Source: a bacterium (GTDB taxonomy: Bacteria; UBA8248). From it: a stretch of DNA of 49,308 bases. The notes below the pieces were generated by a model. That model was not told where the DNA came from. It saw only the letters and a list, made by a program, of their open reading frames with translations, and made no database searches. Positions 1 through 49,308 of this stretch are shown in pieces. The first letter of the stretch is position 1. Each line of letters starts with the position of its first letter. The translations under genes and the position numbers were made by a program. The stretch is taken from positions 1 through 49,308 of the forward strand of contig JAQBZT010000001.1 of NCBI GenBank assembly GCA_027622355.1. Reading direction: 5' to 3'.

Positions 1-1264
1 GCTCCAGCGGAAAGGCGAGGAGATAGGCGGCGGGAAGCTGGATGGCCCAGCGCACCGCGCCCTCCACGACCATGGGCGGCTTGGTGTCGGCCGCCCCCTG
101 GAAGGCGCCCGCCAGCGCCCGGCGGCCCGCCTCGAAGGGAATGCCGAAGGCGAGAATCCGCAGGCATAGGCTCCCCACTTCGGCGGCCTCTCCCTTCATC
201 CCGAAGAAGCGGACCACCTCTTCCGCGTAAAGATACATTCCCGATGCGGTCGCACCCATGATGACGGCGAGGGCGGTCATCGTGATGTGGACGCTCCGCC
301 AGGCGCGCTCGGGCCGGTTCGCGCCCACGTTCTGCCCCACCATGGTGCGAAGCGCGGCCTGGAGGCCGAAGCCCGGCATCCTCCCCATGACGGAGACCCG
401 GTTGCCGACTCCCCAGGCGGCGAGCGCCAGCGAACCGAAGGGCGCGATCATCCGCAGGAGAACGATATTGGCCCCCCGCTCGAGGAGATTCGTCGTCCCG
501 GCCGGCCAGGCGAGGGAGATAAGCCGCCGCAGCAGCTCGGGCTTGGGGCGCAGGTAGCGGGGCTGGAGAGAAAGGCGCGAGTGGCCCGTGATGATGAAGG
601 CGGCCATGACAGCGATGCCCGCCAGCCGGCCGATGCCGACGGCGGTGATCGTCCCCGCCAGGCCCAGCGCCGGAAGCGGCCCCGCGCCGAAGACGATCAG
701 CGGCATGAGGGTGACGGACAGCGCCGTCGAGGGGATCATGCCCGCGAGGGAGATGCCCGGCTCGCCGGCTCCGCGCAGAAGATGGGCAAGGGTGAAAATG
801 CCGTCCACCGAGGCGAAAACGAGAAACCCCGCCTGAAGATAAATTGCGCCGAGGCGGACGATCTCCGCATCCCGCGTCATGAGGATCATCAGATGCGGCG
901 CGAGAAGATAACCGAAAAGGGTGACCGGGATGTAGAAGATGACCGTCAGAAAGATCGCCTGGCCCGCCGCCTCGGACGCCCCTTCGGCGTCGCCCCCGCC
1001 GATGCGCTGGGCGACGAGCGCGCTGCCCGCAATGCGAATCCCCAGCCCGATTGCCCGGAGGAACATGATGAACATAAACCCGAGTGACATGGCCGCCAGG
1101 CTGTCGGGGCCGAGGCGGCCCACCCAGAAGATTTCGACGATGCCGTCGATGTTCCAGGCGATTTGCTCGCCGAAGGTGGGCACAGAAAGCCGGATGATGC
1201 CTTTCGTGATGGAATCTTTCGTGTAGTCGAACCGCGAGCGGGTTCGCGATGCGGACGTTGTCAT
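1..1264 (-). CDS. MATE family efflux transporter (N-terminal part; C-terminus runs off the window edge)
   Basis: Own minus-strand translation from ATG at 1262-1264: MTTSASRTRSRFDYTKDSITKGIIRLSVPTFGEQIAWNIDGIVEIFWVGRLGPDSLAAMSLG... It stays open to position 1, is hydrophobic/multi-TM throughout, and has a NorM/DinF-like N-terminus. It is absent from the ORF track because no stop lies in the window. The + strand ORFs here (e.g. 287..1087) are Arg/Pro-rich antisense shadows. Confidence 0.75.
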   Translation of the reverse strand, partial: MTTSASRTRSRFDYTKDSITKGIIRLSVPTFGEQIAWNIDGIVEIFWVGRLGPDSLAAMSLGFMFIMFLRAIGLGIRIAGSALVAQRIGGGDAEGASEAAGQAIFLTVIFYIPVTLFGYLLAPHLMILMTRDAEIVRLGAIYLQAGFLVFASVDGIFTLAHLLRGAGEPGISLAGMIPSTALSVTLMPLIVFGAGPLPALGLAGTITAVGIGRLAGIAVMAAFIITGHSRLSLQPRYLRPKPELLRRLISLAWPAGTTNLLERGANIVLLRMIAPFGSLALAAWGVGNRVSVMGRMPGFGLQAALRTMVGQNVGANRPERAWRSVHITMTALAVIMGATASGMYLYAEEVVRFFGMKGEAAEVGSLCLRILAFGIPFEAGRRALAGAFQGAADTKPPMVVEGAVRWAIQLPAAYLLAFPLE

Positions 1265-1342
1265 GAATCCACTATCTCATGCACCTGCCGGGAATTCTAT
1301 CGGCTGGCAAGCTTCCCCCCGCCGGGGTAGAGTACCCGGCGA

Positions 1343-2143
1343 GTGAAAATCCCGAGCCGCGAACTGGAAAAAAAGATGCGCTTATTCATCGAGAGTGTAT
1401 TGAGAGAGGCCGGCGCGCTGGCCGCGTCGCTGGCGGAAAACGCCAAGAGCGAGCGGAAGGAAGACCGGAGTCTGGTCAGCGAGGCGGATCGCGAAGTGGA
1501 GTCCCTCATCCAAAAGCGCATCCAGGAAAAATTCCCGGAGGACGCCATCATCGGAGAAGAGCTCGGCGCCGCCGGAAGCCCGGGCGGGCGTCTCTGGGCC
1601 ATCGACCCGATTGACGGGACCAATCCTTTCCTCTGGGGGCTTCCCACATGGGGTGTTTGCATCGGGGTGATGGAGGGCGGCGCGCCGCTGGCGGGCGGTG
1701 TGTTCCTGCCGCGGGCCGGAGAGCTTTTTCTCGCCGAAAAAGGGCAGGGCGCCACGCGGAACGATGCGCCGCTCTCTCCGCTGCGGCCGATTACGCTGGA
1801 CAACCAGACACCGCTTCTCGGCCCATCCTCGCGGAAGCGGTTTTACAAGTTGGACTACCCCGGCAAGGCGGTGGCCTATGGCAGCGCGGCCGCGCATATC
1901 GTCTACGCGGCGGCGGGCGGCGGCATCGCCGCGCTCGTCGACCGGCCCCGCATATGGGACATCCTCGGGCCGATGGCCGTGATGCTGGAGGTCGGGGGCG
2001 GCGCCTGCCATCCGGGGGGCACGCCGCTCGATCTCGGCGGTCTCGCGAATGGGGAAAAGGCGGAGGGACCGGTTTTTTTCGGGCACCCGGAAAACGCGGA
2101 GCAGCTTTTCCCCTGCATCGAGGTCTACCCGCGTCCCCAATAA
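1343..2143 (+). CDS. inositol monophosphatase family protein
   Basis: 266 aa. IMPase signatures EADREVE, WAIDPIDGTNPF and a C-terminal WD motif. GTG start at 1343; alternative ATG at 1376. Confidence 0.85.
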   Translation: MKIPSRELEKKMRLFIESVLREAGALAASLAENAKSERKEDRSLVSEADREVESLIQKRIQEKFPEDAIIGEELGAAGSPGGRLWAIDPIDGTNPFLWGLPTWGVCIGVMEGGAPLAGGVFLPRAGELFLAEKGQGATRNDAPLSPLRPITLDNQTPLLGPSSRKRFYKLDYPGKAVAYGSAAAHIVYAAAGGGIAALVDRPRIWDILGPMAVMLEVGGGACHPGGTPLDLGGLANGEKAEGPVFFGHPENAEQLFPCIEVYPRPQ

Positions 2144-2170
2144 AAAAGGCCGGCGGAGAGCCGGCCTTTT
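2142..2170. terminator. bidirectional rho-independent terminator
   Basis: A6-GGCCGGC-GGAGA-GCCGGCC-T4 hairpin between convergent genes ending at 2143 (+) and 2189 (-). Confidence 0.65.
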
Positions 2171-2188
2171 CACGGAAAATTCCGTTTC

Positions 2189-2455
2189 TCAGTTTTTCCG
2201 GGTGTAGCCTTTTCCTTCCATGCATTTCACGTATTTCTCGCTCCCCTCAAGACTCAGGAGCTCGACGCCTACGAACGGATTGGGGCTGAAATCAAAAGGC
2301 TCCTGATACTCGAGCCCGCTTTGTTTTGAGCAGGCCGCCACATCCTTCACGAACTGATCCTGGCTGCCGCGGAATTTCACCCAAACCGTCGCTCCGCAAC
2401 CCGAAACAAAAATGCTCATCACCAACAACAACTTCAGCGCGGCAATTTTCCGCAT
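2189..2455 (-). CDS. small lipoprotein, unknown function
   Basis: 88 aa. N-terminal signal peptide with lipobox (MRKIAALKLLLVMSIFVSG-C). ATG at 2453-2455. Confidence 0.6.
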   Translation of the reverse strand: MRKIAALKLLLVMSIFVSGCGATVWVKFRGSQDQFVKDVAACSKQSGLEYQEPFDFSPNPFVGVELLSLEGSEKYVKCMEGKGYTRKN

Positions 2456-2575
2456 GGGGCATTCTCCCTTCCCTTGTGAAATATCCCTATCGCGAGGGGG
2501 TCTTCAGCGGCTGATCCTCCAACCGGATTTAACCATTGAACCGGCCAAAAAACAATTGGATTCAGAGAAACCCTT

Positions 2576-3088
2576 TTATTCTTTCGGCACCCACAAATAC
2601 CGCTCTGCCGCCGCTTCATATCCATACCATCCCCCCGGTTCGCTCCGGGCACCGGATATCTCCCTTCGCCGAATTTCGATGCGCACATTCACGCCCTTTG
2701 TCCCTGCCTGCCTGAGAAGTCCGGCAGTCAGGCGGGCAGCACTCTGGCCGCGGAGTTTCCATTTTTTCTCGCTTTTTTCCGACCAGGGAAGCGTTATCGA
2801 AAACTCGAGCTTTCTTTGGGTGGCCAGGGTGACCTGCGTCTTGGCCCCGCTGACGTGCCGCGCGGCATCCAGGTAAATTTTCACGAGCCGTCCGACACCC
2901 GACACCGCCTCGCGGGGCGGAAGGCCCCGCAGCACTTTCGCCTTCTCCATCAATTCGGCCCGAACCCCGGCGGCCCGGAAGAGAACCGGCTGCGCCCACC
3001 ACAGGGAAATACCCGCAATGGCGGTCAGTGTGCCGAGAAACACCCATACGAACAGGTCGTTTCTTTTTTTCCTGTCAGGTCCGGTCAT
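2576..3088 (-). CDS. hypothetical membrane-anchored protein
   Basis: 170 aa with a single N-terminal TM helix (LFVWVFLGTLTAIAGISLWWA). ATG at 3086-3088, 10 nt downstream of the stop of the preceding minus-strand gene. No recognisable domain. Confidence 0.45.
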   Translation of the reverse strand: MTGPDRKKRNDLFVWVFLGTLTAIAGISLWWAQPVLFRAAGVRAELMEKAKVLRGLPPREAVSGVGRLVKIYLDAARHVSGAKTQVTLATQRKLEFSITLPWSEKSEKKWKLRGQSAARLTAGLLRQAGTKGVNVRIEIRRREISGARSEPGGWYGYEAAAERYLWVPKE

Positions 3089-3097
3089 GGATTGCGC

Positions 3098-3781
3098 CTA
3101 ACGAATCGGGTAAGCCGGAGCGTACCCGCCCTCCGGCGCTTCCGGGCAGGCGGGCGGGAGCCCCATCGCCTCTTTGTGCATCCGGATGGAGCGGAGATGG
3201 ATCAGATCGTCCCAAAGCGCATGGCGAAGGGTCGCCAGCGGGGAAAGCAGAAAGTGGCCGGGCCGATCCGGATCGGCCTCGACGCCGTCGGGATGGCACC
3301 GCGCGTTCCGCGACCACAGATCGAGTGTCGGCTCATCGGTCACGCCGACGCGGGCATCTTCCGGAAAAATGAACAACAGGCACGGCGCCTGGACATCCTC
3401 TTCCGACATGCGATCAGCCCGCTCCGCCGCCGCGCCGCAGGCCTCCTCCAGCCTGTCGAGAAGCCAGCCGGGATCACCGTAGCGTTCCGCCGAAAAGCGC
3501 CGATCATCCTTCGGGGTGTTGATGAACGACCCGAACTGGCTCATGTCCACCGGCCGCCAGGGAAGCGCGGTCGCTCCGTAGAGAACCATGAACCAGCGGT
3601 TGGTGATGTAGGACATGTGGCTGAGCTGGTAGCGCACCGGCCAGAGGGCCCATTCCCCGGAGCCGGTCCGATCAAGTTGATCGTTCTTCAGCCCGGCGAT
3701 CTCCTTCCGCGTCCACCCGGCCAGGCGGCGATAGACTTCCGCTACCTCCGGCGCCGCCACGGGATAATTTTTCCCGGTCAT
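3098..3781 (-). CDS. conserved hypothetical protein (possibly DinB-like helical bundle); paralog of 7310..7984
   Basis: Track ORF 3098..3967 trimmed to ATG at 3779-3781 (MTGKNYPVAAPE...), preceded by GAGGAAG and lying just after the HAD gene stop at 3789. It shares motifs with the 7310..7984 product (W-x-W...MRHM/LSHM...; ALRHALWDDLIHLRSI vs ALRQIHWEILAHTRTI). Confidence 0.55.
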   Translation of the reverse strand: MTGKNYPVAAPEVAEVYRRLAGWTRKEIAGLKNDQLDRTGSGEWALWPVRYQLSHMSYITNRWFMVLYGATALPWRPVDMSQFGSFINTPKDDRRFSAERYGDPGWLLDRLEEACGAAAERADRMSEEDVQAPCLLFIFPEDARVGVTDEPTLDLWSRNARCHPDGVEADPDRPGHFLLSPLATLRHALWDDLIHLRSIRMHKEAMGLPPACPEAPEGGYAPAYPIR

Positions 3782-3788
3782 TGCTTCC

Positions 3789-4520
3789 TCAAGCAAGCTT
3801 CGGCGGCGGGGGCTCGCCCGCACCGTTTTTGAGACAATCCCAAACGCCTTCACCGTCCAGCTCGGAAAAGAGATGATCGGGCGCCGCGCCGGAAAGCCTC
3901 TCCAGGGAATCGCCGCCGGTGGCGACCGCAATCGTCCGTGCGCCGGCGGCCTTTCCGGCCTCGACATCCCGCCAGGTATCGCCGACCACCCAGCGGACGA
4001 TCTCCGCCTTCGGGTCCCGCTCCCGGATACGCTCCTCTCCCCGGCAAAACCCTGCTTCGATCAAATCGGCCCGCAAAGAAGCATCCGAGGCAAAACCCCC
4101 AAAGGGGAAATAACGGTTCAGGCCTCCCCTTTCGAGCTTGATCCGGGCGCCCTCCTCGATGTTTCCGGTCCCCAGGCCGAGCAAAACCCCGGCCCGGCCG
4201 GAGAGAAAGTCCAACGCGTCCGGGATGCCGGGCATGAGGCGAAACCCCTTCGATTGGGCCACCTCCTGCGGCAGGTACTCCAGGTAGCGGCGCAGAATCT
4301 CCGCCACCTCCGCCGCCGAACCCTCCCGGTCCAGGTGGGCCTGGAACATTTCCTGGCAGATGGCAGGGTCAGTTTTTCCGTGCGGGCCGATTCCGGCCAT
4401 GGCGTTCGGAACGCCGTAGAGCGCGGCGAAAGCCGCGTCCAGGGCGCGGGCGCCCGACCCGCCGCTGAGCAGCAGGGTGCCGTCAATGTCGAAGAGAATC
4501 AGATGGTGTTGTGACGGCAT
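3789..4520 (-). CDS. HAD family hydrolase (phosphoglycolate-phosphatase-like)
   Basis: Trimmed to ATG at 4518-4520 (MPSQHHLILFDIDGTLLLSGG...). HAD motif I DxDGT and motif IV VGDTWRD. Confidence 0.8.
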   Translation of the reverse strand: MPSQHHLILFDIDGTLLLSGGSGARALDAAFAALYGVPNAMAGIGPHGKTDPAICQEMFQAHLDREGSAAEVAEILRRYLEYLPQEVAQSKGFRLMPGIPDALDFLSGRAGVLLGLGTGNIEEGARIKLERGGLNRYFPFGGFASDASLRADLIEAGFCRGEERIRERDPKAEIVRWVVGDTWRDVEAGKAAGARTIAVATGGDSLERLSGAAPDHLFSELDGEGVWDCLKNGAGEPPPPKLA

Positions 4521-4814
4521 GGGCTCTCCTGATCCGGGGATGGCCGGGAACGGCCGCCGGTGAATGATATACCATCCCCCATTCTGCATACAGGATCGCC
4601 GCCCTTCCCCCTTCCGGCCCACAGCCGAAAGCCAGGCGCCGGGGGCACCGCCAGGTGTCCGGAGATACGAAATATGGCCGCTCCCGCGCGCATTGTCCCC
4701 GGAAATATTGTGCTAGTATTTTGCTGATCCGGTTGTTTGAAAATCGCTTCGTCCAACCTGGAACAGGAGGTGCCACCTCCTCCGCGCTTCCATACGATCC
4801 TAAGGAGAAAAACA

Positions 4815-5282
4815 ATGCTGAATAAATTCATCGGGCTGGCGCTGACGGCCGCATTTCTCGTTACCGGGATTCTGGTTTTTCCGGCTCAGGCCGCCCAACG
4901 GGATTTCCACATCCTGGCGGTAGAGCCCAAGGGAACCACCTCCGCCACCTCTGAGCCCTTTCCCTCTTCTCCCCTTCCGGGTGGCGGGGGCTATGTTCTG
5001 AAGGAACCGGGCAAAGACAAGAAGTGGCAGGTGTCGAGCTACGTGTTCCTGCCCCAGCAGATCATCGTCCGCAAGGGAGACGACGTGATTCTGCGCTTCA
5101 CCGGGATCAACGGCAAACTCCATACGATTCACATCGATCACTATTCGAAGAAGGCCGTGAAGCTCACCCGGGGCCAGATGCGAAGCGTGCGCTTCAAGGC
5201 GGACAAGGCCGGGGTGTTCCCTATCAAATGCACCGAACATCTTCCCTCGATGAGAGGAGAGCTGATCGTTCTCGGCAACTAG
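4815..5282 (+). CDS. secreted cupredoxin-domain (type-1 copper-like) protein
   Basis: Trimmed to ATG 4815 after AAGGAG. Signal peptide MLNKFIGLALTAAFLVTGILVFPAQA. C-terminal ligand pattern H...C-TE-H-LPS-M typical of blue-copper sites. Confidence 0.7.
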   Translation: MLNKFIGLALTAAFLVTGILVFPAQAAQRDFHILAVEPKGTTSATSEPFPSSPLPGGGGYVLKEPGKDKKWQVSSYVFLPQQIIVRKGDDVILRFTGINGKLHTIHIDHYSKKAVKLTRGQMRSVRFKADKAGVFPIKCTEHLPSMRGELIVLGN

Positions 5283-5301
5283 CGCCAGCGGCGATCCCGC
5301 T

Positions 5302-5333
5302 ACGCCCCCGCCGGACGGCGGGGGCGTTTTTTT
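5302..5333 (+). terminator. rho-independent terminator
   Basis: ACGCCCCCGCC-GGAC-GGCGGGGGCG followed by T7, 20 nt after the cupredoxin stop. Confidence 0.7.
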
Positions 5334-5449
5334 CGACGATGGACACCCGCTTCCCGGGGTGCCCCGCCGCCGGCAAAACGGCAATTGAGACATCTCATCG
5401 ATCACGGTATAGAATTTCACAATGTCTTGTCCGCAACCATGAGGCCGGA

Positions 5450-6154
5450 ATGAAACAAAAGCGGATCGCCGTCGTCACCGGCGGAAACAGAGGACTTGGC
5501 TACGGAATCTGCCGGCGGCTGGCGCGGGAGGGCCTGAAAGTCGTTCTCGCCGCGCGCGATCGGCAACGCGGCGAGGACGCCGCCGGAAAGCTTCAGGCGG
5601 CGGGGCTGGATGTCGTTTTTCACCCGTTGGATGTGACCGACGCAAAAAGCATCCAGGCGCTCGCCGTATCGCTCGACAAGGAATACACGGGCCCCGATAT
5701 TCTGATCAACAACGCAGCCATCCTGAACGACCGCTCGGATCTGGGCATCACGGTCAGCATGGACAAGGTCCGCGAAACCATCGAGACGAATTTGATCGGC
5801 CCGCTCCGCCTCTGCCAGGCGGTGATCCCCTCCATGAAGCGGAGAAACTATGGCCGCATCATCAATATCTCGAGCTGGTTCGGCTCGCTCGAGGGAATGG
5901 GAGGGGGGTATCCCGGCTACCGGATCTCCAAAACCTGTCTGAATGCCATGACGAAAATCCTGGCCGCCGAGCTTCGAGGCTCCAACATTCAGGTGAACGC
6001 CATGTGTCCGGGGTGGGTGCGCACCGACATGGGCGGCGCTTCGGCCCCGCATACGCCGGATGAGGCCGCGGACACCGCGGCGTGGCTCGCGCTTCAAAAA
6101 GACAACGGGCCAACGGGCGGTTTCTTTCAGGATCGAAAACCCTACGCCTGGTAG
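5450..6154 (+). CDS. SDR family oxidoreductase (carbonyl-reductase-like), paralog A
   Basis: Trimmed to ATG 5450 (MKQKRIAVVTGGNRGLGYGI...). TGGxxGxG NAD(P) motif, NNAA, YRISK (YxxxK). Confidence 0.85.
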   Translation: MKQKRIAVVTGGNRGLGYGICRRLAREGLKVVLAARDRQRGEDAAGKLQAAGLDVVFHPLDVTDAKSIQALAVSLDKEYTGPDILINNAAILNDRSDLGITVSMDKVRETIETNLIGPLRLCQAVIPSMKRRNYGRIINISSWFGSLEGMGGGYPGYRISKTCLNAMTKILAAELRGSNIQVNAMCPGWVRTDMGGASAPHTPDEAADTAAWLALQKDNGPTGGFFQDRKPYAW

Positions 6155-6169
6155 TGGGAGGCCCCGGAA

Positions 6170-6541
6170 ATGACGGCTAAGAAAAACGCCATCGAAGACA
6201 ATGCGCTGGCCGGATTCGTTCTTGACCAGCTCTGCGAGATCCCCGATCTCGAAATCCGCCGCATGTTCGGAGGGCACGGTCTCTATTCGGGCGATACGTT
6301 CTTCGCCATTCTCCACAAGGAGTGTCTTTTTTTCAAAACCCATGAAAAAACGCGCCCCCGATACGAAGCCTGCGGCATGAAACCCTTCCGGCCGAGCGCG
6401 CGGCAGACACTCCGGACCTACTACGAAGTCCCGGTGGACATCCTGGAGGACGATGTGCGGCTCGCCGAGTGGGCCAGGGAGGCCATCGCCTGCCAGATAA
6501 AAGCACAGGCCGAAAAGCCGCGGGCGCGCAGGAGGAAATGA
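6170..6541 (+). CDS. TfoX/Sxy N-terminal-domain protein
   Basis: 123 aa. The RRMFGGHGLYSGDTFFAI motif is characteristic of the TfoX_N domain. Its stop overlaps the next ATG. Confidence 0.7.
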   Translation: MTAKKNAIEDNALAGFVLDQLCEIPDLEIRRMFGGHGLYSGDTFFAILHKECLFFKTHEKTRPRYEACGMKPFRPSARQTLRTYYEVPVDILEDDVRLAEWAREAIACQIKAQAEKPRARRRK

Positions 6542-7275
6542 TGGGCCTTCTCTCCCGGCGCAAAAACGCCAGTGAGGACTCTCCCGTCGCCCTGGTCACG
6601 GGCGGAAACCGCGGAATCGGCCTTGAGATCTGCCGCCAGCTCGGCCGCAGGGGCGTCCGGGTCGTTTTGGGCGCGCGCGATCCCATCAAGGGAAAGAACG
6701 CCGAGCGCGCGCTCGTGAAGGAAGGGATGCACGTCGTCTCCTACCCGCTCGATGTGACGGAACCGGACAATATCCGCCGGGCGGCCCTGTTCGTCGAAAG
6801 CGAATTTGGCCGCCTGGACATTCTGATCAACAATGCGGGAATTCTCATTGACCGGACCAAGAACGGGACGAACGTCAGCGTAGATCTGCTTCGGGAAACA
6901 TTGGAGTCCAACGTATACGGCCCTTTGCTTTTGTGCCAAGCTTTTGTGCCGCTCCTGAAGAAGAGCCGGGAGGGAAAAATCGTCAACCTCGCGAGCGGAC
7001 AGGGTATCTTCTCGCAAATGGACGGCGGCCAACCGGCCTACCGGATTTCGAAGGCGGGAATCAACGCGGTGACTTGTATTCTGGCGGATGAACTTCGGGA
7101 AGCAGGCATTCGCGTCAATTCCGCGAATCCGGGCTGGACGCGCACGGACATAGCTGGCTCCCATGCCTCGCTGTCCGTCGAAGAGGGGGCGGACACCATC
7201 GTTTGGCTGGCGCTTCACCCGGAAGGCGGGCCGACGGGGAAATTTTTCGAGAAAAGAAAACCGAGAGACTGGTAG
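6538..7275 (+). CDS. SDR family oxidoreductase, paralog B
   Basis: Trimmed to ATGATG at 6538 after GGAGGA. VALVTGGNRGIGLEI, NNAG, YRISK. Collinear similarity with the 5450..6154 product, including the C-terminal GPTGxFFxxRKP..W. Confidence 0.85.
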   Translation: MMGLLSRRKNASEDSPVALVTGGNRGIGLEICRQLGRRGVRVVLGARDPIKGKNAERALVKEGMHVVSYPLDVTEPDNIRRAALFVESEFGRLDILINNAGILIDRTKNGTNVSVDLLRETLESNVYGPLLLCQAFVPLLKKSREGKIVNLASGQGIFSQMDGGQPAYRISKAGINAVTCILADELREAGIRVNSANPGWTRTDIAGSHASLSVEEGADTIVWLALHPEGGPTGKFFEKRKPRDW

Positions 7276-7309
7276 GCGCGTTTTCTCTTCGCTGCGAAAA
7301 GGACGTGAC

Positions 7310-7984
7310 ATGAGCCAGGAAATGGCGGATGAGATTCCGGTTTTGCTCATCGGCCTCGCCGCTGATCCCGATATCGTCGCCAAGGAGATCGAAAATGTTT
7401 CCGGCGAGGATTTCACATACTCGCAGGACGAGCCCGGCTGGGCGCGCTGGTCAATCGAAACCCAGATGCGCCACATGGCGAACGTTCCCTGTCATTGGCT
7501 GATCAATCAATTTGGGGATTCGCTTCGCGACAAAAGATACGATCTTCCCGATGTGGACATGAAGGCCATTTCGAAGGCGGAAAGACAAATTCCCGAATCG
7601 GTGTGCCCGGATGCGGATTCGCTTATCGCCTTCATGCGTCCTTTTTTCGATCTGGGGGTCGAGATTCTCATGCGGGAAACTCCCGGGAGCCTTCGTGAAA
7701 TCACCTGTCTCCGCAAGGTAGACCCGAACCTCTCCCGGGGGGTTCCGCCCGAAAAGCCGGTTGATTTCTGGAGAATGGCGTCCTCCCTTCATCCGATCGG
7801 GGTCCGGGAAGACGCGGCCCGGGGCGGCTTTGTGATCGAGCTGGGCGCGGCCCTCAGACAGATACACTGGGAAATCCTGGCGCACACCCGGACCATTCAA
7901 CGCATCAAAAACATTCTGAAGCTCCCGATTCTCTCCGAGCTTCCGCGCGAGGGATATCTTACGATGGACCGGTTCTACGATTAG
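7310..7984 (+). CDS. conserved hypothetical protein (possibly DinB-like); paralog of 3098..3781
   Basis: Trimmed to ATG 7310 (MSQEMADEIPVLL...). Similar length and shared motifs with the 3098..3781 product. Confidence 0.55.
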   Translation: MSQEMADEIPVLLIGLAADPDIVAKEIENVSGEDFTYSQDEPGWARWSIETQMRHMANVPCHWLINQFGDSLRDKRYDLPDVDMKAISKAERQIPESVCPDADSLIAFMRPFFDLGVEILMRETPGSLREITCLRKVDPNLSRGVPPEKPVDFWRMASSLHPIGVREDAARGGFVIELGAALRQIHWEILAHTRTIQRIKNILKLPILSELPREGYLTMDRFYD

Positions 7985-8017
7985 GCGCGCTCCGCTCCCG
8001 ACGACAAGGATGGTTTC

Positions 8018-9052
8018 TTGAGTCAGCCCCTGTTGCCCGGCTATCGCTTTCGCAGTTTTCTGCAATTCGCCCTCGGCCTTGCCGTTTGTATCTTTTTTCT
8101 CTGGCTCGCTTTCCGAAAAGCGCCTGTCGCCAAGATCATCGCGATTCTCGGAGAGGCACACTTCTGGCCCGTCGCCGCGGCCATCGCCCTACAGATGACC
8201 GCGCATCTTTTTCGCTCCCTTCGCTGGAAAATCATCCTGGACGGTTCGGGGAGAGTCCTCCGCGTTCATACGCTGTTTGCCGCGACGCTTGTTGGTTACG
8301 CTGTCAACGTTTTCGTCCCACGGGGCGGGGAAATTGCCCGGACGTTTTTTCTTCGCCGCATCAGCCGGACCCCCCTTTCGGCCGGCCTCAGCTCGGTCCT
8401 GGCCGAGCGCCTGCTCGATGTCGTCTCCCTGGTGCTTCTTTTCTTTCTCGGCACCATTTTCTACCGGACGGAGATCTACCGCCTCTTTCCGAATGCCTAC
8501 GAAGGCGTCCTTTTTCTTTCCATCGGCTCCGTCCTCGGACTTTTCCTGCTCTGGCTGCTCGTGCGCTTTCCGCGGGCGGCGCGGGACCGGCTCGGCTTTC
8601 TCTTGCGGCTCCTCTCCGATGCAAAGAGAGAAAAAATCATCTCCGCCGGGAGGAATTTCATCGGCGGGATCGGGGGCATCTTCCGAAAAAAAAACGCGGC
8701 GGGAATCCTTCTCTCCTCGGTTCTCGTCTGGCTTTTCTACATCTTCGCCAACTGGATACTGTTCGCGGCGATACCCTTCGAGAGCGAATTCCGTATCGGC
8801 TGGGGGCCTGCCATGCTGACCACGCTGGTTCTGGCCATTTCCTTCGCCATTCCCTCCCCGGGCGGAACCGGCACCACCCATTATTTCATCAGCGCCCTCC
8901 TCATCAGCATTTTGCCCGTCTCCGGGAGCGAGGCACTCGCCTTCGCCACCCTTTTGCACGCCACGAGCTTCATTCCCTCTCTTCTCGCCGGAATTCTTTA
9001 CGCCACTTTCATGCGGCCGGACGCGGACAATCCGGACGTATTGGTCCTGTAA
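8018..9052 (+). CDS. flippase-like / lysylphosphatidylglycerol-synthase TM-domain family membrane protein
   Basis: 344 aa, about 8 TM segments. N-terminal pattern ...HFWPVAAAIALQMTAHLFRSLRWKIIL typical of the UPF0104/LPG_synthase_TM family. TTG start at 8018. Confidence 0.6.
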   Translation: MSQPLLPGYRFRSFLQFALGLAVCIFFLWLAFRKAPVAKIIAILGEAHFWPVAAAIALQMTAHLFRSLRWKIILDGSGRVLRVHTLFAATLVGYAVNVFVPRGGEIARTFFLRRISRTPLSAGLSSVLAERLLDVVSLVLLFFLGTIFYRTEIYRLFPNAYEGVLFLSIGSVLGLFLLWLLVRFPRAARDRLGFLLRLLSDAKREKIISAGRNFIGGIGGIFRKKNAAGILLSSVLVWLFYIFANWILFAAIPFESEFRIGWGPAMLTTLVLAISFAIPSPGGTGTTHYFISALLISILPVSGSEALAFATLLHATSFIPSLLAGILYATFMRPDADNPDVLVL

Positions 9053-9144
9053 CTGCCGCAGCAGCCTCTTGGTGTTTTCACATCGTTGATGTAAATTTCC
9101 CCGTTGTTTCAAAAATATTCCTTCCCCTTTCCGGGAGATCTGCA

Positions 9145-9993
<849 letters not shown>

Positions 9994-10020
9994 GGTTCAA
10001 GGCATACGCTTCAAAAACAT

Positions 10021-10067
10021 CCCGGCGGCGCGGTTTCCCATCGAGAGACCGCGCCGCTGGTTTTTTT
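10021..10067 (+). terminator. rho-independent terminator
   Basis: CCGGCGGCGCGGT...ACCGCGCCGCTGG stem (one mismatch) followed by T7, downstream of the rhodanese gene. Confidence 0.65.
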
Positions 10068-10286
10068 GTTCAGTTTTTTTTCCGGAAGTGTGGGCATAAT
10101 CTCACCCGGCCTGGAAGGCTTCCATCTCACCGGTAGCGGGATCGTATTTCAGGCGAGGAAACTGGGCGAGAGCGCTGCCATGGGCAGGAATGCCGATTAC
10201 CGCCCATCGGATGCGCAGCTCACGCGGTGAACATCCTGATTCCGCCGCGCAGCAGGTGAACCCATTCCCCGGCGCCGCGTGCGGCC

Positions 10287-10847
10287 TCAGCGATGCAGTT
10301 TCTCGTGGGCCAGCAGGGCGGACTTCACCGCCACGCCCGAGCCGAACCCGCCGAGGGCGCCCGAGCTGGAGATGACGCGGTGGCAGGGAATCAGGAGCGG
10401 GATGGGATTTCGGTTCAGCGCCTGGCCGACCGCCCGGACCGCCTTGGGCCTTCCGGTCTGTTGCGCCACCCAGGCGTAGGAGCGCGACTCGCCGTAAGGA
10501 ATCGCCAGGGTGGCGTGAAGGACCTCGCGCTGAAACGGGGTCAGGCTGTAGAGATCCAAGGGAAGGGTGAACATTTCTCGCCCGCCGTTCAGGTACTCTT
10601 CCACCTCGGCGATGGCCTTGAGGGAAAGCTCACGGTTGGCGCCGGTCCCGTTCTCCGGCGCCGGGGCCTCTTCACGAAAAAAGCACAAGCGCGTGACGCC
10701 CTGTGCCGATGCAAAAATCGAAACCTCCCGCCGTATCCGCGCCAGCCATCTTTCGTGCGCGTGGCCCTGATCCGGCTCCGGCAGGGGACGCCCAAAGAGA
10801 TTCTGCTGATCCGGCCTCACCCCCAATGTGGTGCCCATCTTCTCCAT
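10287..10847 (-). CDS. ogt: methylated-DNA--protein-cysteine methyltransferase
   Basis: C-terminal domain has the PCHRV active site (IPCHRVISSSG) and TPFQREVL. Start uncertain: ATG at 10847 or 10838; the track ORF extends to 10922. Confidence 0.8.
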   Translation of the reverse strand: MEKMGTTLGVRPDQQNLFGRPLPEPDQGHAHERWLARIRREVSIFASAQGVTRLCFFREEAPAPENGTGANRELSLKAIAEVEEYLNGGREMFTLPLDLYSLTPFQREVLHATLAIPYGESRSYAWVAQQTGRPKAVRAVGQALNRNPIPLLIPCHRVISSSGALGGFGSGVAVKSALLAHEKLHR

Positions 10848-10988
10848 CCCCTTTTTCAGCGCAAAGGGCGGTTCTGTTTCTGAATTTCGAGAAGAATACC
10901 AGCACCTTCCGGGCGGGCGCAAAGAATGCGGCGGCGGCCGGGCGTTACCGTCTGAGATGTCTTTGATTCACGGCCCCTTGGGGCAGCG

Positions 10989-11390
10989 CTACCGGCTCGC
11001 GATCATCGCGACCAAATCCGATTCGCTGATGATTCCCATCAGCTTTCCACCTTCCACCACGGGAAGGCACCCGATCTGCCTCTCAAGCATGAGTCTCGCG
11101 GCATCCCGAACGTCCACATCGGGCGCCACGGTGATCACTTCGTCCACCATCACTTCCTTTACCAGCACCGTTTTCAGAAACTCTTTCTTCACCTTGATGC
11201 CGAATCCCATGGCCGTGGACAAGCCCGCCAGAAAAAGATCCCGCTGGGTGACGATCCCGACGAGTTCCCCATCCTCCAGCACCGGGAGGTGGCGGTAGCG
11301 CTTCATATTCATCAGGTCCTCGGCCAGGGACAGCGTATCGTTCCTGTCGAGCGTATCAACCTGGGTCGTCATGATGTCCCTGACTTTCAT
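10989..11390 (-). CDS. CBS-pair domain protein
   Basis: Trimmed to ATG at 11388-11390 (MKVRDIMTTQVDTL...). Two CBS motifs (HLPVLEDGELVGIVTQRDL; CLPVVEGGKLMGIISESDL). Confidence 0.75.
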   Translation of the reverse strand: MKVRDIMTTQVDTLDRNDTLSLAEDLMNMKRYRHLPVLEDGELVGIVTQRDLFLAGLSTAMGFGIKVKKEFLKTVLVKEVMVDEVITVAPDVDVRDAARLMLERQIGCLPVVEGGKLMGIISESDLVAMIASR

Positions 11391-11508
11391 GTCGCTCTCC
11401 AGAGCCGCAAGATAAAGTGTTGTCCGGGGCGAATCCGCCGCCGCTTTTGCCCGCCAGTATACAGAAAAGGCGGCCCGAAGGCCGCCTTCTGCGGTTGCCG
11501 CGAAGGAT

Positions 11509-11883
11509 TCAGTTTCGGGGAGGATAGACCATCGGCGGCCCGTAGCCCTGGCCCATCGTGCCGGGCCCAAAACCCTGGCCCATCGTGCCGGGACCAAAGT
11601 CCTGTCCCATCATCCCGGGGCCAAAACCCTGTCCTGTCGCGCCGGGGCCAAAACCCTGTCCTATCGTGCCGCGCCCAAAGCCCTGGCCCATCATGCCGGG
11701 ACCGTGGCCATAGCCGGCGCCGTTCATCCCCCAACCATATCCCGGCCCATGCCCTTGGCCCCATCCGGACCCGGGGCCGTGACCTCGTCCCCATCCGTAG
11801 CCAGGGCCGTGACCGTAGGAAATCACGGAAAAAAGGAAAACGGCCGCAACGGCCAGGAGAGTGAATCCAAGAAATTTTTTCAT
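11509..11883 (-). CDS. secreted Gly/His/Met-rich tandem-repeat protein
   Basis: Trimmed to ATG at 11881-11883 (MKKFLGFTLLAVAAVFLFSVISYG = signal peptide). This is followed by GHGPGYGWG-type and GQGFGPGxM-type 9-residue repeats through to the C-terminus. Confidence 0.65.
   Translation of the reverse strand: MKKFLGFTLLAVAAVFLFSVISYGHGPGYGWGRGHGPGSGWGQGHGPGYGWGMNGAGYGHGPGMMGQGFGRGTIGQGFGPGATGQGFGPGMMGQDFGPGTMGQGFGPGTMGQGYGPPMVYPPRN
11546..11707. repeat. 6 x 27-nt in-frame tandem repeat (encodes the GQGFGPGxM units)
   Basis: Units start at 11546, 11573, 11600, 11627, 11654 and 11681 (ccctggcccatcgtgccgggcccaaaa and variants). They are contiguous, with no spacers. Confidence 0.85.
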
Positions 11884-12097
11884 CTGCGTATTCCTCCGCG
11901 CCGCCGGTAATGTGCCCCACAGGGAGAGCCGCTCTCTGAAGAGGATGCGGGAGTTGGCGAAGCGCCTGAATTCCCGCACCTGCCATTTAAGACGTCCCGG
12001 TCCTGAAAAAGTTCCCGGCGGCCGGAAAATTTCAGGCGATGTGCCCGATGACGCGGAAATTCGCGGTTTCTACAGGGAGAAAATACAGGGAGAAAAA

Positions 12098-12484
12098 TCA
12101 ACGGGGCGGGATATGTTTTTCCGCGCCCTCAAGCTCAAGCACCCCCGGCGGGCGCCCCGCGGCCTCGACGAGGGCGGCGTCCGCCCCGGCGAGCGCCATC
12201 TGCAGGAGCGCCTCGGCGAGCTCCGCGTCGGGCGAGAGCCGCACCGCGCGGCGCGAGACTTCATTTTTTCCGGCGAGCTCGGCCGCGGTGAGAAACGTCT
12301 CCGGCGTCAGGAGCGCTTCCCTGAGATCCGCTGCCCGGAGAAGACCGAGGAGCCTTCCGCCCTCTCCTTTTACCGCCGCCCAGGGCGCGTTTTTCTTGTT
12401 CATGGCCGCCCACACCTCCCGGGCGTCCATCTCGGGCCGCACCACCGCCACTGCATGGAGAAAGCACTCACGGACTTTCATCAT
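12098..12484 (-). CDS. CBS-domain protein
   Basis: 128 aa, starting ATGATG at 12479-12484. CBS-like segments (AVKGEGGRLLGLLRAADL; ALVEAAGRPPGVLEL). Confidence 0.6.
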   Translation of the reverse strand: MMKVRECFLHAVAVVRPEMDAREVWAAMNKKNAPWAAVKGEGGRLLGLLRAADLREALLTPETFLTAAELAGKNEVSRRAVRLSPDAELAEALLQMALAGADAALVEAAGRPPGVLELEGAEKHIPPR

Positions 12485-12493
12485 TCCCCCCGG
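12480..12493. repeat. left copy of 14-bp direct repeat ATCATTCCCCCCGG
   Basis: Identical to 13712..13725. It contains the CBS gene start codon (cat 12482-12484). Confidence 0.9.
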
Positions 12494-12495
12494 TA

Positions 12496-12524
12496 ATTAT
12501 TAATTAATATTATTCATATTTGAA
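12496..12524 (-). promoter_or_regulatory. candidate sigma70-like promoter reading out of the insert into the CBS operon
   Basis: Minus strand TTCAAA (12519-12524), 17-nt spacer, AATAAT (12496-12501), 11 nt before the CBS ATG. Prediction by eye only. Confidence 0.3.
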
Positions 12525-12546
12525 TATAATATTACTGTATGGTAAC

Positions 12547-12759
12547 TTATGTGTCGTATTCATTAACATACCGCCTGCATGAATGGAGACTGGAATTGAC
12601 AAATTCCAAGCCGAAAAGTGCGCCACGTGATTTAAAGTCTGGCTCAATCCCAACTTCACCAAAAACACCACCACCTAAACATTGGGGACAAATTACAGAA
12701 ACATTAATCCATCTCTCAGCAGCGCACCATAAATCCAAATCGACCCCCTCTTCCACCAA
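12547..12759 (-). CDS. possible small protein (70 aa, CPQC motif), coding status uncertain
   Basis: TTG start. Codons are G-first/T-third biased like the neighbouring HAD gene, unlike the overlapping + strand ORF 12539..12772, which is S/T/P/K low complexity. No RBS or homology recognised. Confidence 0.3.
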   Translation of the reverse strand: MVEEGVDLDLWCAAERWINVSVICPQCLGGGVFGEVGIEPDFKSRGALFGLEFVNSSLHSCRRYVNEYDT

Positions 12760-12775
12760 AAAAATCCGTTAAATA

Positions 12776-13663
12776 ATGGCACTAAGATCACATTCCCAAC
12801 ATTCTACGATTGCTGTAGTTTTTGATTTTGACGATACTTTAATGCCCGATTCAACCACGCGTCTCCTTCAAGAACATGGCATAGATATTGAAAAATTTTG
12901 GAAGAAAGATGTAAAAAATTTGGTTTCATCTGGTTTTGATCCGCCTTTGGCTTACCTCAACCTTCTTTTAGAGAATATTGGATCAGGAAAGCCGTTAGGA
13001 AATCTAACCAGCAAAGATTTAAAGAAATTCGGCGCCAAATTAGACCGTCACTTTTATCCGGGCATCCCGGAAGTCTTTGTCGATCTGAAGAAAATGGTCC
13101 GACAATTCAAAAACATTAGTATCGAATTCTACGTAATTTCTGGTGGCCTACAGGATATCATCGAAGGTTCCAGAATTATTAAAAAACATTTCTCAGGTGT
13201 TTACGCTTGCAGGCTAGCTGGGGAAAAAAATGGAGGGGCGATTAAAAGTATAATGCGTTGTGGTACTTTTACTGAAAAAACCCGGTTTCTTTTTGAAATC
13301 AATAAAGGACTAGACCCAGCAACAACTCAAAAAAATCCTCATCTTGTTAACTCTTTAATCCCCGAAAATGAAAGACCAATTCCTTTTCAGAACATGATTT
13401 ACATTGGAGATGGCTACACAGATATTCCATGTTTTTCTTTGATCCAGAAAAATGGAGGAACGGCTTTTGGGGTATTTAATCCAGAGGAAGAAGGTTCTGC
13501 CAAGAGAGCATTTTTGGATTTCCTGAAAACCAAAAGAGTAATTAGTATGCATGCCCCAAAATATGGAAAAAAAGATGACCTTGGTGCGTTACTTCGTACT
13601 GCAGTAGCCACTATAGGCGCAGGCATAGCATTAAATCGCGAGAAAGCATCTAAAGAATATTAA
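12776..13663 (+). CDS. HAD-superfamily hydrolase-like protein (island cargo)
   Basis: 295 aa. Motif I VVFDFDDTLMPD (DxDxT), a cap region, and motif IV IYIGDGYTDIPCF. AT-rich codon usage differs from the rest of the window. Confidence 0.75.
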   Translation: MALRSHSQHSTIAVVFDFDDTLMPDSTTRLLQEHGIDIEKFWKKDVKNLVSSGFDPPLAYLNLLLENIGSGKPLGNLTSKDLKKFGAKLDRHFYPGIPEVFVDLKKMVRQFKNISIEFYVISGGLQDIIEGSRIIKKHFSGVYACRLAGEKNGGAIKSIMRCGTFTEKTRFLFEINKGLDPATTQKNPHLVNSLIPENERPIPFQNMIYIGDGYTDIPCFSLIQKNGGTAFGVFNPEEEGSAKRAFLDFLKTKRVISMHAPKYGKKDDLGALLRTAVATIGAGIALNREKASKEY

Positions 13664-13711
13664 GTATTTTGATCTTTCCTCATTTTCTCTCCATCTTGCA
13701 AAATTTTGAAA

Positions 13712-13725
13712 ATCATTCCCCCCGG
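13712..13725. repeat. right copy of 14-bp direct repeat ATCATTCCCCCCGG
   Basis: Identical to 12480..12493. It contains the crotonase stop codon (tca 13713-13715). Confidence 0.9.
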
Positions 13726-14498
13726 AAGCGGGGCTTTCGCTTTTCGCGGAAGGCGGCGAGGGCCTCGGCAAAATCCTTTGTCTGGTTCAGGGGAAGGCGT
13801 ATCTCGTTGGAGTAGGCGATGGCGCCGTCCATCGGCATATCGAGGGAGGTGTCGATCACTTTCTTCGCGCCGCGGATCCCGAGCGGGCCGTTCTCGCAGA
13901 TGCGCCCGCCGATATTCCGCGCCGTATCCATCAACTCCGCGAGGGGAAGCGCCCGGCTCACGAGCCCGATGCGCTCGGCCTCGCGCCCGTCGAACCGCTT
14001 GGCGGTGAAAATCAGCTCCTTGGCCAGCCCCTGTGGAATGAGTCTGGCGAGGCGGACAGAAGCCCCCGCCCCCGGAAAAACGCCCAGCGCGGTCTCGGGA
14101 AAGCAGAGCGTCGCATCCTCGGCGGCGTAGCGCATATCGCAGCCGAGCGCCGCCTCCAGCCCCCAGCCGAAGGCCGCGCCGTTGATCGCGGCAATCGTGG
14201 GCATCGGAAGGCGGGACCAGCGGACCACCGCATCCATGGCCAACTGCTGGAACCGGTCGGCTTCTTCCCTGGAGTGGGTTGCGCTCTCTTTCAGATCGCG
14301 GCCCGTGCTGAAGGCGCGGCCCTCGCCCGTCAGAATGACGGCGCGCACACGGGTATTCTTCGCCAGAGCGTCCGCCAGCGCGCAGACCTCCTCGGCGAGA
14401 TTCATGCCCAGCGCGTTCAGCCGATCCGGCCGGTTCAGCCTTACGATCGCAAGGCCACTCTCTTCCTCTTCGTAGATGATTTCCTGAAAATCTTGCAC
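13713..14498 (-). CDS. enoyl-CoA hydratase/isomerase family protein
   Basis: 261 aa, GTG start. Crotonase-fold pattern (IVRLNRPDRLNAL, LTGEGRAFSTGRDL, AAINGAAFGWGLE). Confidence 0.85.
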   Translation of the reverse strand: MQDFQEIIYEEEESGLAIVRLNRPDRLNALGMNLAEEVCALADALAKNTRVRAVILTGEGRAFSTGRDLKESATHSREEADRFQQLAMDAVVRWSRLPMPTIAAINGAAFGWGLEAALGCDMRYAAEDATLCFPETALGVFPGAGASVRLARLIPQGLAKELIFTAKRFDGREAERIGLVSRALPLAELMDTARNIGGRICENGPLGIRGAKKVIDTSLDMPMDGAIAYSNEIRLPLNQTKDFAEALAAFREKRKPRFRGE

Positions 14499-14533
14499 CC
14501 GGCTTCCCCGAAAATATTCCGGCTCTGTGTTTT

Positions 14534-15070
14534 CTAGGTGGCCGAAACGAGATAACTGACCACCTCATCGGCGAAGCGGAGGGCCACTTCTTCCATCTCC
14601 TCGCGCCGGAGGTTGCTCACCGGGTGAGGGAGTTTCACATAAGAATGATTCTCCATCCCCTTGCCCTTGAACTGAAAATCCGCCGCCGTCCTGAACGCCT
14701 CGGTGATTACCGTGGTGGAGGGGATCCCGCGTTTTTCGAACTCCACTGTGTCGTGCACACTGCACAACGTGCAGGAGCCTCACCCGCCCAGGGCGCAGAC
14801 GACCACATCGCACTGCGCGGCCATTTCCTCGATGATGGCTGCATCGGCCGGCTTCGAGTAGTGCTCCTTCCTGCGGAGAATCACCTCTTTCGCGCCGTAG
14901 CGTTCCTTCAGTTCGGCGCCGATGGTTCGAAGAATGACATCCGCCTGCTCTTTGGTGTTGTCGAGAAGGCCGACAACCTTCCCCGCCAAGTCTTTGGGCC
15001 GGAGCGCGGGGCGCACCGCCGCCTTCCGGCTGCCCGCGGTTGGATCCACGAAATCTATTTTCGGGTTCAT
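14534..15070 (-). CDS. UGSC-family selenoprotein (in-frame TGA at 14780-14782 read as Sec, codon 97 of 178)
   Basis: Track ORFs 14780..15196 and 14534..14767 share one frame and are separated only by TGA plus 12 nt. The joined sequence is ...DVVVCALGG-U-GSCTLCSVHDTVEFEKRG... ATG at 15068-15070 follows GAGGAG, whereas the downstream piece has no ATG or RBS. Hairpins lie directly 3' of the TGA. Confidence 0.7.
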
Positions 15071-15256
15071 CTCGTTCTCCTCTGAAGGGAATAGCGAGAA
15101 ACCAATATATTCTCCGGCGCGGGCCCTGTCCACGACGGCGGACAAACGACTCCGAAATGGGGACTTCTCCCCGCCCCAAAAATCTGCGAGAATCAAGCCC
15201 GTTGTCAGGAGCGCGGCGGGCAGCCCCGATCGCTCTGTTCTCGAAATCCCTTATAT

Positions 15257-17539
15257 ATGAGGCGAAACATGGCCGAGCACGATCTGATTGGCAAATCCAA
15301 TATACGGTTCGACGCCATCCCGAAGGCGGATGGCTCCCTTCCCTACGGGGAGGACATGGTGCCCACCGGGGCGCTCCACTGCGGCGTTCTTTTCTCGCCC
15401 GTTCCCTACGGAACCCTCCGGAAGCTCGATATCTCCAAAGCAAAAAAAGTTCCCGGCGTGGCGGCGGTCCTGACGGCGGAGAACATTCCCGGCAAGAACA
15501 TCCGCTACGGCTCGAACACCCTGACCCACGCCGGGCAGCCAGTCCTGATTCCGGTCGGGAGCAAGATCGAGTTCACCGGCGACGCCCTCGCCATCGTCGG
15601 CGCGGAAACGAGAGAGGCGCTCGACGCGGGCATTCACGCCATCCGGGCGGACATCGAGTCGCACAGCGGCACCTGGACCATGTCCGAAAGCAACTCCAGC
15701 GCTGAAAAACGCAGGGTCTGCGATTTCGAGACCGCGCGCGGCAATCTCGAGGCCGGCTTCAAAGAAGCCGATGTCATCATCGAGAAAACCTACACCACCC
15801 AGTTGGCCGAGCATGCGTTCCTGGAGCCTTGCTCGGGCTCTTCCTGGATCGACGAGGACGGCGTTCTCACCATCCGGGTCGGCACCCAGCTCATCGAATA
15901 CTACCGCGCCATCGCCGCGATAATCGGCGTGCCGCAGAGCAAGGTGCGCCATCTCGGCACCTTCGTCGGCGGGGGCTTCGGCGCCAAGGGCATGATGACC
16001 GTCGAGCCCTATCTCGCACTGCTGACCCACCTCACGAAGCGCCCCGCCGCCATGACGCTCGGGCGCGAGGAGGGCATCCGCTCCACCGTGAAAAAGCATC
16101 CCTTCGTGATGCACTACCGCACCGGCGTCACCCGCGAGGGAAAAATCGTGGCGCTTGAGGCGGACATTGTCGGCGACGCGGGGGCCTATCCCTACAAGTC
16201 GAACCTCTTCCTTCTCGGCGCGATGTGCATCGCCGGCGGACCCTATGAAATCGAGAACATCCGCATCCGCGCCCACGGCTACCTGACGAACAACCCCATC
16301 ACGAACGCCATGCGCGGGGTGGGCTCCAACCAGGTCTGCTTCGCCTACGAGAGCCAGATCGAACTGGCGGCCAAAGAGCTCGGCATCGATCCTTTCGAAC
16401 TGCGGCGCAGGAACTTCATCCAGAAGGGCGGAAAACTCCCGACCGGCCAGGCGATTCCCTTCAAGCCCAACCTCGAAGGGTGCCTCGAGAGCGCCCGCAA
16501 GGCGCTCGGTGCGCGCTCTTCCGCCAAACCCGGCAAGCGCATCGGCCAAGGATTCGCCGCCAACATCACCGGCTACGGGCGCCCGTTCGATGATGCGAAC
16601 GCGGCGGTCCACCTCGAGCCCGACGGAAGCGCGGTTGTCCGCGTGAGCGCCCCCGACATCGGCGCCGGACAAGGAGCCACGCTCCAGACCATCGCCGCCG
16701 AAGTCCTCGGCCTGCGGCTTGATCAGGTGGCGGTGCATCTTTCCGATTCGGCCACGACGCCCCTTTCGGGCATCACGGCGGGAAGCCGGCAGACGATGAT
16801 GGCGGGCAACGCCCTGAAGGGCGCGGCAGAGGAAGTGAGAAAGGCACTCCTCCGCGGCGCGTCCTCCGCACTGGAAGCCGCCGAAGGCGACATCCGCATG
16901 AGCGGCGGAGAGATCTGGGTGACCTCCTCCCCCGATCGGCGCATCACCACCGCCCAGGCGGGCGCCAAGGCGAAAGAGCTGAAAGAATCCCTGCACTGCA
17001 CCCACGGCATCGAAACGCCGGGGCATGAGTACGAAAATCCCGAGCGCTACATGGGCGGCATGGGCGGCTGGGCGGACTACACTTTCGGCGTGCACGCCAC
17101 CGAGGTCGAGGTGGACATCGACACTGGCGAGGTGAACGTCCTCAAGCACGTGGCCTGCCACGACGTGGGCCGCGCCCTCAACCCCCAGAGCGTGGAGGGC
17201 CAGTTTGAGGGCGGCGCCGTCATGGGCATCGGCTACGCCCTGCACGAAGAGATCACGATGACCAAGGGCGATTGCCGCTCGCAGAGCTTCCACGAGTATC
17301 TGATCCCCACCTCCACCGACATCGGGGATTTCGAATCCATCATTCTCGAGTGCGGCGAGGGGCTCGGCCCCTTCGGCGCGCGCGGCGTGGGCGAGCCGCC
17401 CTGCAACAACGCGCCCGCGGCGGTGGCCCTGGCCGTGAACAACGCGATTGGAACCACGGTCTACGAGCTTCCGATCACGCCGGAGAAGGTTTGCTGGGCG
17501 GTTCGGGGCAAAAACGGCAACGGGCGAAGAGGCCGCTGA
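15257..17539 (+). CDS. xanthine dehydrogenase/aldehyde oxidase family molybdopterin-binding subunit
   Basis: 760 aa. N-terminal a/b-hammerhead region followed by MoCo-binding domains (GGGFG, ...GQG..T). Alternative start at ATG 15269. The antisense ORF 15251..17557 is a shadow. Confidence 0.85.
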   Translation: MRRNMAEHDLIGKSNIRFDAIPKADGSLPYGEDMVPTGALHCGVLFSPVPYGTLRKLDISKAKKVPGVAAVLTAENIPGKNIRYGSNTLTHAGQPVLIPVGSKIEFTGDALAIVGAETREALDAGIHAIRADIESHSGTWTMSESNSSAEKRRVCDFETARGNLEAGFKEADVIIEKTYTTQLAEHAFLEPCSGSSWIDEDGVLTIRVGTQLIEYYRAIAAIIGVPQSKVRHLGTFVGGGFGAKGMMTVEPYLALLTHLTKRPAAMTLGREEGIRSTVKKHPFVMHYRTGVTREGKIVALEADIVGDAGAYPYKSNLFLLGAMCIAGGPYEIENIRIRAHGYLTNNPITNAMRGVGSNQVCFAYESQIELAAKELGIDPFELRRRNFIQKGGKLPTGQAIPFKPNLEGCLESARKALGARSSAKPGKRIGQGFAANITGYGRPFDDANAAVHLEPDGSAVVRVSAPDIGAGQGATLQTIAAEVLGLRLDQVAVHLSDSATTPLSGITAGSRQTMMAGNALKGAAEEVRKALLRGASSALEAAEGDIRMSGGEIWVTSSPDRRITTAQAGAKAKELKESLHCTHGIETPGHEYENPERYMGGMGGWADYTFGVHATEVEVDIDTGEVNVLKHVACHDVGRALNPQSVEGQFEGGAVMGIGYALHEEITMTKGDCRSQSFHEYLIPTSTDIGDFESIILECGEGLGPFGARGVGEPPCNNAPAAVALAVNNAIGTTVYELPITPEKVCWAVRGKNGNGRRGR

Positions 17540-17560
17540 GCCGCCATCCTTGAACATCTC

Positions 17561-17596
17561 GGGGCCTCCGGGCGATTGTCCGGGGGCCCTTTTTTT
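17561..17596 (+). terminator. rho-independent terminator
   Basis: GGGGCCTCCGG-gcgattgt-CCGGGGGCCC stem (one mismatch) followed by T7, about 20 nt after the stop at 17539. Confidence 0.65.
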
Positions 17597-17645
17597 ACCC
17601 GAAAAGAGGGATTTTCTGCGGCCCTGCCATGAGAGGAGGCATCTT

Positions 17646-18011
17646 TTGGATCTCTACGCTCTCGGCCTGTTGATCTATGGAATCTTCATCGGAACCGTGA
17701 ACACCTCGACCGGTATCGGCTGGGGGGTGGCGACGGTTCCCTTTCTTTTCTTCTTCGTTCCGGGCCTCAGCCCGGCGCAGGTGGTGGCGGTCTCCCTCGT
17801 CGGCGGCATCTTCAGCAACGGAGCGGCCACGGTGGAGAATTTCCGGGGCGATCTGATCCACTGGCGCACCGCGGCCTACCTTGCGGCCGGCGCCGCCGCC
17901 GGCGGGATCATCGGCTCCCATATCATCCGCAGCCTGCCCGCGGCTCCCCTCCGCCGGATCCTCGGCGTCATCGTCCTTATTCTCGGCGCAAGGATGGTGC
18001 TGGGAAAGTGA
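17646..18011 (+). CDS. half-size TauE/SafE-like membrane protein
   Basis: Trimmed to TTG 17646 after GAGGAGG. About 121 aa and 4 TM. GxGxG-type TauE pattern and a C-terminal LRRILGVIVLILG helix. About half the usual family length. Confidence 0.5.
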   Translation: MDLYALGLLIYGIFIGTVNTSTGIGWGVATVPFLFFFVPGLSPAQVVAVSLVGGIFSNGAATVENFRGDLIHWRTAAYLAAGAAAGGIIGSHIIRSLPAAPLRRILGVIVLILGARMVLGK

Positions 18012-18138
18012 GGCCGGGGCCCGCGGGGGCGGGCGTTCCGTGCTAAAATAAACTATCCACATCCACCGGAAAACGGAGCCCGCCGCCCGGGAATCTCCTC
18101 CGCGGCCGAAGCGGGTCTTTTCGACAAGGAGACCCCCC

Positions 18139-19164
18139 ATGCTGCAGTCCACCATCGCCGGCAGCCTGCCGAAGCCCGCCTGGCTGGCGGAAGAGGTCGA
18201 ACTCTGGGCTCCCTGGAAATCCTCGGGAGCCGAGCTCGAGCGCGCCAAGCGGGACGCCGTCGCGCTCGCCATCAAGATCCAGGAAGACGCCGGGATCGAC
18301 ATCGTCACCGACGGGGAGCAGACGCGCCAGCATTTCGTTCACGGCTTCCTGGAGTTCGTGGAGGGAATTGATTTTTCCAAGCGCGTGCGCATCGGCATCC
18401 GCGATGATCGCTACGAGGCGGACTGCCCCGTCGTCGTGGGGCCCATCTCGAGAAGGCCGCCCGGCCACGCGGATGAGGTGCGCTACTCCCGCAGCCGAAC
18501 GAAGCACAAGCTCAAGTTCACCCTGCCGGGGCCCATGACCATCGTGGACACGCTGGCGGACAACCACTACGGCGATCGCCCGAAGCTCGCCATGGCGTTC
18601 GCCGAGGCGCTGAACGAAGAAGCCCGCGCACTGGAAGCCGCGGGCGCCGACATGATCCAGTTCGATGAGCCCGCCTTCAACGTCTACATGGACGCGGTCA
18701 AGACCTGGGGAATCGAGGCTCTCGAGCGCGCGGCCGATGGGCTCTCCTGCCAAACCGTGGTCCACATCTGCTACGGCTACGGCATCCAGGCCAACATCGA
18801 CTGGAAGGAGGGTCTTGCGGAGGAGTGGCGCCAGTACGAGGAGACCTTCCCGGTTCTCGCCAAAAGCCGGATCGGCGGCGTCTCCCTCGAGTGCGCCAAC
18901 TCCCGCGTGCCGATCAGCCTGCTCGGGCTCCTCGAGGGAAAAGACGTGCTCGTCGGCGCGATTGACGTAGCCGACCGCACCGTCGAAACCCCCGAACGGG
19001 TGGCGGCGGTCATCCGCGAAGCGATGCGGTACGTCTCGCCCGAGCGCCTCTACCCCTGTACCAACTGCGGCATGGTGCCACTCCCCCGCGATGTGGCCGA
19101 GGGCAAGCTTAAGGCCCTCGGCGCCGGAACGAAGCTCGTCCGCGAGGAAATCGCCGGGAAGTAA
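18139..19164 (+). CDS. cobalamin-independent methionine synthase (MetE C-terminal domain)-like protein
   Basis: 341 aa. Meth_synt_2-like pattern MLQSTIAGSLPKPAWL, DGEQTRQ, HICYG (H-x-C) and PCTNCGM zinc-ligand motifs. Confidence 0.85.
   Translation: MLQSTIAGSLPKPAWLAEEVELWAPWKSSGAELERAKRDAVALAIKIQEDAGIDIVTDGEQTRQHFVHGFLEFVEGIDFSKRVRIGIRDDRYEADCPVVVGPISRRPPGHADEVRYSRSRTKHKLKFTLPGPMTIVDTLADNHYGDRPKLAMAFAEALNEEARALEAAGADMIQFDEPAFNVYMDAVKTWGIEALERAADGLSCQTVVHICYGYGIQANIDWKEGLAEEWRQYEETFPVLAKSRIGGVSLECANSRVPISLLGLLEGKDVLVGAIDVADRTVETPERVAAVIREAMRYVSPERLYPCTNCGMVPLPRDVAEGKLKALGAGTKLVREEIAGK
19121..19164 (+). repeat. 44-bp direct repeat, copy 1 (last 13 codons plus stop of the MetE-like gene)
   Basis: gcgccggaacgaagctcgtccgcgaggaaatcgccgggaagtaa, identical to 19580..19623. 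Confidence 0.9.
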
Positions 19165-19299
19165 GACCGCTCCCCGGCAGGAAAAAACAAAAGGCCCATC
19201 TCCCTTTTCCGCTTTTGCAAAAAACGGAACCCGGCACGTCTAAATATCAAGAAATTGAATATGCGCCGCTTCCTTCTCCCGAGAATGGAGGGAAGGCCC

Positions 19300-19548
19300 G
19301 TGAAGAGGCATGCCTATCTTTTTGTAACGGCTTTCGCCCTGATCTCCTGCGGTATCCCGCAGACGCCTTCCACCTACACGGCGCCTGCGTCTACATCTCC
19401 GCCCGCTGCGGCTCCGGCTCAGCCTGCACAAAAATATTCTTCCGAGTATCGCCGCAGGCCGCACCAGTGGGATGGGCCGCGGACGTACTCACACCCGCAC
19501 ACCCATCCACCCGCCTTGCGTCACCGGTGGAACAGATACTCGCGATAG
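19300..19548 (+). CDS. possible small lipoprotein with His/Pro-rich tail
   Basis: GTG at 19300 after GGAGGGAAGG. VKRHAYLFVTAFALIS-C lipobox. Lies entirely inside the segment bracketed by the 44-bp repeats. No homology recognised. Confidence 0.35.
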   Translation: MKRHAYLFVTAFALISCGIPQTPSTYTAPASTSPPAAAPAQPAQKYSSEYRRRPHQWDGPRTYSHPHTHPPALRHRWNRYSR

Positions 19549-19579
19549 GGCGTTTGACGCGGCCGGCCGCGCGGTCGAA

Positions 19580-19623
19580 GCGCCGGAACGAAGCTCGTCC
19601 GCGAGGAAATCGCCGGGAAGTAA
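19580..19623 (+). repeat. 44-bp direct repeat, copy 2 (orphan copy, preceded in frame by TGA)
   Basis: Perfect copy of 19121..19164. Sequences immediately flanking the two copies differ. Confidence 0.9.
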
Positions 19624-19657
19624 TAGGGAGGCGGAACCGCTCTCCTCGCGCTCTTCC

Positions 19658-20686
19658 CTAAACCTCGAACTTCCGTGTGACGGAGCGGCTCGCGCCGTTC
19701 CAGCCGTGGAGGATGTTTGTCTGCGGGCCGGGGATGCCGCCCGCGACGATGAGGAGGAGATGCTCGGGCTTCTTGATGACGGGGATGAACTTCTCGTCGT
19801 CATCAAAGTCGGCCGCGCAGGGGAGGGATCTGACGCGATCGGGGGAGTAGCCTCCCGCCTTTTTGAGCTCGCCCGCCGCCCGCCCCGCCATCTCGCAGAG
19901 CCTCTGGTGCACCTCGGCCTTCGTCATCCCCGCCTTGGCGCAGATGTTCGCGTGGTCGGGGGCCATCGCCACCACCATGTCGGATTCCTGAAGCGAGTTC
20001 ATCGAGCCGAGCGAGCTCATCGAGTCGGCGATGCCCGCAAGGAGCCTTTCGGGCCCGTTGCTCACATCGTCGAAAAACTGAAAGGGGGCGATGGCGGCGA
20101 CGGCGGTCAGGACGTTTTCCTCCGCGCCGAAGCCCTTTGTCGCCGAGAGCGGCTCCCACGGGCTTTGGGCCTCGTTCTCGGCGATGCAGTAGGTATAGCG
20201 GCCGGGATGGCCGAAGGTGCTCATGGAGACGACGCCGGGGATGCCCGCCCCCAGGTTCAGCAGCATGAGCCGGATCGCCCTTCCGATCGTCGCGTTGGCG
20301 CGGAAGCCGGGGCCGAAGCAGCCGCTCCCCCCGTGCAGGCCGATCTCCTTCGCGTAGGGGCCGTTGACGATCAGGAGCGGCGCGGCGCTGCTCATCGTGG
20401 CCTGGATGCCGTTTATGCTAAAGGGCTCGGCGAGGATGGCCTCGAGCCCGCCGATCACCACGGGAAGATAGGCTGGCTTGCAGCCCGCCATCACGGCGTG
20501 AACGGCGACGGTGTAAACGGCCGCCACTTCGTTTCCCGGCGGGATGGCGCCGATGACTTCATCGGGATCGCGGCGCGTGCCCGAGAGCATCTCCGCCACG
20601 CGCGCCTCGGTGGGGATCACGACCGGCAGGCCGTCGGACCATTCCTTCTCGAAGAAAAATTCGAACTCATCGCCCGCTTGCGGCAT
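19658..20686 (-). CDS. conserved hypothetical protein (about 342 aa)
   Basis: Trimmed to ATG at 20684-20686 (MPQAGDEFEFFFEKEWSDGLPVVIPTE...) after GGAAGGA. Globular, non-repetitive sequence. No domain recognised by eye. Confidence 0.6.
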   Translation of the reverse strand: MPQAGDEFEFFFEKEWSDGLPVVIPTEARVAEMLSGTRRDPDEVIGAIPPGNEVAAVYTVAVHAVMAGCKPAYLPVVIGGLEAILAEPFSINGIQATMSSAAPLLIVNGPYAKEIGLHGGSGCFGPGFRANATIGRAIRLMLLNLGAGIPGVVSMSTFGHPGRYTYCIAENEAQSPWEPLSATKGFGAEENVLTAVAAIAPFQFFDDVSNGPERLLAGIADSMSSLGSMNSLQESDMVVAMAPDHANICAKAGMTKAEVHQRLCEMAGRAAGELKKAGGYSPDRVRSLPCAADFDDDEKFIPVIKKPEHLLLIVAGGIPGPQTNILHGWNGASRSVTRKFEV

Positions 20687-20730
20687 GGCACATCCTTCCG
20701 AGGGTTCCGGGTGAAGTTTTCTGATTCGTC

Positions 20731-21198
20731 CTAGTTCGCTCGCTCGTTCTTCCACCGGGGCATGGAAGCGATCAAGCGCTTGACATCCTCCGCCTCGGGG
20801 ACACCCAGCCGGACCAGGGCCCGGTAGTCCCGCATGGCGGCGGGACGGTTTCCCAGGCGGACATGGGCCTGCGCGCGGTACTCGAAAGCCTCCGCATAGG
20901 AGGGGTTCAGCGCCAAGGCCCGGTTGTACGCCTCAATCGCCTCGCGCACCCGGCCGGCGTGACGAAGGCTGTAGCCGAGCAGGGTGTAAGCTTTGTAGTT
21001 GCGGGGGTTTTCGGCGACCGCCCGCTGGAACAGATCGGCGGCACGGTTCCAGTTTCCCCTGGAGGTCTCGATCCGGCCTTGGTCATAAAATGAGCCTTTG
21101 GGGTTGGGCGCCAGCTGCTTTGCCGGGTCATACGCCAAGGAAGGGGCGGAAACCGCCAACGACAGAGAAATCGCCATTAAACCAAACAAAATTTTCAC
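20731..21198 (-). CDS. secreted TPR-repeat protein
   Basis: GTG at 21196-21198, 7 nt after GGAGG (VKILFGLMAISLSLAVSAPSLA signal peptide). TPR units (AYTLLGYSLRHAGRVREAIEAYNRALALNP...). Confidence 0.7.
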   Translation of the reverse strand: MKILFGLMAISLSLAVSAPSLAYDPAKQLAPNPKGSFYDQGRIETSRGNWNRAADLFQRAVAENPRNYKAYTLLGYSLRHAGRVREAIEAYNRALALNPSYAEAFEYRAQAHVRLGNRPAAMRDYRALVRLGVPEAEDVKRLIASMPRWKNERAN

Positions 21199-21390
21199 GT
21201 ACCTGCCTCCAATATGGCGCCGATCAAAAAACGTTTCCCCGGAAGCGGGGACAGGGACTGCTAAGAGGGGCCAATATATCCCGATCATACGTCCGAAGCG
21301 AGCACAGACGGGATGTGGAAATGAAAAGCCCGATTCCCTTATGATGCTTTCATCCCGGCAACATTTCGCCGCCGTGAAGGAGGATGGTCC

Positions 21391-22293
21391 GTGGGCAGAA
21401 GTTGGAGCTTCGCTTGCTTTCTCGTCATCGCCGCGCTCTCCGTGACGGCTCCGGCCGCCCGGGCGGCGAGCCCGTTCGATAGCGTCCAGATCAAAACGCA
21501 CCGCGTCGCCGGAAACATCTATATGCTCGAGGGCTCAGGAGGAAACATCGGGGTTTCCGTCGGGGAGGACGGCATCCTGATGATCGACGATCAGTTCGCT
21601 CCGCTCTCGAATAAAATCAAGGCCGCGCTCGCCCGGCTCGGCCCCGGCAAACCGAAGTTTCTCCTCAACACCCATTGGCACCCCGATCACACGAGCGGAA
21701 ACCCCGTCTTCGGAAAGGACACCCCCATCATCTCGCACAAGAACGTGCGCAAGCGTTTGGAGGAGGGCGTCCGCCGCAGAAATACCTACAACAAGCCCCT
21801 GCCCAAGGAAGGCCTGCCCGTCATCACCTTCGACGAATCGCTCTCGATTCACTTCAACGGCGAGGAGATTCGTGCGATTCACTTCCCCACCGGCCACACC
21901 GACGGCGACACCATCGTGTTTTTCCCAAAATCGAAGGTGGTCCACATGGGCGATCACATGTTCTCGGGGCTGTTCCCCTTCATCGATCTCGTCACCGGGG
22001 GAGACGTGGAGGGTTACACGAAAAACGTCAAGGCCGTGCTGGATCGCATCCCGCCCGAAACGAAAGTCATTCCGGGCCACGGACCCTTGAGCGGCGTCAA
22101 GGAGCTAAAAGTGTTTTATGGAATGCTGGTTGAGACAACCGATTTCATCCGCGGAAAGATCCGTGCCGGAAAAGGGCTGGATGCGATCAAGGCGGAAGGC
22201 CTCCCCGCCAGATGGAAGGGCTGGGCCTGGCAATTCGTCTCCGAGGAAAAATGGATAGCCACCGTCTACATGAGTCTGCAGCGGAAAAAATAA
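21391..22293 (+). CDS. secreted MBL-fold metallo-hydrolase
   Basis: Signal peptide. HWHPDHTSGN (HxHxDH) motif and a later GHG motif. Confidence 0.8.
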   Translation: MGRSWSFACFLVIAALSVTAPAARAASPFDSVQIKTHRVAGNIYMLEGSGGNIGVSVGEDGILMIDDQFAPLSNKIKAALARLGPGKPKFLLNTHWHPDHTSGNPVFGKDTPIISHKNVRKRLEEGVRRRNTYNKPLPKEGLPVITFDESLSIHFNGEEIRAIHFPTGHTDGDTIVFFPKSKVVHMGDHMFSGLFPFIDLVTGGDVEGYTKNVKAVLDRIPPETKVIPGHGPLSGVKELKVFYGMLVETTDFIRGKIRAGKGLDAIKAEGLPARWKGWAWQFVSEEKWIATVYMSLQRKK

Positions 22294-22306
22294 TCTGCCC
22301 GCACAA

Positions 22307-22339
22307 CAAAAAAGCCCCCGGCTGGCCGAGGGCTTTTTT
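22307..22339. terminator. bidirectional rho-independent terminator
   Basis: A7-GCCCCCGG-ctgg-CCGAGGGC-T6 between convergent MBL and OsmC genes. Confidence 0.6.
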
Positions 22340-22354
22340 GATCCCGTGAAAAAA

Positions 22355-22831
22355 TTATTCGTTCACGTGCCAGGTGTCGACCATCTTACAGCCGCTCGCC
22401 ACGAACATGTTGTAAAGGGGGCAGCGCTTGTAGTAGTCGGCCTTGGCGGCTTCCATCTGCTCGGCGGTGGCGTTCGTCTTGAGCCAGACTTCGGTCTGCG
22501 CTTCGGTCGGGTGGGGCTGGTAGCCCTCTTGGCCGGCGATGCCGCGCGGGCTGTAAACAATGTTGGACTTCACCTTGAGGGTTTCGATCTCGAGCTTCGC
22601 GTCTTTCATCGCCCGCTCGAGGATGACGGCGGTGCAGCCGGCGAGGGCGGCCACAAGGTAGCCCGTGGGCGAGGGGCCCTCGTTCGAGCCGCCGAGCGGT
22701 TTGGGCTCGTCCACGATGATGGTATGGCCGCTCTTGGTGGTGACGATGCCCTTGGCGTGCCCCTTGAAGTCGAGCTCCGCCCAGTTCTCGGTGGTCTCGG
22801 GAAGCTCTTTCGGTCGGATGTTCATGGCCAT
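22355..22831 (-). CDS. OsmC/Ohr family peroxiredoxin-like protein
   Basis: 158 aa, AGGAGG RBS. OsmC pattern GGSNEGPSPTGYLVAALAGCT plus a C-terminal Cys region. Confidence 0.8.
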   Translation of the reverse strand: MAMNIRPKELPETTENWAELDFKGHAKGIVTTKSGHTIIVDEPKPLGGSNEGPSPTGYLVAALAGCTAVILERAMKDAKLEIETLKVKSNIVYSPRGIAGQEGYQPHPTEAQTEVWLKTNATAEQMEAAKADYYKRCPLYNMFVASGCKMVDTWHVNE

Positions 22832-22972
22832 GAAGGAAACACCTCCTGAAAAAAGATAGACCGCGCCCGTGTGCGGCGGCCGCGCGTTCCGCTTTGCGAG
22901 GTGAAGGAGAATACCAAAGGAGGCGCGTGCGGGAAAACAGCAAGGAGAGCCCCGGCGCCGGGCGCAGAGGCC

Positions 22973-23425
22973 CTAGAGGGCCTTGAGGACTTCCTTGGTG
23001 TGGTCCTTAACCTTCACGTCCTCGAACACCTTCTCAACGCGGCCCTTCTCGTTGATGATGAAGGTGGTGCGGAAGACGGATTCGAACTTGCTGCCGAAAA
23101 TCTCTTTTTCGCCGTAAGCCCCGTATTTCGAAGCGATTTCGGCGTCCGGGTCCGCGAGGAGGGGAAAATTGAGCTTCAGCTCCTCGCTGAAGCGCTTGTG
23201 GCTCACCTCGTTGTCCGGGCTCACCCCCAGCAGGATCACCCCTTTCGCCTGGATCTGCTTGAAATCCTTGTTAAAATTCTTGGCTTCTATGGTGCACCCG
23301 GGGGTGCCGTCCTTGGGGTAAAAATAAAGAACGATCTTCTGGCCCTTGTATTGCGAAAGGCGGTGGAGCTTGCCGTTTTCGTCGCGGAGACTGAAAGCGG
23401 GCGCCATGCATCCTGACTTCATCAC
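22973..23425 (-). CDS. bcp: thioredoxin-dependent thiol peroxidase (Bcp-type peroxiredoxin)
   Basis: 150 aa. FYPKDGTPGCT active-site motif. Confidence 0.85.
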   Translation of the reverse strand: MMKSGCMAPAFSLRDENGKLHRLSQYKGQKIVLYFYPKDGTPGCTIEAKNFNKDFKQIQAKGVILLGVSPDNEVSHKRFSEELKLNFPLLADPDAEIASKYGAYGEKEIFGSKFESVFRTTFIINEKGRVEKVFEDVKVKDHTKEVLKAL

Positions 23426-23542
23426 AAAAACCCCCTTATTTCATTGTGTTTCTCTCTCGACCCCCAAGCACATTGATAATACAGGACTACAACTGTTTTC
23501 TATATTGCCATATCGGGAGGAAGGCTTCAAGTCGGGGAAAAA

Positions 23543-24400
23543 TCAGAGACCCCAGTCGCGGGCATAGCGGAAGTCGCGGTCGATCGTCCGGGCGCTGAGC
23601 TTGGCGATCAGGGGGAGGCGGCGCTTGTACTGGCTGCGCTGCACCAGCCGCATCACACCATCCACAAGCGCGGCGGAAAAACCCCGGGAGAAAAGCTCAT
23701 CGCGTTGGTAGCGCCGATCGATCATCAGATAGAGGAGCGCGTCCACCTCCTCGTAGGTGAAGCCGAGTTCGTCCTCGTCCGTCTGCCCCACCCACAGATC
23801 CGCGCTCGGCGGCTTCTGGATGACTTCCTTGGGCACTCCCAGATGCCGGGCGATCTGGCGGATCTGGGTTTTGTACAGATCCCCGATAGGGTTGACCGCG
23901 CTGGCCATGTCTCCGAAGAGAGTTCCGTAGCCGAGGAGGAGTTCGGTCTTGTTGCTCGTCCCCACCACCAGGGCGCCGAGCCGGGCGGAGTGATCGTAGA
24001 GAATTGTCATCCGCTCACGGGCCATCTTGTTTCCACGGCGAAGCGGGTCGGCATCGGGGAAGCGCTCGAAATACGCATCGATCTGCGGGCTGATGTCCAC
24101 CACCTGGATCTGGATGCCGCTCGCGCGGGCAACCGAGCGGGCGTCGCGCTCGCTCTGGGGGTTCGAGAGCCGGTAGGGCATGATGATACCCGTCACGTTC
24201 TTGGGGCCCAGCGCGCGGGCGGCCACGAAGGCGGAAACCGCGCTGTCAATTCCGCCCGAGAGCCCCAAAACCAGATTTTTCACCCCGACCTTCATCACCT
24301 CGTCCCGGATGAAACCCACCAGAAGGTCCGTGGCGAGCGGCGAATCCAGCTCGAACTCTTCCAGGATTGAGGCGACCAGTATCCCGTTTTTTTTAGACAC
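23543..24400 (-). CDS. nadE: NAD+ synthetase (stand-alone synthetase domain)
   Basis: 285 aa, GTG start after GGAGG. PP-loop [11 protein letters not shown] and a conserved C-terminal KPPSADLW motif. Confidence 0.9.
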
Positions 24401-24489
24401 CGAAAATACCTCCGCTGGACCAATTCGATGCGCCCTATGATGCCCGCTGGGGGCGCGGCCTGCAACGGGAAAATGCGCTTTCCCGCCCG

Positions 24490-24518
24490 TTGACCGGCTC
24501 CGCGCGCGGAGTTACCTT
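24490..24518 (+). promoter_or_regulatory. candidate promoter with embedded 14-bp palindrome (possible operator)
   Basis: TTGACC (24490-24495), 17 nt, TACCTT (24513-24518). The spacer contains the perfect palindrome CTCCGCGCGCGGAG (24498-24511). It lies 55 nt upstream of the bicupin ATG. Confidence 0.25.
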
Positions 24519-24572
24519 TTGGGGCCTTGAATCCAGTTCACGTTAACCGATTCGCTCCCGCGGGAGGCCAAA

Positions 24573-25322
24573 ATGCCTGTTCTTGGAACGGTGGACCGTC
24601 TCAAGTGGGTTTACGACCCGTCAACGATCCGCAAGGGCGGCGCTCCCCGGCCGCTGGCCACGCCGCACATCGAGCTTCGGATCATCGTCCTCAAGCCGGG
24701 GGTGCAGCCCGCCTACCACCGGCACCAGGAAGAGATGGACGAGGGCTACCTCATCTACCGGGGTCATGGTGTGGTCCACCACGACGGGGAGGAATTCGAG
24801 GTCCGCGCGGGGGATGTCGTTCACGTCCCGGGCGGCACCTGGCACCAGATGAAAAACATCGGTGATGCGGATTTGATCGAGTTTAACTTCCGGGGAGGGA
24901 AAATGCCCTCGGTCAACATCCTTCCCGATCAGGAAGAACCTCAGAAAAAAACGGGGGGCGGCTATCACCTTCTCGGCAATCTCGATTCCCTGAAATGGGT
25001 TTTCAGCCTGGACGACATCAAATCGAACGGGCCGCCCACGGTCATCGCCACCCCCCATCTCGAAGTGCGCATCCTCGATTTCGGCCCGGGGGATCAGCCC
25101 GCGAGCCTGCACCGCCACCAAAAGGAAATGGACGAGATTTACCTGGTCGCGGAGGGCGAAGCCCATCTGCACGGCGACATCGGCGGGGTGGACGTCAAAA
25201 AAGGCGATGTGGTTCACATCCCCGGAGGCGCATGGCATAACACCGAAAACCGCAGCAAGAAACGGCTGCTTCTGTTCAACATCCGGGGCGGGCGGATGCC
25301 CTCCTCTTCCGAGTGGGCGTAG
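24573..25322 (+). CDS. bicupin (two cupin domains)
   Basis: 249 aa with an internal duplication: LKWVYDPSTI...AYHRHQEEMDEGYL...VHVPGGTWHQ and LKWVFSLDDI...SLHRHQKEMDEIYL...VHIPGGAWHN. Confidence 0.75.
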   Translation: MPVLGTVDRLKWVYDPSTIRKGGAPRPLATPHIELRIIVLKPGVQPAYHRHQEEMDEGYLIYRGHGVVHHDGEEFEVRAGDVVHVPGGTWHQMKNIGDADLIEFNFRGGKMPSVNILPDQEEPQKKTGGGYHLLGNLDSLKWVFSLDDIKSNGPPTVIATPHLEVRILDFGPGDQPASLHRHQKEMDEIYLVAEGEAHLHGDIGGVDVKKGDVVHIPGGAWHNTENRSKKRLLLFNIRGGRMPSSSEWA

Positions 25323-25357
25323 CCGCATCCGGACCTTTTCCCAGAGAAAGGAAATAA

Positions 25358-25753
25358 ATGGCCATCACAGGGGGTTACAATCATATCCACATGATCAGCC
25401 CGGACCCGAAGGCGGCGGCGGACTGGTTCGTGAAATTCCTCGGTGCCGAAATCTTCGGGGATGAAGAGCTTCGCGGCGCCCGGAACGTCCGGATGAAGAT
25501 CGGCGATGCGAATCTTTATGTGCGCGGCAAGCGGACGAGCGACAAGATCGCCGACACCGGCGGCGGGCGCCCCTACGGCATCGATCATTTCTGCTTCAGC
25601 GTATCCGACATCGAGGATTTGCTCCGGTATGTGGAACAGAACGGCGGGCCCATCCCCCAGCCGCTCTTCTCCCTCCCGAGCGGGAACCGCGCCGCCTACG
25701 TGATGGGGCCCGATGGCGTGCACATCGAGCTCATCGAACCCAAGGCATCCTGA
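25358..25753 (+). CDS. VOC (glyoxalase/dioxygenase) family protein
   Basis: 131 aa. HIHMISPDP...FLGAE and IDHFCFSV...GVHIELIE pattern of the paired beta-alpha-beta-beta-beta fold. Confidence 0.7.
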   Translation: MAITGGYNHIHMISPDPKAAADWFVKFLGAEIFGDEELRGARNVRMKIGDANLYVRGKRTSDKIADTGGGRPYGIDHFCFSVSDIEDLLRYVEQNGGPIPQPLFSLPSGNRAAYVMGPDGVHIELIEPKAS

Positions 25754-25770
25754 ATCTGAAAGGAGTTTCC

Positions 25771-26343
25771 GTGGCGCCCAAGCTCAAGCAGCTTCAGCAC
25801 ATCGCCATCATCGCCCGCGATATCGACGTATCCCTGCGCTTCTACCGGGACGTTCTCGGATTCCGGATGATCGAGCGGCACGGGCCGGGCGAGGCCGAGG
25901 GCTACAACAACTATCTGAATTTCATGACCATCACCGACGAGCACCACGTCATCAACGTCGTGGAGCTTGCCCCCGAGAACCGGCCGAAAGAGGATCGGAG
26001 TCCGAGCGGCTACGGACTGCACCATTTCGCCTTCTCGGTCGAGGACAAGGCCGAGTTCGACGCCTGGTACGATCACCTCAAGGCGAACGGCGTCAAGTTC
26101 GTCAAAGAGCCGGTCGTACACAGCCCGACCCACCCCGAGGGGGACGGCTCCTGGGGCGAGAACCGGGCAATGTACTTCCCCGATCCGGACGGGAACCTCA
26201 TCGAGATCTTCTGCGACATGGGGATTCTGAATAAAAATAACGAATTCAACCGCGAATGGCACGCCGGGCGGCTGAAGCGCGACGGCCACGACCCGGCGAA
26301 AACCGAACCGCCCGTGACGGGAAAATACAAAGAGCGTCCCTAG
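25771..26343 (+). CDS. VOC family protein (extradiol-dioxygenase-like)
   Basis: 190 aa, GTG start after AAAGGAG. LQHIAIIARDIDVSLRFYRDVLGF, LHHFAFSV, DPDGNLIEIF. Confidence 0.75.
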   Translation: MAPKLKQLQHIAIIARDIDVSLRFYRDVLGFRMIERHGPGEAEGYNNYLNFMTITDEHHVINVVELAPENRPKEDRSPSGYGLHHFAFSVEDKAEFDAWYDHLKANGVKFVKEPVVHSPTHPEGDGSWGENRAMYFPDPDGNLIEIFCDMGILNKNNEFNREWHAGRLKRDGHDPAKTEPPVTGKYKERP

Positions 26344-27176
26344 CTCTCGTAATTGCGGATCACGAGTTCGGCCACCTTCCCCCTCCGGTTGGGGCGGGAG
26401 TTGATCGCGCGCGCGGCCTGAACCTGTGTTACGCGGAAGTCCTTATAGAGCCCCCGGATGAAGGGGGTGTCCGAGTTCGACTGCATGAACCGGACGCCAT
26501 TGCCGTCGAGTTTCCGGCACACCTCGGCGAGCCCGCCCTGTTCTTCCTCTCCGAAACTCCCGGCCGTGTAGGCCGTAAAATTCGCCGTTTTACTCAGTGG
26601 GTGATAGGGCGGATCGAGATAGACGAAATCCCCCGGACAGGCTTTGCTGTCCATCTCCCGGAAGCCGCAGCAACTCAAGGCCGCCTTCTGCAGAACCGAT
26701 GAGGCGCGCCGCAGCCCTTCTGCGTCGCAGATGGTGGGATTCTTGTGACGGCCGAAGGGAACGTTGAACTCCCCCTTCCAGTTCACCCGGTAAAGGCCGT
26801 TGTATCCGGTGCGGTTCAGATAGATGAACCGGGCAGCGCGGGCCGGGGGCGAGAGAATTGCGGTATCTTGCCCGCGGACGCGGTAGTAGCGATCCCGGTC
26901 GTAGACGTGGCGCTTGAGGGCGCGGATGACGGCTTCCACGTCGTCGCGCACGGTCTGGTAGGCGCTGATCAGCTCTTCGATTCGATCGGAGAGATGAATG
27001 TTTCCGCGGATGCCGGGGCGCAACGAAAAAAAGACTGCTCCGCTTCCCAAAAACGGCTCATGGTAGTTGCCGATTTGTGCGGGAAAGAGCGGGGCGTATT
27101 GCGAAAGGAGACGGCCCTTTCCGCCAGCCCATTTCAAAAATGGGCGCGCCGCAGCGGAGTTGGCTGTTCTTCCCAT
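26340..27176 (-). CDS. dam: DNA adenine methyltransferase (Dam family), no adjacent restriction gene
   Basis: 278 aa. PFLKWAGGKGRLL, FLGSGAVFF and YLDPPY motifs. Its stop overlaps the convergent VOC gene stop by 4 nt. Confidence 0.85.
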   Translation of the reverse strand: MGRTANSAAARPFLKWAGGKGRLLSQYAPLFPAQIGNYHEPFLGSGAVFFSLRPGIRGNIHLSDRIEELISAYQTVRDDVEAVIRALKRHVYDRDRYYRVRGQDTAILSPPARAARFIYLNRTGYNGLYRVNWKGEFNVPFGRHKNPTICDAEGLRRASSVLQKAALSCCGFREMDSKACPGDFVYLDPPYHPLSKTANFTAYTAGSFGEEEQGGLAEVCRKLDGNGVRFMQSNSDTPFIRGLYKDFRVTQVQAARAINSRPNRRGKVAELVIRNYES

Positions 27177-27215
27177 CGTATCCTCCCGGAAGCCCGGCGG
27201 TGAAAGGACAGGATG

Positions 27216-28076
27216 CTACCCCTTCTCCTTCCCCTGAATCCGGCGAAGCTCCCGAAGGGCGAGATGGACGTTCTCATCTTTCAGGGTCGGGGACGCGATG
27301 CGCGTGCGGCGGATATCCGCCGTGTCCACCTCGCCGATCAGAAGACGGGCCTTGCCCCGCGGGGCGGCGGCGAGGGGCTCTCCGTTCGGGAGAATGATCT
27401 CCGAGCCGCCCCAGAAGTTGATGCCGTCCTCGTAGCCCACCCGGTTCGAGAAAAAGACGAACTGGTTGAACAGGCCCGCATAGCACCGGTTCAGGGATTG
27501 CCAGGTGCGCTCGATGGCGAATGATGATTTTCCCTTTTTCCGCTGGACGCCCCGGCTCGGGCTCGATGAAGGAATGAAAAGAAGATCGGCGCCATCCTGG
27601 GAGGCGATGTAGGCAAGGCTCGGGTGCCAGGCGTCCTCGCACACCAGAATCGCGGCGCGGCCGAACTGGGTGTCGAAAGCCCGCAGACCCTGGCCCGCGC
27701 CCACGTAGCGCGCTTCATCGAAAAGGCCGTAGGTCGGGAGATAGATCTTGCGGTGGACGTGCAGCAGCTTTCCGTTCTCGAAGTATCCCGCCACGTTGTA
27801 GAACGCATGGCGGCCCGACTCCTCGATGAAGCCCACGATCAGCGCGACATCGCGGCTCAGCCGGGCAATCTCCTTGATCATGGCGGCGTCCCGCCGGAGG
27901 GCCACCTCGGGGACCATGTCCTTGAGGAAATACCCGGTGAGTGAAAGCTCCGGGAAAATCAAAAGGTCCACGCCCTTTCTGCGAGCCGATTTCACCTCTT
28001 TCTCGAGAATTTCCCAGTTCGCCTCGAGATTTCCCAGCGTGGGCCCAATCTGGGCCAGCCCCACCCGAAATTTCAT
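27216..28076 (-). CDS. carbon-nitrogen hydrolase (nitrilase superfamily), resembles the glutaminase domain of Gln-dependent NAD synthetase
   Basis: Trimmed to ATG at 28074-28076 (MKFRVGLAQIGPTLGNLEAN...). E-K-C triad contexts FPELSLTGY, HRKIYLPTYGLFDEARY, ILVCEDAWH. Confidence 0.8.
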   Translation of the reverse strand: MKFRVGLAQIGPTLGNLEANWEILEKEVKSARRKGVDLLIFPELSLTGYFLKDMVPEVALRRDAAMIKEIARLSRDVALIVGFIEESGRHAFYNVAGYFENGKLLHVHRKIYLPTYGLFDEARYVGAGQGLRAFDTQFGRAAILVCEDAWHPSLAYIASQDGADLLFIPSSSPSRGVQRKKGKSSFAIERTWQSLNRCYAGLFNQFVFFSNRVGYEDGINFWGGSEIILPNGEPLAAAPRGKARLLIGEVDTADIRRTRIASPTLKDENVHLALRELRRIQGKEKG

Positions 28077-28170
28077 TTCATCGCTCCCGCTTTTCTCCGC
28101 GCCGATCGAAATCATTTCCCGAGCGGGAAGGAATATCACACTCCCCCCGCTTCCGAAAACCGCGCCCGCC

Positions 28171-28599
28171 CTAGATGAACAGCTTGGTTTCCGCCCCCTG
28201 GGTGCGGGAGAGAAAAACGGGCAGGCTGATCACCTCATCCACCGCGCCCTCCACCTCCCGGTTGGTGTAGCCCATGAACTTCACCTGCGAGACGCAGGCA
28301 TATGTCGTCACCTGGCCCGCCTGCCGGGCGGACTCGATCAGATCGCTCACGGAATGCGCCCGGGCCTCCCGCATCCGTTCCGCAATCCGCTTTCCTTCCT
28401 CGCCATAAGCAGCCGGAAAGGTCATGTCGTCCACCCTGTCTTCCACGAATTTGCGGAGGGCCTCAAAGAACAAGATGATGTGCACTTCCTCTCCGTTCGC
28501 CGCCGCGCTCGCGGCCAGCGTAGCCACCTGATACAGGCGGTCGAAATCGCCGCTGTGGGCGAAAATCACCATTTGCCTGGCCTTTTTCCCGTTCATCAT
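28171..28599 (-). CDS. DsrE/DrsE_2-like (peroxiredoxin-like sulfur-relay fold) protein
   Basis: Trimmed to ATGATG at 28594-28599. QMVIFAHSGDFDRLYQVATLAASAAANGEEVHIILFFEAL... and YACVSQVKFMG resemble the DrsE_2 family. Its start overlaps the FGE-like stop. Confidence 0.55.
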   Translation of the reverse strand: MMNGKKARQMVIFAHSGDFDRLYQVATLAASAAANGEEVHIILFFEALRKFVEDRVDDMTFPAAYGEEGKRIAERMREARAHSVSDLIESARQAGQVTTYACVSQVKFMGYTNREVEGAVDEVISLPVFLSRTQGAETKLFI

Positions 28600-29444
28600 C
28601 CCGCCTCTTTTGAGCGGGTGCAGCGAAACCCCACGCCGCCGTGGCGCCCCCCGGGCGGCCCCTGCCATCTGTGATCGCCGCGGCCCGACGCGAGAGGCTG
28701 GCCCCAGTAGCCGCCGCGGATCACGCGCGCGTTTCCGCTCGGGGGCCCCTTCGGGTTCTGCTCCGGCGAACTCTCGTAGTAGCGCTCCCCGTAATAGTCC
28801 GCCACCCATTCGGCCGCGTTTCCGGCCATGTCCATGGCGCCGTACACGCTCCTTCCCTCCGGAAAGCTTCCCACGGGCAAGGGGCCCGAAAACCGCTTTC
28901 CCAGATTCGCCCGGGAGGCGGAGGCCACCTCCCCCCACGGATAAAGGCGGCCGCTCTCCCCGCGGGCGGCCTTTTCCCACTCCGCCTCAGTGGGCAGGCG
29001 TTTTCCCGCCCAGGCGCAATAGGCCTCGGCCTCGAACCACGTCACCAGCGTCACGGGCAGATCGCTCGTCCCCGGCTCGGGGCGGTGGCTCCGCCAGGAG
29101 AAACGGCTCCAGTCCCCGCCCCATCTTATGTCGCCGGGCTCCCATTTCGGGGCTGCGCGCCCCGTCGCGGCCAGAAAGCGGGCATAGGCCAAATGGGTCA
29201 CCTCAAATTTATCAATATAAAAAGCGTCCAGCACGATCATGCGGCCGGGCGCCACATCTTCCATTCCCTTTGCGAGGGTTCCTTTTTTCGCCCCCCGCAG
29301 AAAAGTACCCGCCGGAACAAACACCATCGCGGAATTGTCGTTTCCCGTGCGGCGGGTGAGCGGATGGGGGGCCTCCCTCGCCGGCGATACGCATCCCGCC
29401 AGCAAAAAAAGGGCCACCCAAGCCAAAACGCTTTTCCGGATCAC
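28596..29444 (-). CDS. formylglycine-generating-enzyme (SUMF1/EgtB) family lipoprotein
   Basis: 282 aa, GTG start. Lipobox LLAG-C. FGE-sulfatase-domain motifs (FYIDKFEVT, RLPTEAEWEKAARG, GNAAEWV, RVIRGG, GFRC). Confidence 0.8.
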   Translation of the reverse strand: MIRKSVLAWVALFLLAGCVSPAREAPHPLTRRTGNDNSAMVFVPAGTFLRGAKKGTLAKGMEDVAPGRMIVLDAFYIDKFEVTHLAYARFLAATGRAAPKWEPGDIRWGGDWSRFSWRSHRPEPGTSDLPVTLVTWFEAEAYCAWAGKRLPTEAEWEKAARGESGRLYPWGEVASASRANLGKRFSGPLPVGSFPEGRSVYGAMDMAGNAAEWVADYYGERYYESSPEQNPKGPPSGNARVIRGGYWGQPLASGRGDHRWQGPPGGRHGGVGFRCTRSKEAG

Positions 29445-29689
29445 TCAAAATCCTTCGGCTTCACGTTTGAGAAATTCATCCGGGGAAGGAGGGAGGAAGG
29501 CCGCCGGGCCAGGCGGTGCCTCCAAAAGCCACCAAGAAAGCGCACCGCCAGAAACAAAAACACCAAAAGGCCGGCGGCGATCAGGACATGGAGCGCGGCG
29601 CCTTTCCCGTAGCGGTAGAAAAAATATGCCACGGAAAGCCAGAACAAAAATCCGGCGACCAGAGAAAACCGCGTTTGATTTTCAGGCAT
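29441..29689 (-). CDS. small two-TM membrane protein
   Basis: 82 aa, two hydrophobic helices. Its stop overlaps the next start (GTGA). Confidence 0.45.
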   Translation of the reverse strand: MPENQTRFSLVAGFLFWLSVAYFFYRYGKGAALHVLIAAGLLVFLFLAVRFLGGFWRHRLARRPSSLLPRMNFSNVKPKDFE

Positions 29690-29706
29690 GGGCCGCTGGC
29701 TCCGCC

Positions 29707-30321
29707 CTACCGGGACGCGTTCGGTATCACCGACAGCGCCTGGGAAATCATCTTATGAACCTCATGCGAGTACCGATCCGCCCCGCCGAAGACCACCCCG
29801 GTGGCCATCCCCTTCGCCGACCAAAGAACCTTCCCTTTTTTCAGATCGATCCATCTCAGTTCCAGTCGAATCTTCAGGGGCTCGAGCTGGATGAGCCGCA
29901 CATCTCCCCCGATGCCCACCTCGTCATCGGGAAACAGCGAGGCGATCTTCTTCAGGGTTTTCGGGTCGCTGTATTTGAGTCCGACAATCCGCTCCTTGAC
30001 GAATACGCTCAGCGTCTGGTTGTAGTCGCGAACCGCATATCCTTTTTTCAGCAGCACCTCGACGATGCTCGCCATGTTCGAGCGGACATCATCGCCCGTC
30101 ACCTGAAGGGTGATGATGGATTTCGTATCCTGGAGCCGCAGGGCACGGAAGGCGGGAGTTCCCGGGGGCGGGGAGTAGGTGAATCCGTCGCCCGACTTAC
30201 CGATCCCCCCTCCTGAGGCTCGAAGGCCGCATCCGGCAAGAAGAGCCGCCAGCAGCAGGGCGGAAGCGAAAAAGCGCGGCGCCTCGCCGAACATCCGGCG
30301 TTCCCGCGCGCGAGTTTTCAT
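29707..30321 (-). CDS. lipoprotein, unknown function
   Basis: Trimmed to ATG at 30319-30321 (MKTRARERRMFGEAPRFFASALLLAALLAG-C lipobox). Start overlaps the bactofilin stop (TAATG). Confidence 0.5.
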   Translation of the reverse strand: MKTRARERRMFGEAPRFFASALLLAALLAGCGLRASGGGIGKSGDGFTYSPPPGTPAFRALRLQDTKSIITLQVTGDDVRSNMASIVEVLLKKGYAVRDYNQTLSVFVKERIVGLKYSDPKTLKKIASLFPDDEVGIGGDVRLIQLEPLKIRLELRWIDLKKGKVLWSAKGMATGVVFGGADRYSHEVHKMISQALSVIPNASR

Positions 30322-30737
30322 TACGCCTCTTTCGGCGGCGCCGCGCTCGCCTCCCCGCCCGCCGCGCGCCCGGTCATGTGGCAGGTGCCCTCGAAGACGG
30401 CGCCTTCCTCGATGAAAATGTTCGAGGTGTACACGTCTCCCTTGACGTGCCCGCCGAGGCGGATTTCGCATTTTTGTTTCGCCTCGATCTTCCCTTCCAC
30501 CTTTCCCATCACGACGACGATGCCGGCCTGGATGTTGGCTTTTACGGTGGCCGCCGAGCCGACGATAAACGTGTCCTCGGTCACTACCTCTCCTTCGAGA
30601 ATGCCGTCAACGCGCACCGTCCCCTCGAAAGTGATGACGCCCTTGAATTCTGTGCCTTCCCCCAAAAAGGCCCTGATGGTCTTCTCGTAGTTCGCATCCC
30701 CTCGGGCCACCGCTTTTCCTCCCGTTTGCCGGAACAT
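30321..30737 (-). CDS. bactofilin (polymer-forming cytoskeletal protein)
   Basis: 138 aa. Repetitive beta-helix pattern (G.V.G.V / VRVDGILEGEV...KVEGKIEAKQKCEIRLGGHVKGDV) typical of the DUF583/bactofilin domain. Immediately downstream of parB. Confidence 0.8.
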   Translation of the reverse strand: MFRQTGGKAVARGDANYEKTIRAFLGEGTEFKGVITFEGTVRVDGILEGEVVTEDTFIVGSAATVKANIQAGIVVVMGKVEGKIEAKQKCEIRLGGHVKGDVYTSNIFIEEGAVFEGTCHMTGRAAGGEASAAPPKEA

Positions 30738-30740
30738 GCC

Positions 30741-31658
30741 TCAGGCCAGCCGATCGATCAGCCCCTCGAGCATGTCCTTTGAGTAATAATCAATAATGAT
30801 CTTTCCCTTTTTTTCGTCCCCGTCAATCGCCACCTTCGTTCCCAGGGTACTGCGAAGGCGCTCGGTCTGCTCCCGAAGGAAAATGGCCTCCGGCCCCCGG
30901 GGGCCTTCATCCTTCGCGGGACGCCGCCGTCCCCCCCCCGGGCCCGCCGCTTTCGTCAGCGCCTTCCGCACCCTGTCCTCGAGCTGGCGGACCGACAGGT
31001 TTTTCTTCACCGCCTCGTCCGCGAAGCGCTCGGCTTCTTCCGGGGATCGCAGCGACAAAAGCGCGCGGGCGTGGCCCATCGAGAGAAGGTCGGCGGCGAC
31101 GCTCTCCTGAACGGCGAGCGGAAGCCGGAGAAGGCGGATGTAGTTCGCCACCGTGGAGCGTTCCTTGCCCACACGGGCGGCGAGCTCTTCCTGCGTCACG
31201 CCGAGCCGATCCATCATGCTGGAAAAGGCCGCCGCCACCTCCATCGGGTTCAGATCCGCGCGCTGCACGTTTTCGATGACGGCGATCTCGAGAAGTTTTT
31301 CGGCCGCGGCCTCCACCAAGATCACGGGAACCGTTTCGAGGCCGGCCGCGCGGGCGGCGCGCCACCTCCGCTCGCCGGCCACGATTTCGTATCTCCCCGC
31401 GGTGGAGCGCACCAGTATCGGTTGAAGCACGCCGTGCGTTTTGACGGACTCGGAAAGTTCCTTGAGGCTTTCGTCGTCAAAGTCGATCCGCGGCTGGTGA
31501 ACACCGGGGTGCAGATCGGCCACGGGCACGCGGCTCAGGCGCTCGCCCTCCGCCGCGGGAGCGGCGATCGGCCCTTCATCCGGCGGCGACATCGGATCCG
31601 AGGAAAGAAGCGCATCCAGTCCACGGCCGAGGGCCTTGCGTCCTTTTGTGGCCGCCAT
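30741..31658 (-). CDS. parB: chromosome partitioning protein ParB/Spo0J
   Basis: 305 aa. GRGLDALL, LQPILVR, GERRWRAA and HTH region. Confidence 0.9.
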   Translation of the reverse strand: MAATKGRKALGRGLDALLSSDPMSPPDEGPIAAPAAEGERLSRVPVADLHPGVHQPRIDFDDESLKELSESVKTHGVLQPILVRSTAGRYEIVAGERRWRAARAAGLETVPVILVEAAAEKLLEIAVIENVQRADLNPMEVAAAFSSMMDRLGVTQEELAARVGKERSTVANYIRLLRLPLAVQESVAADLLSMGHARALLSLRSPEEAERFADEAVKKNLSVRQLEDRVRKALTKAAGPGGGRRRPAKDEGPRGPEAIFLREQTERLRSTLGTKVAIDGDEKKGKIIIDYYSKDMLEGLIDRLA

Positions 31659-32500
31659 TAATTCATCCTCCGCCTTCTTCCGGCGCGGGTGAGAAACTCG
31701 CTGGCCATGGCGAGGTAGGCCTGCGCGCCCGAAGATGAAATGTCGTATGCAATGACGGGCTTTCCATGGCTCGGCGCCTCGGCGAGGCGAATGCTCCGCG
31801 GGATCGCGACGCGGTAAGTGAGCTCGGGAAGGTGCGTGCGGAGATCCTCCCCCACCTGCCGGGAAAGATTGGTTCGCGAGTCGTACATCGTGAGAACGAT
31901 GCCGCCCACCCGAAGGCCCGGATGGATGGATTGCCGGACGCGCTCGATCGTTTTCATGAGGCGGGCCAGACCCTCGAGCGCGAAGTACTCCGCCTGAATC
32001 GGGATCAGCACCTCATCGGCCGCCCGGAGAGCGTTGAGGGTCAAAAGGCCGAGCGAGGGGGGGCAATCGATCAAGATAAAGTGGAACGCCGAGCGGTACC
32101 TCTCCAAAACACTTCGAAGCCTCTCCGTCCGGTTCGGCAGATCCGCCAGCTCGAGTTCGGCACCGACCAGATCGATGGACGAGGTTAAAACTCTAAGTCT
32201 TTTTATATCAATAGTTTGCAGTGATTTCTCCTCGATCCGCTCGTCCATCACCAGCGCCCGGTAGAGGGCCGGGTCCTGGGTGTCGAGACCGAAGGCGCTC
32301 GAGGCATTCGATTGCGGATCCAAGTCAACAAGCAGGGTAGGCTCATCGGCCACCGCGAGGCACGCGGCGAGGTTCACTGAGGTGGTGGTTTTGCCCACCC
32401 CGCCCTTCTGGTTCACGATGGCGATAACCCGTGCCTGCCCGGGAGAATTCTGGCTTTCCGCAGCCGGACGGCTGGGCTCGGAGACAGCTGCTTCCGACAT
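31658..32500 (-). CDS. parA: chromosome partitioning ATPase ParA/Soj
   Basis: 280 aa. Deviant Walker A NQKGGVGKTTT. Stop overlaps the parB start. Confidence 0.9.
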   Translation of the reverse strand: MSEAAVSEPSRPAAESQNSPGQARVIAIVNQKGGVGKTTTSVNLAACLAVADEPTLLVDLDPQSNASSAFGLDTQDPALYRALVMDERIEEKSLQTIDIKRLRVLTSSIDLVGAELELADLPNRTERLRSVLERYRSAFHFILIDCPPSLGLLTLNALRAADEVLIPIQAEYFALEGLARLMKTIERVRQSIHPGLRVGGIVLTMYDSRTNLSRQVGEDLRTHLPELTYRVAIPRSIRLAEAPSHGKPVIAYDISSSGAQAYLAMASEFLTRAGRRRRMN

Positions 32501-32570
32501 AGGACCTCGCTGAGGAGAGATAGGATCGGCTCCTAGAAAGTGTCATAGTCAGGCACAAATTTCAAGGGAA

Positions 32571-32586
32571 TGTTTCACGTGGAACA
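32571..32586. promoter_or_regulatory. parS site 1 (TGTTTCACGTGGAACA)
   Basis: 15/16 match to the canonical parS TGTTTCACGTGAAACA. Located between mnmG and parA. Confidence 0.8.
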
Positions 32587-32608
32587 CAGTTTTTCGAAAT
32601 TTTCCAGA

Positions 32609-32624
32609 TGTTCCACGTGGAACA
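32609..32624. promoter_or_regulatory. parS site 2 (TGTTCCACGTGGAACA, perfect palindrome)
   Basis: Perfect 16-bp palindrome, 14/16 to the parS consensus. Its start lies 38 bp after that of site 1. Confidence 0.8.
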
Positions 32625-32636
32625 TCCCTGGCCCCG

Positions 32637-34559
32637 CTAGCTGCCTTCAGGGGACAAGGGATGGCCCCCATCGCCAGAGGCGGAGGAGCGGCGGAGGTGA
32701 ACTTCCAGCAGCGCGATAGCCGCGGGCGTTACCCCCGAGATGCGGCTGGCCTGTCCGAGGGTCCGGGGCTGGACCTCTGTCAGGCGCTGGCGAACCTCGA
32801 ATTTCAGATGTTTAATCTCTTTAAAATCAAAACTTTCTGGAATGCGTATCCGGTCAGCCGCCCGGAGGGTGGCCACCTGCCGCCCCTCCCGGAGCACGTA
32901 CTCCTTGTACTGCACTTCGGCCAGGACAAACCGGCGGGCCTCCTCGCCCAGTCCATTCCACAACTCCAGGAGGCGTCCGCCCTGCACGGCATCCACCCGG
33001 AGCGCCACTTCGGCCCCCACCTCCGGCCGGCGGAGAATATCCCCCAGCTTTTGTGGCTTCCGGAGCGCTGCCGTCCCGAAGGACTGGAGGAGATCCGACA
33101 CAGAGGGCTTGGGATAAACGTCCGCATCCTCAATGTAATCAATTATTTCTCGACATTTCGTCTTTTTTTCGCCAAAAGCCTGGAAGGTTGTATCGTCCAG
33201 GGAACCCACCCGGTGGCCCAGCGCCATCAGGCGCATATCCGCATTGTCGTGGCGGAGGAGCAGCCGGTGCTCCGCCCGGCTGGTGAACATCCGGTAGGGC
33301 TCGGCCACCCCCTTCGTCACCAGATCATCGATCAGCACCCCGATGTAGGCCTCCTCCCGCCCGAGGATGAGCGGCGCCTCCTCGCGCAGATAGCGTGCCG
33401 CGTTGATGCCCGCCATGAGACCCTGTGCCGCCGCTTCCTCGTAGCCCGTCGTCCCGTTGATCTGCCCGGCATGGAAGAGCCCCGGCACGCGCTGCGTCAT
33501 CAGGCTCGGCATCAGCTCGGTCGGGTCCACAAAGTCGTACTCCACCGCATAGCCCGGCCGCATGATCTCCGCCCGCTCGAGGCCCGCGATCGATCGAACA
33601 ACGCCCAACTGCACATCCACGGGCAGGCTCGTCGAGAGCCCGTTGACGTAGATCTCGAGTGTCTGCCTTCCTTCGGGCTCGAGAAAAATCTGGTGCGCCT
33701 CCTTGTCCGGAAAGCGCATCACCTTGTCCTCAATGCTCGGACAGTAGCGCACCCCGGTGCCCTCGATCTGGCCGTTGAACATCGGCGCGCGATCGATGTT
33801 CCGGCGGATCAGCTCATGCGCCTTCGGGTTGGTGTAGGTGATGTAGCAGGGAACCTGATCCTGCCGGATGCGATCGGTGCGGAAGGAAAAAGGACGGGGC
33901 GGCTCGTCCCCGGGCTGAACCGCGAGCGAGCCGAAGTCGATCGTCCGCGCATCGAGACGCGGCGGCGTTCCCGTCTTCATCCGCCCGATGCGGAAGCCGA
34001 GCGATGCGAGTTGATCCGTCAGCCCGCGCGCCGCGCCCTCGCCCGCGCGCCCGCCCTCGATCTTCTGATCGCCATAGTGCAGCAGCCCGCGCGTGAACGT
34101 GCCCGGCGTCAGGATCACCGCCCGCGATTCGAACCGCTCGCCGAACTGTGTCTCGATGCCCGCCGCGCGGCCCGCATCATCCAGCAGGATCCGCCGGAGC
34201 GCGCCCTGCTTGAGAATGAGGCCCTCCTGCCGCTCGACGGCGTATTTCATGTACATCCGGTATTGCTGTTTGTCGGCCTGCGCCCGGAGGGCCTGAACGG
34301 CGGGGCCTTTCCGGGTGTTGAGCATGCGGAACTGAATGCCGGTCGCGTCAATCGCCCGGGCCATCTCACCGCCCAGCGCGTCCACCTCGCGGACCAGCAC
34401 GCCCTTCGCGAGTCCCCCGATCGCCGGGTTGCAGGACATCAGCCCCACCGTGTCGAGGTTCATCGTGAAGAGCAGCGCCCTTGCGCCCATGCGCGCCGCG
34501 GCGAGCGCCGCCTCGCATCCCGCGTGGCCGGCACCGATCACGATGATGTCGAAATTCAA
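32637..34559 (-). CDS. mnmG: tRNA uridine-5-carboxymethylaminomethyl(34) synthesis enzyme MnmG (GidA)
   Basis: 640 aa. [19 protein letters not shown] motif and full-length GidA pattern. TTG start after GAGGGA. The antisense ORF 32661..34577 is a shadow. Confidence 0.95.
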
Positions 34560-36082
34560 TCTCTAGTCCCTCAATAAATTCGGGTCCGCCGGCCTACGAA
34601 AGATACTGATCGAGGTTTTCCGCCTGCAAAATATCCATCACTTCTTTGGCCATCCACGCTCGATTTCTTTGCTTTCCCGTAATTTCTTGAAGAAAGCCTT
34701 CGTCTTCGAGCCGCTGGATTGCTCGAATGGCGGTGGGAAGGGTTACTTTAAGCCGATCCGCTACGCCTGGTGACCGGCAAACCGGAAAACCAATCAGGCT
34801 GTCCACAAGAGCCATGCTCGTTGGCCCGCCCTTGGTCTGCATTTTTTGTCTGTATTCTTCTTGTTTATCTAACAACATTCTGATCCGCCAAGAGGAGTCC
34901 TTCGCCTGCATTTCCACTCCCCGGAGAAAAAAGATGAACCAGGGAATCCAATTGCCTTTTTGGCTAACGCCCAAAAGCAGATCGTAGTAATTACTGCGAT
35001 TTCGCTCAAAATAAGAGCTGAGGTACAGTAACGGCTGGGAAAGAAGCCCCCATTCACACAAAAGAATCGGAATTAACAAGCGGCCCACACGGCCATTTCC
35101 GTCCACAAAGGGATGGATTGCCTCAAACTGGTAGTGAATCATGGCCAGCTGTATTAGTGGCTGAATTTTGGATTTCGTGTGGAGAAATTTCTCCCAGTCT
35201 GAAATACATTCTTGCATTTCAGGAGTCGGTGGTGGCACATAAGTGGCATCATGAACAGAACTTCCGCCTATCCTGTTTTGCACTCGCCGAAACTCACCCG
35301 GGGCCCTATCTTGCCCTCTCACTTCTCGCAATAAAATAGAGTGGAGATCCCTCACAAACCTGAGTCCTATGGGCAACTCCAATCTGCGATCAAGTCCAAC
35401 CTCAAGCGCAATTACATAATTCAAAACCTCCCTGCGAACATCTGCGCCCTGTGGATGGTGCGTGGGATCGGCTTCATGGATGAACAACTCATCCAGATCG
35501 GTTTCTGTTCCCTCAATTCGACTGGACGCTTCGGCTTCTTTTCGCAAAAAAGGCCGAATCAATAAATGGGGGTTCGGTAGCGTTCTCCCGACCCCGGAGA
35601 GATCGCCCAGCGCTCCACGGGCTTCGGCCAAAGCGGCCATAAGTTCATCTGTAATTTTAATTTCAGGCGGAAGGGGGTCGGGCACAAACGCCGGGGCGCC
35701 CTCAGGAGTTCGAACAAGACGTCCTGGGGCATTCACCCCAAATTCTTCCTCTCTCATATCCGTATCCAAACCGTAGTGTCTGAACACTACTTGAGGCATC
35801 CACTTTTCACGCCACACCCGCATCCCTTGGGTACTCGAATACCCAAATTTCTTCCTCTCTCACAATGCGACCTTATCTAGTCAATAAAAACAACCATGTA
35901 AATGCTTTTGCCCTGCTTGTTGTCGAGAGTTAAACCATTATCACCTTTAACTAAAATTTTCAATAAAAATTTAACCAAGAAATTCCCTTGCTTAATTGTC
36001 CAATATTAACGATGGAAATATACTATATAGAGTGTTTTTACTGGTGCAGATAGCCTACATTTTGTATATTTCATTATTTTTA
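34560..36082. other. lower-GC island inserted between mnmE and mnmG (carries only the Fic gene)
   Basis: Composition drops visibly relative to mnmG and mnmE. 35824..36082 is strongly AT-rich. No flanking direct repeat or mobility gene was found by eye. Confidence 0.45.
34594..35823 (-). CDS. Fic family protein (class II, N-terminal inhibitory helix; C-terminal winged-helix)
   Basis: Fic motif HPFVDGNGRVGRLL. Inhibitory motif S-x-x-x-E-G in EASSRIEGTE upstream of it. C-terminal wHTH-like region. Start ambiguous: ATG at 35823, 35799 or 35757. Confidence 0.85.
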   Translation of the reverse strand: MRVWREKWMPQVVFRHYGLDTDMREEEFGVNAPGRLVRTPEGAPAFVPDPLPPEIKITDELMAALAEARGALGDLSGVGRTLPNPHLLIRPFLRKEAEASSRIEGTETDLDELFIHEADPTHHPQGADVRREVLNYVIALEVGLDRRLELPIGLRFVRDLHSILLREVRGQDRAPGEFRRVQNRIGGSSVHDATYVPPPTPEMQECISDWEKFLHTKSKIQPLIQLAMIHYQFEAIHPFVDGNGRVGRLLIPILLCEWGLLSQPLLYLSSYFERNRSNYYDLLLGVSQKGNWIPWFIFFLRGVEMQAKDSSWRIRMLLDKQEEYRQKMQTKGGPTSMALVDSLIGFPVCRSPGVADRLKVTLPTAIRAIQRLEDEGFLQEITGKQRNRAWMAKEVMDILQAENLDQYLS

Positions 36083-37504
36083 TTATTTTCCGATGCAGAA
36101 CGCCGAGAAAATTTTATCGAGGAGCGCCTCGCCCCAGCTCCGGCCGAGAAGCTCGGAGAGCGCGCCCTGCGCCTCGTTGAGGTGCACCGCGACCAGCTCC
36201 GGTGAAAGATCGGCGGCGATGGCGTCTGCGGCCCCCTCCACCCCCTCCCGGCATTTCGCCACCAGATTGCGGTGGCGCTCCCGGGTAAGGATGGCCTGAC
36301 CGCCCGGCCCCGCTTCTCCATCGGCCCCTGAAAGTTCGCGCGCGATGAGCGCACGCAGATCGTCCAGCCCCGCACCGTTCAGCGCCGAGATGGCGAGCGG
36401 GGGAGCACCGTTCGCATCCCGCTCCGGAACCTGCGCGCCGGGAAGATCGATCTTGTTCGCGATCAGCAGGGAGGGCGGCTCAATTTTTTCCTGCTCTTCC
36501 TTTCCCCACTGCGCCTCGGCCGCGCCACCCGCCGCATCGATCAGGACGAGGCAGAGATCAGCGCCCGCCGCGGCGCGCCTTGCGCGCTCGGCCCCTTCTT
36601 TTTCGATCAGGTCCTCGGTCTCCCGGAGGCCGGCGGTATCGATCAGGCGCACCGGAATGCCGCCGATGTCGCAGACCTCCTCGACGGTGTCCCGCGTCGT
36701 GCCGGGCAGGGGGCTCATGATGGCCCGATCGGTTCCGAGCAGGCGGTTCAGGAGGGTGGATTTTCCGGCGTTGGGCTTTCCCAGAATCGCCACCCGGGCC
36801 CCCTCGCGCAGGACGCGGCCCGATCGGTAGCTCGCCTCCAGTCCGCGGAGCCGCGCCGCCGCCGCCATGAAGCGCTCCCGCAGGGCAGGGGCACCCATTG
36901 GGCCTCCTTCGGGCGCGGGGCCCGCGCCGGGCTCGAATTCATCGGGAAAATCGATGGCCGCCTCAAGATGCGCCCCCGCTTCGACGATCTCCTCCCAGAT
37001 TTCATCCAGAGCGGACGAGAGGCCGCCTTCCAGCTGGGCGAGGGCCGCCCGGGCGGCACGCGAGGTTTCGGCGGAGACCAGATCGGCGACCGATTCGGAC
37101 TGGAGGAGATCGATCCTTCCGGAGAGAAAAGCCCTCCGGGTGAACTCCCCCGGGGCGGCGGGCCTGGCCCCTGCGCCGCGCGCCGCGCCGATCAGGGCCT
37201 GGACGACGGCGGGGCCCCCGTGGCAGTGCATCTCGGCCATGTCCTCGCCGGTGAAGGAGTTCGGCCCGGCCATGAAGACCGCCACGCCCTCATCGAAAGC
37301 ACCGCTCTCTGCATCCACGAACCGGCCGAGGACATAGCGCCGCTCGGGGAAGCGCGCTTTCGCCTTTCGGGGCTTGAAGATGCGCCGAAGAACGCGCTCC
37401 GCCTCCGGGCCGCTCAGGCGCACGATGGCGATGGCTCCCTTTCCCCATGCGGTGGAAAGAGCCACAATGGTGTCCCGTTCGGGCGCGTTGTTTTTATCCG
37501 TCAT
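36083..37504 (-). CDS. mnmE: tRNA modification GTPase MnmE (TrmE)
   Basis: 473 aa. G-domain GKPNAGKSTLLN, DTAG, NKID and the C-terminal FCIGK motif. Confidence 0.95.
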   Translation of the reverse strand: MTDKNNAPERDTIVALSTAWGKGAIAIVRLSGPEAERVLRRIFKPRKAKARFPERRYVLGRFVDAESGAFDEGVAVFMAGPNSFTGEDMAEMHCHGGPAVVQALIGAARGAGARPAAPGEFTRRAFLSGRIDLLQSESVADLVSAETSRAARAALAQLEGGLSSALDEIWEEIVEAGAHLEAAIDFPDEFEPGAGPAPEGGPMGAPALRERFMAAAARLRGLEASYRSGRVLREGARVAILGKPNAGKSTLLNRLLGTDRAIMSPLPGTTRDTVEEVCDIGGIPVRLIDTAGLRETEDLIEKEGAERARRAAAGADLCLVLIDAAGGAAEAQWGKEEQEKIEPPSLLIANKIDLPGAQVPERDANGAPPLAISALNGAGLDDLRALIARELSGADGEAGPGGQAILTRERHRNLVAKCREGVEGAADAIAADLSPELVAVHLNEAQGALSELLGRSWGEALLDKIFSAFCIGK

Positions 37505-37572
37505 GGCATTGGTCCCGCCTGCCCGCCGGTTTTCGGCCCACGAATGGGCGGCCCTTTTCCTGAGGTGCGCCG

Positions 37573-38565
37573 ATGTCCGAGCTGCGATGGAATCCCTGGC
37601 TGGAGCGGTGGGCGCTCATCGCCACCGCCCGCCGCGATCGCCCAAAGCAGCACACCTTTTCTCCCTCGACGCCCGCATTTCCCGAGCCCGGGTGCCCGTT
37701 CTGTCCGGGAAACGAGGCGAAAACCCCTCCCGAGATCGACGCCATCCGCCAGGGCGGCCGCTGGAGCGTCCGCGCCTTCGACAACAAGTTTCCGGCGCTC
37801 GCGCCCGGCCTGCCCGCCGCTCCAGTTGAGGACGGCCCGTTCTCGTCCATGCCGGCGCGGGGCCGGCACGAGGTGATCGTGGATGCGCCGGATCACTGCA
37901 AAGGGCTCGGCGATTACCCGGCGGGCCACGCCGCGGACGTTCTCGCCCTGCTCCAGAAAAGGGTGCGTGCCCTCTACGGAGAGCCGGGCATCCGCGCCAT
38001 CGTTCCCTACAAAAACCACGGCGCCGCCGGGGGGGCGTCGCTTCCGCACTCCCATCTTCAGGTGGCGGCGCTGCCCGCGATCCCGCCGCGCACCGCCAGG
38101 GAGCGGCACGCCGCCGAAAAACATCTGCGCGAAACTGGCCGGCCGCTTCTCGGGGAGACGCTCTTCCGCGAGCGGGAAGACGGCCGCCGCCTCGTGGAGC
38201 AAGCCGAAGGGGCCATCGCCTACTGTCCCTTCGTTTCTCTTTATCCCTACGAAATTGTCATCGCGCCCCAGCCGATCGGAGAGCGTTTCGCCGACGCCTC
38301 CCGCGAGACGCTCGAAGCCGTGGGCGGGGCGCTGGCCCGGTCGCTGCTCCGCATCAAGATCCTGCTGGGCGATCCGCCCCTGAACGTCCTTTTCCACATC
38401 GAAACGGGTCCCGGAGAAGAGAAGACGCCCGGCGCGCATCACTGGCACATCGAAATCATCCCCCGGCTCACCGTCCTGGCCGGCCTTGAGCTCGGGGCGG
38501 GCGTTCACATCAACGAGGCCGCTCCCGAGGAGGCCGCGGCGGCGCTTCGCGGGGCGCTCTCCTAG
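37573..38565 (+). CDS. galactose-1-phosphate uridylyltransferase (GalT/HIT superfamily)-like protein
   Basis: 330 aa. CPFCPGNE zinc motif and HSHLQ (HxHxQ) active site. Divergent from mnmE. Confidence 0.75.
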   Translation: MSELRWNPWLERWALIATARRDRPKQHTFSPSTPAFPEPGCPFCPGNEAKTPPEIDAIRQGGRWSVRAFDNKFPALAPGLPAAPVEDGPFSSMPARGRHEVIVDAPDHCKGLGDYPAGHAADVLALLQKRVRALYGEPGIRAIVPYKNHGAAGGASLPHSHLQVAALPAIPPRTARERHAAEKHLRETGRPLLGETLFREREDGRRLVEQAEGAIAYCPFVSLYPYEIVIAPQPIGERFADASRETLEAVGGALARSLLRIKILLGDPPLNVLFHIETGPGEEKTPGAHHWHIEIIPRLTVLAGLELGAGVHINEAAPEEAAAALRGALS

Positions 38566-39323
38566 CCGGTCCAGAGGCCCCCGTTGATGTCGAGCGTGAC
38601 GCCGGTGATGTAGCTTGCGCCCGGCGACGCCAGATACCAGACGCCGTCGGCGATCTCGTGCTCGGTCCCCGGCCTTCCCATGGGGATTCCCTTTTTGACG
38701 TCCTCGATCCGGTTCTTGTGCAGCTCGGCGACGCGGGGAGAGAGCACCACGCCGGGCGCCACCGCGTTCACAGTGATGCCGTGCGGGGCGAACTCCACGG
38801 CGAGGCGGCGCGTAAAACCGACGATGGCTGTCTTCGCGGTGGTGTACTCGACGGCGGTGAAGCGGACGCCGGTTCTCCCGGCGGTGGAGGAGATGCTGAC
38901 GATCCGGCCGTAGCCCGCTTTTTTCATGACGGGTACCGCCTCGCGGCAGCACAGGTAGACGCTCTTCAGGTTCCAGGCGATCGAGGCGTCCCAGACGTCT
39001 TCTTCCAGATCCTCGAAGTCGCGGATCTCGAGGAATCCGCCCGCGCAGTTCACGAGAATATCGAGGCGGCCCCATTTCCCGAGCGCTCCCCCGAAGGCGC
39101 TGTGCACCTCGTCGGCGGAGGCGGCTTCCGCCCGAAAGAAAGCCCCTTCACTCCCGGCCGCGGCCGCTTTCTCCGCCGCCGCGGCGCCCCTCACTTCGTC
39201 GCGGTCCAGCACGGCGACGCGCGCTCCCTCTCGGGCGAGACGCTCCACGCAGGCGAGGCCGATCCCGGCGCCGCCGCCGGTGACGACCGCCACTTGCCCT
39301 TCCAGGGATTTGCCTTGGCTCAT
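38562..39323 (-). CDS. SDR family oxidoreductase (FabG-like)
   Basis: 253 aa. VTGGGAGIG and NCAG motifs and an SDR-type Y-x-x-x-K (YTTAK). Confidence 0.8.
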   Translation of the reverse strand: MSQGKSLEGQVAVVTGGGAGIGLACVERLAREGARVAVLDRDEVRGAAAAEKAAAAGSEGAFFRAEAASADEVHSAFGGALGKWGRLDILVNCAGGFLEIRDFEDLEEDVWDASIAWNLKSVYLCCREAVPVMKKAGYGRIVSISSTAGRTGVRFTAVEYTTAKTAIVGFTRRLAVEFAPHGITVNAVAPGVVLSPRVAELHKNRIEDVKKGIPMGRPGTEHEIADGVWYLASPGASYITGVTLDINGGLWTG

Positions 39324-39910
39324 CGTCTTCCTCTCCCTGATCCCAAAAGCGGGGCGCGCGCGGTGACGCGGTAGGTGTCCGCGTCGTTATTCTGGGAGAG
39401 CGCCCCCGTGAACCCCGCCGCCCGGACTTCGCTCTTCAGATCGTTTGGCGCAATCCGCGTCCAGAGCGGGGGACCGTGGTCCGTCTCGTGAACGTGCCAT
39501 TCCATCAGAACGATTCTCCCGCCCGGCTTGAGCGCGCGGCGGGCCTCCGACAAAAGCCCCTGTATCGATCGCGTCTCGTGCGTAACGAACGCCAGCAGCG
39601 CGATATCGGCCACGCTGTCTGGAAATGGGATATGGGGATCGCGGTTGCGGCGAAGTTCGATGTTTTCGTGTCCCGCCTCGCGGGCTTTCTGGCGGGTCTC
39701 GCGGAGCATGATCGGCGAGATGTCGCACGCCAGAACCGCGCCCCGGCGGCCCACGATCCGGCAGGCGGGAAGCGTGAAAAATCCCGGCCCGCAGCCGACA
39801 TCGAGCAGGATCATGCCCTTGGCAAGGCCCAATTCCCGCAACGTTTTCGCCGGAGGCATCGCCTTGCGCCGCTGCGGGCTCAAGAGGCGGCTTCGCCGCC
39901 GGGGAGGCAT
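39320..39910 (-). CDS. class I SAM-dependent methyltransferase
   Basis: ILLDVGCGPGFF motif I and LKPGGRIVL post-I region. Start placed at ATG 39908-39910; the track uses TTG at 39943. Confidence 0.75.
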   Translation of the reverse strand: MPPRRRSRLLSPQRRKAMPPAKTLRELGLAKGMILLDVGCGPGFFTLPACRIVGRRGAVLACDISPIMLRETRQKAREAGHENIELRRNRDPHIPFPDSVADIALLAFVTHETRSIQGLLSEARRALKPGGRIVLMEWHVHETDHGPPLWTRIAPNDLKSEVRAAGFTGALSQNNDADTYRVTARAPLLGSGRGRR

Positions 39911-39939
39911 GACCCAGGGCTTGCGCGCCCCGGAAGCCC

Positions 39940-41043
39940 TCAAGCCTTCTCCTCCAAAAAGCCCTCCAGCGCCTCCCGCAGCCGATCGGGAGGAACCCCC
40001 TCACGAATCAGCAGCAGGCCCTCGAGGATGAGCTCGAGCTTTCTCCGCTCCTTCTCGGTGCGCGTGCGGTGGCGCCGCTCGAGCATGCGCTCGATTTCAT
40101 CGATGCCCGCGCCCTCGAGCGCCCAGCGCAGCCCGCGGCGCAGGAGCGCCTCGGGAATATCCCCCAGCCGCCCCTCCAGCGCGGCGAGCCCTTCTCTGTG
40201 GGCCTCCTCCGCCAGATCGCAGCAAAGGGAGATGATCCGGCTGGTCGCCTGAGCGGACGGGGGCAGGTGCATCTCGGGAAGGCGCTCGTAGTCCGCCGCC
40301 CCTTCGGGCAAAAAGGCGACGAGCCTGGCACGGGCCCGCTCCCTGCCCTCCTCGGAGACGATGGAGGCCAACCCCTCGATGAGGATTTCGCCGTTTCTCT
40401 CCAGGTGCACGATATAGGCGTCAATTTGACGCCCCACGATGGACTCGATGTCTTCCACCAAGGAGAGGTCGATGACCATTCGAAGGCCGGTCGAGAGAAC
40501 GCTGCCCGGCATCCGATCCAGGGCCGGCTCGAGCGAAAGGAGCCCGTGCCGGAGCGCCCGGGCGGAAAAAAGTGCCAGCAGATCGATGGCCTCCGCCGCC
40601 TCCATCTCCGCCAGATGGTGGGCCGAAAGCTTTCCTTCCGTCTCGATTTCGAGCGGAGGGATCGTATCGTCCGCCGGGCCATCGAGAGAGATCTCCCCCC
40701 GCTCTTCCAGGGAATAGGCGGTGGCCATGAGGGTGCGCTGGGCGTCTCGATACACTTCCCGCGGCATCCCCGCGTTCCTCTGTATTTCCGCGCGCAGGAA
40801 TTCGGCGGCGTGGACAGAAACGTTTTGCAGGACGCGATCCGCCACTGCGGGATCGGCGGTACAGAGTGCGAGAGAGAGTGTTTCCGGATCCGACCGATCA
40901 ATGATCCGGCGGAGCGCACGGCCGGACATGTTGGAAAGCGGGGAGAGATCTGCTTCCTCGGCGCTGAACAGCCCATCTTCTTCCGGGTCGTCCGGGCCCG
41001 TCCCGCCCTCGTCTTCCCAGTCGCGAAATCTTTCCGTGCCCAT
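39940..41043 (-). CDS. soluble FliG C-terminal-domain-like protein with two MotA-cytoplasmic-loop-like repeats
   Basis: Trimmed to ATG at 41041-41043 after GGAGGA (367 aa; the track ORF extension overlaps yidC). LSNMSGRALRRIIDRSDPETLSLALCTADPAVADRVLQNVSVHAAEFLRAEI resembles FliG_C. Two later segments (RHGLLSLE...GLRMVIDLS..; REGLAALE...GLRWALEGAGIDEIERMLE) resemble the GLLALE...DPFL..GL.LVVDG region of MotA. No TM segment. Confidence 0.55.
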   Translation of the reverse strand: MGTERFRDWEDEGGTGPDDPEEDGLFSAEEADLSPLSNMSGRALRRIIDRSDPETLSLALCTADPAVADRVLQNVSVHAAEFLRAEIQRNAGMPREVYRDAQRTLMATAYSLEERGEISLDGPADDTIPPLEIETEGKLSAHHLAEMEAAEAIDLLALFSARALRHGLLSLEPALDRMPGSVLSTGLRMVIDLSLVEDIESIVGRQIDAYIVHLERNGEILIEGLASIVSEEGRERARARLVAFLPEGAADYERLPEMHLPPSAQATSRIISLCCDLAEEAHREGLAALEGRLGDIPEALLRRGLRWALEGAGIDEIERMLERRHRTRTEKERRKLELILEGLLLIREGVPPDRLREALEGFLEEKA

Positions 41044-41060
41044 TTCGCTTTCCTCCCCTG

Positions 41061-42692
41061 CTAGTTTTCCTCGGCCAGCTTGGGTGCCTTGACAGAACGA
41101 TTGACGAAATACTGTTGGACGATCGAAAGGACGTTGTTCACGAGCCAGTAAATCACCAGCCCGACCGGAACCGGATAGTAGATGAACATTCCGGTAAAAA
41201 TGACGGGCATCATTAACATCATTTTCGCCTGCGAGGGATCGCCCGCCGTCGGCGTCATCTTTTGCTGAAGAAACATGGAGGCGCCCATCAGGATGGTGTA
41301 GACGTGAAACGGATCGGGCTTGGACATGTCGGTCACCCACCAGAAGAAGGGTGCGTTCCGCAGCTCGATCGAGACCAGCAGGGCATTGTAGAGGCCGAAG
41401 AAAACCGGGATCTGAATGACCATGGGCAGGCACCCCATCATGGGGTTGACCTTGTGCTCCCGGTAAAGGGACATCACCTGCTCGTTCATCTTGGTCTTGT
41501 CGTCCTTATAGATCTCCTTCAGCTGGGCCATCTTGGGCTGAAGTCTCTGCATCTCTTTCATGTTCCGCATGCTCACGTGGGTGAGCGGATAGAAGATAAT
41601 TTTGATGAGGATGGTCAGGAGGATGATTGCGAACCCCCAGTTGCCGACGATTGCGTGGAAAAACCGCAGGGCAACCATCAGCGGGCGGGCGATAATCGAG
41701 AACATGCCGTAATCGAGGGCGTTTTCCATCCCCACCCCGAGCTTCGCGAGGCGGGCCGGCTCCTTGGGTCCCACGAAAAGATCGAACACCGCTTCCGTGC
41801 GGGCGTCCGTCTTGAGGGGGACGGCGACAACGTAGTCGTTGATCTCTTTGGCGTCCCCCAAGAGACTTACTTCCGCGCCGCCTGCGCCCGCGCGCGGAAC
41901 GAGCGCTGCGATAAAGTACTTCGCCTGGAGGGAAACCCACTCGGTGCCCTCGCCGTGGACGACGGGTTTTCCTTTTTCTGGGGCATCGTAGTGGAGCTTA
42001 TTTTTTACGTAGCTCATCGGGCCTTCCACCACTCCGCCGTAGGTGTTCCCGTCCGCTCCACCGAGCCGGGGGCCCCAGGCCAGGCCGAGCGACTGGGGGG
42101 TCTTGGGCTGCGCGATCCGCACCTTCATGCCGACGGCATAGCTGTTGTGGCGAAAGGTGAATATTTTTTCCGCCATCAGGCCGTCCGGGCCGGAATAAAC
42201 GAAGTGGAGGGTCGCCTCGGGCTTCGACGCGGAGAGGGAAATGGTGCGCGTGTCCGTGCGATAGAGGCCCTGGTTCAGGCGTGTGGCGATCTCGCTTCCC
42301 GTGAAGAAAAGCGGCCTCAGCTCCGCGCTCCCCGCGAGAACCAGCTCGAGTTCCTTGCCGTTCTCGCTCCGGTAGTCCGTGAGGGTTGCCGAAAGAAGGC
42401 CTGCCCCCTGATTCGTGAAGACGAGGGCCGCCTTGCCGGTTTGTACCGTGACCCGGATTTCCTCGGAGGGAGCGGGGGCGGTAGTCGCCGGCGCGGATTC
42501 TTTTTGCGGGGACGGGGGCTTTGCCGTCAGGGGGGCCGAGGTGGCCGGCCGGGAAGGCGCGGCTTTTTTCTGAGACTCAGCCGCCCGCTTCTGATCGCTC
42601 CGTTTTTCTTCCATCGGCCGCAACACCAAAAATTGCCACCCGATAAGAATCGCCAGCGAAAGTGCGGCGGCGATAATTGCGTTCTTTTCCAT
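41061..42692 (-). CDS. yidC: membrane protein insertase YidC
   Basis: 543 aa. N-terminal TM, periplasmic domain, and a conserved C-terminal 5-TM core (QPKMAQLKEIYKDDKTKMNEQVMSLYREHKVNP, GCLPMVIQIPVFFGLY). Confidence 0.95.
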   Translation of the reverse strand: MEKNAIIAAALSLAILIGWQFLVLRPMEEKRSDQKRAAESQKKAAPSRPATSAPLTAKPPSPQKESAPATTAPAPSEEIRVTVQTGKAALVFTNQGAGLLSATLTDYRSENGKELELVLAGSAELRPLFFTGSEIATRLNQGLYRTDTRTISLSASKPEATLHFVYSGPDGLMAEKIFTFRHNSYAVGMKVRIAQPKTPQSLGLAWGPRLGGADGNTYGGVVEGPMSYVKNKLHYDAPEKGKPVVHGEGTEWVSLQAKYFIAALVPRAGAGGAEVSLLGDAKEINDYVVAVPLKTDARTEAVFDLFVGPKEPARLAKLGVGMENALDYGMFSIIARPLMVALRFFHAIVGNWGFAIILLTILIKIIFYPLTHVSMRNMKEMQRLQPKMAQLKEIYKDDKTKMNEQVMSLYREHKVNPMMGCLPMVIQIPVFFGLYNALLVSIELRNAPFFWWVTDMSKPDPFHVYTILMGASMFLQQKMTPTAGDPSQAKMMLMMPVIFTGMFIYYPVPVGLVIYWLVNNVLSIVQQYFVNRSVKAPKLAEEN

Positions 42693-42718
42693 GCAAACAA
42701 TTCTCCGTCATCCACTCG

Positions 42719-42961
42719 CTAGGGAACCGGGTCGTTTCCCCCGGGATGAAAAGGGTGACAGCGTGCAAGACGCCGGACCGAAAGCCAGAGCGCCATGTGG
42801 GGAGGATGCCGGCGAAAGGCTTCGGCCGCATAAGAAGAACAGCTCGGCGAAAACCTGCAACTCCCTGGCAAAAGAGGGGAGACGATCAGTTGATAGCCCC
42901 GGATGAAAACAAGGGCGAGGGCACGGATAAGCGCCAAGGTTCCGCGGCCTGCGGTTTCCAT
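42719..42961 (-). CDS. yidD: membrane protein insertion efficiency factor YidD
   Basis: 80 aa. YQLIVSPLLPGSCRFSPSCSSYA and CHPFHPGGNDPVP motifs. Confidence 0.85.
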   Translation of the reverse strand: METAGRGTLALIRALALVFIRGYQLIVSPLLPGSCRFSPSCSSYAAEAFRRHPPHMALWLSVRRLARCHPFHPGGNDPVP

Positions 42962-43344
42962 TATTTCATCAGTCCGATCGCGCCCCGGAAGTCTCTCTCC
43001 ACATCCTTCAGCTTCGCCTTCGTGATGGCGCGCTTGGCAACAAACACAAAATCCGTTCCGTCGGGAAGCATGGGGTAAGACTGCCGGAATGTCTCGCGGA
43101 GCAGCCGCTTCGCCCGGTTTCGCTCGACGGCGTTGCCCGTTTTCCGGGAGGCGACCACGCCAAGCCGGGCGGAGCCTTCATTGCCCGACATTACATGAAC
43201 CGTGAAAAAGCGGCTGTGGAATTTTCTGCCGTTTTGGAGAACACGCAAAAACTCTGGCCGGTGCCGTATCTTCATCTCTGAACGAAACCCTTGTCCCATC
43301 TCCCCATCCTCGGAGGAAAGGGGTGCGGAGGCGCTTCCGATCAT
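42961..43344 (-). CDS. rnpA: ribonuclease P protein component
   Basis: RNase P protein motif GNAVERNRAKRLLRE. Directly follows rpmH (TAGATG). An internal start at the MGQG position is possible. Confidence 0.8.
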   Translation of the reverse strand: MIGSASAPLSSEDGEMGQGFRSEMKIRHRPEFLRVLQNGRKFHSRFFTVHVMSGNEGSARLGVVASRKTGNAVERNRAKRLLRETFRQSYPMLPDGTDFVFVAKRAITKAKLKDVERDFRGAIGLMK

Positions 43345-43479
43345 CTAAACGGAAAGACGCTTCCTTCCCTTGGCGCGCCTGCGCTTGAGGACGGACTGGC
43401 CGCCGATGGTTTTCATCCGGCGGCGAAAGCCGTGGGTTTTGGTTCTTTTTGTCCGGTTGGGCTGATAAGTTCGCTTCAC
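43345..43479 (-). CDS. rpmH: 50S ribosomal protein L34
   Basis: GTG at 43477-43479 gives (M)[43 protein letters not shown], 44 aa. Confidence 0.9.
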
Positions 43480-43671
43480 GTGCTCGCCTCTGTTTCCGCA
43501 AGCCGGGGGAGAGGGATTCTGCCTGTCCGGAATCGGCTTGCGCAACCCGGATTCCCCTAAAAAACCGTGGCTACATTAGCTATCCGCCTTCGCGGTGTCA
43601 AGGCGGGGAATACGGGCATCGAAAACCCGATTTTCGGCGCGTCTCCCTCTCCCGGGATAGCCCTTTTTTTT

Positions 43672-43792
43672 CGTGGAAAAAAACTTTTTTTATCTCAAAT
43701 TCGTTGATTTCGCTGCCCTGATTGCCATTTTCCCGGGCTTTCCTCATTTTTTTGTGGAAAACGCTTGCTTTTCCACCCCGGGCTGTGGAATT
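43672..43792. promoter_or_regulatory. DnaA-box cluster upstream of dnaA
   Basis: CGTGGAAAA (43672-43680), TGTGGAAAA (43753-43761, 8/9 to TGTGGATAA), TTTTCCACC (43769-43777), TGTGGAATT (43784-43792). Flanked by T-rich tracts. Confidence 0.5.

Positions 43793-49308: not shown

Follow-up and report, generated by a model that had tools for sequence, protein, structure and literature searches.

The gene described here lies on the minus strand of a 49,308-nucleotide stretch of bacterial DNA, which constitutes a complete MAG contig and is hereafter called the window. This window corresponds to the chromosomal origin region and contains dnaA, recF, gyrB, yidC, mnmE, mnmG, parA, and parB. A first-pass annotation of the same DNA had proposed that two open reading frames, 14780..15196 and 14534..14767, were the two pieces of one selenoprotein gene, and it was verified, with all coordinates reproduced, that both belong to the same frame and are separated only by a TGA (14780-14782) and 12 nt. 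From the ATG at 15070, the gene runs through 96 sense codons, the TGA (14782-14780), 81 further sense codons, and a TAG stop (14536-14534). The TGA is codon 97 and falls, as had been anticipated, in a U-x-x-C context (U97-G-S-C100). The read-through junction was found to be ...AAQCDVVVCALGG*GSCTLCSVHDTVEFEKRGIPSTTV..., the peptide at this point being ...CDVVVCALGG-[TGA]-GSCTLCSVHDTVEFEKRG....

Regarding the beginning of the gene, the GAGGAG reported to precede ATG 15070 was indeed read from the sequence 6 nt before it (Table 1), and related loci aligned by tblastn from residue 1 of the protein that starts at this ATG. A promoter-like site was observed further upstream, which falls within the ORF if the start is TTG 15196; it represents weak evidence, because it is a consensus match only, of which 1 was found versus 0.6 expected. 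The prediction that gene callers would truncate or split such a gene was borne out by the public records. NCBI has the N-terminal 96 aa only, deposited as 'hypothetical protein O2807_00105' (MDA0998902.1), and two called 'UGSC' ORFs were observed on a matching ENA scaffold and on all of the other contigs inspected.

Table 1. Features at and around the split gene, in positions of the window
Feature	Position	Strand	Remarks
Enoyl-CoA hydratase gene	13713..14498	-	Pfam ECH_1, 2.4e-54; 35 nt downstream of the UGSC gene; same position in 33 loci
UGSC-family CDS, complete (predicted selenoprotein)	14534..15070	-	178 codons + TAG; predicted Sec at codon 97; frame, HMMs, tblastn
Candidate bacterial SECIS hairpin, GUUGUGCA-[GUG]-UGCACGAC	14750..14768	-	8 bp; loop 14758-14760; 19 nt from UGA to loop
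U-G-S-C-T-L-C (UxxCxxC) putative redox motif, residues 97-103	14762..14782	-	GSCTLC invariant in all Sec forms
In-frame UGA, predicted selenocysteine (U97)	14780..14782	-	TGA in 79/79 loci; Cys in 16/18 full-length homologs
Shine-Dalgarno-like GAGGAG	15077..15082	-	6 nt before ATG 15070; sequence inspection
Promoter-like TGGACA-17-TATATT	15104..15132	-	10/12 matches; upstream of ATG 15070; consensus match alone
Xanthine-dehydrogenase-family Mo-cofactor-binding subunit gene	15257-17539	+	Divergent from the UGSC gene; scores lower than all NCBIfam equivalog cut-offs
Unannotated 342-aa protein ('p339' family)	19658..20686	-	Conserved UGSC partner

A strict six-frame scan of the window, aimed at pairs of coding-like ORFs with one TGA between them, returned the present case and one other pair, formed by ParB (30741-31658) and the next ORF, which was read as two abutting genes and discarded. 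A looser scan gave 14 TGA sites, none of them convincing except that of the UGSC gene, and no second selenoprotein gene was seen in the window. The TauE-like ORF (17646-18011), which was also considered as a Sec-interrupted gene, is merely half-size and presents no interruption by a Sec codon.

The UGSC family has been known since 2005-2008. In the Global Ocean Sampling metagenomes, the UGSC-containing protein constituted a major selenoprotein family, represented by 255 Sec versus 21 Cys forms, and it was commoner in non-marine samples (PMC2398784). A thioredoxin-like fold was considered 'likely' for these proteins, and a fusion with a domain designated Unknown_1 was described (PMC2398784; Zhang & Gladyshev 2008). 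A 2026 review placed UGSC (NF041046) among the families whose functions 'remain largely uncharacterized' (PMC13188914).

The UGSC identity of the split gene, which the first-pass annotation had proposed, was confirmed by profile searches in which the joined 178-residue protein was used with Cys in place of the stop. NCBIfam NF041046, 'UGSC family (seleno)protein', matched with 148.3 bits (cut-off 125) over positions 2-146 of 147, and Pfam PF24696, 'UGSC', with 183.5 bits (cut-off 25) over positions 2-171 of 172; both matches continue straight across the UGA. In addition to this end-to-end match, the locus shares with the described family the U-G-S-C at the same column, the CGSC of the Cys forms, and the length of ~180 aa. 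Its relatives belong mostly to uncultured environmental bacteria known from MAGs alone, and the fusion to an unclassified domain reported in the literature also has a counterpart among the relatives gathered here. No essential difference was found, and the locus is a member of the family, although the fold, which is flavodoxin-like in the model of a homolog, differs from the thioredoxin-like suggestion of 2008. In this way, the finding is a mis-annotated further member of the known UGSC family, and it represents a correct but ordinary annotation fix.

The conservation of the in-frame TGA was followed in genomic loci retrieved by tblastn from GTDB contigs, with one genome per species. Eighty loci were obtained, with matches spanning residues 1 to ~176, and they were labelled as MAGs of Nitrospinota, Chloroflexota/SAR202, Tectomicrobia, Betaproteobacteria/Burkholderiales, and other groups. 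It was observed that the aligned codon was TGA in 79/79 loci in which this codon was locatable, L050 being the one locus without a locatable UGA. The frame remained open past the UGA for 80 codons in 70 of these 79 loci and for 81-86 codons in five more, which agrees with the expectation that homologs continue beyond this point, and the segment GSCTLCSVHDT(V/I)EFEK was almost invariant in the UGA-bearing loci. Because the amino acids are conserved while synonymous sites vary freely, the region past the UGA is considered to be translated. The occurrence of TGA at the same codon in every one of the 79 loci, followed by ~80 open codons, places the split arrangement far beyond chance.

Among the full-length homologs that were fetched and aligned, Cys occupied the column of the UGA in 16 of 18, usually within GDCGSC, and the second Cys (C100) was invariant. 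Thus, the TGA of the genomic loci and the Cys of the full-length homologs together support the earlier proposal that homologs carry Cys or Sec at this position. It had also been stated that homologs terminating at the GG position would speak against a selenoprotein. A search of 5.8 billion proteins yielded 133 matches, nearly all of ~97-130 residues and ending in ...GG, so that nearly all database homologs do terminate there; however, this ending is a gene-calling artefact and is misleading as a refutation, because gene callers cut these proteins at the same UGA. When the C-terminal piece was searched against 1.84 billion representatives, the matches were of two types: fragments of 70-85 aa that had been called separately, and full-length proteins with 170-200 aa. 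No solved PDB relative was found by sequence, with either the single protein or the family profile as the query.

Besides the UGA itself, a hairpin located immediately downstream of it was found to be conserved. Two alternative hairpins had been proposed in this segment, and both are present in the sequence, but only one of them stood. GUGCA-GUG-UGCAC was extended to a stem of 8 bp, which starts 12 nt past the UGA, occupies nucleotides 15-33 (with the U of the UGA as 1), and constitutes the core of the minimum-free-energy structure. Across 68 sequences, 544 of the 544 cells of this stem were paired, with no pair broken. Single wobble changes occurred in five of the 68 sequences, and a compensatory replacement of G-C by A-U, via synonymous changes in Leu and His codons, was found in L059, L063, and L070. 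For CUGCAC-GUU-GUGCAG (14760-14774), two pairs were broken, in 3 and 11 (the outer pair) of the 68 sequences, and this alternative was discarded, as it is disrupted by the very G to A change for which the 8-bp stem compensates. A lower stem predicted around the hairpin of the window was also set aside, as it relies on third positions of codons, which are free to vary in the relatives. The sequence of the window itself is an exact match to the consensus core of its relatives.

Codon usage in this segment also departed from that of the rest of the gene. In 78 distinct sequences, the codons +4 to +10 (ACG UUG UGC AGU GUG CAC GAC) exhibited entropies of 0, 0.24, 0, 0, 0, 0.35, and 0.10, whereas other degenerate codons in a span of 139 codons mostly displayed values of ~0.5 to 2.2. 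This near-zero entropy, confined to codons +4 to +10, reflects a constraint at the nucleotide level, that is, selection acting on the RNA in the hairpin region. The covariation is limited, since the sequence hardly varies and offers one compensatory pair, found in 3 sequences that perhaps share one ancestor, and the particular codons used for the invariant peptide C-S-V-H(-D) account for five of the stem pairs. With such little variation to compare, the alignments lend modest evolutionary support to an RNA structure at this site.

The bSECIS model for bacterial elements comprises a loop of 3-9 nt, a stem of 4-16 bp, a spacing of 16-37 nt between the UGA and the loop, and a minimum free energy <= -7.5 kcal/mol, with G in the first two loop positions followed by G or U (PMC13188914). 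A SECIS-compatible structure had been suspected in the first-pass annotation, and the hairpin observed here agrees with the model in all of these features, as it presents a GUG loop of 3 nt, a stem of 8 bp, a spacing of 19 nt, and energies of -8.8 kcal/mol alone and -10.3 in context. It resembles the SECIS of E. coli fdhF in its location inside the CDS just 3′ of the UGA and in a small apical loop that begins with G-U. On the other hand, its stem is a perfect 8 bp that lacks the bulged U present in fdhF, and its loop has 3 nt versus 4 in fdhF. The loop residues G23-U24 presumably lie as far from the UGA as they do in the E. coli element. An Rfam scan of the window gave no match.

In general, little conservation is attributed to bacterial SECIS elements. 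In the loci L001-L080, ~21 nt of the candidate SECIS core (14750-14770) are identical across MAGs of different phyla, whose proteins are 56-75% identical, which suggests either a very strong dual constraint or the horizontal spread of the gene. Only two Cys-form loci were available for comparison at the SECIS-equivalent position; L091 exhibited a similar 7-bp hairpin, and L092 none. The Cys-form homolog in L091 (L091:186-728; GDCGSCTSCSVHD) has GCG in the loop of this hairpin, which may mark a recent conversion from Sec to Cys.

No selA, selB, selD, or tRNA-Sec gene was found within the 49-kb window or in the flanks of related loci, and ARAGORN detected neither a tRNA of any kind in the window nor a tRNA-Sec in the related-locus flanks, which amounted to 1.2 Mb. 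Since no Sec machinery was seen in the window, the capacity of the organism to decode selenocysteine is inferred from the intact and consensus-identical arrangement of UGA, hairpin, and ORF. The lack of this machinery in the window, together with public records that hold a 96-aa hypothetical protein only, would be compatible with a pseudogene or a sequencing error, in which a UGSC gene once of the Cys type was divided by a nonsense mutation and now yields a 96-aa product or none. However, the identical TGA in 79/79 loci across phyla, a downstream frame that is open and under purifying selection, and an invariant hairpin placed where a SECIS is expected, which in the window equals the consensus core, make such a decayed gene very unlikely. 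The absence of tRNA-Sec from the window and from the related flanks could also be taken in favor of the UGA being read through as another residue, either after its reassignment (to Trp or Gly) or by a near-cognate tRNA (for Cys or Trp), all the more as Sec insertion at this locus is deduced from sequence. Nevertheless, neighboring genes, such as the TauE-like gene and parB, use TGA as an ordinary stop, and one in-frame TGA in a coding context, and no other, was found in the window. Moreover, the Cys found at this column in the non-UGA homologs forms a classic Sec/Cys pair with it and a SelB-type hairpin is conserved, so that a read-through with any residue other than Sec is exceedingly improbable.

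The possibility that two independent genes lie at this locus, one for a 96-aa N-terminal protein and the other for a C-terminal protein of 74-77 aa starting from TTG 14767 or GTG 14758, is in keeping with the two 'UGSC' ORFs that callers give on many contigs and with the short C-terminal fragments present as database entries. Yet neither of these internal starts is preceded by a purine-rich ribosome-binding site, which is consistent with the opinion of the first-pass annotation that the downstream ORF is unlikely to be a separate gene. In addition, the GSCT between the UGA and the internal starts is invariant and is part of the motif that names the family, the Cys-form homologs are continuous proteins of 170-200 aa, and the HMMs span the junction, leaving an almost negligible chance for a pair of genes. 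The preferred reading is that 15070..14534 (minus strand) is a single gene encoding a 178-residue UGSC selenoprotein, with a Sec-recoded UGA and a redox role exerted with a 340-aa partner, and a probability of roughly 0.93 was assigned to it. According to this single-gene reading, the UGA at codon 97 would be recoded to selenocysteine, and SelB-GTP-Sec-tRNA(Sec) would be brought to the ribosome by the 8-bp GUG-loop hairpin inside the CDS, in the manner of bacterial SECIS elements. MDA0998902.1 would then cover 96 of the 178 aa of a selenoprotein, and nearly all of the >100 database relatives retrieved are truncated likewise.

A possible relationship with better characterized selenoproteins emerged from the region surrounding the UGA. 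The UxxCxxC motif defines GrdB/F/H (PMC6778437, PMC13188914), and the Sec of GrdB/F/H and PrdB lies in UxxCxxC, to which U97-G-S-C100-T-L-C103 corresponds in the protein of the window. When 19 UGSC proteins were scanned singly, GrdB was weakly matched by 12 of them, with a best E-value of 1.5e-4, and other weak matches were to the TIGR01918/general selenoprotein-B model (7), GrdF (5), GrdH (4), and PrdB (2). Beyond the GrdB/PrdB group, no family was matched by more than one of the 19 proteins. The Sec region of UGSC (residues 81-165) aligned, weakly, to the Sec-containing C-terminal part of GrdB (331-409 of 431). Both the shared motif and the recurring weak matches suggest a remote similarity of the UGSC Sec region to selenoprotein B, the subunit found in the reductases of glycine, sarcosine, betaine, and D-proline.

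Despite this remote likeness, UGSC is not a member of the GrdB/PrdB group, because the scores are far below the cut-off and no grd/prd partners accompany the gene. The protein of the window reached 16.2 bits versus a cut-off of 602 for the GrdB/PrdB models (TIGR01917/01918, TIGR04483). No GrdA, GrdC, GrdD, GrdE, or PrdA gene was found near the UGSC gene, whose neighbors are ECH, MoCoBD, TauE, Meth_synt_2, and HAD genes. Furthermore, the UGSC protein has less than half the size of GrdB, and its relatives are mostly from MAGs of Nitrospinota, Chloroflexota, Tectomicrobia, and Betaproteobacteria, whereas the characterised reductases come from amino-acid-fermenting clostridia.

The neighborhood of the UGSC genes was surveyed by tblastn with chosen proteins and by means of pre-called genes, the clustering of raw ORFs being too noisy at 60% GC. 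A near-universal companion in the loci sampled was a family of ~340-aa proteins, which is encoded on the UGSC strand in 74 of the 80 loci. The two genes are adjacent in 46 loci, the 340-aa gene being directly upstream of UGSC in 39 (mostly Betaproteobacteria) and directly downstream in 7 (Chloroflexota/SAR202), and in the other 28 it is found 1-9 kb upstream. As for the six loci without this gene, five have flanks of just 0.3-4.7 kb on the relevant side, and the sixth is L050. The family includes at least 7,948 homologs and presents an invariant G-x-G-C-F-G-P-G-x-R-A-N-A motif. The copy at 19658-20686 has an invariant Cys123. Neither Pfam nor NCBIfam yielded a family for the 340-aa protein, even when E-values as high as 1-10 were admitted, and no fold in the PDB matched it. 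These genes often occur as 2-4 tandem paralogs; three to four copies were observed in L001, L008, L012, L016, and L017, three in L090, and two in L036, L041, L044, L051, and L058.

Both families are joined in P0115, an in-frame fusion of the C-terminal 143 residues of the 340-aa protein with UGSC. This fusion partner probably corresponds to the 'Unknown_1' of the 2008 paper (PMC2398784). The UGSC protein would most likely work together with the 340-aa protein encoded at 19658-20686. The most economical reading is that UGSC would act as a small redox subunit or partner of the 340-aa proteins in some organic-acid transformation. TctABC transporters, Amdase, beta-hydroxyacid dehydrogenase, and malate synthase were further recurring neighbors of UGSC, and organic-acid substrates are hinted at by TctABC, malate synthase, Amdase, and enoyl-CoA hydratase. 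It is possible, though rather doubtful, that UGSC, as the small Sec/Cys redox subunit, and the 340-aa proteins, as large subunits, constitute a widespread two-component enzyme of environmental Nitrospinota, SAR202, and Betaproteobacteria, which would use a Sec chemistry distantly similar to that of GrdB/PrdB on organic-acid substrates. The large 340-aa partner family, the UxxCxxC motif with the recurring GrdB similarity, and the predicted non-thioredoxin fold provide handles for experiments.

Concerning this fold, an AlphaFold2 (AF2) model was built for P0129, a Cys homolog with 42% identity to the protein of the window, from an alignment of 51 rows. The model had a mean pLDDT of 93 and displayed a repeating beta-alpha pattern, in which the Sec-equivalent Cys96 is found right after strand 88-94, at the N-terminus of helix 97-112 (the third helix). 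The end of a strand followed by the N-terminus of a helix is the usual place of a nucleophilic redox Cys or Sec. Foldseek matches of the P0129 model in the PDB had TM <= 0.47 and were flavodoxin- or Rossmann-like (azoreductase, NQO1, and flavodoxin domains), and no thioredoxin fold appeared among the 50 PDB matches listed, all of them weak. These matches tentatively suggest that the UGSC fold is flavodoxin-like rather than thioredoxin, the fold class being tentative because the matches are weak (TM <= 0.47) and the model is that of a homolog. The UGSC protein would thus be a small alpha/beta domain of flavodoxin-like type, in which U-G-S-C-T-L-C occupies the place where a strand ends and a helix begins. 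The nucleophile would be Sec97, joined to Cys100 in a selenenylsulfide and backed up by Cys103, a chemistry that would make the UGSC protein a thiol/selenol redox component.

The genes flanking UGSC in the window also recur elsewhere. No terminator-like site was found between the UGSC and enoyl-CoA hydratase genes, and both are probably co-transcribed. The divergent arrangement of the Mo subunit and UGSC genes was observed in ~33 loci, mostly of Nitrospinota, with 71-80% identity, and no genes for Fe-S or FAD subunits adjoin the Mo subunit gene at 15257-17539. Next to the latter come the genes for a TauE-like membrane protein of half size (17646-18011) and for a Meth_synt_2 protein similar to MetE (18139-19164).

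Other observations concern the remaining parts of the window. Long ORFs without a Pfam match were found at 37501-39075 (-), 29707-30471 (-), 2816-3832 (+), and 11861-12496 (+), and some of them may be spurious antisense frames, given the 60% GC. In the origin region (43722-49130, plus strand), dnaA (43722-45251) is followed after 221 bp by recF (45473-46618) and gyrB (46626-49130), with dnaN absent between dnaA and recF. The yidC, mnmE, mnmG, parA, and parB genes lie on the minus strand, at 30741-42692, and a Fic-domain gene (34594-35823) is placed between mnmG and mnmE.

Follow-up and report, generated by a model that had tools for sequence, protein, structure and literature searches.

The contact between FliG_C, the C-terminal domain of the rotor protein FliG, and the cytoplasmic domain of the stator protein MotA is the site where ion flow turns into rotation, and to our knowledge it has so far been seen only within membrane-embedded motors. 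The other two domains of FliG bind partners of their own, FliG_N binding FliF and FliG_M binding FliM. In the solved contact one FliG_C is held in a 'pincer grip' by two adjacent MotA cytoplasmic domains, and the stator-rotor complex was solved using an engineered MotA-FliG_C fusion (8UCS; Johnson et al., PMC11302681). The contact pairs are R90/D288-D289 and E98/R281 (PMC12505986). The same paper names the MotA cytoplasmic domain the 'torque-generating interface' and describes it as a flagellar-stator innovation; the words 'soluble' and 'fusion' have 0 occurrences each in its main text.

The protein reported here carries both sides of that contact in one chain that is soluble and cytoplasmic, and consists of one FliG_C domain followed by two tandem, homologous MotA cytoplasmic domains. 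Its gene (P0002) lies on the minus strand at 39940..41043 of the window, the whole stretch of 49,308 nucleotides that was analysed, and translates as 367 codons and a TGA stop. The protein is acidic (pI 4.7; D+E 74 versus K+R 44) and has no hydrophobic segment, the maximum Kyte-Doolittle mean over 19 residues being 1.19. Immediately upstream is yidC (41061..42692, minus strand; Pfam 60KD_IMP and YidC_periplas), and the ATG is found 18 nt past the yidC stop codon (41063-41061). Direct reading of the sequence places a Shine-Dalgarno element, GGGGAGGAAAG, within this gap (41048..41058, minus strand), and the initial methionine is invariant in all 19 aligned homologues (alignment A1, Nitrospinota, drawn from a homologue set of 29 that includes the query). 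The stop codon is overlapped by the listed TTG start of a class I SAM methyltransferase gene (UbiE/COQ5-like by Pfam; 39320..39943, minus strand), which in turn shares 4 nt with a gene for an SDR / FabG-like oxidoreductase (38562..39323, minus strand; Pfam adh_short_C2, 2.1e-57). Beyond these lie a convergent GalT-like gene and then mnmE. NCBIfam gave the methyltransferase, SDR and GalT-like neighbours only generic names, all below cut-offs, and a search of 37400-43800 for promoters and terminators gave no excess of sites over shuffled sequence. The gene is so closely packed with yidC, the methyltransferase and the SDR that it may be co-expressed with genes for envelope and housekeeping functions. 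An initial annotation of this DNA had described an acidic protein of 367 residues without transmembrane (TM) helices 18 nt after yidC, this same order of neighbours and an absence of flagellar genes nearby; the composition, the stop-to-ATG reading and Pfam bear it out, with no flagellar family found among the 38 window ORFs scanned.

The usual gene after yidC is jag (khpB), whose product combines Jag_N, KH and R3H domains. The initial annotation had placed the new gene in the jag slot, and this holds for its position downstream of yidC, but by Pfam the protein shares no domain with Jag / KhpB. A class-level relative has the order yidC-jag-mnmE-mnmG, and the R3H domain of jag was found in 7/7 genomes of the sister family. 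In the window's own order it was found in 0/44 genomes, and because these include 16 without the FliG_C/MotA gene, that gene is not a one-for-one replacement of jag. Neither Jag_N nor R3H was found anywhere in the window genome, which was one of the checks that the initial annotation had proposed.

The chain opens with an acidic tail of 30 residues (40954..41043; this and all following segments are on the minus strand) that has 12 D+E and 2 K+R and is predicted to be disordered, with pLDDT below 50 at residues 1-28. Residues 31-125 (40669..40953) form a FliG_C (torque-helix) domain according to both Pfam and the VIA structure comparison. The Pfam match to PF01706 covers residues 36-120 (E 3.6e-14, 53.4 bits; cut-off 23.3), and superposition of the AF2 model with crystal structures of FliG_C gave rmsd values of 1.2-1.5 A for 89-94 residues (Z 14-15.7), the best match being 3usy_A (Z 15.7, rmsd 1.3 A, 91 residues). 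The end of the domain is marked by family-invariant residues in the 19-sequence alignment (G116, I118, P123-A124-D125-D126 and P129-P130). This agrees with the initial annotation, which had assigned residues of about 35-125 to FliG_C.

The remainder of the protein had been read as two repeats resembling the cytoplasmic part of MotA, and this reading stood in profile, structure and repeat comparisons. Repeat 1 (Mcyt1) spans residues 146-250 (40294..40608; PDB match and repeat HMM) and repeat 2 (Mcyt2) spans residues 263-367 (39943..40257; NCBIfam, PDB and hhalign). Homology between the two was shown by hhalign (probability 98.2, E 5.6e-14, 106 columns). Between them is a linker of residues 251-262 (40258..40293), recognized from its invariant columns and from pLDDT values that dip to 62-78. 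The linker extends a nearly invariant RLVAFLPEG..D motif that starts with residue 240 in the last part of repeat 1, and the invariant columns of this region are R240, L241, V242, F244, L245, P246, G248, D251, P256 and P262. G167 and E172 of repeat 1 are likewise invariant (19/19 sequences). Residues 85-137 of the PDB MotA chain 8ucs_C align with residues 157-209 (E 1.2e-5) and its residues 218-248 with residues 333-363, while residues 73-140 of the NCBIfam MotA model PRK08124 align with residues 265-332. When run against the MotA of the window genome, the repeat HMM aligned with two separate segments, residues 73-139 and 213-246 (E 1.7e-21). Each repeat is therefore the MotA TM2-TM3 loop joined straight to the tail that follows TM4, and both TM1-TM2 and the channel hairpin, TM3-TM4, are missing. 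The NCBIfam equivalogs for MotA, MotP and PomA matched in two to three stretches each (E 2.4e-16 to 2.5e-4), all far below their cut-offs.

Structure comparison gave the same result. Residues 145-367 of the model superposed on MotA 8ucs_C with Z 15.5 (rmsd 3.5 A, 141 residues), and the VIA Z scores of the repeats were 12-16 with MotA/PomA chains and about 5.5 with ExbB and TolQ. The repeat HMM gave 0 matches to the three TolQ/ExbB paralogues of the window genome. A Foldseek search against the PDB returned nothing at E <= 0.001, its top matches being MotA chains at E of about 1e-2, and the domain matches emerged by VIA. The initial annotation had named generic ARM/helical-repeat similarity of the MgtE_N kind as the finding that would count against it; MgtE_N (PF03448) had no match at E <= 1, the Z scores of 12-16 are with MotA, and by sequence as well as by structure the best and specific matches are FliG_C and MotA. 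The idea that all three domains are copies of one ancestral unit was dropped because FliG_C and the M repeats (M for a MotA cytoplasmic domain, G for FliG_C) are not detectably related (hhalign probability 3.9 and 0.6). The AF2 model has a mean pLDDT of 84.5 and a pTM of 0.79, the latter indicating that the domain arrangement would be fixed. By DSSP, however, residues 196-229 of the model form one continuous helix of 34 residues in place of the antiparallel pair of MotA, so each repeat need not simply copy the MotA fold, and the repeats might be swapped.

Comparison with FliG itself (PDB 3usy, 1lkv, 1qc7 and 8umd) showed that the fold of residues 31-125 is held in common at a sequence identity of 23-30%, and that charges at the positions corresponding to R281 and D288/D289 are for the most part retained in the family of the window protein. 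The differences are nevertheless large. The window protein lacks FliG_N and FliG_M (no match to PF14842 or PF14841 at E <= 1), it scores 38.3 bits against the FliG model TIGR00207 (cut-off 226.7) and matches profile positions 246-336 only, and its FliG_C is N-terminal whereas that of FliG is C-terminal. FliG also co-occurs with FliF, FliM and FlhA, whereas the window gene is found in genomes without FliF, FliM or FlhA. From MotA/PomA (PDB 8ucs, 6ykm and 8brd) the protein has the expanded, FliG-facing cytoplasmic domain (TM2-TM3 loop and C-terminal tail) twice over, and it retains the G-L-L-x-L-E motif. Unlike MotA, which has four TM helices and a channel domain, it has none (no match to PF01618 or PF20560 at E <= 1), and its score against the NCBIfam MotA equivalog is 59.5 bits (cut-off 340). 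MotA genes adjoin MotB/PomB, whereas this gene stands beside yidC, a methyltransferase and an SDR, and its MotA domain comes as a tandem pair joined to the rotor partner in the same chain. A single polypeptide also unites MotA cytoplasmic domains with FliG_C in the 8UCS construct, but that construct is laboratory-made and contains the full membrane MotA5B2, whereas the window protein is natural and soluble, with M domains in exactly two copies.

The ratio of one G to two M in the window protein is the same as in the solved rotor-stator contact, and the residues of the interface were compared in A1 (19 sequences) and in a broad family alignment, A2 (13 sequences). At the counterpart of FliG R281, 18/19 sequences of A1 and 12/13 of A2 have K or R; at that of D289, 16/19 and 13/13 have E; and the N-x-S with which the torque helix opens is invariant. 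On the stator side, E172 of repeat 1 is invariant (19/19). Position 164, taken as the equivalent of MotA R90, is E in 10/19 and R in 3/19 of the Nitrospinota sequences, and in repeat 2 just 9/19 retain E290. Since the arginine is mostly replaced and E290 is kept in about half of the sequences, the contact in cis may be remodelled or lost. A complex prediction of the M-M half (residues 128-367) with the FliG_C half (residues 30-124), both with A1, scored 0.00 where the mark is 0.32, and allows no call either way.

The distribution of the gene was compared with that of the flagellar genes. The window genome (95.5% complete) carries two flagellins, FlgE and a PomA-type MotA/MotB pair on other contigs, and the only MotB adjoins the true MotA (contig C17); FliF, FliM and FlhA were not found in it. 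The initial annotation had asked whether flagellar genes exist elsewhere in the genome, and some of them do. The MotAB pair on C17 was considered as the general partner of the new protein and rejected, because 21 carriers of the gene have no MotA. Across 51 genomes of the window's phylum, Nitrospinota, seven have the gene and MotA, 21 the gene only, seven MotA only and 16 neither, so the presence of one does not go together with that of the other. The gene is present in 21/23 genomes of the genus g3, in which true FliG, MotA (by family and by protein) and FlhA were each found in 0/23. The orthologues of g3 have a median dN/dS of 0.16 (55 pairs of 11), and the gene is thus under purifying selection in a genus without FliG, a MotA-type stator or FlhA. 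Because relatives without a flagellum keep the gene, its job is probably outside the flagellum. The gene is dispensable, as 16/44 genomes of the order lack it, and in one g3 genome it is split into two ORFs (L036; G024). Where it is present it is well conserved, with 59 invariant columns in an alignment of 19 sequences whose identity to the window protein is 48-76%. The initial annotation had raised the question whether homologues always follow yidC. Within Nitrospinota this is nearly so (26/27 loci), with the methyltransferase directly after the homologue in 24/27, the SDR downstream in 27/27 and flagellar genes adjoining in 0 of 27; relatives of the broader family outside the phylum were not found beside yidC or any motor. 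In genomes of g6, yidC is directly followed by the methyltransferase and the FliG_C/MotA gene is missing.

The window protein is a member of a large family of soluble proteins, as yet without a name, in which FliG_C and MotA domains are combined in many ratios. With one or more FliG_C and one or more membrane-free MotA cytoplasmic domains in a single chain without TM helices, it falls in this family as G-M-M, which is the commonest architecture (43/146 representative relatives), and 23/146 are GM with a single M. No hydrophobic segment was present in 136/148 relatives. Four of the 146 have five M and one or two G in a single chain, and the proteins MMMMMGG, MMMMMG and MMMMM together account for 5/146; their five M match the count of the MotA pentamer, and the model of one of them, of 948 aa, is compact (pTM 0.73). 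Other members are fused to transcription factors, with ECF sigma factors joined to G and M (P0039, P0071, P0195 and P0196) and AraC HTH domains joined to M and G (P0055 and P0074). According to precomputed Pfam labels, there are also relatives fused to FliG_N/FliG_M (e.g. P0044 and P0173) and, among the same matches, long TPR proteins that carry FliM or FliN, so the module may be associated with the motor in flagellated lineages. Full-text searches, in whose scope subscription-only papers and bioRxiv supplements did not fall, turned up neither a description of soluble FliG_C-MotA proteins nor one of fusions between ECF sigma factors and FliG_C, and PMC8789113 used PF01706 merely to fetch FliG. 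The initial annotation could not assign this fusion of rotor-type and stator-type modules to a described system; profile, structure and repeat tests agree on the fusion, and no characterisation of the family was found in the literature searched.

Taken together, we infer that the G-M-M protein is a flagellum-independent binding or switch module with a self-clamping rotor-stator contact, a reading to which we give about an even chance of being correct. Most likely the two M domains would clamp the FliG_C torque helix of the same chain and so rebuild the solved contact; alternatively, it would be rebuilt between copies of the protein. The closed clamp could then open and present either face to a partner. 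The protein would not generate torque, because the ion channel and the MotB partner are both missing. A regulatory role is suggested by the relatives in which this module follows an ECF sigma factor or an AraC-type DNA-binding domain.

If the protein instead served the flagellar motor as a clutch, brake or decoy, its soluble M domains would bind the rotor FliG_C, or its soluble FliG_C would plug the stator surface, and torque would be tuned. The MotA/MotB pair, flagellins and FlgE of the window genome, the conserved charges of the torque helix and the relatives joined to FliG_N and FliG_M or found as TPR proteins with FliM or FliN are all consistent with this. There is also a precedent, as a preprint describes FapA of Borrelia as a cytoplasmic protein that covers the rotor-facing surface of MotA and so masks the MotA-FliG interface, a functional analogy for a clutch (bioRxiv 10.64898/2026.10.14.759253). 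However, the domains of FapA are ferredoxin-like, beta-sandwich and beta-solenoid, with neither a FliG_C nor a MotA-type domain among them, and are thus unrelated in fold. A motor accessory is also hard to reconcile with purifying selection in g3, with a gene that is uncorrelated with MotA over the 51 genomes and with the 27 loci that have no adjacent flagellar gene, and we regard it as unlikely. The decaying relic of a flagellum without present function, or a mis-called ORF, is a different matter. The split gene in one g3 genome and the 16 order genomes that lack it are what such a reading would expect, but it is already contradicted by the low dN/dS and the 59 invariant columns, by the conservation of start codon, Shine-Dalgarno element and synteny and by the confident fold, which leaves it extremely improbable.

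The remaining readings also place the protein outside the flagellum. The M domains could form rings between chains, five per ring, that FliG_C decorates, which would make the protein a soluble oligomeric scaffold with a structural role, not a switch. The single-chain proteins with five M, one of them with a compact model, point in this direction, and so do the GM proteins, whose single M would have to pair to make a pincer. But two M per chain do not divide into five and the monomer model of the window protein is compact already, and a scaffold is a quite improbable reading. The fixed position after yidC, with its 18-nt gap and strong Shine-Dalgarno element here, raises the thought of a cytoplasmic partner for another membrane machine, either membrane-protein insertion by YidC, given presumed co-transcription with yidC, or a 5:2 motor of the TolQR/ExbBD type that engages FliG_C; the genome has three TolQ/ExbB paralogues, and the acidic, disordered N-terminal tail could serve as a docking peptide. 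The M domains, however, are specific to MotA, with no HMM match to TolQ/ExbB and a Z of about 5.5 versus 15, and neither the relatives outside the phylum, away from yidC and any motor, nor the g6 genomes, where yidC is directly followed by the methyltransferase, fit such a partner, for which the probability appears very low.

The flagellum-independent switch can also be stated more broadly. The G-M family might be a free-standing, membrane-less form of the torque contact, in which pincers or five-membered rings, within or between chains, hold FliG_C and act as a general conformational switch that is fused to sigma factors and DNA-binding domains, apart from motility. Such a contact would either predate the flagellum and have seeded the MotA interface and FliG_C, or have been co-opted from the flagellum into a new regulatory system and, in this Nitrospinota lineage, have survived its loss. 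This extension is speculative and on balance unlikely. A natural, soluble, single-chain version of the FliG_C-MotA contact would bear on the origin of the flagellum-specific 'torque-generating interface' of MotA, and it would make the contact easier to study by biochemical and crystallographic means. FliG_C and MotA domains do exist outside motility, conserved in bacteria without a flagellum and fused to transcription factors, and a label such as 'FliG C-terminal domain-containing protein' or 'MotA' on genes of this kind should not be taken to mean a flagellum.

A metagenome scan for the wider family returned 62 loci, with 51 matching genes. About 40 of the 51 are FliG-sized with one C-terminal FliG_C by HMMs, and going by these sequence features they are most likely ordinary FliG. 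Four were scored as soluble G-M (L043, L044, L046 and L047) and three as TM-containing MotA-FliG_C fusions; the neighbours of these genes are unrelated, heterogeneous metabolic genes that give no hint of function. Natural TM-containing fusions of MotA and FliG_C also exist beside the soluble family (P0134 and P0165; L070, L079 and L090).

The G-M-M gene (window 41043 to 39940, minus strand), an open reading frame of 367 codons coding for a FliG_C domain (G) and two repeats of the MotA cytoplasmic domain (M), is real and conserved, and it comes from a large undescribed family in which both torque-contact faces of the flagellum are re-used in soluble form. A ribosome binding site (GGGGAGGAAAG) precedes its start codon 18 nt after the stop codon of yidC, and all 19 aligned homologues share Met1. 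With a pI of 4.7 the protein is acidic, and it lacks any hydrophobic stretch. On the same strand yidC lies upstream and genes for a UbiE/COQ5-like SAM methyltransferase and an SDR lie downstream, beyond which come a convergent GalT-like gene, mnmE, a Fic gene and mnmG; dnaA, recF and gyrB are on the other side of the locus. None of the 38 window ORFs scanned with Pfam belonged to a flagellar family. The initial annotation had described the gene order from yidC to mnmE, a protein free of TM helices and a lack of flagellar genes nearby, and all of this holds.

FliG_C was the sole Pfam family above threshold (residues 36-120, 53.4 bits, cut-off 23.3). Six MotA, MotP and PomA equivalogs of NCBIfam matched in 2-3 stretches each (best E 2.4e-16), all scoring far under their full-length cut-offs, and the FliG equivalog reached 38.3 bits against a cut-off of 226.7. 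Among PDB chain sequences, matches were found to FliG (8umx_B, E 1.7e-6) and to MotA (8ucs_C, E 1.2e-5), the latter aligning residues 157-209 with MotA 85-137 and residues 333-363 with MotA 218-248. The repeats are homologous to each other (residues 140-250 versus 255-367; 98.2% probability, E 5.6e-14 over 106 columns, hhalign on the family alignment), and FliG_C is unrelated to either by the same method (probability <4%). A comparison of all ORFs of the genome with an HMM of the repeat gave matches solely in the G-M-M gene and in the true MotA encoded there (E 1.7e-21), and none in the three TolQ/ExbB paralogues. HMM positions 10-76 fall on MotA residues 73-139, the TM2-TM3 loop, and positions 74-107 on residues 213-246, the tail after TM4. 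To judge from the sequence, this two-piece match indicates that each repeat is a complete MotA cytoplasmic domain minus the TM3-TM4 hairpin.

The AF2 model is all-helical and of high confidence (mean pLDDT 84.5, pTM 0.79), with disorder limited to residues 1-28. Foldseek ranked MotA and FliG chains first, with an E value of only about 1e-2. A second structural comparison (VIA) gave Z scores of 14-15.7 for FliG_C (1.2-1.5 Å over about 90 residues) and 12-15.8 for MotA/PomA over model residues 145-367 (rmsd 3.5 Å over 141 residues for 8ucs_C), and only about 5.5 for ExbB/TolQ. The architecture is established, and the original observation of a FliG C-terminal domain at about residues 35-125 and two MotA-like cytoplasmic repeats is confirmed in all particulars. 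The protein has only the interface domain of FliG, without FliG_N, FliG_M or a FliF/FliM context, and only that of MotA, without TM helices, channel domain or MotB, and does not qualify as either. It does not qualify as Jag or as MgtE_N, the latter having been named as a possible source of the resemblance, and the FliG and MotA signals are present. Full-text literature searches found no description of such soluble FliG_C-MotA proteins, and the main text of a study on MotAB evolution (PMC12505986) does not use the words "soluble" or "fusion". The view that the protein is assignable to no described system stands.

A word-indexed search identified 29 close homologues including the query, the complete ones 355-371 aa long. 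The few named ones are labelled Nitrospinae/Nitrospinota or just "bacterium", and a function is given for P0005 alone ("FliG C-terminal domain-containing protein"). A profile built from 19 close homologues matched 3025 of 1.84 billion representatives at E <= 1e-3, and 220 at E <= 1e-10. Hydrophobic segments were absent in 136 of the best 148 relatives, and only 2 had at least 3. Architectures were assigned to 146 of these 148 using custom G and M HMMs. GMM was the commonest (43 of 146), followed by MG (34), GM (23), MMG (10, including 2 genuine TM MotA proteins that end in FliG_C), MMMG (4), GGMM (4), MMMMMGG (3), MMMMMG (1) and MMMMM (1), with rarer domain orders in the remainder. Pfam found FliG_C in 47 of 49 proteins picked from the best 148 and no family in 2, and showed fusions to ECF sigma factors (P0039, P0071), AraC-type HTH (P0055, P0074) and TPR repeats (P0108). 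A broader profile search ranked true FliG and true MotA, at E values of about 1e-30 and 1e-24 respectively, below the family members, which confirms the dual homology of the family. Some pipelines annotate these proteins as "MotA". Where members are named, they belong to Latescibacterota and Treponema; among ESM-Atlas look-alike clusters, Thermodesulfobacteriota, Myxococcota and Bacillota are the most frequent sources.

Treponema-type members (P0033, P0034, P0040, P0047, P0146) carry five tandem M domains and up to two FliG_C per chain. The model of P0033 (5M+2G, 948 aa), built from only 13 sequences, has a pTM of 0.73, which suggests a defined, compact multi-domain body, possibly ring-like; beads on a string would be hard to reconcile with this value. 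The same search returned two proteins with precomputed labels FliG_N/FliG_M (P0044, P0173) and long TPR proteins labelled FliM or FliN (P0303-P0308). Natural MotA proteins with a C-terminal FliG_C, which resemble the engineered construct behind PDB 8UCS, were seen on metagenome contigs (L070 5713-7104, L079 1498-2958, L090 2673-3965; PF01618 match) and in P0134 and P0165 (TM segments scanned). The neighbours at L070, L079 and L090 are carbohydrate and other metabolic genes, with no MotB-like gene beside the fusion. A phage-like viral contig (L113, 86 kb, GC 0.40) has an ORF like the MotA cytoplasmic domain at 3983-4377, without FliG_C and split across two frames in that record.

In the phylum, the G-M-M gene is present in 28 of 51 genomes. 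At 27 genome loci the genes are arranged as recF-dnaA (opposite strand), yidC, G-M-M gene, methyltransferase and SDR, with yidC at 26, the methyltransferase at 24 and the SDR at all 27. Homologues in the phylum thus follow yidC at all but one of these loci. The contexts of distant relatives are uninformative. The initial annotation had also placed the gene in the slot of jag, and its position does match that of jag in a class-level relative (G004), where yidC is followed by a Jag_N-KH-R3H gene, mnmE and mnmG. However, R3H was found in 7/7 genomes of the sister family to which G004 belongs and in 0/44 of the window's order, and neither R3H nor Jag_N was detected anywhere in the window's genome. 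In g6, also of this order, the methyltransferase gene comes immediately after yidC, and in g8 a DsbA-like gene occupies that place. Jag is lost in the whole order, and the G-M-M gene occupies the site independently, in only part of one family.

The genome of the window (95.5% complete, 347 contigs) does contain flagellar genes, namely a PomA-like MotA/MotB pair, two flagellins and the FlgE hook gene, as well as a sigma-54 activator of the FlbD/NtrC kind (contigs C113, C24, C321 and C17; loci L003, L004, L009 and L002). FliG, FliM, FliF and FlhA had no match in it, so either the core flagellar cluster is unbinned or the flagellar system is decaying. In genus g3 (23 genomes, several closed) the G-M-M gene is present in 21, and its FliG_C matches (E about 1e-13, versus about 1e-43 for real FliG) are the only ones; true FliG, FlhA and MotA (searched with Pfam MotA_N and the window genome's own MotA) were found in 0/23. 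The median dN/dS was 0.16 over 55 pairs of 11 orthologues, assigned to g3 by coordinates. Over the 51 genomes, 7 have both the G-M-M gene and MotA, 21 the gene only, 7 MotA only and 16 neither. It is therefore well supported in this phylum that the function of the gene is independent of the flagellum and of a MotA-type stator. One g3 orthologue (genome G024, C4:1268187-1269276 = L036 8040-9057) is split into two adjacent ORFs covering profile positions 1-200 and 201-364, through a frameshift or through an error in the assembly. PomA-type MotA genes in pieces or with in-frame stops in two relatives (G040:C1:3588985-3589754, G046:C111:19527-20269) are consistent with motility genes being lost in this family.

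Johnson et al. (PMC11302681) solved MotA5B2 with FliG_C by means of an engineered MotA-FliG_C fusion, and in that structure a single FliG_C is gripped by a pair of adjacent MotA cytoplasmic domains. The commonest architecture, with one FliG_C and two M domains, corresponds exactly to this minimal rotor-stator contact, and five M domains per chain is the number of the MotA pentamer. The protein's own FliG_C would be clamped between its two M domains, and the clamped protein would serve as a soluble module for binding or switching, a proposal that, taken as a whole, could equally well prove right or wrong. The contact pairs in PMC12505986 are R90/D288-D289 and E98/R281. K or R stands at the R281-equivalent position in 18/19 sequences of the phylum alignment and 12/13 of the broad alignment, E stands at the D289-equivalent in 16/19 and 13/13, and E172 of the G-L-L-x-L-E motif in the first repeat is invariant (19/19). 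Motif and spacing, relative to an alignment with C. sporogenes MotA rather than E. coli MotA, are the basis for matching E172 to E. coli E98 and position 164 to R90. However, most sequences of the Nitrospinota subfamily lack the R90-equivalent (at position 164, E in 10/19 and R in 3/19), and helix 196-229 is continuous in the model where a Treponema model has a helix-turn-helix; the uninformative contexts of distant relatives also count against the clamp. The protein cannot generate torque because it has no channel and no MotB. The sigma-factor and HTH fusions of relatives point to a regulatory role.

Elsewhere in the window, the Fic/DOC protein-adenylyltransferase gene (Fic_N, Fic and HTH; 34594-35823, minus strand) between mnmE and mnmG has a third-position GC of 0.50 versus 0.75-0.85 in the genes around it, a difference suggesting that it entered the mnmE-mnmG pair later. 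With a third-position GC of 0.31, the ORF at 12776-13660 (plus strand) stands out from the GC-rich remainder of the window; it corresponds to an AT-rich insertion.
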